A stretch of DNA of 64,000 bases from an uncultured bacterium (GTDB lineage Bacteria > Chloroflexota > UBA5177 > JANWHV01), in the NCBI GenBank assembly GCA_963827235.1, contig CAWHAE010000009.1, positions 704,001 through 768,000 of the forward strand. The letters run 5' to 3'. Made by a program: the position numbers and the translations under genes. This document shows positions 1 through 64,000 of the stretch, in pieces. Numbering within the stretch: position 1 is the first letter of the stretch; each line of letters starts with the position of its first letter. The notes under the pieces are model-generated. The model was given only the letters and a program-made list of their open reading frames with translations. It did no database searches and was not told the origin of the DNA.

Positions 1-677
1 GCATCCCGCAGCAGCACTTGCCCTGCACTCCGGGCCGCAACCTCGATCTCATCCACGATCTTCGCGAAGCCGATAGTAGCCACGGCCTCGGTCACCGGCA
101 TCGGCCCGTAGGAGCAGGCCAATGGGCCATCACGTCCTGCCGCTTGCCGCTCCTGGCTGGGGACTACGCGCGCGAAGCAGGGTGCCGAGGCGCTGATCAG
201 TGTCTGCTCGGCTGCGCTGGGCACGTCGAGAGCGACAAGATGGGTGAACAAGCCCAGTTCCGCGTGGCACGCACCTGCGTCGCCGCCAGACTCCAAGGCA
301 AAGCGGAGGGTCGGGCTGGCTAGATGGGGCCATATGGCGCCGCTGGCCGCGAGGATCCCCGTCAATGCCCACGTCTCGCGTTCGAGCAAGTCCGCCGCTT
401 GCCGGGCGTGATCTTCGCGGGACTGCGTGAGGGTTTGGAACGACTCCCACAAGCCGGCCTGCCCGCTACCCACACGTCGAAGACGCTCGTGTGTGTCCTG
501 CTCGCCAGGCGCTGCTGGCTGGCCGGTGGCGGCGGCACCCCACGGCGTGCTCTGGTCGTTTGTCGAACCGTCTCGTCTCTGGAGCGGTACGGCAAGCCGT
601 CCCTCGGCTCGCTCCTCGCCGGCGATCCAGCCATAGGGGGAATACGTCGCTGCGTCCTCGAACTTGTCAGCCTTCAT
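1..677 (-). CDS. hypothetical protein, 3' end runs off the window
   Basis: Manual translation from ATG 677 (MKADKFEDAATYSPYGW...) stays open for 225 codons to the edge. Same orientation as the neighbouring gene. No motif recognised. Confidence 0.45.
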   Translation of the reverse strand, partial: MKADKFEDAATYSPYGWIAGEERAEGRLAVPLQRRDGSTNDQSTPWGAAATGQPAAPGEQDTHERLRRVGSGQAGLWESFQTLTQSREDHARQAADLLERETWALTGILAASGAIWPHLASPTLRFALESGGDAGACHAELGLFTHLVALDVPSAAEQTLISASAPCFARVVPSQERQAAGRDGPLACSYGPMPVTEAVATIGFAKIVDEIEVAARSAGQVLLRD

Positions 678-844
678 GTCATTCTGGCCTGCCCGCAGGC
701 AGAACCTCCTCGTCGCGGCTCCGCCTGCTGTCCTGCCCCTTCTGCAGGTTCACCAGCCCGGCCCGGTCCGCCCACCTACCGACCACGTTGCAGAATGGTC
801 GGGTAACCCATCCTGCCCGTGTATCGCACCCGACGCCGGTGGAC

Positions 845-2005
845 CTACTGGCCGGCACGCACGCCCGGCTCACCTTGGCGCCACTCGACTGCTCGCCTGG
901 TGCGCTGTCCCGGGATATTCGCCTCTCGCTCTCGCTTTCCCAATGGCAGAACGACCCGGCGGAAGCTGTCCTCCAGCAGCAATGCCGTGGCCAGGTACCA
1001 GGCGAGCAGTGCCGAGACCAGCAAGAGATAGCCGCCGGCCTTCAGCGGGCCCGAGCTCGGGCCCAGCAGACCGATCGCGGCCAGAACACAGGCGGCGGTC
1101 AGCGCCGTGAGCAGAGCACTTTGGGCAAAGTTGCGTCCCAGCGCCGCGATGGCGCCGGCAGCCGAGATGGCACCCAGGGGAATAAACCACCAGCCGAAAT
1201 TGGCGTCGACCGGGGCCAGCCCCAGCGACCCAGCGGCGACCAGCGCGTAGAGCACACCGTAGGCCAGCCAGAAAGCGCCCCAGGCACCGTGGATGGTGGT
1301 CGCCAGACCATCACGGGCCCGGAAAGCCCACATTCCTGCTAGCAACTGCGCGAGACCGCCGAGCAGGGCGGCCAGCGGCGCGATATACAGCGGCGTCCTG
1401 CTGTCGCCGAACCAGTGGGCGTAGAAGGCGCCCACCAGCAACGCGGCAGCGGCCAGGCCAAACAGCCCCAGAATCGAGGGCGCGGCAATCGGCTGTAGCG
1501 TGATCCGGGCCGGCGGCGCCTCGGCGGGGACGGGCCGCAGTAGTGTTGGCTCGACGCGCGCGCCGGCATCGATCGACGGTGCATGCTGAGCCGGAGGCTC
1601 CCCGCCGCCAGCACGCTCCGCCTCGGGTGCTGTTACACCACCGAACCTGGTGGCCAAGTTTGCCAGGGACACCGTGCCGACCGGCTTGCCATCGCGTACC
1701 ACCACGATACTGCTTACGCGTCGATCGGTCATGACGCGAGCAACCTCTTGCACGTCCTGGTCCTCACGCGGGAATGCGGCGACCGGGTGGACGAGGTCGC
1801 GTGCCTTGGCCGCCGTGACGTCACGTCCCGGTGCAGCGATCCAATCGGCAATGTCATGTTCGGTCAGCGGTCCAAGAAACTCCGTCCCCTCATAGACGGC
1901 GAGGACGCCCTCCTCGCGGTGCTCCAGCAGGTCAACGGCCGCAAGCAGCGGCGCATCCGCGCGAACAGACTGTACCTCGGTCGTCATCACATCTTTGACA
2001 AGCAT
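845..2005 (-). CDS. CBS-domain pair fused to a GPR1/FUN34/YaaH (SatP-like) acetate channel domain
   Basis: N-terminal MLVKDVMT...GPLTEHDI...VGTVSLANL fits a CBS pair. C-terminal IAAPSILGLFG followed by about 6 hydrophobic helices and GAFWLAYG fits the YaaH family. GAGGAGG RBS. Confidence 0.8.
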   Translation of the reverse strand: MLVKDVMTTEVQSVRADAPLLAAVDLLEHREEGVLAVYEGTEFLGPLTEHDIADWIAAPGRDVTAAKARDLVHPVAAFPREDQDVQEVARVMTDRRVSSIVVVRDGKPVGTVSLANLATRFGGVTAPEAERAGGGEPPAQHAPSIDAGARVEPTLLRPVPAEAPPARITLQPIAAPSILGLFGLAAAALLVGAFYAHWFGDSRTPLYIAPLAALLGGLAQLLAGMWAFRARDGLATTIHGAWGAFWLAYGVLYALVAAGSLGLAPVDANFGWWFIPLGAISAAGAIAALGRNFAQSALLTALTAACVLAAIGLLGPSSGPLKAGGYLLLVSALLAWYLATALLLEDSFRRVVLPLGKREREANIPGQRTRRAVEWRQGEPGVRAGQ

Positions 2006-2851
2006 GGTTGCCTCCTCGTGATTGACGTGGTCGCATCGTGACCGCTCGACCTGGCGCGCACTAGGTCCCTAAGCGGCGAGCAGATCGCATGCTGTATCTT
2101 GCTCTCCATACCGCCTCCTTCCTCGCCGTGCCACCCATCCAACACGTTCCATGCTGCAGGTGGTGACGCACTGCGCCCCCGTAGCCGTGCATGTACGTTG
2201 GTAGCTACCCGCCCCTTGCAGCTCAGCTAGCAGCATGACGCCGGCTGCAAACCGGTGATCTCGTCGCCTGCCCTGAGCTGCTCCGGTGTTCCTTATGCGC
2301 AGAACCGATGTGAGCGAAGAAGCTGCGCAGGGCAGTTCGCGGAGCGCGGCAGAGACCGGTCCAGACTTCTCCAGAAGAAGGGCGGCTGCACATCAGCAAG
2401 ACGGTCACGGCTTGGTCGTCAAGCCACCATGTGCTCTCAACGCTCCAGTCCGGTTCCTTTGCAGCGGTGTGGGCAAGTGCCTCGGTTGCCGGCAGCACGA
2501 TGCCGGGGAAGATGTCGCCTGGAATGAGCCGGCGCGCCAAGAACTCCTGTTCGTGCAGGAGGTAGTCGCGTAACCAGGACCACACCTGCTGGTCGCCGGC
2601 CTCAAACCGGGCCGCCACAGCTTCGACCGTCAGGCGCTCGCCACGAGCGTTCACAGGGGTGCCCGACTCGTCTTGATCGCCTTGCGTAGCAGGCCCCATT
2701 TTGCCTGCAACAGTGTTCCTATCTTTGACAAGCATGGCTGGCCACCTCGGGGTGGAGGTCGTCATGCCCTTCCGACTCGGCTTGGCGCGCACGGGGCAGT
2801 GCTGAGCACCAAGCAGGTAGCGTGCTGCGCGTCGCTCTCGACTCCGCCTCC
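1991..2851. repeat. diverged direct duplication of a ~130 bp leader plus start codon (copies ~1991-2119 and ~2721-2851)
   Basis: ATCTTTGACAAGCATGG is identical at 1991 and 2721. Further matched blocks (ctcgacctggcgcgcac/ctcggcttggcgcgcac; agcagatcgcatgctg/agcaggtagcgtgctg; ccgcctcc) lie at offsets 730-733. Confidence 0.75.
2223..2735 (-). CDS. hypothetical protein (starts MLVKD, like the CBS-YaaH gene)
   Basis: 170-aa ORF with plausible globular composition. Start assigned by homology to the duplicated leader. Confidence 0.5.
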   Translation of the reverse strand: MLVKDRNTVAGKMGPATQGDQDESGTPVNARGERLTVEAVAARFEAGDQQVWSWLRDYLLHEQEFLARRLIPGDIFPGIVLPATEALAHTAAKEPDWSVESTWWLDDQAVTVLLMCSRPSSGEVWTGLCRAPRTALRSFFAHIGSAHKEHRSSSGQATRSPVCSRRHAAS

Positions 2852-3746
2852 CTTATCCATCAAGCGCGGCACCTGCTGCACGTAGCGTGTGATGACGCCT
2901 CGACACGCGTCGTGCAACTCACACTTCCCGCTGCTCACGGCTTCCTAGCGGCGAGGCACGTCCCTTCGGGCATCTACCCGAAGTCAGAAATGTAGAGACC
3001 TCCGTACGCTACCATATGCCATCCATTGTGGCGAGATCAAATGCCACATGGCACCGGTTATGGCGCCAAACGTCACGAGGTGCCGTCTACCGAACATATC
3101 GTGCAGAGGCTCAGCCCCGCGGTGCGGCCGGCAATCACGATCGCCGCGTGGACACCGGTGCGTAGCCGTCGCCGATTTCGCGGACAACTGCGTGGAGCAC
3201 CATACATGTGTGTGCAATCCCGTCAACGGTTGGGGCGGTGCTCGCGACAGCGAGAATGTCGAGCCCAATCGGGATTGCTTTGCGTCGGCCTGTCACGCCG
3301 GCGAAAGCGCCCAATTGCCATCAACTTGCAGAAGCCTCTGTCTATGCGGCGCGGTGGCGGCGTTCATAGTTGCACCTGCCCGGGCAGAGTTGCAGACGTG
3401 CGTTGCTGCGCGGCCGACGGCTTGTGCTCACCGCTCGAACGGCATGCAATCGCGCATCACAGCATCGGCGCACCACGGCATCGTAACCACACCGCCAACA
3501 ACAGCGCGAAATCATCGTCTTCGCACGCGCATCGCATCTGAGCCAGACTGCCTGACGCGACCCCATCCCAGCTCTGCAGCATTGGCCGCACGGCGCGACT
3601 CGGTGCGGCGGGGCGGCGGTTTGCCGCGGCACGCGTATATTGGACGTGGGACCGGGTGACACCGAGCGTGTTCGGACCCGGCGCAGCGCGGCATTCCATC
3701 AGGGCGGCTCCGGCTGCGGTGGGCGGTCGCGAGGAAGGGAGCAGGA

Positions 3747-4475
3747 GTGACAGTCGACCTCTCGCCGATTGGCATCGGCGGGGCCTATCTGGCCGGACTG
3801 GCATCGTTTCTCTCGCCGTGCGTCTTCCCCCTGGTCCCCGGTTACCTCTCCTACCTGGCAGGCACCGCCGGCCAGGAGGCACGGCGCCAGGCCTCTCCAT
3901 CGCAGCTCCGCTGGCAGGTCGCGCTACACGCGGTCAGCTTCGTGCTGGGCTTCTCCCTGATCTTCGTGGCCCTCGGCGCTACTGCCAGCTCGCTGGGCGA
4001 CTTCCTGCGTTCCAACCAGACTACCGTGCGCCAGGTCGGCGGCGTCCTGATCGTGCTGGCCGGTCTGCAGGTTTCCGGCGTCCTGCAGATCCTGCCGCTC
4101 ATGCGCGAGCGCCGTATGGAGGTGGAGCGGGGCGATCCCGCGTTGATCAAGTCCGGCCTGATCGGCATGGCGTTCGGCGCCGGGTGGACGCCCTGCGTTG
4201 GCCCATTCCTGGGCTCCATCCTGACGCTGGCTGCCGCCGGCGGCTCCCTTCGGGAGGGCGTGCTCCTGCTCCTGGTCTACTCGTTCGGGCTCGGGCTGCC
4301 ATTCCTGATCACCGGGTTGCTGATCGATCGCATCACGCCCGCCTTCCGGCGCATCTCGCCGTTGATTCCGGTGATCAACCTGGCCAGCGGCGTGCTCTTG
4401 ATCGGCATGGGCGTGCTCGTGCTGTCCGGCACTCTCGTCTCGCTGGCCAAGTATTCGCCGATTCTCGGCGGCTGA
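3747..4475 (+). CDS. ccdA: cytochrome c biogenesis protein CcdA (DsbD transmembrane domain)
   Basis: AGLASFLSPCVFPLVPGYLSY and FGAGWTPCVGPFLGSIL, the two redox-Cys motifs. Confidence 0.93.
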   Translation: MTVDLSPIGIGGAYLAGLASFLSPCVFPLVPGYLSYLAGTAGQEARRQASPSQLRWQVALHAVSFVLGFSLIFVALGATASSLGDFLRSNQTTVRQVGGVLIVLAGLQVSGVLQILPLMRERRMEVERGDPALIKSGLIGMAFGAGWTPCVGPFLGSILTLAAAGGSLREGVLLLLVYSFGLGLPFLITGLLIDRITPAFRRISPLIPVINLASGVLLIGMGVLVLSGTLVSLAKYSPILGG

Positions 4476-4488
4476 GGCGATCCGGGAA

Positions 4489-5010
4489 TCAGGCGCCGGG
4501 CTCTTCCAGCGCCGCGCCGAGCAGTCTCTCCACCAGGATGCAATCCATCCAGACGCCGTCGAGGCGCGCGTGCCGCCTGTGCGTGCCGACGCGCGAGAAG
4601 CCGACTTTCTCCAGGAGGGCCAGACTCGCCGCGTTCTCGGGAAAGACCTTGGAGACGAGCTTCCAGAGTCCACACGCCTCGGCGGCCCTGAGCAGCCCTT
4701 CCATGGCGGCACGCCCGGCGCCTGTGCCGCGGGCGCTTCGCTCGACGTAGACGGAAAACTCGGCCACGCCGGCGTAGCACGGCCGGCTGCTGTACATGCT
4801 CGCCGCCGCCCAGGCGACCACCCGGTCGTTCCGCACGACGACCACGGTGGGGTAACGCTCACCTCTCTCCCGGAGCACGGCCCGGATGTCTGCCGCGCTG
4901 CGCAGATCGGTCTCGAAGGTGGCGCAGCGGTCCTCGATCCCCTGGTTGTAGATGGCGGCAATGGCCTGCGCATCGCCGGGCGTGGCGGCGCGGACGCGGA
5001 GATCGTTCAT
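4489..5010 (-). CDS. GNAT N-acetyltransferase, phosphinothricin/arsinothricin (ArsN1/YncA-like) family
   Basis: AIAAIYNQGIEDRCATFET, FSVYV...ARGTGAG, ENAASLALLEKVGF, DGVWMDCILVE. Confidence 0.85.
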   Translation of the reverse strand: MNDLRVRAATPGDAQAIAAIYNQGIEDRCATFETDLRSAADIRAVLRERGERYPTVVVVRNDRVVAWAAASMYSSRPCYAGVAEFSVYVERSARGTGAGRAAMEGLLRAAEACGLWKLVSKVFPENAASLALLEKVGFSRVGTHRRHARLDGVWMDCILVERLLGAALEEPGA

Positions 5011-5022
5011 CGGGGCCTCCTC

Positions 5023-5964
5023 TCAGCCCACTAACGGCTCGACCGCGACGGCGGAGGCTATCTCCTCCCCGGAGGCGCCGCGACCGGCAAGAGCAACGCC
5101 GAGGATAATGCAGCAACCGCCGGCGAGCGTGGCCAGATCGGGCCGTTCCCCCAGGAGCAGTCTGGCCAGGACAATGCCGAGCAACGGCTGCAGGTACAGT
5201 GTAGGTGCCGCGCGGGCCGCATCGACGTGGGCCAGTGCGACCATCCAGATCACGTAGGCGACGGCGGTACACGGAATGCCCAGGTACAGAATGCCGAGCC
5301 ATGCACCCGGCGTCATGTGGGGCATGCCGGCCATGGCGACGTTGACGGCGGAGGCGGGAATCCAGAACAGCAGGCTGGCGACCACGCCCGAGGCGATGAT
5401 CAGGAGGCCGGGGTAGCGCGCCAGCGAGGCCTTGCCGAATGTTGAGTAGGATGCCTCGCACACCAGGGCCAGCACGACGAGCAGGTCGCCGATCAGGCGC
5501 GTGCCGCCGCCCATGTGCGGTGGCCCAAGGCCGTCTACGATCACGACGTAGATTCCCAGCGATCCGACGATCAGGCCTCCAACGGCTCCCCGGCGCACGG
5601 GCTCACGCAGCACCAGCCAGGCCATGAGCGAGGTGAACATGCTTTCGGCGCCGATCAGCAGGGCGGTATCGGAGGCCGTGGTCAGATTGAGTCCGCCGAA
5701 CTCGATCAGCTTGTTCAGCACGAAGCCGATCAGGCTGAGCGCGCCAAGAGGCAGCAGATCGCGCCGCCGGATGGGCATGGCTCGGCGGCCGAACCAGAGC
5801 ACGGGACCGAGCACCAGAGAGGCAACGGCAAAGCGCAGCGTGTTCAGCTCGACGGGAGAGAGGATGCGCATCGCCTCTTTGCCCGCCGTGTACGAGCCCG
5901 ACCACATGACGTTGGCCAGGATCAGCACGAGCATGGCGCGACTTCGCGTCCAGCGCATCGGCAC
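5023..5964 (-). CDS. DMT/EamA family transporter
   Basis: About 10 TM helices in two EamA repeats (WSGSY...LRFAVA; LYLG..TAVAY..W; YLQPLLG). Confidence 0.88.
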   Translation of the reverse strand: MPMRWTRSRAMLVLILANVMWSGSYTAGKEAMRILSPVELNTLRFAVASLVLGPVLWFGRRAMPIRRRDLLPLGALSLIGFVLNKLIEFGGLNLTTASDTALLIGAESMFTSLMAWLVLREPVRRGAVGGLIVGSLGIYVVIVDGLGPPHMGGGTRLIGDLLVVLALVCEASYSTFGKASLARYPGLLIIASGVVASLLFWIPASAVNVAMAGMPHMTPGAWLGILYLGIPCTAVAYVIWMVALAHVDAARAAPTLYLQPLLGIVLARLLLGERPDLATLAGGCCIILGVALAGRGASGEEIASAVAVEPLVG

Positions 5965-6160
5965 GGTCTGCTTTCTTCCCGGCGCGTGGAGGGTGGCCGC
6001 TCGGGCCGGCGTCAGGTGTAAGGAAGGTGCCGGGAATCAAACGATCCGGACATGCCCCGCGGCGCCCGGTCTTCCATCACGTGCAGACATGCGGGCCGCC
6101 ACGATCCTTCGCAGAACCGCCACCCGGCAAATCATGCTCAGCCGGTCGTAGTGCCGGCGA

Positions 6161-6376
6161 TCAGCCCTTTGCCTGCTTGTGCTGGGTACGCAGACAGCGC
6201 GTGCAAATACGCATCTTCGTCGGCCTGCCGCCAACCATCAGCGTAACGTTCTGCAGGTTAGGCTTGAACGTGCGGCTCGTCACGGGCGCGCGCCGGAACC
6301 AGCCGCCGCCTGCCTTGTGGCGAATGCTGCGACCGAAGGTGGTCTTCTTAGCACAGATCTCACATTGAAAGGCCAC
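6161..6376 (-). CDS. rpmB: 50S ribosomal protein L28 (zinc-ribbon type)
   Basis: MAFQCEICAKKTTFGRSI...RTFKPNLQ...MRICTRCLR. GTG start after a GGAG RBS. Confidence 0.92.
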   Translation of the reverse strand: MAFQCEICAKKTTFGRSIRHKAGGGWFRRAPVTSRTFKPNLQNVTLMVGGRPTKMRICTRCLRTQHKQAKG

Positions 6377-6506
6377 GACTGTGTTCTCCAATCTGCCGGT
6401 CAGAATACTTCTGAGGTGTAAGCCGCGCGGAAGACCAGAATGCCGCGCCGGGGTCCAAAACCGCACCGGACAAAGGTAGCATACATAGCATATGGAGGGC
6501 AATTTG

Positions 6507-6917
6507 ATGACTGAGCAGGAATTGGCATCGTTCTGGCGCGAGCCGAATCTGGCCAAGTTGGCTACGATCAACGCGGACGGCACGCCGCATCTGGTGCCGA
6601 TCTGGTACATGCACGATGGACGCGATCTACTGATGATCACCCGCCCCACGTCGCGCAAAGTGCGCAACCTTCGACGCGACCCGCGGGTGACCGTTTGCAT
6701 CGACCGTCCCACGCCGCCCTATGCCGGTGCCGTCGTGCGGGGCGTGGCGGAGCTGGAACAGGTGGCGCACCAGGATCTGGCGGTACCAATGGCCGTGCGC
6801 TACCTAGGAGTGGACGCGGGACGGTTGATCGGCGCCCAGTACGCGGAGCTCGACCTGATGACCATCCATATTCATGTCGAGCACCTGATGAGCTGGGACT
6901 ACAGCAGACCCGATTAA
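6507..6917 (+). CDS. PPOX-class (pyridoxamine 5'-phosphate oxidase-like, putative F420-dependent) oxidoreductase
   Basis: LATINADGTPHLVPIWY...SRKVRNLRRDPRVTVCID. Confidence 0.85.
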   Translation: MTEQELASFWREPNLAKLATINADGTPHLVPIWYMHDGRDLLMITRPTSRKVRNLRRDPRVTVCIDRPTPPYAGAVVRGVAELEQVAHQDLAVPMAVRYLGVDAGRLIGAQYAELDLMTIHIHVEHLMSWDYSRPD

Positions 6918-6988
6918 CGCCTGACGCGCGCGCCGACCCGGACGAGCGCCGCGGGTTGCTCGGCAAGGCACCGGTGACGGAGGGATCG

Positions 6989-7399
6989 ATGGACGGCGAG
7001 ACACAGCAGGCGTTGATCGCGGCGGCAACCGTCGCGCATGGCCGCGCCTACGCACCATATTCGCATTTTCAGGTCGGCGCTGCCGTGCTGGACAGCGCGG
7101 GACACATCTTCGCGGGCTGCAACGTGGAGAACGTGTCCTATGGACTCACCAGCTGCGCGGAGCGCAACGCGATCGTGCGCGCGGTAGTAGAAGGGGCTCG
7201 CTCTATCCGTGCCGTGGCAGTGGTCACCGCGGCCGAGACGCCGACCGCGCCTTGCGGCGCATGCCGGCAGGTGCTCAACGAATTCGCCGCGGATGGCGAC
7301 ATGCAGGTGATCCTGGCGAGCACCAATGGAGAGCTTCGCCTGACACAGCTCTCTGCGCTGCTGCCGGAGAGCTTTTCCATCTTTACCGCGACGAGCTGA
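6989..7399 (+). CDS. cdd: cytidine deaminase (homotetrameric type)
   Basis: AYAPYSHFQVGAA, GCNVENVSYGLTSCAERNA, PCGACRQ. Confidence 0.95.
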   Translation: MDGETQQALIAAATVAHGRAYAPYSHFQVGAAVLDSAGHIFAGCNVENVSYGLTSCAERNAIVRAVVEGARSIRAVAVVTAAETPTAPCGACRQVLNEFAADGDMQVILASTNGELRLTQLSALLPESFSIFTATS

Positions 7400-7421
7400 C
7401 CGCGTGCCTGGCCCCGCGGAG

Positions 7422-7563
7422 TCGTGGCAGCCGTCGGGGCACCGCGATGCAAAGGCTCTCGCGACGGCGGTAGATCGTCGCTGCCGTCGGGGCACTGCGG
7501 TGCAGGGGCTTTCGCGACAACAGCTCGACCCACATCCATGGCGGTAGGTCGTCACTGCCATCA
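7422..7563. repeat. 53-bp-period degenerate tandem repeat with REP-like palindromic junctions
   Basis: Units start at 7422, 7475 and (after a 21-nt insert) 7549. Hairpins gacggcgg...ctgccgtc and atggcggt...actgccat. Confidence 0.65.
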
Positions 7564-7738
7564 CAGCGCATTGGGAAGCCGCGGACCAGCCGGCCCAAGC
7601 AGACGAGCATATGTGCGGCACGGTTTCGGGACGTATCTCGACATAGGGGCCAATTGCATCCGCCCCCGCGCTCGAATACCCGCTACGCGAATGCGCACTG
7701 GCTTGGCACGCCATCACGAGCCAGGGGGACAACGCAGA

Positions 7739-7773
7739 GGAGGGTATCTCGACCCCGGGTCGAGATACCCTCC
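7739..7773. terminator. near-perfect inverted repeat between convergent genes
   Basis: GGAGGGTATCTCGACCC-C-GGGTCGAGATACCCTCC (17-bp arms). Confidence 0.65.
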
Positions 7774-7796
7774 CGCACTGCTAACCGCTTGCTCGT

Positions 7797-8246
7797 CTAC
7801 GATCCCGGCGCTACGACCGCCCACCAGAAGCCGCCGCTGGCGAACACGCCCTGGCCATAGGCGTCACCTTGTTCCTTGTCCTGAAGGAACGTATAGAGGG
7901 GCGCCTTATCGAAGGTGAGCTGCTCGCTACCGTCGGTGCGCATGATGACGCCGAACGTTCCCGTCACGTCGGCCATCTTGGCCGGCGGCTTCGCGCCCTT
8001 CGGCAGGAGCACGGGCGGCCAGTACTTGGCACACGTGCCGTAGCAGGTGGACTTGTCTGCCGGATCGGCCGCGAATACATAGAGTGTGAGACCCTTGGCA
8101 TTGACGAGCATTTTGCCCGCGACGACCTTTACGGGAGCCGCAGCGGCCTGCTCGCGTGGGGCGGCCTGGACGGCGCTTCCTGCTGCCAAGGCCAGCAGCA
8201 CAGGCAGCGCGAGCAAGGCGCGGCGGCCACGTTTCAATACATGCAT
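7797..8246 (-). CDS. secreted repeat protein with Yx(FWY)xxD motifs (COG4315/Lipoprotein_15-like)
   Basis: Signal peptide, then GLTLYVFAAD...STCYGTCAKYWPP...RTDGSEQLTFDKAPLYTFLQD...GQGV. Confidence 0.85.
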   Translation of the reverse strand: MHVLKRGRRALLALPVLLALAAGSAVQAAPREQAAAAPVKVVAGKMLVNAKGLTLYVFAADPADKSTCYGTCAKYWPPVLLPKGAKPPAKMADVTGTFGVIMRTDGSEQLTFDKAPLYTFLQDKEQGDAYGQGVFASGGFWWAVVAPGS

Positions 8247-8385
8247 GACACCCCTCCATCCGGAACGCGCGGCTCGCGCCGCGCCGGCAGTCGAGTGCAA
8301 TCACTCGACTGCAAGGTGATACGCGGCCGGTTACAGCCAGCTTTCAGCCGGAATCTCGGAGACTATTCTGGCACTCTGGAGAGAG

Positions 8386-9474
8386 GTGGCAAGCATGCAA
8401 GACATCGTCCGGACTGCCCCATCGTGTTGGCAGGATCTCGCATGGTGGAACGAGCAAGTCGGAGGCGCGATCGCGACCCCCGATCCAGTGCTGGCCAACC
8501 TGCGCATCACGGTGACTCACTACCACCTGTCTCTCGCTTTGCGAGAGCTCCTCGGCCCCCAGGCGGGCGCCAACTTCCACACCTGGGCTGCGTGGGGGTC
8601 CAAGAAGGCCGGGGTGACTATTCGGCAGGAAGATGTGCCACATATTCGCGCCGGAGCACTGTTTGCCGGCGGCGCGCTCGGCGCGCTGAGCACGGCGGAG
8701 CTCCGGCATCGCCTAGCGCGCGCCCGGAACATCTCGTTCGTGACGGGCATTCTGCTCGGCGGCTTGGGCATCCGGACATTGACGCGACAGCTGCTCGACC
8801 ATGCCAGCCGGATGATTCTGGAGGGCAACATCACCGTGCTGGCCGATATCGGCCGCCAGTCCGCTCGCTTCGTCAGCACCTTCTATGGACATGCCAATCC
8901 GGATGCGGAGCGACTGGACGGCTTCCTCGCTCAGCTACAGCCTGGCCAGGCGGCAGCAGGAGGCCAGGATCTCCTCGCGAAAGCGTTCACGCACTACTAC
9001 CGGGCCTGGCATGCTCAGGACCTCAACGAGAAGCACGAGCAAATGCTGCTGGCCAACCTCTATGCCATCCTGCACGAGCACATCCGTTTGCAGCCATACA
9101 TCGTGGGAGCGATGCCGCTACTGGCACGACGGCTCATCACCCACCGCTTGCTCAACTTCTACGCCGGATTGCGAAGGATGAGCGTGGGCAGAGACGTGGC
9201 GCCTTTCGAGGATCCGGGCTGTCCCTGCACGTTGCGGCACATCGAGAGCGCCGAGCTCTTGGGATTCTTGGGCGGGCCGAATGGCTGGGACAGGACGCTG
9301 GACAGCGTGCTGGGCAGTCATGCAAACAACTGGGCCGATATCCACGACCGGATGAACTTCATCTGCGATCTCTTCCGCCAGTATCACTTCGATGCAACGC
9401 TGTTCACTGCTCCCTACGACGACCGGCAGCGCGCGGATATCGCAAGCGGGCGGATCCCCAAGCCGCCGCTCTGA
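8386..9474 (+). CDS. conserved hypothetical protein with an internal hydrophobic hairpin
   Basis: 362-aa ORF with normal coding composition. Motifs ANLRIT..YH.LS, ANFHTWAAWGSKKAG, ILHEHIRLQPYI, WADIHDRMNFICDLFR. Confidence 0.75.
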   Translation: MASMQDIVRTAPSCWQDLAWWNEQVGGAIATPDPVLANLRITVTHYHLSLALRELLGPQAGANFHTWAAWGSKKAGVTIRQEDVPHIRAGALFAGGALGALSTAELRHRLARARNISFVTGILLGGLGIRTLTRQLLDHASRMILEGNITVLADIGRQSARFVSTFYGHANPDAERLDGFLAQLQPGQAAAGGQDLLAKAFTHYYRAWHAQDLNEKHEQMLLANLYAILHEHIRLQPYIVGAMPLLARRLITHRLLNFYAGLRRMSVGRDVAPFEDPGCPCTLRHIESAELLGFLGGPNGWDRTLDSVLGSHANNWADIHDRMNFICDLFRQYHFDATLFTAPYDDRQRADIASGRIPKPPL

Positions 9475-9589
9475 TGCACGGCAGCACCCGCACGACTCGG
9501 CTGGACGGATCGGGAACGACTCTGCTCCTGCCGGGTGGCCGGTGACAATTCCACGCCGGCAGACAAGGGCGCGGGCAACGGCATACCCG

Positions 9590-9823
9590 CTAGATCTGCA
9601 AGAAGGAGCTCGAGCCTTCCGCTTCCCGTGGAGGGGTCAGGAAACGTGCCGGCACGACGTGGCAGTATCGCTCCTGGACCAGGGCCGAATACAGCTGCAG
9701 AGCACGAGCAAGGCGCGTCTGCGCTTCGTGGATCGTTTCCGGAATACCGGCGTTCTCGGCCTGGGCGAGCAGCCTGCGGCAGCGGTTGACGTCGGTTTGA
9801 GCCTGTAGCAGTAGATCGGCCAT
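9590..9823 (-). CDS. small helical hypothetical protein
   Basis: MADLLLQAQTDVNRCRRLL... has an amphipathic pattern; GAGGG lies upstream. Confidence 0.5.
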   Translation of the reverse strand: MADLLLQAQTDVNRCRRLLAQAENAGIPETIHEAQTRLARALQLYSALVQERYCHVVPARFLTPPREAEGSSSFLQI

Positions 9824-9895
9824 GTGCGGCACCCTCGCATTTCACCCCATCGAGTCGTCGTATGGGCCTACTCTACTGCGCAGGTATTGGCGCGC

Positions 9896-9933
9896 TGTCA
9901 GCGCGCTGTAAATACGTGTAAATGGTGTGTTAA
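9896..9933 (-). promoter_or_regulatory. four TTHACA-like direct repeats (putative response-regulator site)
   Basis: Plus strand TGTCAG 9896, TGTAAA 9907, TGTAAA 9917, TGTTAA 9928. Spacing 11/10/11 in an AT-rich patch. Confidence 0.4.
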
Positions 9934-10092
9934 CTTGCTGGATGGATTTCGTCTCGCCGATTCGCGGAGCGCTCTACACGATGTCGCGACGGTCGAGACC
10001 AACGCGGAGAGCGCGCCACGACCCTCTGAGATTCCGCCGCCCAAACGCGGGCGTCCATGCACAATCCTTCGGGACCCGTACGTTCGCCGGCG

Positions 10093-11751
10093 CTACACAA
10101 GATCGCCCAGCTCCGCTTCTCGCAGCGCGCCATCTTGCATCTCCAGCACACGGGAGGCGAGACGGCGGATGGCGAAGCGGTCGTGCAGGACTGCCACGAT
10201 CGTGCCGGAAAAGCCGGCCAGTGCCGCCTCAAAGCGTGCGCGCGAGGGGATGTCCAGGTGATTGGTCGGCTCGTCGAGCAGTAGCAGGTTGCAGCGCGCG
10301 GCGATCAGCCGCGCCAGGGCCAGGCGGGCTCGCTCCCCATAGCTGAGCCTGCCGATCGGCGTGAAGACCGCGTCGCCGCCGAAGAGGTAGGCATGCAGCA
10401 GGGAGCGTGCTTCCGTCTCATCCATCGGCCGTACCTGCCGCAGCAATTCCAGCGGCGTTTGGTCCGGCTCGAGCAGCTCCTGGTCCTGGCTGAGGTATCC
10501 CGGAATCACACCGGCGCCGAGCCGCAGCGATCCACGGTCCGGCTGCAGCGCCCCTGCCACGATCTTGAGCAGGGTAGTCTTGCCACCGCCGTTCGCCCCG
10601 GTGATCACCAGTCGCTCTCCATGCCGTACCAGCAGGTCCAGGTCGCGCAGCACGGGCACGCCCTGATAGCCCTTGCCCAGGCCTTCCGCCCGCACCACGT
10701 CACGGGCGCCTCCTTCGACGGGAGCGAACGCCAGCTTGAGCGCCCAACCTGCCCGCGGCTTCTCTATTGTCTCGACCTCGAGGCGCTTCTCCAGCTTCCG
10801 CTCGCGGACGATAGCCTTGCGCGCCCCTTTCGCCGCGCGCTGCTTGGATGCCATCTTCTTGCCACGCGTGTCTCCGTGATCGTAGGTGGAAGCCGAGCGA
10901 TGTTCCGTGCGGCGAGCCTGCTCCTTGAGCTCGTGGATGTCCTTCTGGATGCGGGCACGCTCCCGCTCCTGGCGCTCGTAGCGCTCCAGTTGCGCTTCCC
11001 GCTCCTGCTGCTTTGCCGCCTCGTAGGCGGAATAGTTGCCGGGGTATGACTTGACCGCGTGCGTGGCGCCGTCCAGCTCCAGCACCGTGTTCACCGTCTC
11101 GTCGAGGAAGGTGCGATCGTGGGAGACGATCAAGGCGGAGCCCGGATAGGAGCGCAGAAAGGACTCCAGGGCGCGCAGGCCATCGATGTCGAGATGGTTG
11201 GTGGGCTCGTCGAGCAGCAGCAGATCCGGGGTATCCAGCAGGAGGCTTGCCAGGGCAAGCCGCGCTCTCTGCCCGCCGCTGAGCGTCTGCGCCAACCGGC
11301 ACGGATCGATTTCCTGCAGGCCCAGGTCGCGCAGGATGTTGTCGGCGCGCTCGAGCGCCTCGTAGCCACCCGCGCTCTCGAAGGCCGCCGCCGCGCGCTC
11401 GTAGCAAGCGACCGGCGCGTCACTTGCGCCGCCGGCCAGAGCGTCGGCCGCGTGGAGCATCGCCGCGTGCGCGGCCACCGCGCCACCGCCCGGATGCAGG
11501 AGCTGCTGTACGGATAGGGTTTCATCGCCCAGGTAGCCCTGCCGCAGATAGCCGAGGCGAGTGCCGGGAGAGAGGAAGACCGATCCCTCGTCCGGCGCGA
11601 GGCAACCGGCAATGATCGCCAGCAGCGTGCTCTTGCCACATCCGTTGGGACCGATGATACCCGCTCGCTCTGCGGGTGAGAGAACGAAGGAGACGCCCTG
11701 CAAGACCGTTCGGCCCGCGAAGCGTTTGGCCAGATCGCTAATACGCAGCAT
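10093..11751 (-). CDS. ABC-F family ATPase, ribosomal-protection-like
   Basis: Two ABC domains (GPNGCGKST/LSGGQ/LLDEPTNHLD; GANGGGKTT/LSYGE/LLDEPTNHLD), no TM segments, long basic interdomain linker. Confidence 0.92.
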   Translation of the reverse strand: MLRISDLAKRFAGRTVLQGVSFVLSPAERAGIIGPNGCGKSTLLAIIAGCLAPDEGSVFLSPGTRLGYLRQGYLGDETLSVQQLLHPGGGAVAAHAAMLHAADALAGGASDAPVACYERAAAAFESAGGYEALERADNILRDLGLQEIDPCRLAQTLSGGQRARLALASLLLDTPDLLLLDEPTNHLDIDGLRALESFLRSYPGSALIVSHDRTFLDETVNTVLELDGATHAVKSYPGNYSAYEAAKQQEREAQLERYERQERERARIQKDIHELKEQARRTEHRSASTYDHGDTRGKKMASKQRAAKGARKAIVRERKLEKRLEVETIEKPRAGWALKLAFAPVEGGARDVVRAEGLGKGYQGVPVLRDLDLLVRHGERLVITGANGGGKTTLLKIVAGALQPDRGSLRLGAGVIPGYLSQDQELLEPDQTPLELLRQVRPMDETEARSLLHAYLFGGDAVFTPIGRLSYGERARLALARLIAARCNLLLLDEPTNHLDIPSRARFEAALAGFSGTIVAVLHDRFAIRRLASRVLEMQDGALREAELGDLV

Positions 11752-12043
11752 GCACAACCCCCTGGTGCACGGTCGACGTGTGGAGCAACCGGCGCGGCGT
11801 GCACGTGCATAGAGCGGCGCGCGGCGCGGCAAAACGATCGAGGGGCGGAGCAGCCGAAAGGTAAGCTGTGCGAGGGGAGCTGCCGCGAGTCGCGGCGACA
11901 CCAGGCAGGCGATGAGAGGCACAGGCGACAACTCGAGCGTCGCCACAGCCTACTCGCTACTCAGCCCGGTGTTATCTGGTCATACGTCCTCGCTTACTGC
12001 GTCCAACCTACCGATCGTACCACTCGGCGGTACCCCGGCGCAA
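11752..12043 (-). promoter_or_regulatory. promoter and attenuator-like leader with 3-codon uORF (MTR*, 11983-11972)
   Basis: TTGCGC (12043-12038), 18 nt, then TGG-TACGAT (12019-12014). GAGGAC-GT-ATG ACC AGA TAA. TGCAC/GTGCA repeats flank the ABC-F RBS. Confidence 0.6.
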
Positions 12044-12089
12044 TCACATGTAGCACCCGATACAGGGCTGAAGTGAAAATGGCTCGTGC

Positions 12090-13336
12090 CTACACAGCGA
12101 CGTCCGCGGACTCCCGAAGCTGGAGGGATACATCGAAGCCCAAGGCCTGCAAACGGCGGACGAGTCGACGCTGGGCAGCCTGCTTGTCGCGCTGGTCAAG
12201 ATAGGTGACGCCCAGCTCCTGATACGGTTCATGGTCACGCAGGAGGTGGTAGACGATGACAAGGATGCTGCGGGCCACGGCCACCGCAGCCCGCTTCTTG
12301 CCGCGGCGTGCCAGCAGGCGATGGTAGAGTGCGCCAAGGTACGTGTTCTTGGCGTGCCCAGCGGCGTGCGCAGCGTCGACGAGCAGCGCGCGCAACCAGG
12401 GACTGCCCTTGCGTGTCTTGCCGCTCTTGCGTTTGCCCGCACTGATGTTGTTGCCAGGGGCGACGCCAGCCCATGAGGTCAGATGGTTCGCGCTGGGAAA
12501 GCGGCGCATGTCGGTCCCGATCTCGGCGATGATGGACTGGGCAGCGACGAGCCCAATGCCCGTGATGGCGTCCAACCGCTCGATGTCCTCTGCACTCAGG
12601 GCAACGCGGCTCGCAACCTCGGCACTGACGCGCTCGATGGCCCCATCCAGGTAATCGATGTGTGCCAGCTGCTCGGCCAGCACGAAGCATTGGTGTGGGC
12701 CGACCGTGCCGCTGAGGGCCTGCTGGAGTTGGGGAATCTTCTCCCGCATGCGCCCGCGTGCGAACTGCGCCATGGTGGCGGGGTCGGCCGTGCCCGCGAT
12801 CAGGGCTGCCAGCACGTCTCGCCCAGATGCGCCGGTGATGTCCGATGCCACGCTACTCAGTTTAGTGTTGCCGCCTTCGAGCACCTTCTGCACCCGATTG
12901 ACTTCGTCCGCGCGCTCCCGAACCAGGGCCGTACGGTAGCGGGTCAGCTCCCGCAGTTCCCGCAGCGGGCAGTCAGGGATGAAGCTCGCCCGCAGCAAGC
13001 CGTGCCGCAGCAGGTCCGCTAGCCAGGCGGCATCCCGGACATCGGTCTTGCGCCCTGGCACCTGCTTGATGTGAGTGGCGTTGACCACGATGACCGTCGG
13101 CACCACGCCTTCCAGCAGGTTGTATGGCGGCTTCCAATAACTCCCGGTCGACTCCATCGCCACCGCCGGGCACGCCGCCACCAGCCAGTCCACGAGCGCC
13201 AGCAAGTCGCTGGTCATGGTGCCGAAGTGCGCACCTCCTGCTGCGGCACCCCTGCAACGCCTGGGGTGAGCAGACAGGCGACCACGCTCTTCTTGTGCAC
13301 GTCCAGACCACAGCACCGCTCGTACAGGACCTCCAT
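12090..13336 (-). CDS. IS110 transposase/recombinase, 1-nt frameshift near 13228
   Basis: MEVLYERCCGLDVHKK...EVRT joins FGTMTSDL in another frame. DEDD residues (GLDVH, AMESTG, KTDVRDA) and a C-terminal APGNNISAGK serine motif. Confidence 0.92.
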
Positions 13337-13339
13337 CGC

Positions 13340-13575
13340 GCTGCTCCTTCCTCCAGGCGCGTCCACCCGCTGCGAGATGGTGCGCGGGAGTGCCCCATAA
13401 CGCGGAGTCTGAAGTGCGTGCTCTCCCGAAGGAGGCAACAGCCGGTGCTACCCAAGGGCACTCCGGTCAATCCTATGCGCGGGCTCGTAGCACCAGCCTT
13501 GTTCCGACCTTCGTGCGTCCTCACCGTCTCGCCCCCACGATACCACCCAGTGGTCTCGCGCAGCACAACCACATT
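13340..13575 (-). ncRNA. candidate IS110 bridge/seek RNA
   Basis: Stems GCTGGTGCTAC/GTAGCACCGGC and GGGAGAGC/GCACTCCC. The internal loop of the second stem carries CACTTCAG, identical to the element's right end. Confidence 0.6.
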
Positions 13576-13652
13576 TTCATGGGCGGTGGTGGTCCATGAC
13601 CATGCGTATCTTGTTCCCAAACCGGGGGCATGCGCCGGCGCGCGGAGACTCC

Positions 13653-14229
13653 ATGGGTGAGACTGTGAAGGTAATGCGGGCAGGTGATCCCATATGGGTC
13701 GTCGACTATGACCCTGCCTGGCCAGCGCTCTTCGCCCGGCAGGCAGCAGAACTCCGTGCGGCATTAGGTCTGGTTGCGGCGCGTATCGACCACATTGGGT
13801 CAACTGCTGTTCCAGCCACGCTCGCCAAACCTGTAATCGACGTTCAGATCTCGGTGTCCGATCTAGAGCCCGTGGGCCGCTACCGCCTCCTCCTGGAGAG
13901 GTCGGCATATCTACAGCGCCGACAACCCCGATCGCACCAAGCGCTACTTCCGCGAGATCCCAGGGCAGCGCCGCACACACCTGCACGTCCGGCGCGCCGG
14001 GAGTTTTGGCGAGCAGTTCGCGCTGTTGTTCCGGGATTTCATGCGGGCCCATCGGGAGGCTGCCCAGCAGTATGGAGCACTCAAAGTGGAGCTGGTGCGG
14101 CTCTATCCTCGCGTGGAGGATCGCCACGCCTACACGGCAGCCAAGACCCCGTTCATATGGAACATCATGACCCAAGCAGACGCGTGGGCGCAGGAGACCG
14201 GATGGCTGCCAGGTCCTTCGGACGCCTGA
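13653..14229 (+). pseudogene. GrpB-family nucleotidyltransferase-like protein, frameshifted near 13900
   Basis: VVDYDPAWPALF...IDHIGSTAVP..LAKPVIDVQ, then in another frame RRTHLHVRRAGS...LLFRDFMRAH...YTAAKTPFI. Confidence 0.85.
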
Positions 14230-14356
14230 AGGGCGCCCTTGTCCTTCTTGGGCGCACCTTCCGTGGAGTACCCGGCCGGGCTTCCTGGGCGCTATCGGTA
14301 TGGGACAGATTGCGTTCCCAGCTTGGTCGCTCAATCCATGAAGAATCGGGAACTAC

Positions 14357-14894
14357 ATGAACGAGAGGCAGCTTACCCTCATTGAAGAGCTCACTTCGAT
14401 CTGTCACTCGCTGCCAATCGAGTTGTGGCTGCGCGGCGGCTGGGCTGTAGATTTCTTCATCGGGCGTGTCACCCGCGAGCACGAGGACATCGACCTGTTC
14501 ATCTGGGCAACTGACGCTCCTGCATTGGCGCGCGAGCTTGATCGTGCCGGTTTACGGCCCAAGCCGGACCGCCGGCCGACGCGCAGCGTAACTTTACGAA
14601 GGCCGGCGAGGATCTTCAGATAGCCCTGCTGAGCAAGAGCCAGAACGGCGCAAGAGCCAGAACGGCGAGGTTGTGGTCGCAGGCGGCCCAGCCGCCGGAG
14701 CACCGTGGCCGAGTGGTATGCTTGCTGGCACTGTGGGGTGCATCGGCCATCTCGTGTGCCCCATCATTGAGCCGCGCGTGCAGATCGAGATCAAGCAGAA
14801 GTTTCCGGACTGGCGGCCGGATCTGCCACGGTACCCGAAGCACCAGGCCGATATCGCGCTGCTGCGCGCTGCACTGGTACGTACCGAGGGATAG
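14357..14894 (+). pseudogene. aminoglycoside-2''-adenylyltransferase/Lnu-like nucleotidyltransferase, two frame disruptions
   Basis: WLRGGWAVDFFIGRVTREHEDIDLF signature. Frameshift at ~14555 and a 17-bp tandem duplication at 14633-14666. Confidence 0.8.
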
Positions 14895-14949
14895 CGGCGG
14901 CAAGGAGGTTCGCGTTTACATCACACAATCACGCCGGAGAGCGCCCCGC

Positions 14950-15810
14950 TCATCCGGCCGGATCGCTCGACCGGAGGCCGACGTACAGCAGGTGGGCACT
15001 CGTGCCGAGCAGCGAGAGATCGCCCGCAGTCTCGATTGCCAGATCAAGCACGCGTCGGTAGCCGGCCGGGTCCACAGCTTCCATGGCAGCCAGAGCTTCG
15101 CCAAGCCCGGAGGCGAACCCGTTGGCGGCCAGGAGCGCTTGGGTGGTAAAGCCATGCGCCTCGAAGAATGGCGCGACCTGCTCGGCTCGTACACCATAGC
15201 AGCTGGTGAAGCGGCCCGGTACCGCGTTCCCGTAGATGCCCTTCTCGAGAAGCGGCCGCAAGAAAGCCGGATCTGCCAGTTGGAACCGTTCGTCCTCCAG
15301 CATGAGGGTACGGCGAAGGAAGGCGTAGACGGGCATCATGGCGACGAACACCAGCCCGCCGGGCCGGAGCACCCGCGCCATCTCCGTGCAAGCGCGATCG
15401 CGGTCCGGCTCGTCTGGCAGGTGGTAAAACGGCCCGAATGAGAGCACGGCGTCGAACGACGCATCGTTCCAGCGACTCAGGTCACGGGCATCGGTCTCGA
15501 CAATCGCCTCGACCATCCCGGCCACCGGCGAGCGACGAATCCGCTCGCGCGCGGCGGCCACAAGAACGGGGGAGAGATCGGCGAGCACCACGCGGTGCCC
15601 GCGCTCTGCCAGCCACAGCGTGTAGCGACCGGGTCCGCCGCCGATATCGAGCACACGCGAACCCGTGGGCAGGCACGTCTCCAGCGCGTGCGTGACCACC
15701 GCGAACTCTACAGGGCCGTCGTGAGCAGGGCTTGTGAGCCGGTCCCACTCTCGCTCTGCGCGAGCCGCATAGTAGTGAAGCATGGCATCCCGAGAGGCGT
15801 CAGGATCCAT
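14950..15810 (-). CDS. class I SAM-dependent methyltransferase
   Basis: VLDIGGGPGRY, LADLS, DARDL, FDAVLSFGPFYHL, RVLRPGG. Confidence 0.9.
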   Translation of the reverse strand: MDPDASRDAMLHYYAARAEREWDRLTSPAHDGPVEFAVVTHALETCLPTGSRVLDIGGGPGRYTLWLAERGHRVVLADLSPVLVAAARERIRRSPVAGMVEAIVETDARDLSRWNDASFDAVLSFGPFYHLPDEPDRDRACTEMARVLRPGGLVFVAMMPVYAFLRRTLMLEDERFQLADPAFLRPLLEKGIYGNAVPGRFTSCYGVRAEQVAPFFEAHGFTTQALLAANGFASGLGEALAAMEAVDPAGYRRVLDLAIETAGDLSLLGTSAHLLYVGLRSSDPAG

Positions 15811-16117
15811 GCACAGCACCCTCCCGTCGTAGCCTCAAGTGCAGCTCCGCGCCGAGTTGCAAGGCTCGCTCGACCGTTGGCGTGCTGAGCTTGCCCATGG
15901 CAGGTGGTCCATATAGCGGCGCGGGGTTCATGGCGGCAGGATACAGGCATGGACGATCTCGCGACAAGATAGCTTCCGCCGACAGCATCGGCGGAGGTCA
16001 CCGGTGAGGATCTCGCGCGCCAGAGCGTGCATCTCCTCGGGCATCGCAAGCTCTTCGTGCTGTACCGCGCGCATCCGGGTCAGGAATAGAGCGTCTTGCG
16101 CACGCAGGAGCGGTGCT

Positions 16118-16625
16118 GTGGAGAACTGGAAATAGGATCGTATCGGCGCTGCCGAGCAGGAAGAGAATCCGACGGTGCTGCTGCGGCTGTCCAGCGGCTA
16201 CGCCTTCAGGTGCGGACACACGGTTCTTGCCGGGCTACTGCGTTCTCATGGCTGTGCCTCAGGTCAATCGCCTGACCGACCTGCCGCGTGACTGTCGGAG
16301 AGTGTTCCTGCTGGAGATGAGCCTGCTGGGCGTGGCAGTGATGACGGTGTGCACGCCCAGGCGCATCAACTACGAGATCCCGGGCACCACGGACGCCTAC
16401 CTGCACGCCCACGTGAGGGTGCGCTACGACCGGGAGCCTGCAGAGCAGTCGGGCCCGGCGAGAAGCCTCGCCTCGGCCGGGGACCGCTCTCGCCGGATCC
16501 GCGGCCGGGACGGCGCTCCCCTCGCGCACCACGCCCTCGGTGATAGTGCTCATGCCGTCCCGGACGCGACCGGCCGCCTTTGCCCGTCGCCGCGATGCTG
16601 GCGAGCAAAGGCGGCCAGGTGGAGT
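16118..16625 (+). pseudogene. degraded HIT-family (diadenosine tetraphosphate hydrolase-like) gene
   Basis: VENWK*DRIGAAEQEENPTVLLRLSSGYA [frameshift] DTRFLPGYCVL...RINYEIPGTTDAYLHAHVRVRY. Internal stop and frameshifts; 3' end approximate. Confidence 0.75.
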
Positions 16626-16648
16626 AGAAGCTGCGTCGAAGCGGCAGC

Positions 16649-17452
16649 TCAGTCGGACGTCGTCGCGGTGGGCACGCCCGTGGTCGTGGTCATCGGCTGT
16701 GCCGTTGTCGTGGTGGGCGATTGCGTCGTGGTAGTAGGCGCGGGAGTCGTGCTGGTGGTGGTGGTCGGCTGCGGCGTAGTAGTTGTGATGGGCGCCATCG
16801 TGGTGGTCGGCTGCGGCGTAGTAGTTGTGATGGGCGCCATCGTGGTGGTCGGCTGCGGCGTAGTAGTCGTGATGGGCGCCATCGTGGTGGTCGGCTGCGG
16901 CGTAGTAGTCGTGATGGGCGCCGTCGTCGTGGTTGACGCGGGAGTCGTGCTCGTGGTAGGGGCTGCCGTCGTGGTCGTGGAGGTCGTGGTCGGGCGCCTG
17001 GTAGTGGTGGTCGTTGGGCGCCTGGTGGTCGTTGGGCAGCGGTGCCGGTGGCGATCGGGATCAGGATCGGAGATCGGGTCCGCGAGCGCAGGCACCGCGG
17101 GTGCTACGATCGGCATGAGGACCAGCGACAATCCTGCCGCCGTCAGCCGCGTGATCACCTGCCGTCTCGAGAGCGTGGCCGGGCGGGAGTCGCCGTGCTG
17201 GAACAGACCGGCACTCCTCAGCTCCTCCAGCGCCAGGTCCAGCAATCCTTCAGCCTGCTGCTGAGAGACGTTGAACGTGCGCTGCAGAAGCCGGACCAGC
17301 TGCTGTGGCGTGGTCTCGCCATCACAATGCTGCCACACCAGGCTGGTCGTGGCGTTCAGGACGAAGCTCTTCCCTCGCTGCCAGTCAAAGAGGCCCAGCC
17401 CATCTCCGATGGCCTCCACTCGGACTGTGGTGATCTTCTGCGGGTTGTGCAC
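16649..17452 (-). CDS. PqqD/RRE-domain protein with internal twin-arginine leader and C-terminal mucin-like Thr/Pro repeat region
   Basis: LFDWQRGKSFVLNATTSLVWQHCDG...LALEELRSAGLF (PqqD-like); LSRRQVITRL..h-region..PALA; then ~130 aa dominated by Thr/Pro. GTG start after AGGGAG. Confidence 0.85.
   Translation of the reverse strand: MHNPQKITTVRVEAIGDGLGLFDWQRGKSFVLNATTSLVWQHCDGETTPQQLVRLLQRTFNVSQQQAEGLLDLALEELRSAGLFQHGDSRPATLSRRQVITRLTAAGLSLVLMPIVAPAVPALADPISDPDPDRHRHRCPTTTRRPTTTTTRRPTTTSTTTTAAPTTSTTPASTTTTAPITTTTPQPTTTMAPITTTTPQPTTTMAPITTTTPQPTTTMAPITTTTPQPTTTTSTTPAPTTTTQSPTTTTAQPMTTTTGVPTATTSD
16757..16924 (-). repeat. 4 x 42-bp coding tandem repeat (MAPITTTTPQPTTT)
   Basis: Near-identical units with the same register at 16761, 16803, 16845 and 16887. 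Confidence 0.95.
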
Positions 17453-17529
17453 GCGTGTCTCTCCCTGGATATGCGGATGAGCGAGAACCGTGGGACAAAG
17501 CACAAAGAGTGACGGATGCGCCGGGCCGG

Positions 17530-18330
17530 TCAGTCCATAGACGCCACCTCCTGCACCGGCTGCCCGGCCGGCGTTTGCAGGCGCGCGGATACCATGCTGC
17601 AATAGTCCTTCTGCCAATGTGGTACCAGACTGATGCGTCCGAGGCGAATGTGGCCGGCCGCAGCGCTTCGTTGCACGTACGCCTCGACTTCCTGGTGGCC
17701 CACGTTCTCGCCCGGCTGGTAGTTGCCAAAGCCGCTCATATGATAGGATCCCGTGCCGCCCCAGCGATAGACGTAATAGATGTCTTGCGGTCTGATGTCG
17801 TAGGGCGCGATCGCGCCGGGAAATCGTCGCGCAAGGCGGGTCTCGAAGTCCCAGTCATACCCCGTTCCCTCGGCCGCGTACCCTCCTACGGCGTCAAACA
17901 ACGTGCGCGTCCAGCAGCTCCCGGCATGGAACAGATTGGCCTCGGGACCGCGCAGCGTACCGCTGTCCAGGACCCATCCTTTGTCGGGCTTGAAGAAGCG
18001 CTGCTGCGGTGCGAGCTTCTCCACCGTAAAGGACAGCCTGTGAGGCAGGTAGATGTCGTCGTCATCCCAGACGAAGAGCAGATCGTGCGCGGCCAGGGCG
18101 ACGGCCATGTTCATCTTTTCGCCCACGGTGCGCAGGCGCTTGGGCAGGTTCACCATCCGCACCTCGGGATGGTCGATCTCCAGGTACTGCTTATCGTAGT
18201 CGTTCAAGACGATCAGCTCTTTCGGCCCGGCGTACTCCTGCCGGAGAAAGGAGAAGATGGCCTCCTCCAGCAGCGCCGGACGGGCATACGTCAGACAAAT
18301 ACAGCTGACGGGCGGATACCGATTCAACAT
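17530..18330 (-). CDS. GT2/GT-A fold glycosyltransferase
   Basis: PPVSCICLTYAR, ELIVLND, FVWDDDDIYLPHRL. Confidence 0.9.
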   Translation of the reverse strand: MLNRYPPVSCICLTYARPALLEEAIFSFLRQEYAGPKELIVLNDYDKQYLEIDHPEVRMVNLPKRLRTVGEKMNMAVALAAHDLLFVWDDDDIYLPHRLSFTVEKLAPQQRFFKPDKGWVLDSGTLRGPEANLFHAGSCWTRTLFDAVGGYAAEGTGYDWDFETRLARRFPGAIAPYDIRPQDIYYVYRWGGTGSYHMSGFGNYQPGENVGHQEVEAYVQRSAAAGHIRLGRISLVPHWQKDYCSMVSARLQTPAGQPVQEVASMD

Positions 18331-18443
18331 GCGTGCGGCTCACTCACTCCGTTACGTGGATAGACGACGTGCGTTCATCTGAATCAGGGAACCGGCTCCG
18401 GAACCCTAACTCGGGACTCCTGTTCTCGGGCCCAGGGGGAGCG

Positions 18444-20888
18444 TCACAGGGGACAGCTCTCCTTGAACTGTTCGAATAGCCAATCGTCGCCCCGCGTGCG
18501 GCGTCCGGCCAGGGCCGCGCGCCGCTGCCAGACGTCGCTCTCCACGGCATGCGCCAGGGCCTGACCGAAGTCGGAGCTCTTTTGCATCTCGGAGGCGACG
18601 CGCGCGATGCGGTCCTGGCTGAAGTGCAGCAGCGCCACCCGCAGCACGTTGTGCGTGACAATGCCCGGCTTGAGCTTGAGCGGGTTGACGGTGCGGAAGT
18701 AGTGCAGCACGGTGACGTCCGGCACCACCCACACTTCGTAGCCCAACAGCCAGTAGCGGACGCAGAGCTCCATGTCTTCCGAGCCCCACTGTGCCATCCC
18801 TTCGTCGAACCCACCGGCATCGTCCAGAGTCTCACGTCGCATGGCCATGAACCCTCCTCCCAGCGCGGGCACCGGATGAGGCTCGTGCTGCTGCCAGGGC
18901 AGCCATTCCAAGCGCAGATTCAGCTCCGCGATGCGCTGGCCGCAGGCCGCCGGGTACTCTGGCTTGCCCATGACGCCGATCGCCGGGCCCACCACGCCCA
19001 CGCGCGGTAGGTTGAGCGTGGCTACGATCGGCTCCCACCATCGCGCCGGGAGGTCGATGTGCGCATCGGCGAACACGATCACCTCACCGCGCGCCTCCGC
19101 CAGGCCGCGGTTACGCGCCCCAGCCACGCCCAAAGGTTTTGGCGCCCGGATGAGCGACACGCGCGGGTGTGGCTGCTCGATCAGGAAGTCAGCGCTGCCG
19201 TCGATCGACCCGTTGTCGACCACGATGATCTCGCCGTCGGCCGGGATGGTCGCTTCGAACTGCTCGACCGTCCGCTGAAGCAGCACCGACTCGTTCAACG
19301 CCGGCAGGATGACGCTGATGCTAGCCGGGTGCGTGCGCCTGAACAGGCCCGCTGCTGCCTCGTCCGGCAGTGGCGTGGGGGCGGGAATGACGAAGAACGG
19401 TGGCGGGAACGGGATCTCTTCCTCGCGTTGCGGCGCGGGCTCAGTGCTCAGATACTCGAAGACGAGCCGGGCATAGTCGCTGTTCCAGCGTGGATTGAGC
19501 GTGATGCAGCCCTGCCGGACCTGCCCTTGAGAAGCTTGCTCCCGCACATGCGCCGCGATCTGTTCGCGCTCGCGGCCGCTTTGCCCATAGGCACTCAGAT
19601 GGTACGAGCCGGTCCCGGCCCAGCGATAGATATAGAAGATGTCCTCCGGCTTTACCCGCCGGCTCGCGGTAGCTCCCGTGCGCGCCTCCTCGCATCGCCA
19701 CTCGAATCCGGAGTCATAGCCGTTGTCGAGGTGGGGATAACCCTGTGCTTCGACGAAGAGCGCGCGCGTCCAGCAGCTTGCGCCGTGAAAGACGTTGTGC
19801 TCCGGACCGCTCAGCTTCCCGTCGTTCCAGAACCAGGCCCGGTCGGACTTGAGGAACCCTCGTTTCTCGTCGAGATGTGCCACCGAGAAGGACAACCGGT
19901 GGGGGAGATAGATGTCGTCGTCGTGCCAGACGAAGATCAGATCGTGCGATGCGAGCGCCGCCGCTGCCTTGTACTTCTCACCCACGGAGTGAAAGCGCCC
20001 GGGCACATTGATCACCTGCACGTCGGGATGGTCGAATGCCAGCGTCTGCTGGTCGTAGTCGTTGAGGACGATCAGCTCCTTCCGGCCCGGGTAATCCTGC
20101 AGCAAGAAGGAGTGGATTGCTTCTTCCAGCAGATCCACCCGCCCGTACGTGGGGCAGATGCAGCTCACGGGCGGCGGATCGGATAGCCGCGCCGCCCAGT
20201 CGCTCGGCGCAGTCTCCGCATCGCTCCGCGCTACAGGCACCTCCTGCCTCGCCGTGTCTGTATGGCCGCCGCTCAGGCGCCGGACGACCTGTTGCACAGC
20301 AGGATCCTGTACCGCCTGCTCGAATGCCCGCGCATAGGTCTCCGGCTCCGTCGCGGCGACCGGGATCACCACCGGCGTATCCTGCGCTTCGTCGTCCTGG
20401 GAATACGGCACGATGGTGCAGAACGGCTCGCCAGCGGTAAAGCGGACCGTGTGGTGGGGGCGGGTGAGCTTCCAATGGACCACGATCGTGCCGGGGAGCG
20501 CGGACGTATCGGCCATGCTCTCCAGCGGGTACAGGCCATCCTTGGGCGCGTTGATTGGACCGCGTACCCACAGCAGCTGCTTCTCCCCGGTCTGTATCTG
20601 GTAACCGGTATGGAAGCTCAGGATGCCGTCACCAAGCTGGCTGCGCACGAAGCCGGGCGTCTCATCCGTCGTCTGATCGAATCGAATCTCGACGTCGGCG
20701 GCCCGCGAGCCGCCATTCCAGGTCGCCTCAAAGGCCCGAGGGCAGCAGAGCTGCCAGCCGAGGCCGTTCACGCGCCGCCATGCCGGGTTGGCCTGCAGGT
20801 CCTCGTTACCCGTGGCCCACTCCCGCTCCTCGGAGGGCGCTTGCAGGCCGGCCGCCTGTTCGGACAACGCATAGGCTTTGATGGTCAT
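18444..20888 (-). CDS. three-domain protein: DUF6065-like + GT2 + ppGalNAc-T-like GT-A domain
   Basis: N-terminal NGLGWQLCCP..FEATWNGG...G.GILSFH...GPINAPKDGLYPL...WKLTRP...FTAGEPFC. Middle VSCICPTYGR...WHDDDIY. C-terminal FADAHID, WWEPIV, ALGGGFMA, GGFDEGMAQWGSEDMEL, LHYFR. Confidence 0.88.
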   Translation of the reverse strand: MTIKAYALSEQAAGLQAPSEEREWATGNEDLQANPAWRRVNGLGWQLCCPRAFEATWNGGSRAADVEIRFDQTTDETPGFVRSQLGDGILSFHTGYQIQTGEKQLLWVRGPINAPKDGLYPLESMADTSALPGTIVVHWKLTRPHHTVRFTAGEPFCTIVPYSQDDEAQDTPVVIPVAATEPETYARAFEQAVQDPAVQQVVRRLSGGHTDTARQEVPVARSDAETAPSDWAARLSDPPPVSCICPTYGRVDLLEEAIHSFLLQDYPGRKELIVLNDYDQQTLAFDHPDVQVINVPGRFHSVGEKYKAAAALASHDLIFVWHDDDIYLPHRLSFSVAHLDEKRGFLKSDRAWFWNDGKLSGPEHNVFHGASCWTRALFVEAQGYPHLDNGYDSGFEWRCEEARTGATASRRVKPEDIFYIYRWAGTGSYHLSAYGQSGREREQIAAHVREQASQGQVRQGCITLNPRWNSDYARLVFEYLSTEPAPQREEEIPFPPPFFVIPAPTPLPDEAAAGLFRRTHPASISVILPALNESVLLQRTVEQFEATIPADGEIIVVDNGSIDGSADFLIEQPHPRVSLIRAPKPLGVAGARNRGLAEARGEVIVFADAHIDLPARWWEPIVATLNLPRVGVVGPAIGVMGKPEYPAACGQRIAELNLRLEWLPWQQHEPHPVPALGGGFMAMRRETLDDAGGFDEGMAQWGSEDMELCVRYWLLGYEVWVVPDVTVLHYFRTVNPLKLKPGIVTHNVLRVALLHFSQDRIARVASEMQKSSDFGQALAHAVESDVWQRRAALAGRRTRGDDWLFEQFKESCPL

Positions 20889-21065
20889 CGCCGGGCTGGC
20901 TCCCATATGCAGTTGCAGGCCGCAAGCGCACCTCCGCGAGGTGCCGGGCCGAGAACAGAGCAGGGGAAGTGAGCAACCCACCGGCCTTTGCCCTGCCGAC
21001 TGCGTTGCTCTCGGAGCATAGCATATCGTGAGCGATGTGCTCAACAGGTACGGCTGCCCGGGGGG

Positions 21066-21623
21066 TCAGCTCGTGCCGTGCTCCGCTTCCCAGGTCCTCG
21101 GCGGCCCGATGGTGGCACCCTTCGGCCCAAATCGCTCGACGTACCGGCCATGCACGGCATGCCAACCCTCGCCGGGTTTCCACGATGCCGTACCGGCGAG
21201 GTGCATCTCGAGACCATCCAGGCAGTCGTGCCAGCCGGCGGCGTCCCGAGCGGCTTTGCCTTGCTCGTCGAATGTGTCGAGCAGCGTCAGCACGCAGCCC
21301 TGCCCCTCCGGCATAACCTCCAGGCGAATGGTGTCGGTTCCCCAGCGGAACTCGATCACGGATGGCGGCTCGCAGGCAAGCACCTCGCCCTCGAAGTCGC
21401 CGTACTTGGAGATGAATCGCAGCGGCGCGCCGGCGACCCACGAGCCGACGACGTGTTGCGGAAACCAGGCGTCGAGATGCTTGGATTCGGTGAGAGCGCG
21501 CCAAACCTTCTCCGTAGGGTAGGTCAAGCGGCGGGTAAATCGCAGTCGCCAACGCGCTCCGGCCGGCTCGAGCACGCCGTCCCTGTCGTCGCTTCCCCCG
21601 GCCTCCGGCTCGCGATCATTCAT
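21066..21623 (-). CDS. SRPBCC (AHSA1-like) domain protein
   Basis: LRFTRRLTYPTEKVWRALT...LDAWF...EPPSVIEFRW...AAGWHDCLDGL. Confidence 0.9.
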   Translation of the reverse strand: MNDREPEAGGSDDRDGVLEPAGARWRLRFTRRLTYPTEKVWRALTESKHLDAWFPQHVVGSWVAGAPLRFISKYGDFEGEVLACEPPSVIEFRWGTDTIRLEVMPEGQGCVLTLLDTFDEQGKAARDAAGWHDCLDGLEMHLAGTASWKPGEGWHAVHGRYVERFGPKGATIGPPRTWEAEHGTS

Positions 21624-21930
21624 CGTCGTCCATCTCCTTCAGGTGACGCTCGAGGTCGTCGAGGCCGAGGCCCCAGAGGACTCGGTATGGTGCCAGCCAG
21701 TCGTCGATCTCGCGAAGCGCTGCCGGGCGCAGGCGATAAAGGCGCCGTTGAGCATCGACTCGCGCCTCGACCAGCCCGGCTTCGCGCAGCACGCGGAGGT
21801 GCTTGGAAACGGCCGGCTGGCTCACGGTCAGTCCCTCGACCAGATCACCGACCGGCCGCTCTCCAGCCCGGAGCAGATCCAGGATCCGCCGCCGATTGGG
21901 CTCTGCCAGTACCGCGAACGCCGTGTTCAT
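21616..21930 (-). CDS. ArsR/SmtB family transcriptional regulator
   Basis: FAVLAEPNRRRILDLL...SQPAVSKHLRVLREAGLV. Overlaps the SRPBCC gene, a classic pair. Confidence 0.93.
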   Translation of the reverse strand: MNTAFAVLAEPNRRRILDLLRAGERPVGDLVEGLTVSQPAVSKHLRVLREAGLVEARVDAQRRLYRLRPAALREIDDWLAPYRVLWGLGLDDLERHLKEMDDDE

Positions 21931-21950
21931 GGCTATTATGTTCCTCTATA

Positions 21951-21976
21951 GATATATAATTGTCAAAACATATATC
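21951..21976. promoter_or_regulatory. AT-rich inverted repeat containing TTGACA, putative ArsR operator
   Basis: GATATAT-N12-ATATATC just upstream of the arsR-like start; minus-strand TTGACA at 21966-21961. Confidence 0.45.
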
Positions 21977-22290
21977 GGGAGGCCGTTCGCGGTCGGGCGC
22001 GGTAGCCTCGATGCGGGTGCCGTCATGGGCCGGTGTGGAAAACCAGTGGCTGCAGTGGGTCGATGTACCATAGGCAGTATGGCGCGCCCGCGCGCACGGT
22101 GGCCGGGACTGCTCGTTCGCCGGCACGTGCCGTGTTCTTCGCTACCGGCCGCGCGGCCGGCCCGGTGCCGGCTGCATGACGCCACGGGCGGGCCCATGGC
22201 TCACTGCTTTGAGGTGAGGCATGAGAGAGGCTTCCTGCTTCCCAAGGAGGAGCGCTTTCGACTGCCTCGTGAACAGATGTGGAGTACGAC

Positions 22291-23055
22291 ATGATCGAAG
22301 CCCCTGCCGGCGACCGCTTCCTGGCCTGGGAAGGCTGCTGTAACATCCGCGACCTGGGCGGACTGGCCGCGGCGGACGGTACCAGGATCAGACGCGGCGC
22401 TCTCGTGAGGTCCGATAGCCCTTGCCGGTTGACCGCGGCCGGCCGGGCGGCGCTCGTGGCGCACGGCGTTCGCACGGTGCTCGACTTGCGCGCCAGCGAC
22501 GAGCTGGCGCGGCTGCCCAACCCGTTCGCCGTGCAGACGGCCGAGGAGGGCTGGCCGTGCTTCGTACACGTGCCGCTGTTCGAGATGAGCGATACCGCGA
22601 CGGTCGCGGCGCTGGACGAGGATCGGGATCAGTACGGCCCCAACAAGGCGCTGCTCGACCGCTGCGGCTCCGCAGTCGCCGCAGCGCTGCGCGCCATCGT
22701 CGCGGCACCGGAGGGAGGCGTGCTTGTACATTGTTTTGCCGGCAAGGATCGCACCGGCCTGGTGGTCGCCCTGACACTGGCCGTGTCGGGAGTAGCGGCG
22801 GAGACGATAGCCGCCGACTACGCGCTGAGCGATGCCTACCTGAAGCCCATTTACGAGGAGATGCTCGCAGAATGCGACGGCGACGAGGAGGCGATCGCCA
22901 GGATGACGCTCCGCTTCCGCTCCGATCCCGCCGTCATGCTGCGGACGCTGGCGTATCTGGATTGGAAGCACGGCGGGCCCGAGGGCTACCTGCGCGGTTT
23001 CGGGCTCACGACGGGCGATCTGGCCGCCCTGCGCCGGCGCGTTCTGGAAGCGTAG
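22291..23055 (+). CDS. tyrosine-protein phosphatase (Y_phosphatase3/IphP-like)
   Basis: NIRDLGG, LVRSD, TVLDLR, P-loop HCFAGKDRTG, ADYALS. Confidence 0.92.
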   Translation: MIEAPAGDRFLAWEGCCNIRDLGGLAAADGTRIRRGALVRSDSPCRLTAAGRAALVAHGVRTVLDLRASDELARLPNPFAVQTAEEGWPCFVHVPLFEMSDTATVAALDEDRDQYGPNKALLDRCGSAVAAALRAIVAAPEGGVLVHCFAGKDRTGLVVALTLAVSGVAAETIAADYALSDAYLKPIYEEMLAECDGDEEAIARMTLRFRSDPAVMLRTLAYLDWKHGGPEGYLRGFGLTTGDLAALRRRVLEA

Positions 23056-24601
23056 CGGCAAGCTCGGGCGTGCCGCCGCCGGTCATGAGGATGCCCAGCT
23101 TCTCTTCCGTGGCTTCCTCCGCGGTGAACTCGCCCATGATATGGCCCTCGTAGATCACGATGATGCGATCCGAGAGGGCGAAGATCTCCTCGAGCTCGGC
23201 GGAGACCAGCAAAATGGCCACGCCGCGGTCGCGTTCGGCCAGAATGCGCTCGTGCACGAACTGGATGGCGCCGATGTCGAGGCCGCGCGTCGGCTGTGCG
23301 GCGATGAGCAGACGAGGCGCGCAGTCGATCTCGCGGGCGAGCACGAGCTTTTGCTGATTGCCGCCGGACAGCGAGCGGACGGGCGTCTCGGGATCGGCGC
23401 CCCTGATGTCGAAACGCTCTACCAGCCGCCGTGCACGCGTGATGATCTGGCCGGGACGCAGCACACGACCGCCGGTCACCTCGCGCTTGTCCTGTACGCC
23501 GAGAATGAGGTTGTTGGCGACCGAATAGTCCAGGATCAGGCCGCGCGCATGGCGATCTTCGGGAATCGAGGCCAGGCCAAGGTCGCGGCAAAGGCGCGGG
23601 CTCTTGTTCGCGATCTCGTGACCGAGCAGGGTGATGTGGCCGCCGGTGGCATGGCGCAGACCGGTGATCACGTCTACGAGCTCGCTCTGGCCGTTCCCTT
23701 CCACACCGGCCACGCCCAGCACTTCGCCAGCGTGCACGGTGAAGTTGAGGCCCTTCAGCGCGCTGAGGCCGCGATCGGACGAGCAGTGCAGGTCGCTGAC
23801 CTCGAGCACGGCCTCCGCCGGATGCCCGGTGCCGCGCACGACCTGGGGCAGCACGTCGCGTCCCACCATCAGCTTGGAGATCTCCTCGCGCGACGTCGCC
23901 GTCTTTTCGAGCGTGGCAACTTTCCTGCCGCGCCGCAACACCGAAATCTGGTCCGCAACGGCCATTACCTCGCGCAGCTTGTGGCTGATGAAGAGAATTG
24001 TCTTGTCCTGCCGCACCAGGTCGCGCAGCACGACGAAGAGCTCGTCGGTCTCCTGCGGCGTCAGCACGGCAGTCGGCTCGTCGAGGATGAGGATCTCCGC
24101 GCCACGGTACAGCGTCTTGAGGATCTCGACACGCTGCTGCAACCCGACCGGCAAGCTGCCGACCTTCGCGGTAGGCTCGACCTTGAGGCCGAAACGGTCG
24201 CAGAGCTCCACCACGCGGCTGATCGCTTCCCGCTTGGGAAACACCGCCACGGCAGGCGGCTCCGCACCCAGTACCACGTTCTCGGCCACGGTGAGCGGCG
24301 GTATCAGCATGAAATGCTGGTGCACCATGCCGATGCCGTGCTTGATGGCATCGCCCGGGCCGCGCAGCGTGACCTTGTGGCCATTGATCGCGATCTCGCC
24401 GCTGTCAGCGACGTACAGGCCGTAGAGCATGTTCATCAGCGTGCTCTTGCCGGCACCGTTTTCGCCGACCAGGGCATGGATGCTGCCCCGTTGTACGACG
24501 AGGTCGATGTTGTCGTCGGCCACCAGGGACCCGAAGGTCTTGGTGATGCCGCGCATCTCCACGGCCGGCGGCGTACCCGAGGCGCTACTTGGCTGGATCA
24601 T
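23006..24601 (-). CDS. nucleoside/sugar ABC transporter ATP-binding protein (CUT2, NupA-like)
   Basis: GENGAGKST, GIGMVHQHFML, LDEPTAVLTPQE, LSGGNQQK, QPTRGLD. Confidence 0.93.
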   Translation of the reverse strand: MIQPSSASGTPPAVEMRGITKTFGSLVADDNIDLVVQRGSIHALVGENGAGKSTLMNMLYGLYVADSGEIAINGHKVTLRGPGDAIKHGIGMVHQHFMLIPPLTVAENVVLGAEPPAVAVFPKREAISRVVELCDRFGLKVEPTAKVGSLPVGLQQRVEILKTLYRGAEILILDEPTAVLTPQETDELFVVLRDLVRQDKTILFISHKLREVMAVADQISVLRRGRKVATLEKTATSREEISKLMVGRDVLPQVVRGTGHPAEAVLEVSDLHCSSDRGLSALKGLNFTVHAGEVLGVAGVEGNGQSELVDVITGLRHATGGHITLLGHEIANKSPRLCRDLGLASIPEDRHARGLILDYSVANNLILGVQDKREVTGGRVLRPGQIITRARRLVERFDIRGADPETPVRSLSGGNQQKLVLAREIDCAPRLLIAAQPTRGLDIGAIQFVHERILAERDRGVAILLVSAELEEIFALSDRIIVIYEGHIMGEFTAEEATEEKLGILMTGGGTPELAATLPERAGAGRPDRPS

Positions 24602-25511
24602 AGGGCACTCCATCGGCAGCGGGCGAAACCGCGCGGCCGACAAACCCGGCCACCGCGATCAGCGTGATCAGGTAGGGCGCGATCTGCACGAGGTTCCCGG
24701 CAAAGCTTGGCTGCACCACGAGCCCGGACGTCTGGATCTGCTGGCCGAAGCCGAAGAGCAAGCAGGCGGCGAGCGCGCCGAGCGGCGTCCATTTGCCCAC
24801 GATCATAGCGGCAAGCGCGATGAACCCAGCGCCGGCCGTCATGTCGAAGTTGAAGTCGTCGTTGGGACCAAGCGACAGGTAGGCGCCCCCGAGCCCCGCC
24901 AGGGCGCCGCTCAGCGTTACGCACAGGTACCGGAGGGCGAACACGTTGATGCCGACGGTCTCGGCTGCCCTCGGCTGCTCGCCTACGGCGCGGATGCGCA
25001 GCCCCAGCGTCGTGCTGAACAGCAGCACGTTCGTGGCCACGACCAGGAACAGCATGATGTAGACGATGATGTTCTGCTGGCCGAGCACCGGCCCAACACC
25101 GGGGATCGCCGAGAGCCCGGGAATCTTGACGTCCGGCACCCCCGGCATATTGGAGAAGCCGTTCGCGGCGTACGTGGCGTAGAGGAAGCTGGTCAGTCCT
25201 GTACCGATCAGATTGATGGCCACGCCGCTGATGATCTGGTCCGCGCGAAAGGTGATCGCGACGACGCCGTGGACGAAGGCGACGAGGGCGCCGAACAGGA
25301 TGGCGGCCAGCAGGCCGAGCCAGGGACTGCCGGTGCTGAACGAGAGCCAGGCGCCGAAGAAGGCGCCGACCAGCATGATCCCTTCAAGCCCGATGTTGAC
25401 AACTCCCGAGCGCTCCGTGATCACGCCGCCCAGCGCAGCCAGCGCCAACGGCGTCGCGGTGCGGAGAATGCCCGCGTAGAAGTCGCTGTACGTCAGAACC
25501 GTCCAGTCCAT
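24585..25511 (-). CDS. nucleoside ABC transporter permease (NupC-like)
   Basis: ATPLALAALGG..ERSGVVNIGLEG; GLRIRAVGE.P.AA..GI. Confidence 0.92.
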   Translation of the reverse strand: MDWTVLTYSDFYAGILRTATPLALAALGGVITERSGVVNIGLEGIMLVGAFFGAWLSFSTGSPWLGLLAAILFGALVAFVHGVVAITFRADQIISGVAINLIGTGLTSFLYATYAANGFSNMPGVPDVKIPGLSAIPGVGPVLGQQNIIVYIMLFLVVATNVLLFSTTLGLRIRAVGEQPRAAETVGINVFALRYLCVTLSGALAGLGGAYLSLGPNDDFNFDMTAGAGFIALAAMIVGKWTPLGALAACLLFGFGQQIQTSGLVVQPSFAGNLVQIAPYLITLIAVAGFVGRAVSPAADGVPYDPAK

Positions 25512-25566
25512 GTACCTTCCTCGTCCAGCAGCTTGGCGCCGCTCGCTTCCGGCGTCTCCCGCCTAC

Positions 25567-27060
25567 TCAGCTGCCACCGATGGGCAGTGGCACAAGATAC
25601 TTGTTGATTGTCATGCCCAGGGCCAGGCACACGACGCAGTATGCGAGCACCAGAACGACGCCTCGTGTCGGCCTGCGCTGGCTCACGATATACAGCGCGG
25701 CGAATGCAAACGCGATGCCCGAGAAGGCGTAATGGCTGAACAGGATCGAGCCGGTAGCGAGCACGACAGAGAGCACCGCCAGGCCTCGCCAAGCCTGTGC
25801 GGCAGCGGCGACGGGAGTCTCGGCGGCGGTCGCATCCGTTCCGGCATTGCCGCCGGCGACGACGACGAGTCGCCTTCGCCGCGCCAGGAGCTTGCGCACC
25901 ACGAGATCCAGCGCGACGAACAGTACGATGATGCCCTGCAAGAGCTGGGTCATGTAGGCGTTCACGTGTCCCAGGCTCTGCATGTCGTTGCTGCCCGTGT
26001 GCAGCCCGGCGATGAGCAGTGCGGAGAGCACGATGCCGATCGGGTTGCCCTTGCCAAGCAGGGCGATCGTGATGCCGTCGAAGCCCCATCCCGGCGTGGA
26101 GCTGCTCTGGAACTGGAAGGCACCGCTGCCTGTGGGATCGGAAACGGCCACGCCGCCGGCCAGACCGGCCAGCGCTCCGGCAATGGCCATGGCCTGCACG
26201 ATCCGGTGCTTGACCGGGATACCGCCGTAGGCGGCCGCGCCGGCGTTGAGTCCCACGGCACGGATCTCGTAGCCCAGACTGGTGCGGGATATCACCAGCC
26301 AGTAGAGCACGACGGCGGCAATCGCGAGGTAGATTCCGGCGTGTATGGTGCTGCTGCTGCCGAGCCAGCTGAGGAGCGGCAGCCTGCCGCCGTCGCCGAT
26401 CTGCTCGCTGACCGCTTGGCCCTGCGCCTTGGCGGAGTTCATCGGACCGCCGATGGTGACCATGGACGTCGTGCCGTAGATTGCGATCCAGTTGAGCATG
26501 ATCGTGCTGATCACTTCGTGAGCGCCGCGGTATGCCTTCAGATAGCCGGCGATGCCGCCCCAGACCAGGCCCGCCAATACCGACGAGAGGAGAACGAGCG
26601 GCAGCAGAACTACGGCGGGCGCCGAGGCGAAGGTGACGCCCGCCCAGGCGGCGGCGATCGCCCCCACGAATACCTGGCCCTCACCTCCAATGTTGAAGAG
26701 GCCGCCGCGAAAGGCGAACGCTACGGCGAGACCCGTGAAGACGAGCGGGATGGCCTGGTCGACCGTGGCCGAGACGGTGCTCAGATCCGGCGCACCGAGA
26801 GCGCCGGTAAACAGGCTGGCAAAGGCATTGAAGGGGTAGTTCAGGATCTGACCGAGCGCATAGAGGGTCAGTCCGTGCTTGCCGATCACTCCAAACGGAT
26901 TGGCATTCGTGGCGATTATCAGCAGCGATCCGGCAAGCACGGCACACCCGAGCGTAATGCTGGTAACGGCGCTCTCGGTCACGAGCCGCCGCGCGACCCT
27001 GGCCCACATGCCGGTGCGGCCTTCTGTTCCGTCCTGCTGGGAGCTCAGTGCTACCGCCAA
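25567..27060 (-). CDS. nucleoside ABC transporter permease (NupB-like) with extra C-terminal hydrophobic segment
   Basis: GLAVAFAFRGGLFNIGGEGQ, HEVISTIMLN, GYEIRAVGLN, GFDGITIALLG. Confidence 0.9.
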   Translation of the reverse strand: MAVALSSQQDGTEGRTGMWARVARRLVTESAVTSITLGCAVLAGSLLIIATNANPFGVIGKHGLTLYALGQILNYPFNAFASLFTGALGAPDLSTVSATVDQAIPLVFTGLAVAFAFRGGLFNIGGEGQVFVGAIAAAWAGVTFASAPAVVLLPLVLLSSVLAGLVWGGIAGYLKAYRGAHEVISTIMLNWIAIYGTTSMVTIGGPMNSAKAQGQAVSEQIGDGGRLPLLSWLGSSSTIHAGIYLAIAAVVLYWLVISRTSLGYEIRAVGLNAGAAAYGGIPVKHRIVQAMAIAGALAGLAGGVAVSDPTGSGAFQFQSSSTPGWGFDGITIALLGKGNPIGIVLSALLIAGLHTGSNDMQSLGHVNAYMTQLLQGIIVLFVALDLVVRKLLARRRRLVVVAGGNAGTDATAAETPVAAAAQAWRGLAVLSVVLATGSILFSHYAFSGIAFAFAALYIVSQRRPTRGVVLVLAYCVVCLALGMTINKYLVPLPIGGS

Positions 27061-27262
27061 ACGCTATTCCCCAATCTTACGCAGACGAGGCGCATCCGCG
27101 CGACGACTCAGTTGAACCGCGGCCAGCAAGCACGACTCTGATACAGCAGTACCAGATCCAGTGTTGATGATACCCACCGGCGCCGAGCACACAAGCAAGC
27201 CGGAGATTCTTCCCTACCCGCTGCCGTCACCCTATGTGCCGGGTGCTAGGTCAGAGCGATTG

Positions 27263-27299
27263 GCTGCCCGGGAGCGCGACTGCCGCGCTCCCGGGCAGC
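27263..27299. terminator. 16-bp stem-loop downstream of the binding-protein gene
   Basis: GCTGCCCGGGAGCGCG-ACTGC-CGCGCTCCCGGGCAGC. Confidence 0.6.
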
Positions 27300-27308
27300 G
27301 GTTGACGG

Positions 27309-28379
27309 CTAGCCGAGGTTCTTGGGGATGATCGTCGTGGGAACGATCTTGCCCGAGGCGATCTGGGCTGCCGCGGCCTGCACAAGCTTGACGATATTCG
27401 CGGGCACCATGGTGCCTATCGTACCGTAGCCGGTGGCCTGGTTCTTCAGCGTGAAGAGGTTGTCGCCACCCTTGAACTGGCCCTTATTGACGGCGCCGAT
27501 TTCCAGGTAGACTGCCTTGTCGACCTTCTTGACGGCGCTGGTCATGATATAGGAGCCGAGGAAGTGCTGGTCGGCGTCCACGCCGATACCGTAGAGGCCC
27601 TTTTGCTCTGCTGCTTTGAGATAGCTGTTGCCTGCTCCGCCGGCCACGGCGAAGAGGATGTCTGCACCGGCGGCAACCTGGCCAAGGCCGATGTTCAGCG
27701 CCTTCTGCGTGCTGGTGAAGTCGCCGCAGTAGCCCAGCTTGATCTTGATACCGGGATCGGCAGCCCGAGCGCCCTCGACATAGCCCGCGATGTAGCGGTT
27801 GACCGGAGGAATGGAGACGCCGCCCATGGTGCCGATGATGCCGTGCGTGGCAACGCCAACCTTGTTCTTCTCCATCAGGCCGGACATATAGCCGACGAGG
27901 TAGCCGGATTCCTGCTCGCGGAAGAAGAGGTTGGCGACGTTCGGAAGATTGACCGTGTTGCCCTTGGGATCGGTGGGCGCACCGTCAATCAGGGCGAACT
28001 TCACGTTGGGGTAGGCCTTCGCCACCTTGTACATGGCGTTTTGCATGAGGAAGCCGACGCCGATTACCAGGCCGTAGTTCTGGCGGGCGAACGTGGCCAG
28101 GTTCTGGTAGTAGACCGCGTCGGATATCTGCTGGCTCACGACATAGGAGAAGGGAACGCCATACGCCTTTTGTGCCTGTTGAGCCCCCTCGTACGCAAGC
28201 TGGTTGAAGCTCTTGTCGTTAAGTCCGCCGGTATCGAGGACCAGCCCAACCTTCAGCGTAGAGGCGGACTGTACGGCCGTTGCATTCGCGACAACGTTGT
28301 GCGAAGGGAGCATCATCGCCGTCAGAGACAACGCGGTGATTGCCGCTGCGATGACTCGGCGCGTGACTAGCCGATGCAT
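27309..28379 (-). CDS. BMP family ABC transporter substrate-binding protein (nucleoside-type)
   Basis: GGLNDKSFNQLAYEG, LVIGVGF, FREQESGYLVG, AGGAG, IGVDADQ, TSAVK. Confidence 0.92.
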   Translation of the reverse strand: MHRLVTRRVIAAAITALSLTAMMLPSHNVVANATAVQSASTLKVGLVLDTGGLNDKSFNQLAYEGAQQAQKAYGVPFSYVVSQQISDAVYYQNLATFARQNYGLVIGVGFLMQNAMYKVAKAYPNVKFALIDGAPTDPKGNTVNLPNVANLFFREQESGYLVGYMSGLMEKNKVGVATHGIIGTMGGVSIPPVNRYIAGYVEGARAADPGIKIKLGYCGDFTSTQKALNIGLGQVAAGADILFAVAGGAGNSYLKAAEQKGLYGIGVDADQHFLGSYIMTSAVKKVDKAVYLEIGAVNKGQFKGGDNLFTLKNQATGYGTIGTMVPANIVKLVQAAAAQIASGKIVPTTIIPKNLG

Positions 28380-28769
28380 AGATTCATGACCTCCCGAAAT
28401 AGCCAGATCTCATGAGTTCATTCCGATGCCGACCGCCTCCGCGATCGGCAGTGCCGCCCGTGCCGGCGCCCAATGCGTCTACCACCCCCTTCCGCGGCCA
28501 GTTCAATCACCGAGAGCGTCGCACGTGCACCGTGACGAAGTGCATGATAGTGCGAAAACCCTCCCCTTGCCAGCGCCTGCCGGGAGATCTCGCGGTCCGT
28601 GCACAACTATCCTCTACGACGGCGGGTGAATGAGGGATGAGCCTGCCCTGATCGGGACGGGTAGAAGGGCAGTCTCAGGGCGTCTCGTGCATGCACGACA
28701 CTCTGTCGTTATAGGGACGCATAGGTAGGAGGTGTAGAGGCGGGAGGCTATCAGAGCCTGCGCCGGAGC

Positions 28770-30428
28770 CTAGCCCGGCACGGCCTCCATGGGCGCTTGG
28801 GCAAGCGCCGGCACGGCTCCAAGCGCGATCTGCTCGTCGAACGCGGCCAGCTCCGCACGCAGGCGTCCGTCGTCCCAGTGCAGGCGCCGGGCCAGGAAGC
28901 GGGCCACCGGATCGGCAACGTCGCGCCCGCGCTCGGCCGACATGCCGGTGGTCAGCCGCCGGAGCAGCACGTCCGCCAGCGTGCGGGCGTCCTCCTCGTC
29001 CACCGCGTAGAGCACCTGCGCCATGACGTCGGGATAATGCGCGCCCAGCGGCGCCAGCAGATCGCGGTTGGCCTGCACGTAGCGCAGCACGCGAGCAGCA
29101 CGGGAGCCGTACACGCGCATGAGGTGCTCGACCAGCGCGGGGTCGATGCCGAGCTCCCGAGCCTGCGGATCGCGGTGCATGGCGACGTAGCGGTCGATGT
29201 CCCGTAACATGCCGCCCGGCAGGGGCAGCTCGGCGGTACGGCTCTTGGCACGCTGCCCGAGGCTGCGGCAGGCGGCGTCGACCAGATTCTCGGCCACGGA
29301 ACGGTAGGCCGTGAGCTTGCCGCCGATGATGCTCAGGAGGCCGGGAATGCCGTCCCTGGTGCGGTGATCGTAGAGCACGTGGCGTCGCGACACGTCGGAC
29401 TCGGGCACGCCTTCGATGTGCATCAGCGACCGCACGCCGGCCCACGTGAAGTAAATCGTGTTCCAGGGGGCGTTGGGATACGCGTAGCGCGCCTCGGCCA
29501 GCAGATAGCAGGCATCCTCGGCATCGGTCACGATGCGATCGAGGTCGCCGTCGTAGTCGGTGTCGGTGGTGCCGAGCAGGGAGAAGCCGTTCCAGGGCAC
29601 CACGAAGAAGAGCCGGCCGTCGCTGTGCGCGTAGAGCACGACCGCCATGTTGCCGACCTTGGGCAGCACGAGATGGACGCCCTTGGTGCGGCGGGAGAGG
29701 GTACGCGGCTCACCGGTCATGGCGCCGATGTCGTCCAGCCATGGGCCTGCGGCGTTGATCACCAAGCGGCCGGCCAGCTCGAGGCGCCGGCCGGTGAGCG
29801 TGTCCTCGGCCGCGATGCCGCAGACCGCCCGTCCCCGGCGGAGCAGGCCGACGGCGCGGGTGTGGTTGAACAGCGTGGCGCCCGCCTCACGCGCGGCGAT
29901 TGCGTTCTCCACGTTGAGCCGCTCGGTGAAGGTGATCTGGCCGTCGTAGTAACGGAACGAGCCCTGCAGACCCTCGCCCCTCAGGCCGGGCTCGAGGCGC
30001 AGGGTCTCCGCCACGCTAAGCCTGCGGTGGATGGAGAGACTCTTGTCGTAGGAGAGCAGGTCATAGAGGATCATGCCGGCCCGCAGCTTCTGGCGGTAAT
30101 AGAGGCTCTTGTCGTAGAGCGGGACGAGGAAGGGCAGCGGCTTGACCAGATGCGGGGCATTGCGGAAGAGGCGCTCGCGCTCGCGCATGTCCTCGCGCAC
30201 GAGGGCGAAGTCGTACATTTCCAGGTAGCGCAGTCCGCCATGGGCCAGCCGGGTGGAACGATTGCTGGTGCCCCAGCCGTAGTCCTCCTTCTCGACCAGG
30301 GCCACGCGGAGACCACGCAAGGCGGCATCACGGGCGGCCGCGAGCCCGATAATACCGCCGCCGACGACGACGAGGTCGTACGGGGAAGCGCTCGCAGGCT
30401 GCTCTTGCTCGGGAGTAAAGCGTTGCAC
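28770..30428 (-). CDS. glpD: FAD-dependent glycerol-3-phosphate dehydrogenase
   Basis: VVGGGIIG, GTSNRSTRLAHGGLRYLE, INAAGPW, KGVHLV, GGKLTAYR. Confidence 0.92.
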   Translation of the reverse strand: MQRFTPEQEQPASASPYDLVVVGGGIIGLAAARDAALRGLRVALVEKEDYGWGTSNRSTRLAHGGLRYLEMYDFALVREDMRERERLFRNAPHLVKPLPFLVPLYDKSLYYRQKLRAGMILYDLLSYDKSLSIHRRLSVAETLRLEPGLRGEGLQGSFRYYDGQITFTERLNVENAIAAREAGATLFNHTRAVGLLRRGRAVCGIAAEDTLTGRRLELAGRLVINAAGPWLDDIGAMTGEPRTLSRRTKGVHLVLPKVGNMAVVLYAHSDGRLFFVVPWNGFSLLGTTDTDYDGDLDRIVTDAEDACYLLAEARYAYPNAPWNTIYFTWAGVRSLMHIEGVPESDVSRRHVLYDHRTRDGIPGLLSIIGGKLTAYRSVAENLVDAACRSLGQRAKSRTAELPLPGGMLRDIDRYVAMHRDPQARELGIDPALVEHLMRVYGSRAARVLRYVQANRDLLAPLGAHYPDVMAQVLYAVDEEDARTLADVLLRRLTTGMSAERGRDVADPVARFLARRLHWDDGRLRAELAAFDEQIALGAVPALAQAPMEAVPG

Positions 30429-30778
30429 GCCAGACCTTTCAGAGGATTGTCAGAAGGCACTTCGATTGTCGATGTCTCAGACACATGGTACCCGCTGGCG
30501 CCGGGCGGGGAACACTGTCCGGTCCGGCAGCGGCATGGTTCGCCCGGCGAGCATGGCCGGCGGCGCGGACACCCGGAGGAGCGCGCTACAGGGTTCAGCC
30601 GAGCCGGGCCTGCCGCGGGAACTCGGGGTCACGCCGGAGTGGCTGTTTCGGGGCGATTGCAGCCTCGCACAAAGCAGACAACCGGCACGCGGGTCTTTCG
30701 CATGCCGGTCGTTTGACAGCCTGACAGAGTGGCGAGAAGTGCCGGAATCGCGAAGCCGCGTGACCGGCGGGAAGAAAG

Positions 30779-31859
30779 CTAGGCGATAGTCACATCTTTG
30801 CAGAGATAGACGTCTTGAATGGCGTGGAGGAGAGCAGCGCCCTCCGCCATCGGCCGTTGAAACGCCTTCCGGCCGGAAATGAGCCCCGTGCCGCCCGCCC
30901 GTTTGTTCACCACGGCCGTCGTCACGGCTTCCGCGAGGTCTGTCGCGCCCGACGATGCTCCGCCGGAGTTGATAAGCCCTGCACGGCCCATGTAGCAGTT
31001 CATCACCTGGTAGCGGGTGAGGTCAATAGGATTATCGGTGGTCAGGTCGCTGTACACCTTGCTGCTGGTCCTGCCGAACTTGATGGCGTTGTAGCCGCCG
31101 TTGTTCTCGGGCAGCTTCTGCTTGATGATGTCGGCCTCGACCGTGACGCCGAGATGGTTGGCCTGGCCCGTGAGAATCGGCCGCCAGGTGGTAGTCGACG
31201 CCGTCCTTCTTGAAGGCGGGGTTGCGCAAGTAGCACCAGAGCACGGTGGCCAGTCCCAGCTCGTGGGCCCGGTGGAAGGCCCGCGAGACCTCCTGGATTT
31301 GACGCCCGGACTCGGCTGAGCCAAAGTAGATAGTGGCGCCGACCGCCGTGGCGCCCAGGTTCCAGGCCTGCTCCACGGTACCGAACATGACCTGGTCGGC
31401 TTTCTCCGGGTAGGTCAACAGCTCGCTGTGATTGATCTTTACGATGAACGGAATCTTGTGCGCGTACTGCCGGGCAACCGCCCCGAGCACCCCGAAGGTC
31501 GAGGCCACGGCGTTACACTCGCCTTCCATGGCGAGCTTCACGATGTTCGCGGGATCGAAGTAGGCGGGATTCGGCGCGAACGACGCGCCGGCCGAATGCT
31601 CTATACCCTGGTCTACCGGCAGAATGGACATGTACCCCGTGCCGGCCAGGCGACCGGTATTGAACATCTGGCTGAGGCTGCGCATCACCTGGGGAGAGCG
31701 GTCGGTATGCGCGACCACGCGGTCGATGAAATCGGGTCCTGGTAAATGCAAACTCTGGGAAGCGACCTTTGCTTTGTAGGTGAGCAGGTCCTTCTTGGCG
31801 CCCAACAGCTCCTCAATGCGATCGATAGACTGTGCAGTCTTCGAGGCAACTGTAGCCAT
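30779..31859 (-). CDS. fbaB: class I fructose-bisphosphate aldolase (FbaB/DhnA), +1 frameshift near 31177
   Basis: [17 protein letters not shown]...LWCYLRN..DYHLAAD continues as [20 protein letters not shown]...[10 protein letters not shown] in another frame. Confidence 0.92.
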
Positions 31860-32157
31860 GCCATACTCCTCTCCGATGTCCCGTCGCCAGAGCTGACCGG
31901 CGTGACATCGCACGCTTGACGGTTATCCACATCTGTAGCGTATCAACTGCGCTTGGAGCCCAAGCAGGGCTGGATGCCCCTCCGATGCCGGACAAGTGGC
32001 CCCTCTTGACGTGCCACCTGCGCCGCGTCCGCTCGACGGTCGGGCCACAGGCTATACTCACCATGTTGCATGGTGCTCCCGCCGGTGCGGACGGCAGGAC
32101 AGCCGAGCCTGCCGGCGGGACTGGGTCGTGGGAGATAGAAAAGGCTGGGATACGCTG

Positions 32158-32655
32158 ATGGAGAAAGCGAAGAGCATCGCGCTGTTGAACAAGGCAGTGG
32201 CCGACGAGCTTCAGTCCGTTCACCAGTACATGTATTTCCACTTCCATTTGGCCGATCAGGGGTTCGGGCCGATCGCGCAGCTGTACAAGCGCATCGCCAT
32301 ACAGGAAATGGGGCACATCGAGCTGCTGGCTGAGCGCGTGTTGTTCCTGAAGGGCGATGTGGAGATGGTCGCAGCCGGGCCGGTCGACCACATCTCGGAG
32401 CCGGAGGCCATGCTCGCGAAGGGTCAGGCGATGGAGGAGCACGGCATCCAGTCGTATAACGCCGCCGCGCTCGACTGCGCCGCCAATGCCGATTCCGGCT
32501 CCAAGCAGCTGTTCGAACAACTGCTGCGGGATGAAGAAGGCCACTACGATCAGTTCGAGAAGCAGGGCGACAACATCAAGCGGTTCGGTCCCAGCTATTT
32601 GGCGCTGCAGTCGTTTGGTGGAGCAGCCGAGGGCGCGGCGACCACGGCGAGCTGA
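32158..32655 (+). CDS. bfr: bacterioferritin
   Basis: DELQSVHQY, QEMGHIELLAER (heme Met), MEE.GI..Y, DEEGHYD ferroxidase motifs. Confidence 0.88.
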   Translation: MEKAKSIALLNKAVADELQSVHQYMYFHFHLADQGFGPIAQLYKRIAIQEMGHIELLAERVLFLKGDVEMVAAGPVDHISEPEAMLAKGQAMEEHGIQSYNAAALDCAANADSGSKQLFEQLLRDEEGHYDQFEKQGDNIKRFGPSYLALQSFGGAAEGAATTAS

Positions 32656-32670
32656 TGGGGAGAGCAGGCG

Positions 32671-33633
32671 ATGAAGATAGGAGCATTCGCAGTCTTGCTG
32701 GCCGACAGGCCGCTGGAGCAGGCGCTTGACTATCTCCAGTCGATGGGACTGGACATGGTGGAGATTGGTACCGGCGGTTATCCCGGCAACGCGCACGCCA
32801 AGGCAGCGGAGCTGCTGGCCAACCCGGCCAAGCTGGCGACTTTCAAGCAGGCTATCGACTCTCGCGGCTTCCAGATCAGCGGCCTGTCCTGCCATGGCAA
32901 CCCTCTGCATCCGCAGGCGAGCATCGCCGCCGCGCACCACGAGGACTTTCGCAACACCGTTCTGCTGGCTGAGCGGCTGGGTGTGCAGCGCGTGATCACC
33001 TTCTCGGGCTGCCCGGGTGACAGCGATCGGGCCCAGTATCCCAACTGGGTTACCTGCCCCTGGCCGGACGACTTCTCCGCCCTGGTGAAGTGGCAGTGGG
33101 AAGAGAAAGTCATTCCCTACTGGCGGGAGCAAGCGGAGTTCTGCCGCCAGCACGGCGTGCAGGTGGCACTGGAGATGCATCCGGGCTTCGTGGTCTACAG
33201 CGTGGAGACCATGTTACGCCTGCGCGATGCCGTGGGCGACCAGGTGGGCGCCAATCTCGATCCCAGTCACCTCTTCTGGCAAGGTGCGAATCCGATCGAA
33301 GCGGTGCGCGCGCTGGGTCCCGCTATCTACTACGTGCATGCCAAGGACACGGCGATCGATCAGTACAACACCGGACGCAACGGCGTGCTCGACACCAAGC
33401 CGTATCGCGACGAAGCCAATCGCTCCTGGATCTTTCGCACGGTAGGCTACGGGCACGACGCCAAGTTCTGGAAGGACTTCGTGAGCGCGCTACGCCTGGT
33501 GGGGTACGACTGGGTGCTCAGCATCGAGCACGAGGATAGCCTGATGTCGGTGCCCGAGGGCCTGAGCAAGGCGGTGGCCTTGCTCAAAGAAGCGGTGATC
33601 GCAGAGAAGCTAACCGGCATGTGGTGGGCCTGA
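32671..33633 (+). CDS. sugar phosphate isomerase/epimerase (AP_endonuc_2 TIM barrel)
   Basis: SCHGNPLHP, ALEMHPGF, NLDPSHLFWQG, VHAKD, SIEHED. Confidence 0.9.
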   Translation: MKIGAFAVLLADRPLEQALDYLQSMGLDMVEIGTGGYPGNAHAKAAELLANPAKLATFKQAIDSRGFQISGLSCHGNPLHPQASIAAAHHEDFRNTVLLAERLGVQRVITFSGCPGDSDRAQYPNWVTCPWPDDFSALVKWQWEEKVIPYWREQAEFCRQHGVQVALEMHPGFVVYSVETMLRLRDAVGDQVGANLDPSHLFWQGANPIEAVRALGPAIYYVHAKDTAIDQYNTGRNGVLDTKPYRDEANRSWIFRTVGYGHDAKFWKDFVSALRLVGYDWVLSIEHEDSLMSVPEGLSKAVALLKEAVIAEKLTGMWWA

Positions 33634-33774
33634 GCCGTCCCTCTAGTCAGGCCAAGGTGGAACCTGCATGGGGCGGAGTGAACTCCGCGCTTGGTGGGCC
33701 CTGAGGCTCCCCACGATGAGTCGGTGGGCACCGTATCCGTGCGCTGCCAATACGGTTCCCGGAGTGGCTTGCCT

Positions 33775-34818
33775 TTAGGCAAGCCACTCGTCCATAGGCG
33801 TGGTCGATCGGACGACGTGCATGCCGGCTTTCTGAAAGCCGGCAAGCGCGGTTTCGGCTTGTTCGGTGAAATCGGTCAGGTAGCCGCCACGACCGTCCGG
33901 TACGACGACGCTGGACATGCAGTCCTGGAGGATATAGACTTTGCCGGATAGCGCCGGGTCCACCGCCCTGATCTCGTCCAGCAGATCCTCGAGCGTGCTC
34001 TTCACGCAGTGGCTGGCCGCCTCGCCGGCGACCACGATCGCATCTGCTGCCAGCAGCCGGGCGATGAACGGCCTGTTCTTCTCTGCCAGCGTGCCGCCGT
34101 CATGGCGCTGCAGCACCTCGGGGCGCAGGATGCTGTAGTTTTCGGTCAGCGGCTGATCGCCTTTCAACTCGATCCATGCCTGGGTCTGGCGGACGAAGGC
34201 ATGAAAGAGCTGCGCCTCCTGCACCACGCCGGCCAGCGTATGCCCCTCGCTGCCGAGCAGGCAATGGAACGGCCAGAGGTACAGCTCGTACTTGCCTTTC
34301 CGGGTGAGCGACTCGCAGTAGAACTGCACCTGCGCCTGGAGCCAGGCGAAGTCGCCGTCGCACAGCCAATCCGCGACAGCGGGATTCGGCCGCAGAGCGC
34401 CCGTGCGGAGGTCTTCAAGCCGCACCACAGTGTGCGCCGGCGGCAACGTGCCGCCGGCATCCAGCCAGAAGGCAGGAAAGAAGATCTGCTCGGCGAGGTG
34501 CGTGTCGAGGGTCGTGGTGATCGCCGTGATCGTGCCGAGATTGCGGTAGACGAACTCCGAGAGTCTCCGGCAATCCTCCATGGCGCCGTCACCGGAGCGG
34601 CCGCCGACGTAGAGGCTGCCTGCCGGAAAGCAGAAGTCCTTTTGTGCGTCGATGATCAGGAGATGCACGCGCTGGCGGTCCGTCGCGGCCGCGTCGATGC
34701 CGAACCGGCTCCGCCAGGCGATGGCCGCTTCCAGCAGGGCGGGCGGATCGGGCCGAAAGCTCCAGCTTCGCGCGTGTTCGGGGTCAAAGAACGGGGGCAC
34801 GGGCAGGGTAACCGGCAT
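33775..34818 (-). CDS. nicotinamidase/isochorismatase-like cysteine hydrolase
   Basis: IIDAQKDF, TLDTH, LWPFHC, ELKG, AGEAASHCV (D-K-C triad). Confidence 0.85.
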   Translation of the reverse strand: MPVTLPVPPFFDPEHARSWSFRPDPPALLEAAIAWRSRFGIDAAATDRQRVHLLIIDAQKDFCFPAGSLYVGGRSGDGAMEDCRRLSEFVYRNLGTITAITTTLDTHLAEQIFFPAFWLDAGGTLPPAHTVVRLEDLRTGALRPNPAVADWLCDGDFAWLQAQVQFYCESLTRKGKYELYLWPFHCLLGSEGHTLAGVVQEAQLFHAFVRQTQAWIELKGDQPLTENYSILRPEVLQRHDGGTLAEKNRPFIARLLAADAIVVAGEAASHCVKSTLEDLLDEIRAVDPALSGKVYILQDCMSSVVVPDGRGGYLTDFTEQAETALAGFQKAGMHVVRSTTPMDEWLA

Positions 34819-35187
34819 GTGCGCGATCCTTTCTCACTGCTCGATAGTCGGACGGATGCCGGCGCGTGTCGGGGCTCGGGCCAATCCCCCGAAGGCGCTG
34901 TTTCCTCGCGCCGCTACGCGCATGGCGTGCCGGCCAGCATATCTGACATTATCCGCGCTTGCGACCCAGCGTGCTTTCCGATGCTCCGGGCGGTTGGAGC
35001 GAGCGGCCTCCCGGCGGGCGAAGCCGGCCGCTCCAGGGCGAGTGTAGGTCCATATAGAGAGCTATAGGGGGGCAGGGAAGGAGGCCGCTGCCATGCCCAC
35101 TTTCGCGGTATCCTTGCCACAGCACTCAACAGACCAAGGCCGACGATGTGGGACGCCCGAACGGCATAGCAAGGAGCTGTAGAGCAC

Positions 35188-36564
35188 ATGTCCGAGCAAA
35201 CCAAGTTCCTCCTGGACGAGTCGCGTATCCCCGAAGCCTGGTACAACATCACCCCCGACCTGCCCGTAGCGCAGCCCCCGCCTCTGCACCCGGGCACTGG
35301 CAAGCCTCTCGGTCCGGACGATCTGGCGCCGCTGTTTCCCATGGCTCTGATCATGCAGGAGGTGAGCGGGGAGCGCTTCATCGAGATCCCGGAAGCGGTG
35401 CGCGCTGCCTATCGCCTGTGGCGCCCTACCCCGCTGTATCGGGCTCACCGTCTCGAGCAAGCGCTCGACACGCCGGCCAAGATCTTCTACAAGTACGAAG
35501 GCGTCAGCCCGGCCGGCAGCCACAAGCCGAACACCGCGGTGCCGCAGGCCTACTACAACAAGGCCGCGGGCGTGAAGCGTATCTCTACCGAGACCGGCGC
35601 CGGCCAGTGGGGCAGCTCTCTGGCACTTGCCTGCGGCCTGTTCGGGCTGGAGTGCAAGGTGTACATGGTGCGCATCAGCTACGAGCAGAAGCCCTATCGT
35701 CGCTCTATGATGCAGACCTGGGGAGCGTCCGTGGTTGCCAGTCCCAGCGAAGATACACAAGCGGGCCGGAAGATCCGCGGCGAGCAGCCGGATTGCCTGG
35801 GCAGCCTCGGTATCGCGATCAGCGAGGCGGTGGAGGACGCCGCCTCGCGGGAAGACACCAAGTACTCGCTGGGCAGCGTGCTGAACCACGTCTTGCTGCA
35901 CCAAACCGTGATCGGCCTGGAAGCCATCGATCAGCTCGACATGGCCGGTGCCTACCCGGACGTAGTCATCGGCTGCGTAGGTGGGGGAAGCAATTTCGGC
36001 GGCATAGCCCTGCCGTTCGTGCGAGAGAAGCTGGCAGGCAAGTCCATTCGCATCGTGGCCGTGGAGCCGGCGGCGTGCCCGAGCTTGACGCGCGGCGTCT
36101 ACGCCTACGACTTCGGCGATACCGCCGGACTGGCGCCGATGGTAGCGATGCATACTCTGGGCCACAACTTCATGCCGGCAGGAATCCATTCCGGAGGCCT
36201 GCGATACCACGGCATGAGCCCCCTGATCAGCCACCTCTACAAGCTGAACCTGATCGAAGCCCGGGCCTATACCCAGCGTCCGTGTTTCGAGGCGGGGCTG
36301 CAGTTCGCGCGCACGGAAGGCATCGTGCCGGCGCCCGAGGCCACGCACGCGATCAAGGGCGCGGTCGACGAGGCTTTACGCTGCAAGGCGGAGGGCGTCT
36401 CGCGCACCATTCTCTTCAATCTCAGCGGTCACGGGCACTTCGACATGGCCGCCTGGGATTCCTATCTTTCCGGCGCGATGGTCGACTACGAGCTGCCCGA
36501 CGCCGAGATCGCGCGTGCGCTCAAGGACATCGAGCAGATGCCCAAGGTGCCGGTTACTGCATAG
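35188..36564 (+). CDS. trpB2: TrpB2 (TrpB-like PLP enzyme)
   Basis: [47 protein letters not shown]. Confidence 0.95.
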
Positions 36565-36703
36565 GTGCCGCCGGATACAGCGAGACCGCCGGAAGTTGCC
36601 GGCGGTCTCGCGAGGCGCCTGGGCAATTCCACGTCCTTGCCGCCGGGTGCAAGAAGCGCGGCGGTTTCGCGGAGCACCGCCGGCGCTCCCTGGTCGCCGG
36701 CAG

Positions 36704-38041
36704 TTACTTCCCCAGCGGCAGTGTGACGGTAAAGAGGGCCCCGCCTCCGGGCGCGTTCACGGCGGTGATTCGCCCGTTATGCGCGTCGACGATCCAGCGC
36801 GCGATCGCCAGCCCAAGGCCCGAGCCTTTTCCGGTGCGGGCCTTGTCGGCGCGATAGAAGCGCTCGAATATGCGCGGCAGGTCTGCCGGGTCGATGCCCG
36901 GTCCGCTATCCCGTACCGCCAGCCGCACGCTGCCGCCATGCACCTCCGCGCCGACGACGACCTTGCCGCCCTCGGGCGTATACTTGAGCGCGTTGTCGAG
37001 CAGAATGAGCAGTAGCTGCCGCAGACGGCCTTCATCGCCCATGAGCTGTACACCCGGCGGGCAGCCGCCGGAGAGCGTAGATGTTGCGATCCTCGGCCAG
37101 CATGTCGACTGCTTCGACGCTGTCGTTCACGAGCCGTGTAAAGTCGACCGGCTGGCGCTCGACCGCGATGGCGCCGCTATCGGCACGCGCCAGCAAGCGA
37201 GAGGTTCTCCACCAGCCGGGTCAGGTGATTGTTCTGGTCGAGCGTCTGTTCGAGCGCGCGCTGTTGCTCGGCCACCGATTCTTCGGTGAGCCCGAGCTCG
37301 GCGGCCGTGCGCATGATAGCCAGCGGTGTACGCAGCTCGTGCGCCGCATCGGCGACGAAATCGCGCTGGCGCTTGAGCGAGACCTGGATGGGGGCCAGCG
37401 CGCGCCGGGCCAGCACCGCGCTGATACCGGCCGCCGCCACGATGCCCAGCACGCTCACGGCAAGCAGCCCTCGCAGCAGCGAGCTGAGGCTATCGAGATA
37501 GTTCTTCTCCGAGATGATCACCTGCACGGCGCCGATAATCTGCTGCGTGCCGTCGCCGAGGGGACACGATTGCCGGCCTGCTCTCGACCAGATAGGTCTG
37601 GTGGCCGCTGCTGACCGCCGTACAGCACTGGTCGGTACCGGTATCAAAGGCCCGCTGGGCAGAGGAGAGATTGAAGATCAGCGTCGGAGAGGTGTAGTCC
37701 AGACCGCGCGGGCCGGCCACGGCATAGTAGACGTCGTCCTGGCTGCTCTGGCTGCTGCAGTCCTGATGCGCTGCTTGCAGTGCGTCGGACGGAACGAACT
37801 GCCCGGTGAGCTCGAGCTCGAGCTCCCGCAGGCAGCGGGGAGGATTCGCGGCCCGGTAACGCAGCGTGTCCTGCAGCGACTGGTACAGTCTCTGTTGCGT
37901 CGTGAAGTACACCAGCGCGCCGGAGGCAAGCAGCAGGGCGAAGATGAGCGAAGCGGTCAGGGCCGCGAGGCGCCAGCCTACACGCCGAACGGATGCGGCG
38001 TCGGGATCAACCGGTGCGTTCTTTCGTCGAATCGCAAACAT
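36704..38041 (-). CDS. sensor histidine kinase, three apparent +1 frameshifts (~37561, ~37195, ~37080)
   Basis: Two TM segments, H-box FVADAAHELRTPL, N-box LLDNALKY, DSGPGI, IFERFYR and GSGLGLAIA are distributed over several frames. Confidence 0.88.
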
Positions 38042-38138
38042 TGAACGCTCCCTTCTCCTCGATCGTCACCCGTCTGCCGGGGCAGCCGTCCCGGGCCGAT
38101 CTCGCGAGCCTCCGTGCGCGCGGAGTGGTGCTCCGCCG

Positions 38139-38811
38139 TTAGGCCTTTATCTTGTACCCCACGCCGCGGACCGTCTGGATGAGCTGGTGCTCATACCCTT
38201 CATCCACGGCCTTGCGCAGACGCCGAATCGTGGCATCCACCACATTTGCGAACGAGCCGAATCCGTAGTCCCACACGCGCTCCATGATCATCGTGCGGCT
38301 CAACACCTGGCCCGGGGTGCCGCATGAGATACTCCAGCAGCGCGAACTCCTTCGGCGAGAGCGGTACGAGGTTCCCGGCACGGTAGACCTCGTGAGCCTG
38401 CCGGTCGAGCACGAGATCGCCGACTTCCAGGCGATCGTCGTCGGTACGACGCCCGTTTCGTCTGGTGATCGCACGCAGCCGAGCCAGGAGCTCTTCGAAC
38501 GCGAAGGGCTTCGTCAGGTAGTCGTCGGCACCGGCATCGAAGCCGCGAAGACGGTCACGCAGGGCGTCACGCGCGGTGAGAATCAGCACCGGAACCGTCG
38601 ACTGATCGGCACGCAGTTGGCGAACGATTTCCAAGCCGTCGATGCCGGGCAGCATGACGTCCACGATCAGCGCGTCATAGTTGCCGACCTGCGCACGCTC
38701 CAGGCCGTCATTGCCGTCGTAAGCCACGTCGACGGTATGGCGTTCCTGGGTGAGGCCGCGTCGCAGGAGGTCGGCCAGCGACTTATCGTCTTCCACAACT
38801 AGGGTGCGCAT
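38139..38811 (-). CDS. OmpR/PhoB family response regulator, +1 frameshift in a C-run (~38315)
   Basis: MRTLVVEDD, DVMLPGIDG, LTARD, GADDYLTKPF, then GQVLSR...NVVDATIRRLRK...IQTVRGVGY. Confidence 0.92.
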
Positions 38812-38859
38812 GGCTTGAGATTCCTCCGGATTATTCTCTGCCGAGCATAACAAACCAAT

Positions 38860-38941
38860 ATGACCGTTGCATGACAACATTGTCATTGTCCTGTCATAAA
38901 TGGATCACCTTTGTGTCATTGAGAGGTCATAGGTTAGTCAT
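38860..38941. promoter_or_regulatory. array of GTCAT half-sites with 11-bp period (OmpR/PhoB-type operator)
   Basis: GTCAT at 38882, 38893, 38915, 38926, 38937 (ATCAC at 38904); inverted ATGAC at 38860 and 38871. Confidence 0.75.
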
Positions 38942-39142
38942 CGACGGTACTTATGCTAAAGAGGTACCGATAGGGATGCTGCACGCACGCCACCAAACCT
39001 CTGGCCCGGCGGCTCATGGCAGCATCCGGTGGGTTCAGCCACCGCCTGGATCGGGCGTCGGCCGGCGGCGTTTATCTCATTGACCGGCGAGCCGAGGCGC
39101 AGGGAAACTCAACTGAAAGGTTCACGAGAAAGGGCAGCACGT

Positions 39143-40243
39143 ATGGCCAGGGGATTGACATCGCTTGCCGCGGCCGCGCTGATCGTCGCGGGAGGCATCG
39201 GTGACCATATTCTGACAAGCAGTTCATCCAATCAGCCTGTGGCTGCATTGGCGTCCGTGGCTGCACAGCAGTCCGGCGCGCAAACCGCTGCGGTGACATC
39301 GCAGTCGCTCGACGCGGCGACGGAGCATGCTTTCTCGGTCGCCAGCCCCTCGGTCGTATTTGTGAACAATGTCGGCATCGGCAGCGGCTCGGGCGTGATC
39401 TACGACAAGACCGGCGACATCGTCACCAACGCCCACGTGGTCGAGAGCGCGCAGAGTCTCACGGTGACGCTCTCCACCGGGAAAACCTATTCAGCCCGCG
39501 TGGTCGGCAGTGATACCAAGGATGACCTGGCGGTCATCCACATCAACGCCTCCAACCTTCCGGCCGCGCATTTCGCCAGTGCCGGGTCGTTCCAAGTTGC
39601 CCAGATGGTCTTGGCAATCGGTAACCCCCTTGACCTCCAGCAGAGCGTGACGTTCGGCCTGATTAGCGCCCTTGACCGCACCGTCCTGGAATCTGCCAGC
39701 ACCGGCGCCTACCTCCCCGACGCGATACAGACCTCCGCGCCGATCAACCCCGGCAATTCCGGTGGTGCCCTTGTCACCCTTGATGGCTCGGTGGTGGGCA
39801 TTCCTACCCTGGAGGCCGTCGATCCGCAGAACAACAACGGCGGCGCCGCGCAGGGTATTGGATTCGCCGTGCCAAGCACGCGCATTACCGCTATCGCACA
39901 CCAGCTCGTCGCCTATGGCCGCGTCGTGCATTCCGGGCGGGCCTATCTCGGCGTGAGCTCGGCGGACAGCAGCAGCGCCAGCGGTTACTCAATGTTCGGC
40001 CAGCAGAGCACGGTGAGCGGTGCACTGGTGACCACGGTCGCCGACGGCAGTCCTGCCGCTCAGGCCGGCCTGCAGCAGTACGATGTAATCACGGCCGTGA
40101 ATGGCAAGACCATCAGCGGCAGCGATGACCTGCTGACGGCGCTCGCGCATGCCAAGCCAAACCAGACAATTACACTCAGCGTCAACCGCAATGGGCAGAG
40201 CCTGACCCTCAAGGTGAAGCTCGGCGAGCTGACAGTCTCATAA
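39143..40243 (+). CDS. htrA: HtrA/S1C serine protease with PDZ domain
   Basis: GSGSGVI, VTNAHVV, DDLAVI, IQTSAPINPGNSGGAL; PDZ GSPAAQAGLQ.YDVI. Start codon uncertain. Confidence 0.92.
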   Translation: MARGLTSLAAAALIVAGGIGDHILTSSSSNQPVAALASVAAQQSGAQTAAVTSQSLDAATEHAFSVASPSVVFVNNVGIGSGSGVIYDKTGDIVTNAHVVESAQSLTVTLSTGKTYSARVVGSDTKDDLAVIHINASNLPAAHFASAGSFQVAQMVLAIGNPLDLQQSVTFGLISALDRTVLESASTGAYLPDAIQTSAPINPGNSGGALVTLDGSVVGIPTLEAVDPQNNNGGAAQGIGFAVPSTRITAIAHQLVAYGRVVHSGRAYLGVSSADSSSASGYSMFGQQSTVSGALVTTVADGSPAAQAGLQQYDVITAVNGKTISGSDDLLTALAHAKPNQTITLSVNRNGQSLTLKVKLGELTVS

Positions 40244-40668
40244 CCTGCATTCCACCCGCGGCGTCCGCGAGGCAAACCCCACCTTGCGCTTGCGGACGCC
40301 GCACTTCCTGAGAGATCCAAGGCTGCCGAGGTAACTCCCCCTCGGCAGCCTTTTTCTGTCTTGCGGTGCCGTGCCCTTCTCGACGGTCCGCGGCCTGGCT
40401 CGAGACGGCGCGGTATGGCCTGATCGGCCCGGCCGTGTTTTCCACAGGCACGTGCTACTCGCATTACACCCGGCGCGACGGAACCGGCTCCATGACTTTC
40501 TTCACTGCCGTGGAATTCGGTCATTTGCTACGCTTGCCGATGGGCACCCTGTTCTGCAGGCGAACGACTGAAACGGTGCCGGCCAGGCGTCACATCCCGG
40601 GCGACGGCGGTGCTTGGCGTAGAGAGATGCTACGACTCGGGGATCAGAGGATGCACGGGGAGGCTGCG

Positions 40669-41421
40669 TTGGCTACTGAGCTGATCATCGAGGCCAGGGG
40701 CCTCAAGAAGACATATGTCACCGGCACGCAGCGCGTAGATGCCCTGCGCGGCATCGATTTCGCGGTGCGCCGGGGCGAGATGGTCTCGATCATGGGCCCG
40801 AGCGGATGCGGCAAGACGACGCTGCTCAACTGCCTCTCCGGGCTGGACGATTTCGACGCAGGCGACGTGAAGATCGCCGGCACCTCGTTGCGAGATATGA
40901 GCGACAACCAGAAGACGGACTATCGCGCGCGCAAGATGGGCTTCGTCTTTCAGGTGTATAACCTGCTGCCCGTGCTCAGCGCGGTCGAGAACGTCGAGCT
41001 GCCGCTACTGGTCAGCGGTATGCATCCGAAGCTGGCACGCAAGAAGGCGCAGGCGGCGCTGGAGAACGTGCAGCTCGGCAGCTGGGCGAATCACCGGCCG
41101 GCCGAGCTGTCGGGCGGACAGCGACAGCGCGTGACGGTCGCCCGCTCGCTGGTGAACGAACCGGCAATCGTCTGGGCAGACGAGCCAACGGGCGCGCTCG
41201 ACTCGGAGGCGGCGGGAGGCATCATGGATCTGATGTGCGATCTCAACAAGCTAAACAGCCAGACCTTCGTGGTGGTGACGCACGCCCTCGAGGTCGGCGA
41301 GCGCGCCGACCGCATCGTGCGGATGCGCGACGGGCACATCGACGATGCCGGACTTGGCCGTGGCGCCGAGGGTATGGGCGACCTGATAGACGCGCACCAG
41401 GCCGCCGCGTCGGCATCATAG
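40669..41421 (+). CDS. ABC transporter ATP-binding protein (LolD/MacB-like)
   Basis: [38 protein letters not shown] start after GGAGG. Confidence 0.92.
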
Positions 41422-41433
41422 GAGGCCACGGTA

Positions 41434-44400
41434 ATGAAGTCCCTTTTCGGCATCCCTATGGATACCGTGATGGCCTGGATGCTGGCCATCTTCATCGTGG
41501 TCACGCTGGTGGTCGTCATCCTGGCCTTGTTCAATCCACTGTTTTTCAAGATGGGGCTGCGCAACATTCCACGCCGCCGGGCCCAGACCATCCTGATCAT
41601 TGTCGGCCTGATGCTGAGCACGGTGATCGTGACCAGCGCCTTCGGTACCGGCGACACGCTCAGCTATTCCATTCGATCGTCGGTGGTAAGCGGCATGGGC
41701 TATGTGGACGAAGCGGTCTTCCACGTCTCGGGCTATCCCAGCGCGGACCAGGTGAATGGGGTGGGACCGTTCTCGTCCGCGGTCGCTCGCAGCATCCAGG
41801 CCAACGTCGCCGCCAACCCTTCCGCCGCCGCTTCCGTGCCCGCGCTGATATCCGCGGCGCCGCTCCAGGATCTGACGACCGGGCAGACAAAGGCCGCCGG
41901 CCAGATCGCGGCGTTCCCCGCCGCCTACCCGGCCAAGTTCGGACCTCTGACCACGACGGACGGCTCCGTCGTCACGCTCGGGCAGCTGGCCGCGAACGAG
42001 GTCTACATCAACGCGAAGGCGGCCGACGATCTGGGCGCGCACTCCGGCGACCTCGTGGTCGTCTACTTTCGTGGCCGGCTGCTCAAATTTCACGTCCGAG
42101 CCGCGCTGAAGGACGAGAACCTCGCTTCCGGCGCGCTCTCCAGTGGGGGCGGACAGTACCTCCCCAGCCTGCTTCTGCCGCTCGATCGCCTGGCAGGCAT
42201 GGCGCCCAACACTATTCTGGTCTCCAACAAAGGCGATGCTACCAGTGGAGCAGACAAGACCGATGACGTGACCGATCCGCTGCGCGCCCTGCTTGCCAAG
42301 CCCGGGGAAGTGGCTGCCGTCCAGTCGATGCTGGTGAGCACGGCCGGCAAGACGCAGCTCAAGAAGCTGATCGACGACCCGGCGAACGCCGGGAGCAAGA
42401 GCAAGCTGGTCGCGCTGCAGCAAGAAGTCGCCCGTGTGGGCCAGAGCGATCGGCTAAAGAGTCTGCTGAGCAATCCTTCGGTGGTCGGAGCGCTCAAGAG
42501 CATCAAGGATCCAGGGATCAGTCGTCCCCTGAACGACGACCTGGCGGCAATCAGCGACTACTCGGTCCAGAATGTGAAGCAGGACGGGTTGACCGCAGCG
42601 GATCTGATCGGCAGCGTGTTCGTCTCTATCTTCATCGTGTTCGGGCTCTTCTCCATCGCGGCCGGCATCATGCTGATCTTCTTGATCTTCGTCATGCTTG
42701 CGGCAGAGCGGCGTGAGGAGATGGGGATGGCGCGCGCGGTGGGCACCAAGCGCAGGCATCTCATCCAGCAATTCCTCTTCGAAGGCTATGTCTACAACCT
42801 AGCGGCGGCGTTGGTCGGCATTGTGCTCGGCGTGCTCGTCGGGCTGGGTATGGTGCGCATCATGGCCTACCTGCTCGGGAGCTACGATTTCACGCTGATC
42901 GGGCACATCGAGCCACGCAGCTTGGTCGTGGCGTTCTGCCTTGGCGCCTTGGTGACGTTTCTTACGGTCGTCGTCTCCTCGTACCGGGTGAGCCGTCTCA
43001 ACATCGTGGCCGCCATCCGCGATCTGCCCGAAGATTTCGGCACGAACCGCACGGTCGGCGATGCCTGGAGGAGATCGCTGAAACGGCTGCCGCGGCGGCC
43101 GAGCCAGATGGTCATCCGCTCGCTGCTGACGGCCATCGTTCTGCTCATTACCGTCTCCATGGCGGCGAGAGGCTCAATTGTCGCGGCAGCACTGCTGCTG
43201 CTCCTGCTTGCTGGGACTTACTTCTGGCCGCTCGTGGTGGCCTTTATGGCCCGGGGCCCCGTGCTCGCCGTCGCGGGCGTGGTGCTCATCGTGATTGGAT
43301 TCAACACCAACCAGTACTCATGGTTCGGCATCGGCACCTCGCTGACCTTGATAGGGATCGCCATGCTCATCCGCTGGGGCCTCAGGCTGTCGGCACTGCG
43401 AGATGCTCTCGGCGACCGGGTCGGCTATACTCTGGCCGGCCTGCTGCTGATGATTTTCTGGCTCTTACCGTTCGATTTCCTGACCAGCCTGGGCCTGCCC
43501 AACTTCGACGGCGGCATCGAGATGTTCTTCATTTCGGGCATCTTGCTCGTCATGGGCGGCGTGTGGACGGTGATGTTCAACGCCGACCTGATCGCGACCG
43601 GCCTGCAACGACTGTTCAGCTGGAACGGTTCGCTGGCGCCGGTGATGAAGATGGCCGTGACGTATCCCATGCAGCAGAAGTTCCGCACCGGGTTGACGCT
43701 GGCCATGTTCGCCCTGGTGATATTCACCCTGATGGTGATGTCGGTGCTTACTCGCAGCGCTTCAGGCAGCCTGGTGCTGAACCGCGATGACGGCGGCTAT
43801 CAGATATACGGCGCGGTGAGCGTGCAGAATACCGGCACGAACAACGCGGCCGTCATTGCCGCCAACCGCTCTCTGAGCAAGGCAGTAGCAGCCAGCGGCG
43901 GTATCGGCGTGGTGAGTGTAGGGGTACGCCAGCCCGGCCAGCAGGATCAGTCGTGGTCTGCGTACCTGGCCAACGTGCTCGACGACGCGTATCTCTCCTC
44001 GACGCGGTTTACCCTGCACGATCGGGCTGCCGGCTTCATCTCCGACGCGGCGGTCTGGCAGAAGCTGCGCACGCAGCCCGGCTACGCGGTGGTCGACGCT
44101 TCGCTGACCGAGAGCTCCGGCGGCTTCGGCAACACCTTCACGATCAAGGGTCTGAAGTACAAGGACACGACGTTCAGCCCGCAGACGATCGAGATCCGGG
44201 ACAATCGTTCGGGCACGACTACTCGCCTGCAGGTGATCGGCGTGCTCGACGCCAATGCGTCGAACCTGGGCGACTTCACAAGCGGCATCTACACGGGCGA
44301 ACGCTCGTTCATCTCAGCCGGCCTGGCCTACGTGCAGCCTACCGAGTACGTGTATCGCACGGCGGCAGGTGCGGACGTGCACGCCACCGCGCTGCTGCTG

Positions 44401-44880
44401 GGCAAGACGTTCCTGCGAGAAGGCTTCGACGTCAAGGAGGCGCAGAAGGAGTTCAATACCAACCAGGCGTTTGGCATTGGCATCGACAATCTTCTGGAAG
44501 GCTTCATGGCCCTGGGCCTGATCGTCGGCATTGCCGCCCTCGGCGTGATCGCCTTCCGCTCGGTCGTCGAGCGGCGCCAGCAGATCGGCATGATGCGTGC
44601 CATCGGTTTCCGGAAAGGTATGGTGCGGACGAGCTTCCTGATCGAATCCAGCTTCGTGGCTATTCTGGGCACGTTTCTCGGCGTGGTTCTCGGCCTCTGG
44701 CTGGCAAGGAACCTGGTGGCCAGCATCGCCAAGGACAATTCCAGCGTTGTCTTCGTCGTGCCCTGGCTGCAGATCGTGGTGATCATCGTAGTCGCGTACG
44801 TCGCCTCCCTGATCACCACGTTCGTGCCCGCATGGCAGGCGTCGCGGGTCTATCCGGCGGAAGCCCTGCGCTACGAGTAG
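41434..44880 (+). CDS. FtsX-like ABC permease (duplicated MacB/FtsX modules)
   Basis: AERREEMGMARAVG and VERRQQIGMMRAIG motifs, many TM helices, ends PAEALRYE. Confidence 0.92.
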   Translation: MKSLFGIPMDTVMAWMLAIFIVVTLVVVILALFNPLFFKMGLRNIPRRRAQTILIIVGLMLSTVIVTSAFGTGDTLSYSIRSSVVSGMGYVDEAVFHVSGYPSADQVNGVGPFSSAVARSIQANVAANPSAAASVPALISAAPLQDLTTGQTKAAGQIAAFPAAYPAKFGPLTTTDGSVVTLGQLAANEVYINAKAADDLGAHSGDLVVVYFRGRLLKFHVRAALKDENLASGALSSGGGQYLPSLLLPLDRLAGMAPNTILVSNKGDATSGADKTDDVTDPLRALLAKPGEVAAVQSMLVSTAGKTQLKKLIDDPANAGSKSKLVALQQEVARVGQSDRLKSLLSNPSVVGALKSIKDPGISRPLNDDLAAISDYSVQNVKQDGLTAADLIGSVFVSIFIVFGLFSIAAGIMLIFLIFVMLAAERREEMGMARAVGTKRRHLIQQFLFEGYVYNLAAALVGIVLGVLVGLGMVRIMAYLLGSYDFTLIGHIEPRSLVVAFCLGALVTFLTVVVSSYRVSRLNIVAAIRDLPEDFGTNRTVGDAWRRSLKRLPRRPSQMVIRSLLTAIVLLITVSMAARGSIVAAALLLLLLAGTYFWPLVVAFMARGPVLAVAGVVLIVIGFNTNQYSWFGIGTSLTLIGIAMLIRWGLRLSALRDALGDRVGYTLAGLLLMIFWLLPFDFLTSLGLPNFDGGIEMFFISGILLVMGGVWTVMFNADLIATGLQRLFSWNGSLAPVMKMAVTYPMQQKFRTGLTLAMFALVIFTLMVMSVLTRSASGSLVLNRDDGGYQIYGAVSVQNTGTNNAAVIAANRSLSKAVAASGGIGVVSVGVRQPGQQDQSWSAYLANVLDDAYLSSTRFTLHDRAAGFISDAAVWQKLRTQPGYAVVDASLTESSGGFGNTFTIKGLKYKDTTFSPQTIEIRDNRSGTTTRLQVIGVLDANASNLGDFTSGIYTGERSFISAGLAYVQPTEYVYRTAAGADVHATALLLGKTFLREGFDVKEAQKEFNTNQAFGIGIDNLLEGFMALGLIVGIAALGVIAFRSVVERRQQIGMMRAIGFRKGMVRTSFLIESSFVAILGTFLGVVLGLWLARNLVASIAKDNSSVVFVVPWLQIVVIIVVAYVASLITTFVPAWQASRVYPAEALRYE

Positions 44881-44898
44881 CAGTCCGCGGGCACTAAC

Positions 44899-44937
44899 AC
44901 ACAAGACCTCCAGGCATTTGAGCCGGAGGTCTTGTGT
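44899..44937. terminator. stem-loop between convergent genes
   Basis: ACACAAGACCTCC-N13-GGAGGTCTTGTGT. Confidence 0.7.
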
Positions 44938-44961
44938 TGCTGTTGTCGCGCAACGTATAGG

Positions 44962-45384
44962 TCACGACTGCCGCGTCTTCTTCTCCTGCAGGCGCGCCCC
45001 GGTTGCGCGTTGAAAGGCGAGATCTTCGTTCAACCGGTAGTCGACGAGCGCCTTGATCAACAGTTGGTTGATGGAGCCCCGGCTGTTGAAGGCCTTGGTC
45101 CTCAACCACTCATAGAGCTCGTCGGTGAGATGCACGTTGAACTTCACGCTGCCGACCGTGGCAGCGGTCTGCTTGAGCACGAGCGGTGTCGTCGCGTCGT
45201 CCGACGCATCGTGCAGGGCCCTAATCGCTTTGAGCACCATGCTGTTCATACTGCAACGGTCGACAAATGCGCGGTAGCGAAGCCACTCATATTGCGCGGC
45301 CGGCAGCCGGCATTGCATGAACCTCGCTCCGTCCATGGCGGTAGGTGCTGCAACAGCCCGCTGAGTATCAATCATCTGCAACAC
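44962..45384 (-). CDS. putative tandem ribbon-helix-helix DNA-binding protein
   Basis: Internal repeat FMQCRLPAAQYEWLRYRAF...SMNSMVLKAI / KFNVHLTDELYEWLRTKAF...SINQLLIKAL. AAGGAGG RBS before GTG. Confidence 0.7.
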   Translation of the reverse strand: MLQMIDTQRAVAAPTAMDGARFMQCRLPAAQYEWLRYRAFVDRCSMNSMVLKAIRALHDASDDATTPLVLKQTAATVGSVKFNVHLTDELYEWLRTKAFNSRGSINQLLIKALVDYRLNEDLAFQRATGARLQEKKTRQS

Positions 45385-45642
45385 GCGTGACGCCTCCTTG
45401 GTCATCCTCTTCATGACTCCAGATAGCCCCTCGGCATCTCGGCCGGGATATTCATCCCTACACATCTTGCTATCGGCAGCAGCGAGGCAAATCAGTAGAG
45501 CAATTTTCTCTTCAGGGCCAAACTCGTCGAACTGGACTGCAGAGAGAGGGTTTGCTACGATTGCCAGGATTGGGGCCACCCCGGCGCTGCTGGCCGGTAG
45601 GAGGCCGAGCGATCGACGGCGATCACCTGGAGGTCTGGAACG

Positions 45643-46914
45643 ATGACCCCGGTCGAAAAGGCTACCGCGCTCGATCAGAGCTCCGTGCTCGAGCTGGCTT
45701 TACGGCAGTTCGACGCCGCGGCCGACCATCTGCGGCTCGAGGCGCGTTACCGGCGCATCCTGCGCCAGTCGCGGCGCGAGCTGACCGTGACCTTCCCCGT
45801 GCGTATGCGCGACGATTCGTTCGCCATGTTCACCGGCTATCGCGTCCATCACAACATCGTGCGCGGCCCCGCATGCGGTGGCATTCGCTATCATCCGGAC
45901 CTCACCATCGACGCCGTGCGAGCGCTGGCTCTCTGGTCTACCTGGCGTGCTGCCCTGTTGCGCATACCATTCGGCGGCGCCTACGGCGGCGTGGTGTGCG
46001 ATCCGGCGTCCATGACGGAGGAGGAGCGCGAGAATCTGACCCGCCGCTTCACGACCGAGATCTCTATCCTGCTGGGGCCCGATCGCGACATCGCGTCGCC
46101 GGATCGCTCGACCGACGACCACGTGATGGGTTGGATGATGGACACCTACAGTATGCACCGGGGATTCTCCGTGCCGGCGGTCGTGACCGGAAAACCGGTC
46201 GCCATCGGCGGGTCGCGTGGATGGGCCGCTTCCAGCGGTCGGGGGACCGCGGTGCTGTGTCGCGAGCTCGCCAGACTGCGCGGGCTGGACGTGCAGAACA
46301 CGCGCGTTGCCCTGCAGGGCGCGGGGCCAATCGGCGCTTCGGCGGCGCGGGTGCTATTCGGTTGGGGTGCGCGGATCGTGGCGCTCGGCGACGGCCGGCA
46401 AGGCGTGTTCCAGAACAGCGGGCTGGAAGTGCCGGCCGTGCTGCGCTACTTCGACGAGCATGGATCGCTGCAGGGTTGCCCGTATGGATCGCCGGTAGCT
46501 GGCCCAACCCTGGCTCCAATGCCTTGCGACATCCTGGTGCTGAGCGGCTTCGAGCGCATCGACGAGCAAGCGGCGGCGGCGATGCAGGCAGGAGTGGTGG
46601 TAGAAGGAGCCTACGGCACGATCGCGCCGGAGATCGACCGCGTGCTCGAAGATCGGGGCATCGTGGTGATGCCCGACATACTCGGCGGATCCGGCGGTGC
46701 AGCGGCCTCCTACTTCGAATGGGTGCAGGATATCCAGGAGACGTTCTGGAGCGAGGACCAGATCAGCAGCCGGATCGAAGCGATGCTGCTGCGCGGGTTC
46801 GAGGACGTGTACGCGCTGCACCAGCGCGACGGCATCTCGCTGCGCCTTGCCGCTCACTGCCTGGCAGTCGGGCGCGTGGCCGAAGCGCACCGGCTGCGGG
46901 GACTCTATCCGTAG
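45643..46914 (+). CDS. Glu/Leu/Phe/Val dehydrogenase homolog lacking active-site lysines
   Basis: Full-length GDH architecture (FTGYRVHHN, GGIRYHP, VVTGKP, SYFEWVQ, RGLYP) with substituted catalytic residues. Confidence 0.88.
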   Translation: MTPVEKATALDQSSVLELALRQFDAAADHLRLEARYRRILRQSRRELTVTFPVRMRDDSFAMFTGYRVHHNIVRGPACGGIRYHPDLTIDAVRALALWSTWRAALLRIPFGGAYGGVVCDPASMTEEERENLTRRFTTEISILLGPDRDIASPDRSTDDHVMGWMMDTYSMHRGFSVPAVVTGKPVAIGGSRGWAASSGRGTAVLCRELARLRGLDVQNTRVALQGAGPIGASAARVLFGWGARIVALGDGRQGVFQNSGLEVPAVLRYFDEHGSLQGCPYGSPVAGPTLAPMPCDILVLSGFERIDEQAAAAMQAGVVVEGAYGTIAPEIDRVLEDRGIVVMPDILGGSGGAAASYFEWVQDIQETFWSEDQISSRIEAMLLRGFEDVYALHQRDGISLRLAAHCLAVGRVAEAHRLRGLYP

Positions 46915-46916
46915 CC

Positions 46917-47192
46917 ATGGGCGTACAGGATTCCGGGCGATGGGTGCCGCTGACCTATTACTTGCGGTTGCAGCGCGGACGGCAACCGGCTGTCGAGATG
47001 ACCTTCCGGCAGGTCGAAGAGGTGCTTGGCGACGGCCTGCCGAAGCCGGCGCGCAAGCAGCCGGAGTGGTGGCGCAACGATGATGCCGTTCCCCAGGCCC
47101 GGGCCTGGATCGACGCCGGTTGGCGGGTGGATACCGTGGATCTACCGAACGAGCTCGTGACGTTCGTGCCGGCGGGCCTGGCGACGGCGTAG
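46917..47192 (+). CDS. small conserved domain protein (DUF7662-like)
   Basis: PL..YL...MTFRQVEEVLG..LP..AR...WWRN...QARAWIDAGWRV..VDL....VTF pattern. Starts 2 nt after the GDH-like stop. Confidence 0.7.
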   Translation: MGVQDSGRWVPLTYYLRLQRGRQPAVEMTFRQVEEVLGDGLPKPARKQPEWWRNDDAVPQARAWIDAGWRVDTVDLPNELVTFVPAGLATA

Positions 47193-47198
47193 TCGCCG

Positions 47199-47780
47199 CT
47201 ACGGGTACGGCTTTTCGCGACGCTCGAGCATGCCGATGAACCTGTCGATATGCGCCCGCCGCGTCTTGGCTCGTTTGATCATGTCAATTCTGCGGCATAT
47301 CGCGTACCGGTTGAGCTTGTTGAGCGACTCGAAGAACTCCCTGGCCACGGGATGGGCATCCAGCTCCTGCTGGACATCCTCGGGGACGGTCTGCGCGCTC
47401 TGCGACCTATAGGCGGCATCCCACCGGCCGTCGCTCTTGGCCCGCTCGACGGCGCGCATTCCGGCCGGCTTCATCCTGCCGGCGGCTTCGAGCTGCGCCA
47501 CCTTCTCCGTGTTGATCTTCGACCACGCGCTCTTGGGCCGGCGCGGTGTGAACCTCTGCACGTAGCAGGCGGCATCGTAGGTCTTGACCTGGCCGTCAAT
47601 CCAGCCGTAGCAGAGCGCGCCGTCGAGCGCCTCGGCGTAGGAGATAGTGGTAAGGCCGCCGTTCTTCTTGGCCAGCTTGATCCAGACGCCCTGGGTTTCG
47701 GCGTGGTGCTCGGCGAGCCAATCCTCCCATTCCTGTTGCGTGACACACAGCAGCACCGGCAGGTTGGCGAGCATCTCCAT
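47199..47780 (-). CDS. YdeI/OmpD-associated family protein
   Basis: WEDWLAEHH, ALCYGWIDG, RFTPRRPKSAWSKIN, GRMKPAG. Confidence 0.92.
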   Translation of the reverse strand: MEMLANLPVLLCVTQQEWEDWLAEHHAETQGVWIKLAKKNGGLTTISYAEALDGALCYGWIDGQVKTYDAACYVQRFTPRRPKSAWSKINTEKVAQLEAAGRMKPAGMRAVERAKSDGRWDAAYRSQSAQTVPEDVQQELDAHPVAREFFESLNKLNRYAICRRIDMIKRAKTRRAHIDRFIGMLERREKPYP

Positions 47781-47913
47781 ATATGCCAGAGTAGCACGCC
47801 ACACCGATATTCAAAGACCCTGATGCCCAAGGTCAGGGAGCCTGCCGGAGCCCTCTCACCCTTCAGACGGCGCGAATAGCCGCACGTGCCATGCTATGCA
47901 TGCTTACAAGCAC

Positions 47914-48390
47914 CTATACATCGAGAGGCTTGAGCAGGCGCACGAACGTTGGCTGATCGTAGCCGTCGTGGATGTGCTCGGCAATGATCCTGTAGCCGCG
48001 GTTCTGGAAGAAGCGAAGATTGCGCGGCAGAGCGAGACGCACGCCCACCACGACCGCGGCGTGCTCTTCGGCGCGGGCCCGGCGCTCCGCTTCGGCCATC
48101 AGGGCACTGCCGACACCGCGGCCCTGCATGTCGGCGCGGACCGCCAGGCGCCCGCAGTAGAGCGCCGGAGGATCGTCGATCGAGCGCAAGCGCGCCACGC
48201 CGACCACCTGCCCTTCCTGCTCCGCCACGACCACGGTGCCGGCGGCCATCGCCTCGAGCACGGTGTCGGCCGTCTCCTTGAAGACGCCGCTCGGTGGATC
48301 GAGCTGAGCCTGCTCCGCGAATGCCTCCTGGGTGAGGCGCAAAAGGCTCTCCGCTTCGTGCGCCTGTGCTACCCGGATTGTCAGACCCAT
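47914..48390 (-). CDS. GNAT family N-acetyltransferase
   Basis: RLAVRADMQGRGVGSALM, NLRFFQNRGY. Confidence 0.88.
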   Translation of the reverse strand: MGLTIRVAQAHEAESLLRLTQEAFAEQAQLDPPSGVFKETADTVLEAMAAGTVVVAEQEGQVVGVARLRSIDDPPALYCGRLAVRADMQGRGVGSALMAEAERRARAEEHAAVVVGVRLALPRNLRFFQNRGYRIIAEHIHDGYDQPTFVRLLKPLDV

Positions 48391-48860
48391 CAGATGCTCG
48401 CAATACCCCTACGATGCGCGAGCGCATGGCCCACGACCCTGTGCCGCCGCTTGTAGTCTATCGCACTCTGGTCGCGCACGTGACCGCGCGGGCACGCACT
48501 CAGCGATCCAAGGCTGGCCGCCGACCGCATCCTGGCGACACGTCTGGGAACGGGGGCCACGGGCCTGATCGCGGATGGGACGTTCAGCCGCGTGGTGGCG
48601 CTGCAGGGTTCAGAAGTGACCAGCGTTTCCCTACGCGAGACCGTGGGCAAGCTGAATCTCGTCTCAGCACGGCATCCGATGGTCCGCGAGGCGCGACTGC
48701 TCGACGGACCCGACCCCCGGCGTTGCTCTTCGATCACGGTGCTCGAGGACGGCCGCGGCCGGCCGATAGACCGCGCACCGGCCGGCCGCGGCCGTACTTC
48801 CATCCTCGGTTGGAGGCTCACTCAGTGTGAGCCGGAGATTGGGTTACGTCATGCCGGCTC

Positions 48861-49832
48861 TTACCAGGCGTATGCCTCGGGAGCGGCACCGCCCGGACCG
48901 GGGAAGATGCCGTCCAGGGTGGTAAGCGTCTCGGATGAGAGCTTCAGCTCCAGGGCGTGCAGAGCGCCGTCGAGCTGCGCCATCGTGCGCGGCCCGATGA
49001 TCGGCGCGGTGACCACGGGATTGCTGAGCAGCCAGGCCAGGGCCACGTCGGCCGGCGCCTCTCCCAGCTCGCGGCAGAAGCCCTCCCACTGCTCCAGCTT
49101 GCCCTGATTCTCTTCGATGCGCTTCTGGACCATCGGCGTAGAGCGGCGGCCCTCCTTGGCTTTCTGCAGCGCGCCGCCAAGGAAGCCCCCTCCGAGCGGG
49201 CTCCAGGGGATCAGGCCCATGCCGTACGCCTCGCAGGCGGGAATGACCTCGAGCTCGATCGTACGAGCGTCAAGGTTGTACAGGCTCTGCTCCGATACCA
49301 ACCCGAAGAAGTGCCGGTTCCGGGCCTGCTCGTTAGCCCGCGCGATGTGCCAGCCCGCGAAGTTGGAGCTGCCGACGTACAGAATCTTGCCCTGCTGCAC
49401 GAGCACGTCCATAGCCTGCCAGATCTCGTCCCACGGCGTGGCCCGATCGATGTGATGCATCTGGTAGATGTCGATATAGTCGGTCTGCATGCGCTTGAGA
49501 CTGGCATCGCAGGCGCGCCGGATATTCAGCGCCGAGAGGCGCGATTCATTCGGCCAATCGCCCATGTCGCCGTAGAGCTTGGTAGCCAGAACGGTCCGCT
49601 CGCGCCGCCCGCCGCCCTGGGCGAACCAGCGGCCGAGGATCTGCTCGGTGATCCCTTCGCCTTTCTTCCAGCCATAGACGTTGGCGGTGTCGAAGAAGTT
49701 GATTCCCAGGTCATGGGCGTGATCCATGATCGCGAAGCTGTCGGCCTCCTCGGAGAAAGGCCCGAAGTTCATGGTTCCGAGGCAGATCCTGCTGACTTTG
49801 AGGCCGGATCGGCCGAGCTGTACGTACTCCAT
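48861..49832 (-). CDS. aldo/keto reductase
   Basis: LGRSGLKVSRICLGTMNFG, FDTANVYG, LATK, DIYQMH, PWSPLGGG, PIIGPR. Confidence 0.95.
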   Translation of the reverse strand: MEYVQLGRSGLKVSRICLGTMNFGPFSEEADSFAIMDHAHDLGINFFDTANVYGWKKGEGITEQILGRWFAQGGGRRERTVLATKLYGDMGDWPNESRLSALNIRRACDASLKRMQTDYIDIYQMHHIDRATPWDEIWQAMDVLVQQGKILYVGSSNFAGWHIARANEQARNRHFFGLVSEQSLYNLDARTIELEVIPACEAYGMGLIPWSPLGGGFLGGALQKAKEGRRSTPMVQKRIEENQGKLEQWEGFCRELGEAPADVALAWLLSNPVVTAPIIGPRTMAQLDGALHALELKLSSETLTTLDGIFPGPGGAAPEAYAW

Positions 49833-50302
49833 GCAGGTATTCTCCACTCGCTAGAAACGTCGTGTAGCGGGGCTGTCCGCGAAGGTGCGGGGCGCGAGCC
49901 GGCACGATCCCGGCCATTCCATGATCAAACGTACCACAGGGCAGCGCAGGGGCAGATGTCGGAATCTGATAGTCGGCCAGTCGGCTATCTCGGACAGACG
50001 TGGTTCATGTTCGTTTCAGGCTTGCTGGACTACAATACACGTGCAGGGTTTATGGAATGCCATGATCGGATTCCCTCAGTCCGATCGACCGTTCCTGACG
50101 GTTGCGTGTGAAGGGCGCCACAGTTCGTGCTTCACCCGGCGACCAGACCTGACGAGCAGGCCGCGATCTCGATGCGTGGGGCGTCTGTAGCGCGGACCTG
50201 ACGGGCTCGACCCAGGTTACGGCCACATTGCAAGACCAGAAGTTGGCGACGTCGCGATCCGCGACATTGGCGGAGCGCGATGAGTGTGGGGAGGAAGACA
50301 AA

Positions 50303-53300
50303 ATGCTAGAGCGAACTGCACGCCTCGTGCAAGCATGGCTGTTGGCCAGCCTCGCGTTTGCCCTGCTCGTGCCGGCGGCGACCGGTACCCCTATGGCCAG
50401 GGCCGGCTCCGGCAGCGCCGATATCGCCGACCGGTCGACGGTCGTCGACAGCGCAACCGGCCGGATCTATATCGTCTACGGCAACGTGCTGCACCTGGTA
50501 TCTACCGCTCAGGTGCTCTCGCTGCTGGGCATCCAGGCATCGTCCGTGGCTACGGCCGACAGCACGCAGCTGCAGCAGCTCCAACAGGGCGATCCCCTCA
50601 CGGTGCGGGCGTCCAACGGACAGATCGATCCACTCTCTCCGGTGGCGTCCGGCGCGGCCTCGCTCGTCCTGAGCACTGCAAGCGTGCCCGCCGGCGAGCC
50701 GTTCTCGGTGAAAGGCGCGGGGTTCGCGTCTTCCGAGTCCATCCAGATTTCGTTCGACTTTGGCCAGGTCACGCAGATGCTGACAGCGGATGCTACCGGC
50801 GCCTTCACCGGCACGTTCACCATGCCCGCCTCCGCAACGCCGCAGATTATTCGCGTCTTCGCCTTCGGCGAGTCGAGCAAGGCCATGGAAGTCGAGCCGA
50901 TCGCCGTGCTGGAGAAAGAAGGCTCGCCGCAGGTGACGGCGAGTGCCGGCAAGCTCTACCCCGGCGACGGCGTCGACGTGAAGGGATCCGGTTTCCAACC
51001 GTACGAAACGGTCTCCGTCGCTTTCTCCGCGGGCGGTGCTGCCGTACAGGCGACCGCGGACGTGCGGGGCGCCTTCACGGCGCCAAACGTCGTCTCGCCG
51101 TCGAACATTTCGACCGGCAGCCATAGCATCACCGCCGTCGGAACGACGAGCCACCGCACCGCCAAGGTCTGGATTACGATCGTCGCCCGGCCGAAAGCCG
51201 CTCTTGCCATCAGCCCGTCCCAGGTCAGGGCCGGCCAGCCGGTCACGATCAGCGGCAGCGGCTTCCAGGCCAACGAGGTGGTGCACGTGCAGATCGGCTC
51301 GGCGCAGCCGTTCGACCTTCGAGCCGACGGCAACGGCGCCGTGCCTGCTGTGCGGGTTACCATTCCCGACACCGCAGCGGTGGGAACGGTCACGATCAGC
51401 GCGACCGGGGCGACGTCGCTGCGCACCGGTTCCGTCACCCTCTCCATCCTGGCACCGCTGCCGGCCGACGGCTCGCTCATCCGCGATCTGTCTACCGGCA
51501 GAATCTACTTCGTCTGGGGCGGCGTGCGGCACTGGAGTGAAACGGCGGACGTGCGCGCAAGCCTTGGCTTCAACGGTAACGACGCGGTGAACATGCAGTC
51601 TTCGGTCGTCGCCACCATTCCGGCAGGGACCAACATGGGACAGACGCTCGTCGACGGTCTGGTGTTTCCGCTCATGCCCGTGGACAACCACGGCGGTTCG
51701 CTCCGGCTCTCGCAGCCGTCGGGCGCGCCTGGGCAATCGTTCACGATCAGCGGGTCGCACTTCGCCCACTACGAGGCCGTGCAGATCGCGTTCGCGGGCG
51801 CGACGCAGTCCGTCGGCGTCGACGGCAGCGGCGACTTCAGCGCCACCCTTACCGTGCCGGGTTCCGCGCAGCCGAGCACCGTGCTGCGCCTGGTGGCGCT
51901 GGGGCAGAGCAGCCATGTGTTTGCTGTGCAGCCGTTCAACGTGATCGGCGCGCCGGCAACGGCGACCATCGTAGCCCAGCCGCCGAGCGCGGCGCAGAAA
52001 TCACATGCGCTGGTGAACGGCGGCGGCTTCGCGTCGAACGAGCAGGTGGACCTGTTCCTGGGCCAGACCTACTCCGCTTCGCACGTGCAGGCAGACCCAA
52101 ACGGCAGTTTCACGGGAGGCAGCCTGCCGGTTCCGACGTCACTGAGTCCGGGTGCTCACAGTCTCATAGCTTACGGCCTGTCGAGCAAGCGATTCGCTCA
52201 GGCCACCGTGACCATCGTGCCGCCTTACTCCGGCCCTCCTGCGCTCACGGCAGATCGCACGAGCGCCAATCCGGGTAGCCTGGTGCAGCTCCGCGGCAGC
52301 AACTTCGCGCCGGGCGAGATCGTCCACGTGACCCTGGGCTCGAAGCTCCTCCTCTCCGTGCAGTGCACGTCCGGCGGCCGATTCGGCCCGGTGGGCGTCA
52401 CCATTCCCGTGACGACGCCCGCGGGCAGCTACGCGCTCACGGCCACGGGCACCACCTCGAGCGCCGGCGCCACGGTGACGATGGTCATCGTGGCCTTCAG
52501 TCCGTCGATCCACATCTCGCCGGTGTACGCCGTACCCGGCACGACCATCGCGGTCAGCGGGCAGGACTACGCGCCGGGCGAAGTCGTGACCCTGGCTCTG
52601 AATGGAGAGGCGCTGGCCACCAGTCCCTCTCAGATTAAGACGCGCTCGTCCGGGGCCTTCTCGGCGAGCTTCAAAGTGCCGGCCACGGCGCTTGCGGGCA
52701 CGAACACCGTGGCGGCAACCGGTGCCGCCAGCCGCGCCTCGGCTACGACGGCTCTCGCGGTGAGCCTGCCGGTGCAGTCCACGTGGTATTTCGCGGGCGG
52801 CAACACGGCGGCAGGCTACGACACGCAGATTGCGCTGCTCAATGCCGGCAGCGCGCCTGCCAACCTCACGTTCTCGTTCATGTTTACCGGCGGCAACCCC
52901 GTGCCGTATTCGATGGTGCTGAATCCGAACAGCAGAGCAACGGTCGACGTTGGCTCCATCGTGGGGCCGGGCCGCACCGTGTTCACCAAGCTGACTGCCG
53001 ATCGCGCGATCGGGGCGTCGGAGACGGTCTTCCGTAACGGCCAGGACTTTACCTCGACCACCGGCGCCAGCGCAGCACTCTACACGTGGTATCTTGCCGA
53101 GGGCTACACGGGCCTCAGCTTCCACGAGTACATTCACATCTTCAACCCGGGCACCGTCGAAGCCCACGCGGACGTGCGCTTGCTCCCGTTCAACGGCCGG
53201 CCCGCCACCTCGATCGTGGAGCCGGTTGCTCCGCAGACGGGAATGACCGTCGACGTCAACGCCATCGAGTCGGGCCTGTCGCTCTCGGCGATCGTCTCCA

Positions 53301-54031
53301 GCGATCGACCGGTGGTGGTCGATCGGTTGATGATCTTTGGCCCAGGCGGATACGGCGCTACCGAGCAGGTGGGTGCCTCCGCACCATCCAGCACCTGGCT
53401 GTTCGCCGAAGGCTCCACGCTCAACAACTTCGAAACCTACTATACGATTCTCAATCCGAGCAGCTCGCAGATGGCAGCCATCACGGCAACGTTCTTCGAC
53501 CAGGCAGGCAACGTGCTGGCGAACACCACCGTGCTCGTCAATCCGCTGCGGCGGGGTAATATCAAAGTCAACGACTTTGTACGCTCCAGCGGCATTGCCA
53601 CGATCCTCACGTCGAACATTCCCGTGGTGGCAGAGCGTCCGATCTACTTCGGATCGCCGAACTCATCCAGGGCCACGTCGGGTGGTAGCGACGTCTTCGG
53701 GCGCAACGGAGGCGGTGTGAGCTGGCTGTTCCCGGAGGGTAATACGAGTGGCGCATATAGGGAGTTCTTGCTGCTCCAGAATCCAAGCTCGCGGCAGGCG
53801 CCCGTGAGCGTCCGATTCTTCGAGACCAATGGGCAGACGGTCAACTACGGTCTGACCCTGCCGGCCAAGAGCCGGGCGACCGTCGACGTCTTGCGGGACG
53901 TTCCCGCCCTGCCGCCGGGATTGCACGGCGCGCTCGTCCGCTCGACGGGCGGCGTACCGATCATCGCCGAGCAGAGCATTTACAGCGACAACTTTACCAA
54001 GGGAGACGGCGAAGCAGGGATCTCGCAATGA
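50303..54031 (+). CDS. large secreted repeat protein (Ig/IPT-like repeats plus WYFAEG-type C-terminal repeats)
   Basis: Signal peptide; about 7 repeats of 'G..F...E.V'; two 'D..TGRIY.V.G...H' modules; four W(Y/L)(F/L)(A/P)(E/G)G repeats. Confidence 0.8.
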   Translation: MLERTARLVQAWLLASLAFALLVPAATGTPMARAGSGSADIADRSTVVDSATGRIYIVYGNVLHLVSTAQVLSLLGIQASSVATADSTQLQQLQQGDPLTVRASNGQIDPLSPVASGAASLVLSTASVPAGEPFSVKGAGFASSESIQISFDFGQVTQMLTADATGAFTGTFTMPASATPQIIRVFAFGESSKAMEVEPIAVLEKEGSPQVTASAGKLYPGDGVDVKGSGFQPYETVSVAFSAGGAAVQATADVRGAFTAPNVVSPSNISTGSHSITAVGTTSHRTAKVWITIVARPKAALAISPSQVRAGQPVTISGSGFQANEVVHVQIGSAQPFDLRADGNGAVPAVRVTIPDTAAVGTVTISATGATSLRTGSVTLSILAPLPADGSLIRDLSTGRIYFVWGGVRHWSETADVRASLGFNGNDAVNMQSSVVATIPAGTNMGQTLVDGLVFPLMPVDNHGGSLRLSQPSGAPGQSFTISGSHFAHYEAVQIAFAGATQSVGVDGSGDFSATLTVPGSAQPSTVLRLVALGQSSHVFAVQPFNVIGAPATATIVAQPPSAAQKSHALVNGGGFASNEQVDLFLGQTYSASHVQADPNGSFTGGSLPVPTSLSPGAHSLIAYGLSSKRFAQATVTIVPPYSGPPALTADRTSANPGSLVQLRGSNFAPGEIVHVTLGSKLLLSVQCTSGGRFGPVGVTIPVTTPAGSYALTATGTTSSAGATVTMVIVAFSPSIHISPVYAVPGTTIAVSGQDYAPGEVVTLALNGEALATSPSQIKTRSSGAFSASFKVPATALAGTNTVAATGAASRASATTALAVSLPVQSTWYFAGGNTAAGYDTQIALLNAGSAPANLTFSFMFTGGNPVPYSMVLNPNSRATVDVGSIVGPGRTVFTKLTADRAIGASETVFRNGQDFTSTTGASAALYTWYLAEGYTGLSFHEYIHIFNPGTVEAHADVRLLPFNGRPATSIVEPVAPQTGMTVDVNAIESGLSLSAIVSSDRPVVVDRLMIFGPGGYGATEQVGASAPSSTWLFAEGSTLNNFETYYTILNPSSSQMAAITATFFDQAGNVLANTTVLVNPLRRGNIKVNDFVRSSGIATILTSNIPVVAERPIYFGSPNSSRATSGGSDVFGRNGGGVSWLFPEGNTSGAYREFLLLQNPSSRQAPVSVRFFETNGQTVNYGLTLPAKSRATVDVLRDVPALPPGLHGALVRSTGGVPIIAEQSIYSDNFTKGDGEAGISQ

Positions 54032-56997
54032 GCAGTGCACGGGAACGGAGACTCTATCGCGCGACTGCCGTCTGGCTGTGCTTGACCGTGCTCTGCGGAT
54101 TGCTCTGTACCAACCCCGCCGCGGACGCCGCCGCGCAGGCGGCGAATGCCACGGCGCCGGTGGTGTCCGTGACCACGAGCGAGACTGCAGGCCGCTACGA
54201 ACTGGGCCAGCCGATGTCCGTCACCGTCACGATAGGCAACCTCAGCTCGTCTGCCGGCACCTACAGCCGCTCCGAGTACCTGCAGGACTACTTTGGCAAC
54301 GCCACCACTGTCGTGTCCGACACTGTGACCCTGGCGGCGGGCGAGCGCCTTGCCGCCACGGTCCCGCTCTCGATCACGAGCTCGGGCTACTTCGAGTATC
54401 ACGTGGCGCTCACCGACCAGTCGACGCAGCAGCAAGTCACCGCGTTCGCGCCTATCGGCGTGCTGCGCACGGTGCCCGCGGGCGCTGCCGACCTGCAGTC
54501 GGCCTTCGGCATCAACGGCAATCTGACCGAAGCGTACGGCAGGGATGCTGCCGCCATGGCGAGCGCGGCGCAGTCCCTGTCTCGAGCAGGAGTGCGCTAC
54601 GATCGCGAAGAGCTGAACTGGAATCGCATCGAGCCGCGCGCGGACAGCGGCCAGTACGATTTCGCGGCGACCGACGCGGCGATCATCGCCGCGCACAACG
54701 CGGGCATCCAGGTCTTGGGGCTGGTCGATTACTGGGGAAACCTACCGCAACCCGACACCACCGTGACCATCACCGGCAGCTATACGATCACCGGCTGCAG
54801 CAGGACGCCGGCCTGTGCCTACACACCGGCGGGCAACGCGCTGTTTGCAGCCTACGCGGCAACGTTGGTGCGGCGCTACATGCCCGGGGGCACTCTTGCC
54901 ACCCAGGAGGGCTGGGGCACAGAGTACGGCATCGCGGATTGGGAAGTCTGGAACGAGCCGTCCACGCAATCGTTCTGGCGGCACGATCTCACGGACTATG
55001 CGGCTCTCTTCGGCAGCCTCTATAAGGCCGCCTCGTCGGCGATCAAGCAGGCGTACCCGGGCGCGAGCATCATGTACGACGAAAGCGGCACGGCCATCGA
55101 CGCGGCAGTCAAAGCGGCAGGCGGAGCGTCGCAGATCGTGAGCGTGCACAGCTACAGCGGCGGACTGGACCCGGACAGCGCGCTTAGCTCTCCGACCCTG
55201 CCTCGCGGCGGGCAGGGCACGGCGCCGGCGGCGATCGGCGGCATCGTGGCTAAGGGCTTGCCCGTCTGGATCACGGAGACCGGGTATGCCACCGATGGCA
55301 CCGTCACCGCGCGCCAGCAGGCCGAATACCTGGTGCGCTCGCTCGTGGACTTCCAGGCCCAGGGCGTGAAGAAGCTGTTCTGGTTCAAGTACCGCGAAGA
55401 CCAGGCGGGTGGTGACAACCTCTACGGCATCACGAGCCAGAACGGCTCCCTCAAACCCGCATACGTGGCCTACGCCACCATGGCCGAGCACCTGCAAGAC
55501 GCGACCTTCGCCGCCTCTGCCCAGATGGGCACGGCGGTCCGCGCCTACCTGTATAAGGCGTCCGACGGCTCCACGGAGGTCGTGCTGTGGAGCACCGCGG
55601 AAGACGGCACCGCGGAGATACCGGGCGGCAGCGGGATGAGCGCCGTCGACGACATGGACAATCCGATAGGGCAGACCACGACCACGGGGCTGGCGTTGCC
55701 GCTCACCGGCGACCCCGTGTTCCTCAACGTTCCGAGCGTGCCCGCGGCCCAGCTCAAGACGGTTCTGGAGAAAGCCACGATCGGCGGCATCAACCCGGTG
55801 GGCCCCATCGTGAGCCTGGCACCCGGGCTAAGCAACGGGCTGCCCAACCTGAACGTCACCGTCTCCGCGCGCACCGACGTGGCGATTTCCGGAACGGTGG
55901 CGATCAGCCTGCCGGTCGGTTGGGTGGCGCCGGTCACGAGCAAGCGCTTCCCGCTCTTGCAGCCCGGGCAATCCTCCTCGCTGAGCTTCCGTCTGAACGC
56001 GGAGCTCAATCACCCCGACGACCACATCGCGGTGACCGCTACCTCGACGAGCGGCATCACGAGTACCGACCGCATACCGGTGGCGCAGTACGCGCTGACC
56101 TACGGCCACCCGGCGATCGACGGCAGCCTGTCGACCTGGAGCATGGCATCGGAGCTGGACATGACCGAGCTGCGATCCGATCAAGTCGTGGGTATTCCCG
56201 GCTGGACGCCGCAGAACCTCTCGGCTCGCATGTACACCATGTGGGACGAGCAGTATTTCTACTTCGCGGCGGACGTGCGCGACGAGACCTTCGACTACGC
56301 ACCGATCGGCTTCAATATGTACAAAGGCGATTCCATTCAGTTCGGCTGGGGTATGGATCCGGATGCCTGGCTGCGCAACGCGGGGAAAGGCAGGAAGAAC
56401 CTGGCCGTGGGCCTGACGCACCAGGGAGCGGCGAACTTCCAGTACGATATCCTCGGCCCCTGGCCGGACGTGAAGCAGCAGATCAAGCCCGACCCCAGCA
56501 GCGGCGATCTGATCTACACGGTTGCCGTGCCGTGGAGCCGCCTTGCCGGCTATGTGCCGAAGGTCGGCGGCCAGCTTGCCTTTGACGCGATCGTCAACCA
56601 GAACGAACACGGCAGCCGCATCGGCTGGATTCAGATCACGCCCGGCATGGGCATCGGGTTCTATCCCACGGAGTTTCCTCTGTGGGCCATCATCGGCAAC
56701 AACCCCGTCGCCGGGCTGCGGCTGGGCGGGCTGATCGCCCCGAACCAGGGATCGATTACCTTCCCGCTGCCTGCGGCTCGCGGCCAGCTCGTGGTGCACA
56801 ACGGCGGCATGCGGTCGATCACGCTGCTGATCAACGGCCAGCAGCTCGTGCTGGGCGGCACGGGGACGGCGCTCAAGCCGGCTGGTGATACCAGCGTGGA
56901 CGTCTCGCAGTACGTACACGCCGGCACGAACACGGTGACCGCCACTGGCGCCGGCGTGACGCGAGCAGGCGCGGCGGTGCTATCGTTCTTCCAGTAG
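54028..56997 (+). CDS. secreted clan GH-A (GH39/GH5-like) glycoside hydrolase with NEW3-like and CBM9-like domains
   Basis: WEVWNEP (acid/base), SVHSY, PVWITETG (nucleophile); PAIDGSLSTW...WDEQYFYFAADVRD...GDSIQ. ATGA overlap with the upstream gene. Confidence 0.82.
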   Translation: MSSARERRLYRATAVWLCLTVLCGLLCTNPAADAAAQAANATAPVVSVTTSETAGRYELGQPMSVTVTIGNLSSSAGTYSRSEYLQDYFGNATTVVSDTVTLAAGERLAATVPLSITSSGYFEYHVALTDQSTQQQVTAFAPIGVLRTVPAGAADLQSAFGINGNLTEAYGRDAAAMASAAQSLSRAGVRYDREELNWNRIEPRADSGQYDFAATDAAIIAAHNAGIQVLGLVDYWGNLPQPDTTVTITGSYTITGCSRTPACAYTPAGNALFAAYAATLVRRYMPGGTLATQEGWGTEYGIADWEVWNEPSTQSFWRHDLTDYAALFGSLYKAASSAIKQAYPGASIMYDESGTAIDAAVKAAGGASQIVSVHSYSGGLDPDSALSSPTLPRGGQGTAPAAIGGIVAKGLPVWITETGYATDGTVTARQQAEYLVRSLVDFQAQGVKKLFWFKYREDQAGGDNLYGITSQNGSLKPAYVAYATMAEHLQDATFAASAQMGTAVRAYLYKASDGSTEVVLWSTAEDGTAEIPGGSGMSAVDDMDNPIGQTTTTGLALPLTGDPVFLNVPSVPAAQLKTVLEKATIGGINPVGPIVSLAPGLSNGLPNLNVTVSARTDVAISGTVAISLPVGWVAPVTSKRFPLLQPGQSSSLSFRLNAELNHPDDHIAVTATSTSGITSTDRIPVAQYALTYGHPAIDGSLSTWSMASELDMTELRSDQVVGIPGWTPQNLSARMYTMWDEQYFYFAADVRDETFDYAPIGFNMYKGDSIQFGWGMDPDAWLRNAGKGRKNLAVGLTHQGAANFQYDILGPWPDVKQQIKPDPSSGDLIYTVAVPWSRLAGYVPKVGGQLAFDAIVNQNEHGSRIGWIQITPGMGIGFYPTEFPLWAIIGNNPVAGLRLGGLIAPNQGSITFPLPAARGQLVVHNGGMRSITLLINGQQLVLGGTGTALKPAGDTSVDVSQYVHAGTNTVTATGAGVTRAGAAVLSFFQ

Positions 56998-57114
56998 GAA
57001 TTGGTCGGCCCACGGCGCAGGCGGAGGCCCATCCGCCTGCGCCGAACGGGCAGATCCCGGCTGAACGGGCTCTATCTATCCAGCCGGCGGTGACACGAGG
57101 CGCGTGCCCCGGAC

Positions 57115-57855
57115 TCAGGCATATGCCTGCAGCGTGCCGTATCGGCACATGGCTCGCAGCTCGCAGACGTCACAGCGTGGGTGGCCGGCCTTGCAGATGA
57201 GCCGGCCATGTGTGATGAGATTGACGTGCAGCGGGTAGGCGCGCTCCGGGTCGATGGCCGCTTCCACCAGGCGTTGCACCGCCTCGGGGCTCGCCTTCGG
57301 TCCGGCGAAGCCGAATCGCCGGCTCACGCGGTGCACGTGCGTGTCTACCGGAAAGGCAGGCTTACCCAGACTGAACAGCAGCACACACGACGCTGTCTTG
57401 GGTCCGACGCCGGGCAGGGAAGTCAGCGCCGTGCGGGCTTCCTCCAGCGGCTGGTCGCGCAAGGCATCGAGGCTCAGCGATCCGTAGCGCTGCACCATGG
57501 TATCCAGGACGGCCTTGATCCGCGCCGCCTTCATATCGGCCAAACCGCCGGAGCGAATAGCGTCGGCGACGGCATCAGCCGGCGCCCGCCGGACATCCTC
57601 CCAGGTGGGAAGCCGCCGCCGCAAGGCGGCATAGGCGCGGCCGGAGTTGAGATCGGACGTGTGCTGCGAGAGAATTGTCTCGATCAGGCCGCCGAGCGGA
57701 TCGCCGTCGCACTGCTGCTCGGGCGTTCCGTAGAGGTGTGCCAGGGCCAGATCCACCGCCCGCACATGCGCAGGTGGGTCGGCCAGCAGCGCGTCCAGTG
57801 GCCCAACGTCCGCTTCCCGATCGACGGCACGCCGCGACGGCTCCGGCGATATCAC
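57115..57855 (-). CDS. nth: endonuclease III-like HhH-GPD DNA glycosylase
   Basis: TILSQHTSD, LPGVGPKTA, FPVDTHVHR, Fe-S motif CKAGHPRCDVCELRAMC. Confidence 0.9.
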   Translation of the reverse strand: MISPEPSRRAVDREADVGPLDALLADPPAHVRAVDLALAHLYGTPEQQCDGDPLGGLIETILSQHTSDLNSGRAYAALRRRLPTWEDVRRAPADAVADAIRSGGLADMKAARIKAVLDTMVQRYGSLSLDALRDQPLEEARTALTSLPGVGPKTASCVLLFSLGKPAFPVDTHVHRVSRRFGFAGPKASPEAVQRLVEAAIDPERAYPLHVNLITHGRLICKAGHPRCDVCELRAMCRYGTLQAYA

Positions 57856-58040
57856 CCGGCGTGCTCCTCTAGCTGCGAGCCTCAACCGCACTGAATACAC
57901 GGCCTCTTCAGAACGGCCGGCCGTCTCCACGCGACGCCTTGGGCCATGATAGCAAACCGGCGATCTTCTGGGGCACGGCGCCGCCAAGCCCGGCAGCGAT
58001 CCGCCGGGCTTGGCCGTTGTGCGCCTCGTGCTCTTGTGGG

Positions 58041-59226
58041 CTACCGGGCCGAGGCAGCCGGTGCCAGACCTAGCCCGGCGCTGATGCGGTCGCCGAGCTC
58101 GGGGTCTATCTTGTGCCACAGACCCAGCGCCCGCTCGAGGATGACCCGGTTCGTCACCCCGCGCATGTGTCCGCAGATGTTGGCAACCAGGTGATCCTTG
58201 TCGGTCGCGGACAAGATCTTGCGATACAGTGTGCCGGCCTGGCCGAAATCGTCGTCCTCGGCCCGCAGCGAGTATGCCGTGCGCAGCATGTCGCCGGCGT
58301 CCACCGGCCACCCGGCATCGCCGCAGCGCCCGGGATCGGCCTGCGGTCCCCCGAAGCTGTTCGGCGCGTACACCGGCTGGCTTCCGCTATGCTGGTACTC
58401 CATGGCGCCGTCCGCGCTGTAGCTGTGCACCGGCGATAGCGGTCGATTGACCGGCAGTTGCGCGTAGTTGGGGCCGATGCGATAGCGATGCGTATATGGA
58501 AATCAGGGTCCTCGGCGGACATGGCCTTGGCTTCTGCGTCGGTGAAGTTGTCGATGCCCTGCTCGGTCTTGAAATGGTACTTCACCCACGAGCGCTCGAC
58601 GCGCGCGTTGACCCACAGGAAGGTGTGGCTGCCATAGCCGTTCATATGCCGCCAGGTGCGCAGCGCGCCCCGATCGCTCATCAGGAAGGTGACCTGGTGC
58701 ATCGCTTCCGGCGAGAGCGACCAGAAGTCCCACTGCATGGTGTTGTCGCGCAGGCCGGTGTCGGGCAGCCGCTTCTGCGAGTGGATGAAGTCGGAGAACC
58801 TCGAGGGGTCGCGCAGGAAGAAGATCGGCGTGTTGTTGCCGACCAGATCGTAGTTGCCCTCCTCCGTGTAGAACTTGAGCGCGAAGCCGCGTGGATCGCG
58901 CGCGGTATCCGCCGATCCTTGCTCGCCGGCCACGGTCGAGAAGCGCAGCAGCACCGGCGTGCGCTTACCCACCTGGTTGAGGAAGGCTGCCTTCGTCCAC
59001 TGGCTCGCGTCCCGCGTGACCTCGAAGTAGCCGAATGCACCGCTGCCCTTGGCGTGCACCACGCGCTCGGGCACACGCTCGCGGTTGAACTGTGCCATCT
59101 TCTGGATCAAGAAATGGTCGTGCAGCAGTAGGGGGCCGTTGGGCCCTATCGACAGGGAATGCTCGTCGCTGGGGAAGGGTTGCCCGCATCAGTGGTCGTA
59201 TTCGGTATATCGTGCTGATCGCTCAT
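58041..59226 (-). pseudogene. katA: heme catalase pseudogene (frameshifts ~59175 and ~59110; internal deletion ~58495)
   Basis: [34 protein letters not shown] are present. DPDFHI joins directly to [10 protein letters not shown]. Confidence 0.88.
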
Positions 59227-59710
59227 TCCCCCTGTCTCCAGTCGTCGCTGCCCATGTGCTCTTGAAGGGGAGAGGATGTCACGGTTGTGCTGCCGTCATC
59301 CGAGACCGGGTCGCGCGCACAACCGGTTCAACTGTTGGTTGGTGGTCTCCTTCCCAGGCCGCTTGGGGGCCTGTTCCGCATGGCTGGGCAAGCCAGGCTG
59401 GAGCAGGCGCGACCGGCACGTGCATGGCGTGAAAGGCGTGCGGCTGCCACGTCTGCCGCTCAGCTTGCCGTTTCTGCATCCACTGTGTCTTTCCATAGTC
59501 CGGCGTAGCGTGCGTGCAGTCAAGCTCGACCCGCACCTCCGGTACGATGTGTGATACGCTCGCACGCAGCGCGCTCCGTGTGCGAACCGGAAGGCAAGCG
59601 GGCCCGGACGGGCGGCCGCGCGGCGCGATAGGACGAGACCTGGGACATTACGCATCACTCGACATAGGGAGCGGTGTTCGACGACGGCCTGCAGGGAGGA
59701 ATCACGCACG

Positions 59711-60475
59711 ATGCGGCAGAATGCGGTGAAGCGAAAGCTGGCGACAGGCGAGACGGTGCTGGGTTTATTTCTCGGCTCGGATAGCCCGGACCTGGTGGAG
59801 ATCTTTGCCTACGCGGGACTCGACTTCGTGATGATCGATGGAGAGCACGGCTCAATCGATCCGCATCACGCCGAGAATCTCGTGCGTGCGGCCGAGGCCA
59901 CGGGCATCACGCCGCTGGCGCGCGTGACGCAGCAGACACGGCAGACCATCCTGCGCTTCCTGGACACCGGTGTCCAGGGCGTGATGGTTCCCTGGTGCCA
60001 GACCGCGGCCGAAGCGCGGGACGCCGTTCAGGCGGTGAAATACTACCCGGAGGGCAATCGCGGACTGGCCGGGGCACGCGCCGCCGAGTTTGGCGTGCGC
60101 ACGTCGCTGCCTGACTACGTGGCCCAGGCCAACGCCGAGACCATGGTGATCGCGCAGATCGAGACCATCCAGACACTCGACGCGCTGCCGGAAATGTTGC
60201 AGGTGCCGGGAATCGACGTCTTTTTCATCGGCCCGACCGACCTATCCCAGTCCATGGGATATCCCGGGTGCACGCACGAACCGGCGGTGCAGGCGGTGAT
60301 CGAGCGCGCCATCGCGCAGATTCTCGCCGCCGGGAGACATGCCGGCATCCAGAACCGCGATGCGGAGGATCTCAAGCGCAATCGCGATCAGGGCGTGCAG
60401 TTCCTCAGTGCCGCCTCCTACGGGCTCTTCGCCCGCGCCGTGCGCGACTTCGTCGCCTCTGCCAGGGAGCCGTGA
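59711..60475 (+). CDS. HpcH/HpaI aldolase family protein
   Basis: DFVMIDGEHG, LDTGVQGVMVP, KYYPEGNRG, AQIET, FIGPTDLS. Confidence 0.92.
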   Translation: MRQNAVKRKLATGETVLGLFLGSDSPDLVEIFAYAGLDFVMIDGEHGSIDPHHAENLVRAAEATGITPLARVTQQTRQTILRFLDTGVQGVMVPWCQTAAEARDAVQAVKYYPEGNRGLAGARAAEFGVRTSLPDYVAQANAETMVIAQIETIQTLDALPEMLQVPGIDVFFIGPTDLSQSMGYPGCTHEPAVQAVIERAIAQILAAGRHAGIQNRDAEDLKRNRDQGVQFLSAASYGLFARAVRDFVASAREP

Positions 60476-60487
60476 CCGCCCGCGGCG

Positions 60488-62899
60488 TCATTTGCTCCAG
60501 TAGTCGGCGATCTTGGCGTCGGCCACTACGGGAACGAGCTTGATGAGCTTGCCGCCAGCCTTCACCATCTCGTGTTCCACGATCTTGCAGACCGCTTCTG
60601 CTTGATCCTCCCGGGCCTCCACCACGATCTCGTCGTGCACGGTGTTCACGACCCGCGCGTCGTAGCCCTGCAGGGCCTCGTTCAAGCCGATCAGGGCCAG
60701 CTTGGTCATATCTGCGTTCGTACCCTGGATCGGCGAGTTCTTGCCCTGCCGCTCGATGCTTGACCGTTTCTTGTTGTACTCGGGATCGTCGCGGTCTATG
60801 GGCGCGTAGTAGCGTTTGCGGCCGAGTATGGTGACACTGAAGCCCTTGCGTACCGCCTCTTTGCCCGCCTTGTCCAGCCAGCGCTGGATGCCCGCGTAGG
60901 CCTTGAAGTACTGGTCGATCAGGCGCCGCGCCTCCTCGGTGGAGACGCCGAGCTGCACGCCCAGCGCGGCGGGACCCCGGCCGTAAGCCAGCCCGAAGTT
61001 GATCACCTTGGCGGCGCTGCGCTGCTTCTTGTCGACCAGGTCGGGCGGCACCTGGAACATCTGGCTCGCGGTCAAGCGGTGCAGGTCTCCGCCGGACTGG
61101 AAGGCTTCGACGAAGGCGGGGTCCTCGCTGAGCTGCGCCAGGATGCGGAGCTCGGCCTGGCTGTAGTCGCAGGTGATCAGCTTGTAGCCGGGCGCCGGCA
61201 CGAAGCAGCCGCGGAAATCGCTGGTGGCCGGAATCTGCTGGATATTTGGATTGGTGCAGGAGAAGCGGCCTGTATCGGCGCCGAGCTGGTTGAAGTCGGG
61301 ATGGATGCGCCCGGTCTTGGGATGGATCAGCTCGAGGAACTTCTCACCGAAGGCGGAGAGCGTCTTCTCGAAGCCTCGATACTCCAGCAGCTTCTTGATG
61401 GCTGGGTGATCGTACTTCAGGAGCGTCGCTTCCATGGTGTCCGGCAGATCGATCCCCATGCGCGCGAACGTCTCCAGAAGCTGCGCATTGCTGTTCAAAT
61501 TGATCGCCGGTCCGCCGAACAACGACTGCTGGGGCACGGCATCGGCGATCAGCAGGCCGAGCTCGTCGGCACAGCGGTCCCGTTCCGCCTGGGAGGCGAC
61601 GATGATGTTGTGCCAGCGATCCTTGTCGATCAAACAGCCGGCCAGCTCCATCTCGCCGACCGCGATCAGCGTCTTGAATTCGAGGGCGGCGATGTTCACC
61701 ACGGATTCGCGGCGCAGCGCGTCTCGCTGCTGCTGGTAGATGGTGAACAGCACCAGCGCGTCTCGCGCGGCGTAGCGAAGCTGCTCCTCCGAGTATTCGC
61801 CGGTCTTGCCGACGAAGCTCGACCGTATCGCCTTGTCGAGCGCGATTCCGGCGTACTTCTGCGCCAGGGCGGCCAGGCCGATGCTGCGGCTGATGCCGGC
61901 GGTGAGCACGCGCTCGGCAAGCATGGTGTCGTAGATGCGACGCGTGGTGATACCCACCTGACTGCGCAACATCTTGTAGTCGAACTTGGCATTCTGCATC
62001 AGCTTGAGCGTGCGATCGTCTTCGAGAATGCGGCGCAGCGGGCGTGGATCGACCTTTCGCGCGTCGACCAGGTAAGCGCGGTCGGGCGTCGCTACCTGGA
62101 CCAGGAGCAGCGTGTCATCGACAAATGGATCGAGTCCGGTTGCCTCGGTGTCCACGGCCACGATGGGCTCGCCCGAGAGTGCAGCCACCACCTCCGCCAG
62201 CCGGGAGGGCTCGGTGATCAGCTCGAACTCGGCATTGACCGTCGCGGCACTGCCCGTATCGGGCCCGCTCTCCACGTCGAACAGCGCTCCAGCGTCATCC
62301 ACCGTGACGACGTGAACGGAGGGCGCGGGCACCGATCCTGCCGCTTCGGCGGTATTGTTCTGCCCGGGCACCGATTGTTCCTCGACGAGGACGGGAGGCT
62401 CCACGCTCAGCTCCGGCAGGTCGGCGAGCGCCAGCGCAGAGGCCTTCTTAGCATGGCCATTGCCGCGGCCGTTGCCGTTGCTCGTGCGCTTGCTTGAGAT
62501 AGGCTCCTCTTGCGCTTCGAAGGCGTCGCGCCGTGGCGCAGCCGATGCATTCGCGCCGCGCTCCGGCCTCGCCGTGCTGCTTTGGGAAGGCTGCTCTACG
62601 ACAAGCTGATCCGCCATGGGTGCAATGGCAAGGCGGGCAAGGGCAAGTGCCTCGATCACGACGCGGTTCGGCACCTTGTAGACCATGCTCTCGAACGCGT
62701 CATCGGGCGGGCGCTCCCCGCAGATCGGGCATGAAGGCAAATCCGGGTTGAAGGCAAGCTCGCAACAGACGCACGGCAGGTACCGCTTCAGGCGCGCTCC
62801 GCACAGGCAGCAGGAAACGGCTTGGCCGAATGGCAGGGTGTCCGGCAGGGCGGTCACCGTGAGACAAATCGGACAGGTGACCTTGCCGGGAACGATCAT
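60488..62899 (-). CDS. polA: family A DNA polymerase with 3'-5' exonuclease, no 5' nuclease, N-terminal Cys-rich zinc-ribbon region
   Basis: Exo DTEATG / NAKFD / YAARD; Pol TGRFSC..PNIQQIP, DYSQAELR, RSAAKVINFGLAYG, NSPIQG, VHDEI. Confidence 0.92.
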   Translation of the reverse strand: MIVPGKVTCPICLTVTALPDTLPFGQAVSCCLCGARLKRYLPCVCCELAFNPDLPSCPICGERPPDDAFESMVYKVPNRVVIEALALARLAIAPMADQLVVEQPSQSSTARPERGANASAAPRRDAFEAQEEPISSKRTSNGNGRGNGHAKKASALALADLPELSVEPPVLVEEQSVPGQNNTAEAAGSVPAPSVHVVTVDDAGALFDVESGPDTGSAATVNAEFELITEPSRLAEVVAALSGEPIVAVDTEATGLDPFVDDTLLLVQVATPDRAYLVDARKVDPRPLRRILEDDRTLKLMQNAKFDYKMLRSQVGITTRRIYDTMLAERVLTAGISRSIGLAALAQKYAGIALDKAIRSSFVGKTGEYSEEQLRYAARDALVLFTIYQQQRDALRRESVVNIAALEFKTLIAVGEMELAGCLIDKDRWHNIIVASQAERDRCADELGLLIADAVPQQSLFGGPAINLNSNAQLLETFARMGIDLPDTMEATLLKYDHPAIKKLLEYRGFEKTLSAFGEKFLELIHPKTGRIHPDFNQLGADTGRFSCTNPNIQQIPATSDFRGCFVPAPGYKLITCDYSQAELRILAQLSEDPAFVEAFQSGGDLHRLTASQMFQVPPDLVDKKQRSAAKVINFGLAYGRGPAALGVQLGVSTEEARRLIDQYFKAYAGIQRWLDKAGKEAVRKGFSVTILGRKRYYAPIDRDDPEYNKKRSSIERQGKNSPIQGTNADMTKLALIGLNEALQGYDARVVNTVHDEIVVEAREDQAEAVCKIVEHEMVKAGGKLIKLVPVVADAKIADYWSK

Positions 62900-63140
62900 G
62901 ATGGTCGAGGCTCCTCGGGGCATAGCAGCCGGGTCACGCCGACCCGAGCGTCCGCACAACACATTGTACGGGCAAACGCGGAACCCGTGGGTGGACTTCT
63001 CCCCCGTCGCGGCAGTCGCCGGGACATTTTCCTCGGGCCTCTTTTCCTGTCGCCGGGTGCCGGACGAGCTTGCATGGTCACCTCCGGATACTTCGCCACG
63101 GCTCCTCGACTGCGCGGCGTGGCGGCGGGCTCGGCGCCCA

Positions 63141-64000
63141 TCAGGTTCTCATCCGCAGGTAGCTCTGGTAGCGCCGCGCAGCTATCGTGCCGGACTCTAC
63201 TGCCGCCTTGATCGCACAGCCGGGCTCCTGGCGATGGCTGCAGGCAGGACCGAACCGGCAGCGGCCGACCAGCGGCTCCATCTCGCGGAATACTCCCGCC
63301 AGGGCGGCGCCCGGGAGGTCCCAGAGACCGAATTCGCGCATGCCCGGCGTATCGATCAGGCCGCCGCCCCCATCCAGGGGAAAGAGCTCCAGATGGGTGG
63401 TCGTGTGCTTTCCTTTGTTCGTGGCGCGGCTTACCTCGGCCACGCGGAGGCCGAGGCCCGGCTGGATGGCGTTCAGCAAACTCGTCTTGCCCACGCCGGA
63501 CGGTCCCACCAGCACAGAGATACGGCCCGACAACTGCTCCTTGAACTGTTGCAGGCCGTCGCCGTGCACGGTGCTGGTGAGCATCACTGGGTAGCCGAGG
63601 TCGCGAAATACCGCTACCTCCGCCAGCAGATCCGCTGAGACGCCCAGATCATGCTTGTTCAAGCAGATCACTGCCGGCACGCCCCACCATTCGGCAGCCG
63701 CCAGGTAGCGGTCCAGCACTTCCCATTTCGGCTCGGGGTGCGCGACGGCCAGAACGGCGAGTACCTGGTCGAGGTTGGCTACGATCACCTGCTCCAGCGG
63801 CTTGGCACCTGCCGCGCGCCGCGAAAGCTTGTTCTTGCGCGGCAGCACGGCGGTGATCAGCCCTTCCTCATTGCCGCGTTCCACGAAGCGGACGAGGTCG
63901 CCGATGGCCACGGGATCTACCTGCTTGATCTCTTTCACCTCCATCACCCGATGGCGAAGCGACGTGGGATCGGCGATCGGATAGACGAGTTGCTTGCGCA
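63141..64000 (-). CDS. rsgA: ribosome small subunit-dependent GTPase A, 5' end outside the window
   Basis: LNKHDL, GPSGVGKTS, KGKHTTT, IDTPG, CRFGPACSHRQEPGCA. Confidence 0.95.
   Translation of the reverse strand, partial: RKQLVYPIADPTSLRHRVMEVKEIKQVDPVAIGDLVRFVERGNEEGLITAVLPRKNKLSRRAAGAKPLEQVIVANLDQVLAVLAVAHPEPKWEVLDRYLAAAEWWGVPAVICLNKHDLGVSADLLAEVAVFRDLGYPVMLTSTVHGDGLQQFKEQLSGRISVLVGPSGVGKTSLLNAIQPGLGLRVAEVSRATNKGKHTTTHLELFPLDGGGGLIDTPGMREFGLWDLPGAALAGVFREMEPLVGRCRFGPACSHRQEPGCAIKAAVESGTIAARRYQSYLRMRT

What the first reader, a model, noticed from the sequence alone, without database searches (positions are those of the whole stretch)
16649..20888. Candidate RiPP-like bacterial mucin-type O-glycosylation system: three GT domains plus an RRE-Tat-mucin substrate
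Seen: three co-directional, closely spaced genes encode DUF6065-GT2-GT (814 aa), GT2 (266 aa) and a PqqD-like + SRR leader + Thr/Pro repeat protein (267 aa). Known: PqqD-fold RREs recruit modifying enzymes to precursor peptides, Tat exports folded or modified cargo, Thr/Pro repeats are the acceptors of mucin O-glycosylation, and glycocins use GT2 enzymes. Inferred: the ppGalNAc-T-like domain primes the threonines, the two paralogous GT2 domains extend the glycan in the cytoplasm, and the glycopeptide is exported as a mini-mucin. This differs from the GT4/accessory-Sec serine-rich-repeat systems, and I do not recognise it as a described pathway. No sugar-nucleotide synthesis or peptidase genes are in the cluster.
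Basis: partly seen in the sequence, partly recalled or inferred. Interest (0 to 1): 0.92.

Follow-up and report, generated by a model that had tools for sequence, protein, structure and literature searches.

The report
Thr-rich protein with dedicated glycosyltransferases
Three neighbouring genes, kept together in several bacterial phyla, look like a self-contained system that coats a threonine/proline-rich secreted protein with sugars inside the cell before export, using an enzyme related to animal mucin glycosyltransferases.

Summary
Three co-directional genes on the minus strand encode (i) an 814-aa DUF6065 / GT-A / ppGalNAc-T-like glycosyltransferase, (ii) a 266-aa GT-A paralogue of its middle domain, and (iii) a 267-aa protein with a PqqD/RRE fold, then a twin-arginine signal-like segment, then a 143-aa tail of 48% Thr and 17% Pro.

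Six of 6 genome loci holding DUF6065+GTc have the PqqD gene beside them. From the PqqD side, 30 of 34 metagenome genes with a Thr/Pro tail or the family's beta-domain have these GTs on the contig, against 0 of 33 for a sister clade without such a tail.

The cassette is single-copy, was not found in 4 congeners, and lies in a non-syntenic stretch with an IS110 transposase.

New here:
- DUF6065 has a dUTPase-like fold.
- The minimal conserved set is PqqD-RR protein + DUF6065-GTc.
- The PqqD + twin-arginine module heads a wide family with varied cargo and other enzyme partners.

Glycosylation, Tat export and RRE docking remain inferred. My searches found no description.

The parts
18444..20888 (-). 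Gene 1: 814-aa soluble three-domain glycosyltransferase (DUF6065 / GT-A / ppGalNAc-T-like GT)
   Evidence: ORF and translation. Pfam domains. 231 homologues with E<=0.001, the best at 70% identity and with the same architecture. No TM-like segment: maximum 19-residue hydropathy is 1.48.
20334..20879 (-). DUF6065 domain (aa 4-185), dUTPase-like beta fold
   Evidence: Pfam PF19541, E 7.5e-38. AF2 model with mean pLDDT 80.9. VIA-align Z 10.8, rmsd 3.2, 113 residues aligned of 123 to human dUTPase, with 13 chains at Z>=8. Foldseek top hits are dUTPases, E 1e-4, TM by target 0.70-0.72. There is no sequence-level similarity: no PDB sequence hit, and hhalign against the genome's own dUTPase gives probability 0.2.
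19389..20186 (-). Middle GT-A domain (aa 235-500), paralogue of gene 2, with a DDD motif
   Evidence: 51% identical to gene 2. D324 and D325 of the DDD run are nearly invariant, and W321, H330 and R331 beside it are invariant. The profile of this clade weakly matches GT2 GT-A enzymes: heparosan synthase B at 2.7e-5 and PglI at 4.7e-4.
18690..19325 (-). C-terminal GT2/GT27-like catalytic domain (aa 522-733) with DxH
   Evidence: Pfam Glycos_transf_2 plus Glyco_transf_7C. The best solved relatives are polypeptide GalNAc-transferases T1, T9, T10, T2, T12, T4 and T7, E 9e-20 to 4e-14; the best non-GT27 chain is at 1.5e-12. DAH aligns with DAH, WGSEDME with WGGENLE, and HYF with HVF. NCBIfam's best match is MftF, 101 bits against a cut-off of 280.
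17530..18330 (-). Gene 2: 266-aa soluble GT-A glycosyltransferase (presumed glycan extension)
   Evidence: No TM-like segment: maximum hydropathy 1.15. Copies lie directly beside the PqqD gene in related loci.
16649..17452 (-). Gene 3: 267-aa PqqD/RRE + twin-arginine signal-like segment + Thr/Pro tail (presumed substrate)
   Evidence: Single copy in the genome.
17198..17425 (-). [quoted passage not shown]
   Evidence: AF2 pLDDT is above 90 over roughly residues 20-80, with strands at 10-15, 18-23 and 28-32 and helices at 34-41, 49-60 and 64-80. Foldseek's best hits are the lasso-peptide RRE TbiB1 (5v1u; TM by target 0.81, rmsd 2.3 A, 23% identity), then TfuB1 (6jx3) and PqqD (5sxy).
17081..17173 (-). 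Twin-arginine signal-like segment (aa 94-124): S-R-R, hydrophobic stretch, A-L-A before Asp125
   Evidence: R96 and R97 are invariant in 40 sequences. Hydropathy peaks at 1.96 at residue 106. TIGR01409 gives 14.5 bits against a cut-off of 16.7, and 17 of 40 family members match it at E<=0.1. The family motif is [ST]-R-R-x-[VLAM]-[LI]-[KR]. TatC is present in the genome.
16652..17080 (-). Thr/Pro-rich tail (aa 125-267): a short Asp/His/Arg-rich start, then 48% Thr and 17% Pro
   Evidence: Composition. AF2 pLDDT 51-62, consistent with disorder.
16758..16933 (-). 42-bp tandem repeat (4.2 copies, 97% matches) encoding a 14-residue Thr/Pro unit
   Evidence: Tandem Repeats Finder.
12090..13316 (-). 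IS110-family transposase in the same non-syntenic stretch (context only)
   Evidence: Pfam DEDD_Tnp_IS110 plus Transposase_20. In congener G154 the flanks (window up to 9.9 kb and from 22.3 kb) are syntenic at 78-81% identity, and nothing between them matches at that place.

Best explanation
I read the cassette as a dedicated 'modify in the cytoplasm, then export' protein O-glycosylation system with a single substrate.

Gene 3 would be made as a pro-protein with three parts:
- a folded RRE (PqqD-fold) domain;
- a twin-arginine signal;
- a disordered Thr/Pro tail.

Proposed sequence of events:
1. While the protein is still in the cytoplasm, the soluble GT27-like domain of gene 1 puts the first sugar on the threonines.
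2. The two GT-A paralogues (the middle domain of gene 1, and gene 2) extend the glycan.
3. The twin-arginine signal takes the bulky glycosylated tail through Tat, while the N-terminal RRE stays on the cytoplasmic side.
4. Signal peptidase cuts after A-L-A and releases a glycopolypeptide of about 143 residues.

The RRE would be the recognition handle. It could dock on the GTs, or it could hold its own leader so that export waits for modification.

Shown:
- the folds and motifs;
- the absence of TM segments in the GTs;
- conserved adjacency across phyla;
- the contrast between clades with and without a Thr/Pro tail;
- a TatC gene in the genome.

Inferred:
- that glycosylation happens, and its acceptor and sugar;
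- the order of the GTs;
- Tat use and cleavage;
- what the RRE binds;
- the role of the dUTPase-like DUF6065 domain. It always accompanies the GT27-like domain here, and I guess it is a docking, oligomerisation or uridine-nucleotide-binding module.
For: 1. GT27-like catalytic domain. ppGalNAc-Ts are the nearest solved proteins by sequence (E 9e-20 to 4e-14, against 1.5e-12 for the best non-GT27 chain). The DxH motif, the Gal/GalNAc-T motif and the distal His all align (Pfam).

2. Linkage from the GT side. Six of 6 genome loci that hold DUF6065+GTc have the PqqD-RR gene next to it. They come from Chloroflexia, Herpetosiphonaceae and Thermoanaerobaculia MAGs. The other 3 of the 9 loci had only GT-A-paralogue matches.

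3. Linkage from the PqqD side. There are 82 PqqD ORFs in 80 metagenome loci.
- 34 have a Thr/Pro tail or the family's beta-domain. Of these, 30 have the GTs on the contig, with the nearest GT ORF 0-232 bp away. 28 are co-directional only, L014 is divergent, and L039 has GT hits on both strands.
- 33 belong to a sister clade with another C-terminal domain and no Thr/Pro stretch. None has a GT, with flanks of up to 10 kb.

4. The constant part is PqqD-RR protein + DUF6065-GTc. Nine loci lack the GT-A paralogues, including L061, L076 and L077 at 15.8-20 kb.

5. The Thr/Pro stretch is at the extreme C-terminus in most relatives, so it is not a linker between domains.

6. Homologues of gene 1 carry extra N-terminal GT25, Gb3-synthase-like, Branch (GT14) or GT92 domains. 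These families are otherwise known from glycoconjugate glycan building.

7. The GTs have no TM-like segment, so the acceptor has to be met in the cytoplasm, before the RR segment acts.

8. The RR segment is Tat-like.
- RR is invariant in 40 sequences.
- [ST]RR occurs in 95 of 124 representatives, and A-x-A follows in 84 of 124.
- TIGR01409 matches 17 of 40 members.
- TatC is present in the genome.

9. An independent distant case. A PqqD-RR protein with a long Thr/Pro repeat (L095; Pfam PqqD 26.9 bits) lies in a neighbourhood with five relevant genes: an O-FucT-family GT, a 2OG-Fe(II) oxygenase (PF13640), a UDP-glucose-dehydrogenase-family gene, a GFO/IDH/MocA oxidoreductase and an NTP_transf_5 gene.
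Against: - No biochemical or expression datum exists; everything rests on sequence, folds and synteny.
- The clade contrast (30 of 34 against 0 of 33) is essentially one evolutionary event, and many contigs of the GT-less clade are short.
- The PqqD-RR module occurs without these GTs, both in that clade and in kinase-linked relatives. The RRE therefore need not be a GT-docking device.
- Some relatives next to the GTs have only 5-6 Thr after the beta-domain (L076, L077, L087, L089).
- One relative, P0186, has no Thr/Pro at all. It shares a contig length with a gene-1 homologue, but adjacency was not checked.
- NCBIfam's best match for the GT domain is MftF, which acts on a small RiPP-derived molecule.
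- The window's RR segment is under the TIGR01409 cut-off and lies about 95 residues from the N-terminus, which is atypical for Tat signals.
- AF2 shows no docking of the leader on the RRE.
Confidence: 0.55

Rival explanations
1. The GTs build a glycan on a lipid carrier, polysaccharide or glycolipid. The PqqD-RR protein would be a membrane-anchored accessory protein (uncleaved signal-anchor, RRE inside, Thr/Pro stalk outside) that organises or regulates them. The tail would be unglycosylated, or glycosylated outside the cell by other enzymes.
For: - GT2-type GT-A domains mostly serve polysaccharide synthesis.
- NCBIfam lists EpsD, PgaC, HpsN and TuaG among the weaker matches.
- The profile of the GT-A paralogues matches heparosan synthase and PglI.
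- The hydrophobic segment could serve as a TM anchor.
- The PqqD-RR module exists without these GTs.
Against: - No flippase, polymerase, priming transferase or sugar-nucleotide gene lies among the window neighbours scanned.
- The GTs have no TM-like segment.
- Adjacency tracks the clade with Thr/Pro tails.
- The closest solved relatives of the constant GT domain are peptide-acting GT27 enzymes.
- A-x-A follows the hydrophobic stretch in 84 of 124 representatives.
Confidence: 0.17
2. It is a RiPP-like pathway in the narrow sense. A small piece of gene 3's product would be glycosylated and excised as a secreted glycopeptide or cofactor-like product, with the GT27/MftF-like domain acting as in mycofactocin or the glycocins. 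The long Thr/Pro array would be a multi-core precursor.
For: - The RRE fold is closest to lasso-peptide B1 proteins.
- MftF is the best NCBIfam match for the GT domain.
- The tail is built from 14-residue repeats.
- In the wider family 42 of 150 representatives carry short Cys-rich cargo of RiPP-like size.
Against: - No protease, cyclase, radical-SAM or transporter gene lies among the window neighbours scanned.
- Most relatives carry a folded ~100-aa beta-domain as cargo.
- MftF scores 101 bits against a cut-off of 280.
Confidence: 0.12
3. The cassette is a recently acquired passenger in a decaying island. It would be silent or non-functional in this organism, whatever it does elsewhere.
For: - It was not found in 4 of 4 congeners.
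- It lies in a stretch that breaks synteny with G154.
- It lies in the same stretch as an IS110 transposase and truncated GrpB and ANT(2'')-like fragments.
Against: - All three genes are full length, with invariant family residues kept.
- The repeat array is in frame.
- An RBS precedes gene 3.
Confidence: 0.06

Closest known systems
Eukaryotic mucin-type O-glycosylation by polypeptide GalNAc-transferases (CAZy GT27)
   Same: - The GT-A catalytic domain has the DxH motif, the Gal/GalNAc-T motif and the distal His. GT27 enzymes are the nearest solved relatives.
- The presumed acceptor is a Thr/Pro-rich disordered repeat.
- Further GTs are present for extension, including Branch/GT14, GT25 and GT92 fusions in homologues.
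   Different: - It is bacterial and cytoplasmic, with no TM stem.
- Pfam finds no ricin-type lectin domain.
- It is fused to a dUTPase-like domain and a second GT-A.
- The substrate carries its own RRE and a twin-arginine signal.
- The sugar is unknown.
Serine-rich-repeat glycoproteins with accessory Sec export (GspB/Fap1 type; from my own knowledge)
   Same: A dedicated substrate with a long Ser/Thr-rich repeat is glycosylated in the cytoplasm by linked GTs and then exported by a special route.
   Different: - There is no GT4 GtfA/B and no SecA2/SecY2 in the cassette or among the neighbours scanned.
- Export would be by the general Tat pathway.
- The tail is Thr/Pro, not Ser-rich.
- An RRE domain is present.
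RRE-dependent RiPP pathways (lasso-peptide B1 proteins, PqqD, MftB/MftF of mycofactocin, glycocin GT2 enzymes)
   Same: - It has a true RRE fold, closest to TbiB1 and TfuB1.
- A leader-like part precedes the modified part.
- The partner is a GT2-type enzyme, and MftF is its best NCBIfam match.
   Different: - The RRE is on the substrate, N-terminal to the leader, not on an enzyme or a separate chaperone.
- The 'core' is a 143-residue polypeptide, or a folded domain plus tail in relatives.
- There is no dedicated protease or transporter.
- All RiPP-family NCBIfam scores are under their cut-offs.
HPr-rel-A system (NCBIfam TIGR04352 HprK-related kinase A / TIGR04353 PqqD chaperone)
   Same: - 39 of 40 family members match TIGR04353 at E<=0.1.
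- More distant PqqD-RR-cargo proteins in the window's phylum sit next to HprK-related-kinase-like and NTP_transf_5 genes.
   Different: - The window protein scores 25.2 bits against a cut-off of 35.
- No such kinase is found in the window or in the 89 related loci L002-L091.
- Here the partners are GTs.
Tat signal-binding proofreading chaperones (TorD/DmsD type; from my own knowledge)
   Same: Possible logic only: a cytoplasmic domain that holds a twin-arginine leader until maturation of the cargo is complete.
   Different: - The fold is different (RRE, not the TorD family).
- It acts in cis.
- The maturation step would be glycosylation, not cofactor insertion.
- Nothing of this is shown.

Membership tests
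GT27 polypeptide GalNAc-transferase | GT-A catalytic domain with the DxH metal motif | tested here: met
   D-A-H aligns with the D-A-H of GalNAc-T1. D608, A609 and H610 are invariant in 31 homologues. The role of DxH in GALNT1 is taken from passages of PMC4202792.
GT27 polypeptide GalNAc-transferase | Gal/GalNAc-T motif and distal metal-binding His | tested here: met
   WGSEDME aligns with WGGENLE, and H-Y-F with H-V-F. Pfam Glyco_transf_7C, E 5.9e-9.
GT27 polypeptide GalNAc-transferase | C-terminal ricin-type lectin domain | tested here: not met
   No ricin or lectin family among the Pfam matches at E<=0.1. The protein ends about 80 residues after the catalytic domain.
GT27 polypeptide GalNAc-transferase | Type II membrane protein of the secretory pathway | tested here: not met
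   No TM-like segment: maximum hydropathy 1.48. The context is bacterial.
GT27 polypeptide GalNAc-transferase | Transfers GalNAc from UDP-GalNAc to Ser/Thr of polypeptides | not testable with these tools
   Needs enzyme assays.
RRE-dependent RiPP pathway | RRE fold (three strands then three helices) | tested here: met
   AF2 secondary structure with pLDDT above 90. Foldseek hits TbiB1 (TM by target 0.81), TfuB1 and PqqD. Pfam PqqD, E 1.9e-10.
RRE-dependent RiPP pathway | RRE on an enzyme or discrete chaperone that binds the leader of a separate short precursor | tested here: not met
   The RRE is the N-terminal domain of the Thr/Pro protein itself. Pfam finds no PqqD or RRE family in the two GT proteins.
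RRE-dependent RiPP pathway | Dedicated leader protease and/or exporter in the cluster | tested here: not met
   Scanned neighbours are an IS110 transposase, GrpB and ANT fragments, a methyltransferase, AHSA1, ArsR and a Tyr phosphatase. The small ORFs at 15.8-16.6 kb were not scanned.
Tat (twin-arginine) substrate | S/T-R-R-x-F-L-K-type motif, moderately hydrophobic stretch, A-x-A | tested here: inconclusive
   S-R-R-Q-V-I, a hydrophobic stretch and A-L-A are present. RR is invariant. TIGR01409 gives 14.5 bits, below the 16.7 cut-off. 17 of 40 relatives match it at E<=0.1.
Tat (twin-arginine) substrate | Signal at the N-terminus | tested here: not met
   The RR lies at residues 96-97, after a folded 85-residue domain.
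Tat (twin-arginine) substrate | Tat machinery in the genome | tested here: met
   TatC (PF00902), E 4.4e-54, one copy.
HPr-rel-A system | PqqD member over the TIGR04353 cut-off and an adjacent HprK-related kinase A | tested here: not met
   25.2 bits against a cut-off of 35. No kinase relative in the window ORFs.
Mycofactocin glycosyltransferase MftF | Score over the TIGR03965 cut-off | tested here: not met
   101.1 bits against a cut-off of 280.
SRRP / accessory-Sec glycosylation | GT4 GtfA/GtfB pair and SecA2/SecY2 beside a Ser-rich repeat protein | tested here: not met
   Only GT2-type families appear in genes 1 and 2. No Sec components among the scanned neighbours.
dUTPase / dCTP deaminase superfamily (for DUF6065) | Fold | tested here: met
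   VIA-align Z 10.8-8.4 to 13 dUTPase-type chains, with 103-122 residues aligned. Foldseek E about 1e-4.
dUTPase / dCTP deaminase superfamily (for DUF6065) | Conserved dUTPase sequence motifs | tested here: inconclusive
   No PDB sequence hit at E<=10. hhalign against the genome's own dUTPase gives probability 0.2. No residue-level structural alignment was available to check the motifs.

The most novel reading that the evidence does not exclude
The N-terminal 'RRE + twin-arginine leader' may be a general cis-acting 'modify, then export' module that defines a previously unrecognised superfamily of leader-guided cytoplasmic protein and peptide modification coupled to Tat export.

- The same module heads Thr/Pro-rich, Cys-rich, Gly-rich and folded cargo.
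- It is paired in different clades with different enzymes: GT27-like GTs (this cassette); HprK-like kinases with nucleotidyltransferases; or an O-FucT-like GT with a 2OG-oxygenase (PF13640).
- On this reading the window's cassette would be the first bacterial mucin-type, GT27-like, Thr O-glycosylation pathway, and the first case of a glycoprotein made for Tat export.
Probability: 0.35. Interest if true: 0.9.

Novelty: new variant of a known kind. Interest (0 to 1): 0.78.

Why it matters
If the reading is right, it has several consequences.

- Bacteria would possess soluble relatives of the animal mucin-initiating enzymes, each with a private Thr/Pro-rich substrate.
- That would give a compact three-gene source of enzymes for making mucin-like glycopolypeptides in bacterial cytoplasm.
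- It would give a new view of where GT27-type chemistry sits in evolution.
- It would show that the Tat pathway can carry glycosylated cargo.
- It would show that an RRE, known as the leader-binding handle of RiPP enzymes, can be built into the substrate itself.
- The wider PqqD + twin-arginine family offers many untested secreted peptides and proteins with linked modifying enzymes. At least 124 of the 150 best representative clusters show the module.

Tried and rejected
- DUF6065 as a prolyl hydroxylase (which would have given a Hyp-glycosylation logic). Rejected: the model matches dUTPase-type folds, not 2OG oxygenases.
- DUF6065 as a true dUTPase. Not supported at sequence level. The motifs could not be checked residue by residue.
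- Complex prediction of gene 1 (814 aa) with gene 3 residues 1-135. No verdict: score 0.18 against a mark of 0.32, and the controls were not run. This is neither for nor against binding.
- AF2 of gene 3. The leader region has low confidence and shows no docked strand.
- Sequencing runs holding the cassette. None was listed, so there is no expression evidence either way.
- HprK-like kinases. None was found among the ORFs of the window or of loci L002-L091, using three kinase queries.
- Neighbourhoods of three stand-alone DUF6065 genes. They were fetched and their ORFs listed, but not annotated.
- Promoter and terminator scan. No promoter-like site and nothing relevant on the minus strand.
- Literature searches. 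None described this system. The searches were: 'DUF6065' (0 papers); PqqD + glycosyltransferase + twin-arginine (1 unrelated paper); GT27/Chloroflexi; RRE/twin-arginine/GT; cytoplasmic O-glycosylation/Tat; HPr-rel-A; bacterial GalNAc-T homologues; PqqD/fused/Tat.
- Papers actually read. I read passages only of PMC12710340 and PMC4202792; all others were seen as listings. Supplements were not seen, and the RRE census tables of PMC12710340 may list such fusions.
- Earlier scan notes by sequence and by place. Nothing was returned.
- Contig identity of gene-1 and gene-3 homologues from equal contig lengths. Thirteen lengths are shared between the lists. This is an inference only, and I do not count it as linkage.

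Full report
WHAT IS THERE

Three co-directional ORFs lie on the minus strand.
- Gene 1 is 18444-20888, 814 aa.
- Gene 2 is 17530-18330, 266 aa.
- Gene 3 is 16649-17452, 267 aa from a GTG.

- M1 of gene 1 is invariant in 31 aligned homologues.
- Homologues of gene 3 begin M-x-N-P-Q, exactly where the window's GTG lies.
- A GGGAGAG ribosome-binding site precedes that GTG by 6 nt.

Pfam gives the following:
- DUF6065 (4-185, E 7.5e-38), Glycos_transf_2 (525-689, E 5.8e-34) and Glyco_transf_7C (670-724, E 5.9e-9) in gene 1;
- a weak GT2 N-half in gene 2 (E 8.2e-9);
- PqqD (23-83, E 1.9e-10) in gene 3.

Residues 235-500 of gene 1 are 51% identical to gene 2. Gene 3 continues with S-R-R, a hydrophobic stretch and A-L-A. 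After that come 143 residues with 69 Thr, 25 Pro and 7 Ser, partly encoded by a 42-bp tandem repeat of 4.2 copies with 97% matches.

THE PARTS

The C-terminal GT domain of gene 1:
- Its nearest solved relatives by sequence are polypeptide GalNAc-transferases T1, T9, T10, T2, T12, T4 and T7 (E 9e-20 to 4e-14).
- The best chain outside GT27 is an archaeal GT2 at 1.5e-12.
- The alignment to GalNAc-T1 keeps the DxH motif, the Gal/GalNAc-T motif and the distal His.
- The role of these residues in GALNT1 is taken from passages of PMC4202792.
- No lectin domain and no TM segment are present.
- NCBIfam's best match is the mycofactocin GT MftF, far under its cut-off at 101 against 280 bits.

The GT-A paralogues (gene 2 and the middle domain of gene 1) form a divergent clade. 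W88, D90-D92, H97 and R98 are invariant. The clade's profile reaches only weak GT2 matches: heparosan synthase B at 2.7e-5 and PglI at 4.7e-4.

DUF6065 was modelled with a 31-sequence alignment (mean pLDDT 80.9).
- It has a dUTPase-like fold. VIA-align gives Z 10.8, rmsd 3.2 A and 113 of 123 residues aligned to human dUTPase, with 13 chains at Z>=8, all dUTPases or dUTPase-like viral domains.
- Foldseek agrees.
- There is no detectable sequence relationship, so I do not call it a dUTPase.

The N-terminal 85 residues of gene 3 fold as three strands then three helices, at pLDDT above 90. They match lasso-peptide RREs best: TbiB1, TM by target 0.81, rmsd 2.3 A.

Neither GT protein has a TM-like segment. 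The maximum 19-residue hydropathy is 1.48 and 1.15, against 1.96 for the RR-linked stretch of gene 3.

IS THE LINKAGE CONSERVED?

From the GT side:
- Gene 1 has 231 homologues at E<=0.001 among 8,000 scored candidates. The 120 best are listed, and nearly all share the same domain set.
- Named ones come from Kouleothrix, Anaerolineae, Herpetosiphonaceae, Caldilineaceae, Thermoanaerobaculia and a Methylococcaceae MAG.
- Nine genome loci were recovered. All 6 that hold DUF6065 and the GT27-like domain have a PqqD-RR gene directly beside them.
- The other 3 (3.5, 3.8 and 9.9 kb) matched only the GT-A paralogue.

From the PqqD side, 80 metagenome loci gave 82 PqqD ORFs, which a script classified.
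- 34 have a Thr/Pro window, or the family's beta-domain motif. Of these, 30 have DUF6065/GT hits on the contig, and the nearest GT ORF is 0-232 bp away.
- Of those 30, 28 are on the same strand only, L014 is divergent, and L039 has GT hits on both strands.
- The 4 without a GT are L065 (1.4 kb), L079 (1.1 kb), L031 (2.6 kb) and L072, where the gene is at the contig's start.
- 33 belong to a sister clade with a different C-terminal domain and no Thr/Pro stretch. None has such a GT, with flanks of up to 9,982 bp (L044), 7,276 bp (L060) and 5,093 bp (L067).
- 15 were cut by contig ends or frame breaks and left unclassified; 2 of them have a GT.

This contrast is what the glycosylation hypothesis predicts. 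It amounts to roughly one evolutionary event, and many contigs are short.

Domain sets among the 30:
- DUF6065 + GT-A + GTc: 12.
- DUF6065 + GTc only: 9, including L061, L076 and L077 at 15.8-20 kb.
- The rest are cut by contig ends.

The constant core is therefore the PqqD-RR protein plus DUF6065-GTc, and the GT-A paralogues are optional. This fits 'GT27-like domain primes, GT-A domains extend'. Homologues of gene 1 with extra N-terminal GT25, Gb3-synthase-like, Branch/GT14 or GT92 domains point the same way.

WHERE IT SITS

- The genome has one copy each of DUF6065 and of the PqqD-RR gene.
- In a sample of 401 genomes of the same phylum, 16 have any match to the PqqD-RR part at E<=1e-5. The best besides the window is 41% identical.
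- In the same sample, 7 have DUF6065, and none of the 4 same-genus genomes has either.
- In congener G154, the window's flanks (up to 9.9 kb and from 22.3 kb) are syntenic on one contig. The 12.4 kb between them is replaced by about 6 kb with no match.
- That stretch also holds an IS110 transposase and truncated GrpB and ANT(2'')-like fragments.

The cassette is thus accessory and probably acquired.

THE WIDER FAMILY

- Eighty-two close homologues of gene 3's N-terminal part all carry the RR plus hydrophobic stretch. The script found it in 81 of 82, and one search shows it in the remaining one.
- Most insert a ~100-aa beta-domain before a terminal Thr/Pro tail. The window's clade lacks that domain.
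- A search of 1.84 billion representatives found 1,969 proteins at E<=0.001 and 149 at E<=1e-10.
- Of the best 150, 132 show RR or KR plus a hydrophobic stretch. Their cargo classes are Cys-rich 42, Thr/Pro 15, Gly-rich 6, short 8 and other 61.
- With a strict RR rule, 124 of 151 sequences (those 150 representatives plus the window's own gene 3) give the motif [ST]-R-R-x-[VLAM]-[LI]-[KR], with S or T before RR in 95. A-x-A follows in 84.
- TIGR01409 matches 17 of 40 members at E<=0.1, and TatC is present in the genome.

Distant members in the window's own phylum pass Pfam's PqqD threshold and sit beside other enzymes.
- HprK-related-kinase-like genes lie next to a Gly-rich and two Cys-rich cargo proteins. 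Beside L096 there is also an NTP_transf_5 gene.
- Around a member with a long Thr/Pro repeat (L095) lie an O-FucT-family GT, a 2OG-Fe(II) oxygenase (PF13640), a UDP-glucose-dehydrogenase-family gene, a GFO/IDH/MocA oxidoreductase and an NTP_transf_5 gene.

L095 is a second, distant association of Thr/Pro cargo with glycosylation-type enzymes of another family.

It also holds an HprK-like kinase, a nucleotidyltransferase, a small Tat-leader Thr-rich ORF and a mucin-type-like GT. I did not examine that DNA. My kinase finding agrees with it in kind.

HOW IT MOST LIKELY WORKS

1. Gene 3 is translated as RRE, then twin-arginine leader, then tail.
2. The tail is glycosylated on Thr in the cytoplasm by the soluble GT27-like domain and extended by the GT-A domains.
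3. The leader then inserts into Tat as a hairpin, which leaves the N-terminal RRE inside. This hairpin step rests on my general knowledge of Tat and is not tested here.
4. The tail crosses the membrane, and signal peptidase cuts after A-L-A.

Tat is a sensible route for bulky, already modified cargo. The RRE may dock on the GTs, or it may hold the adjacent leader until modification is complete. Because the module also occurs with other enzymes and without nearby enzymes, I lean slightly toward a general 'present or hold the leader' role.

All of these steps are inference. Only the anatomy, folds, motifs and linkage are shown. I give the core claim, dedicated cytoplasmic O-glycosylation of gene 3's tail by genes 1 and 2, a probability of 0.55.

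RIVALS

- The GTs make a lipid- or polysaccharide-linked glycan and gene 3 is an anchor or regulator (0.17).
- A narrow RiPP-like pathway yields a small glycopeptide, as MftF and glycocins suggest (0.12).
- The cassette is a silent passenger in a decaying island (0.06).

The evidence for and against each is given in the Rival explanations section.

COMPARISON AND NOVELTY

It works like eukaryotic mucin-type O-glycosylation in its enzyme type and acceptor type. It works like the serine-rich-repeat/accessory-Sec systems in its logic: a private substrate, cytoplasmic glycosylation and special export. It is a member of neither.
- It lacks a lectin domain and a membrane stem.
- It has no GT4 pair and no SecA2/Y2.
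- Its RRE is on the substrate rather than on an enzyme.
- It falls under the cut-offs of the HPr-rel-A, MftF and lasso-PqqD models.

My eight literature searches found no description. PMC12710340 reports RREs fused to PF00535 glycosyltransferases, and signal-peptide-bearing precursors in another RRE group. I read passages only. Its supplements, which I could not see, might list PqqD-RR fusions.

I rate it a new variant of a known kind. The bolder reading is a general RRE + twin-arginine 'modify, then export' superfamily, to which I give 0.35.

LIMITS

- There is no expression or biochemical evidence.
- The complex prediction gave no verdict, and no sequencing run was listed.
- Some GT-linked relatives have only 5-6 Thr in the tail (L076, L077, L087, L089).
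- One relative, P0186, has no Thr/Pro stretch. It shares a contig length with a gene-1 homologue, but adjacency was not checked.
- The sugar, the anomeric outcome and the role of DUF6065 are unknown.

Noticed in passing
window 9900-22300: This ~12.4-kb stretch has no counterpart between the syntenic flanks in congener G154, which has about 6 kb of other DNA there. It holds an IS110 transposase (12090-13316), a truncated GrpB (13596-14360; profile positions 1-81 of 159) and a fragment of an aminoglycoside-2''-adenylyltransferase-like gene (14357-14623; positions 5-72 of 149). It also holds a SAM methyltransferase, the GT cassette, and an ArsR + AHSA1/SRPBCC pair.
   Followed up: partly
L023, L027, L030, L044, L060, L067 and 27 more loci (class B): A sister clade of PqqD + twin-arginine proteins has a ~200-aa C-terminal domain ending in an F-x-F-T-N-I-like motif. 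It has no Thr/Pro stretch and no conserved neighbours on the contigs seen. Its partner enzymes, if any, are unknown.
   Followed up: partly
L092 7346-8416, L094 9114-10514, L096 7087-7977: HprK-related-kinase-A-like genes (TIGR04352, E 1e-15 to 1e-20, under the cut-off) lie directly beside PqqD + twin-arginine proteins with Gly-rich (ALK/LTK glycine-rich domain) or Cys-rich cargo. In L094 the kinase is fused to a ResA-like thioredoxin domain. In L096 an NTP_transf_5 gene and an NAGPA-like phosphodiester glycosidase gene are also adjacent.
   Followed up: partly
L095 3463-15592: A PqqD + twin-arginine protein with a very long Thr-Pro dipeptide repeat lies among several relevant genes: an O-FucT-family GT, an NTP_transf_5 gene, a UDP-glucose-dehydrogenase-family gene, a 2OG-Fe(II) oxygenase (PF13640) and a GFO/IDH/MocA oxidoreductase. 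This suggests Pro hydroxylation plus glycosylation of the repeat.
   Followed up: partly
window 17036-17080 (gene 3 aa 125-139) and homologues P0124, P0130, P0136, P0186: Right after the predicted cleavage site many relatives have an Asp/His-rich run (D/H repeats; D-P and R-H pairs in the window), often ending in a Cys, before the Thr run. It could be a metal-binding or processing element.
   Followed up: no
P0127, P0128 (homologues of gene 3): Their Thr/Pro tails end in a P-E-A-P-like motif followed by a hydrophobic stretch and an Arg cluster. This looks like a PEP-CTERM-type sorting signal.
   Followed up: no
P0126, P0140, P0149, P0153, P0170: In these relatives the Thr/Pro stretch is followed by a C-terminal PxKF domain (NCBIfam NF038114; 5 of 40 members, best E 2e-44). 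Here the Thr/Pro part is an internal linker.
   Followed up: no
window 16113-17264 (+): A 383-aa ORF rich in Val and Gly on the opposite strand mirrors the Thr codon repeats of gene 3. I take it to be an artefact of the repeat, not a gene.
   Followed up: no
G330, G338, G394, G249 (L098-L100): Stand-alone DUF6065 genes matching the full 236-position profile occur in other genomes of the phylum, and in Caulobacter vibrioides (the control genome). They are not next to PqqD-RR genes, and their context was listed but not annotated.
   Followed up: partly
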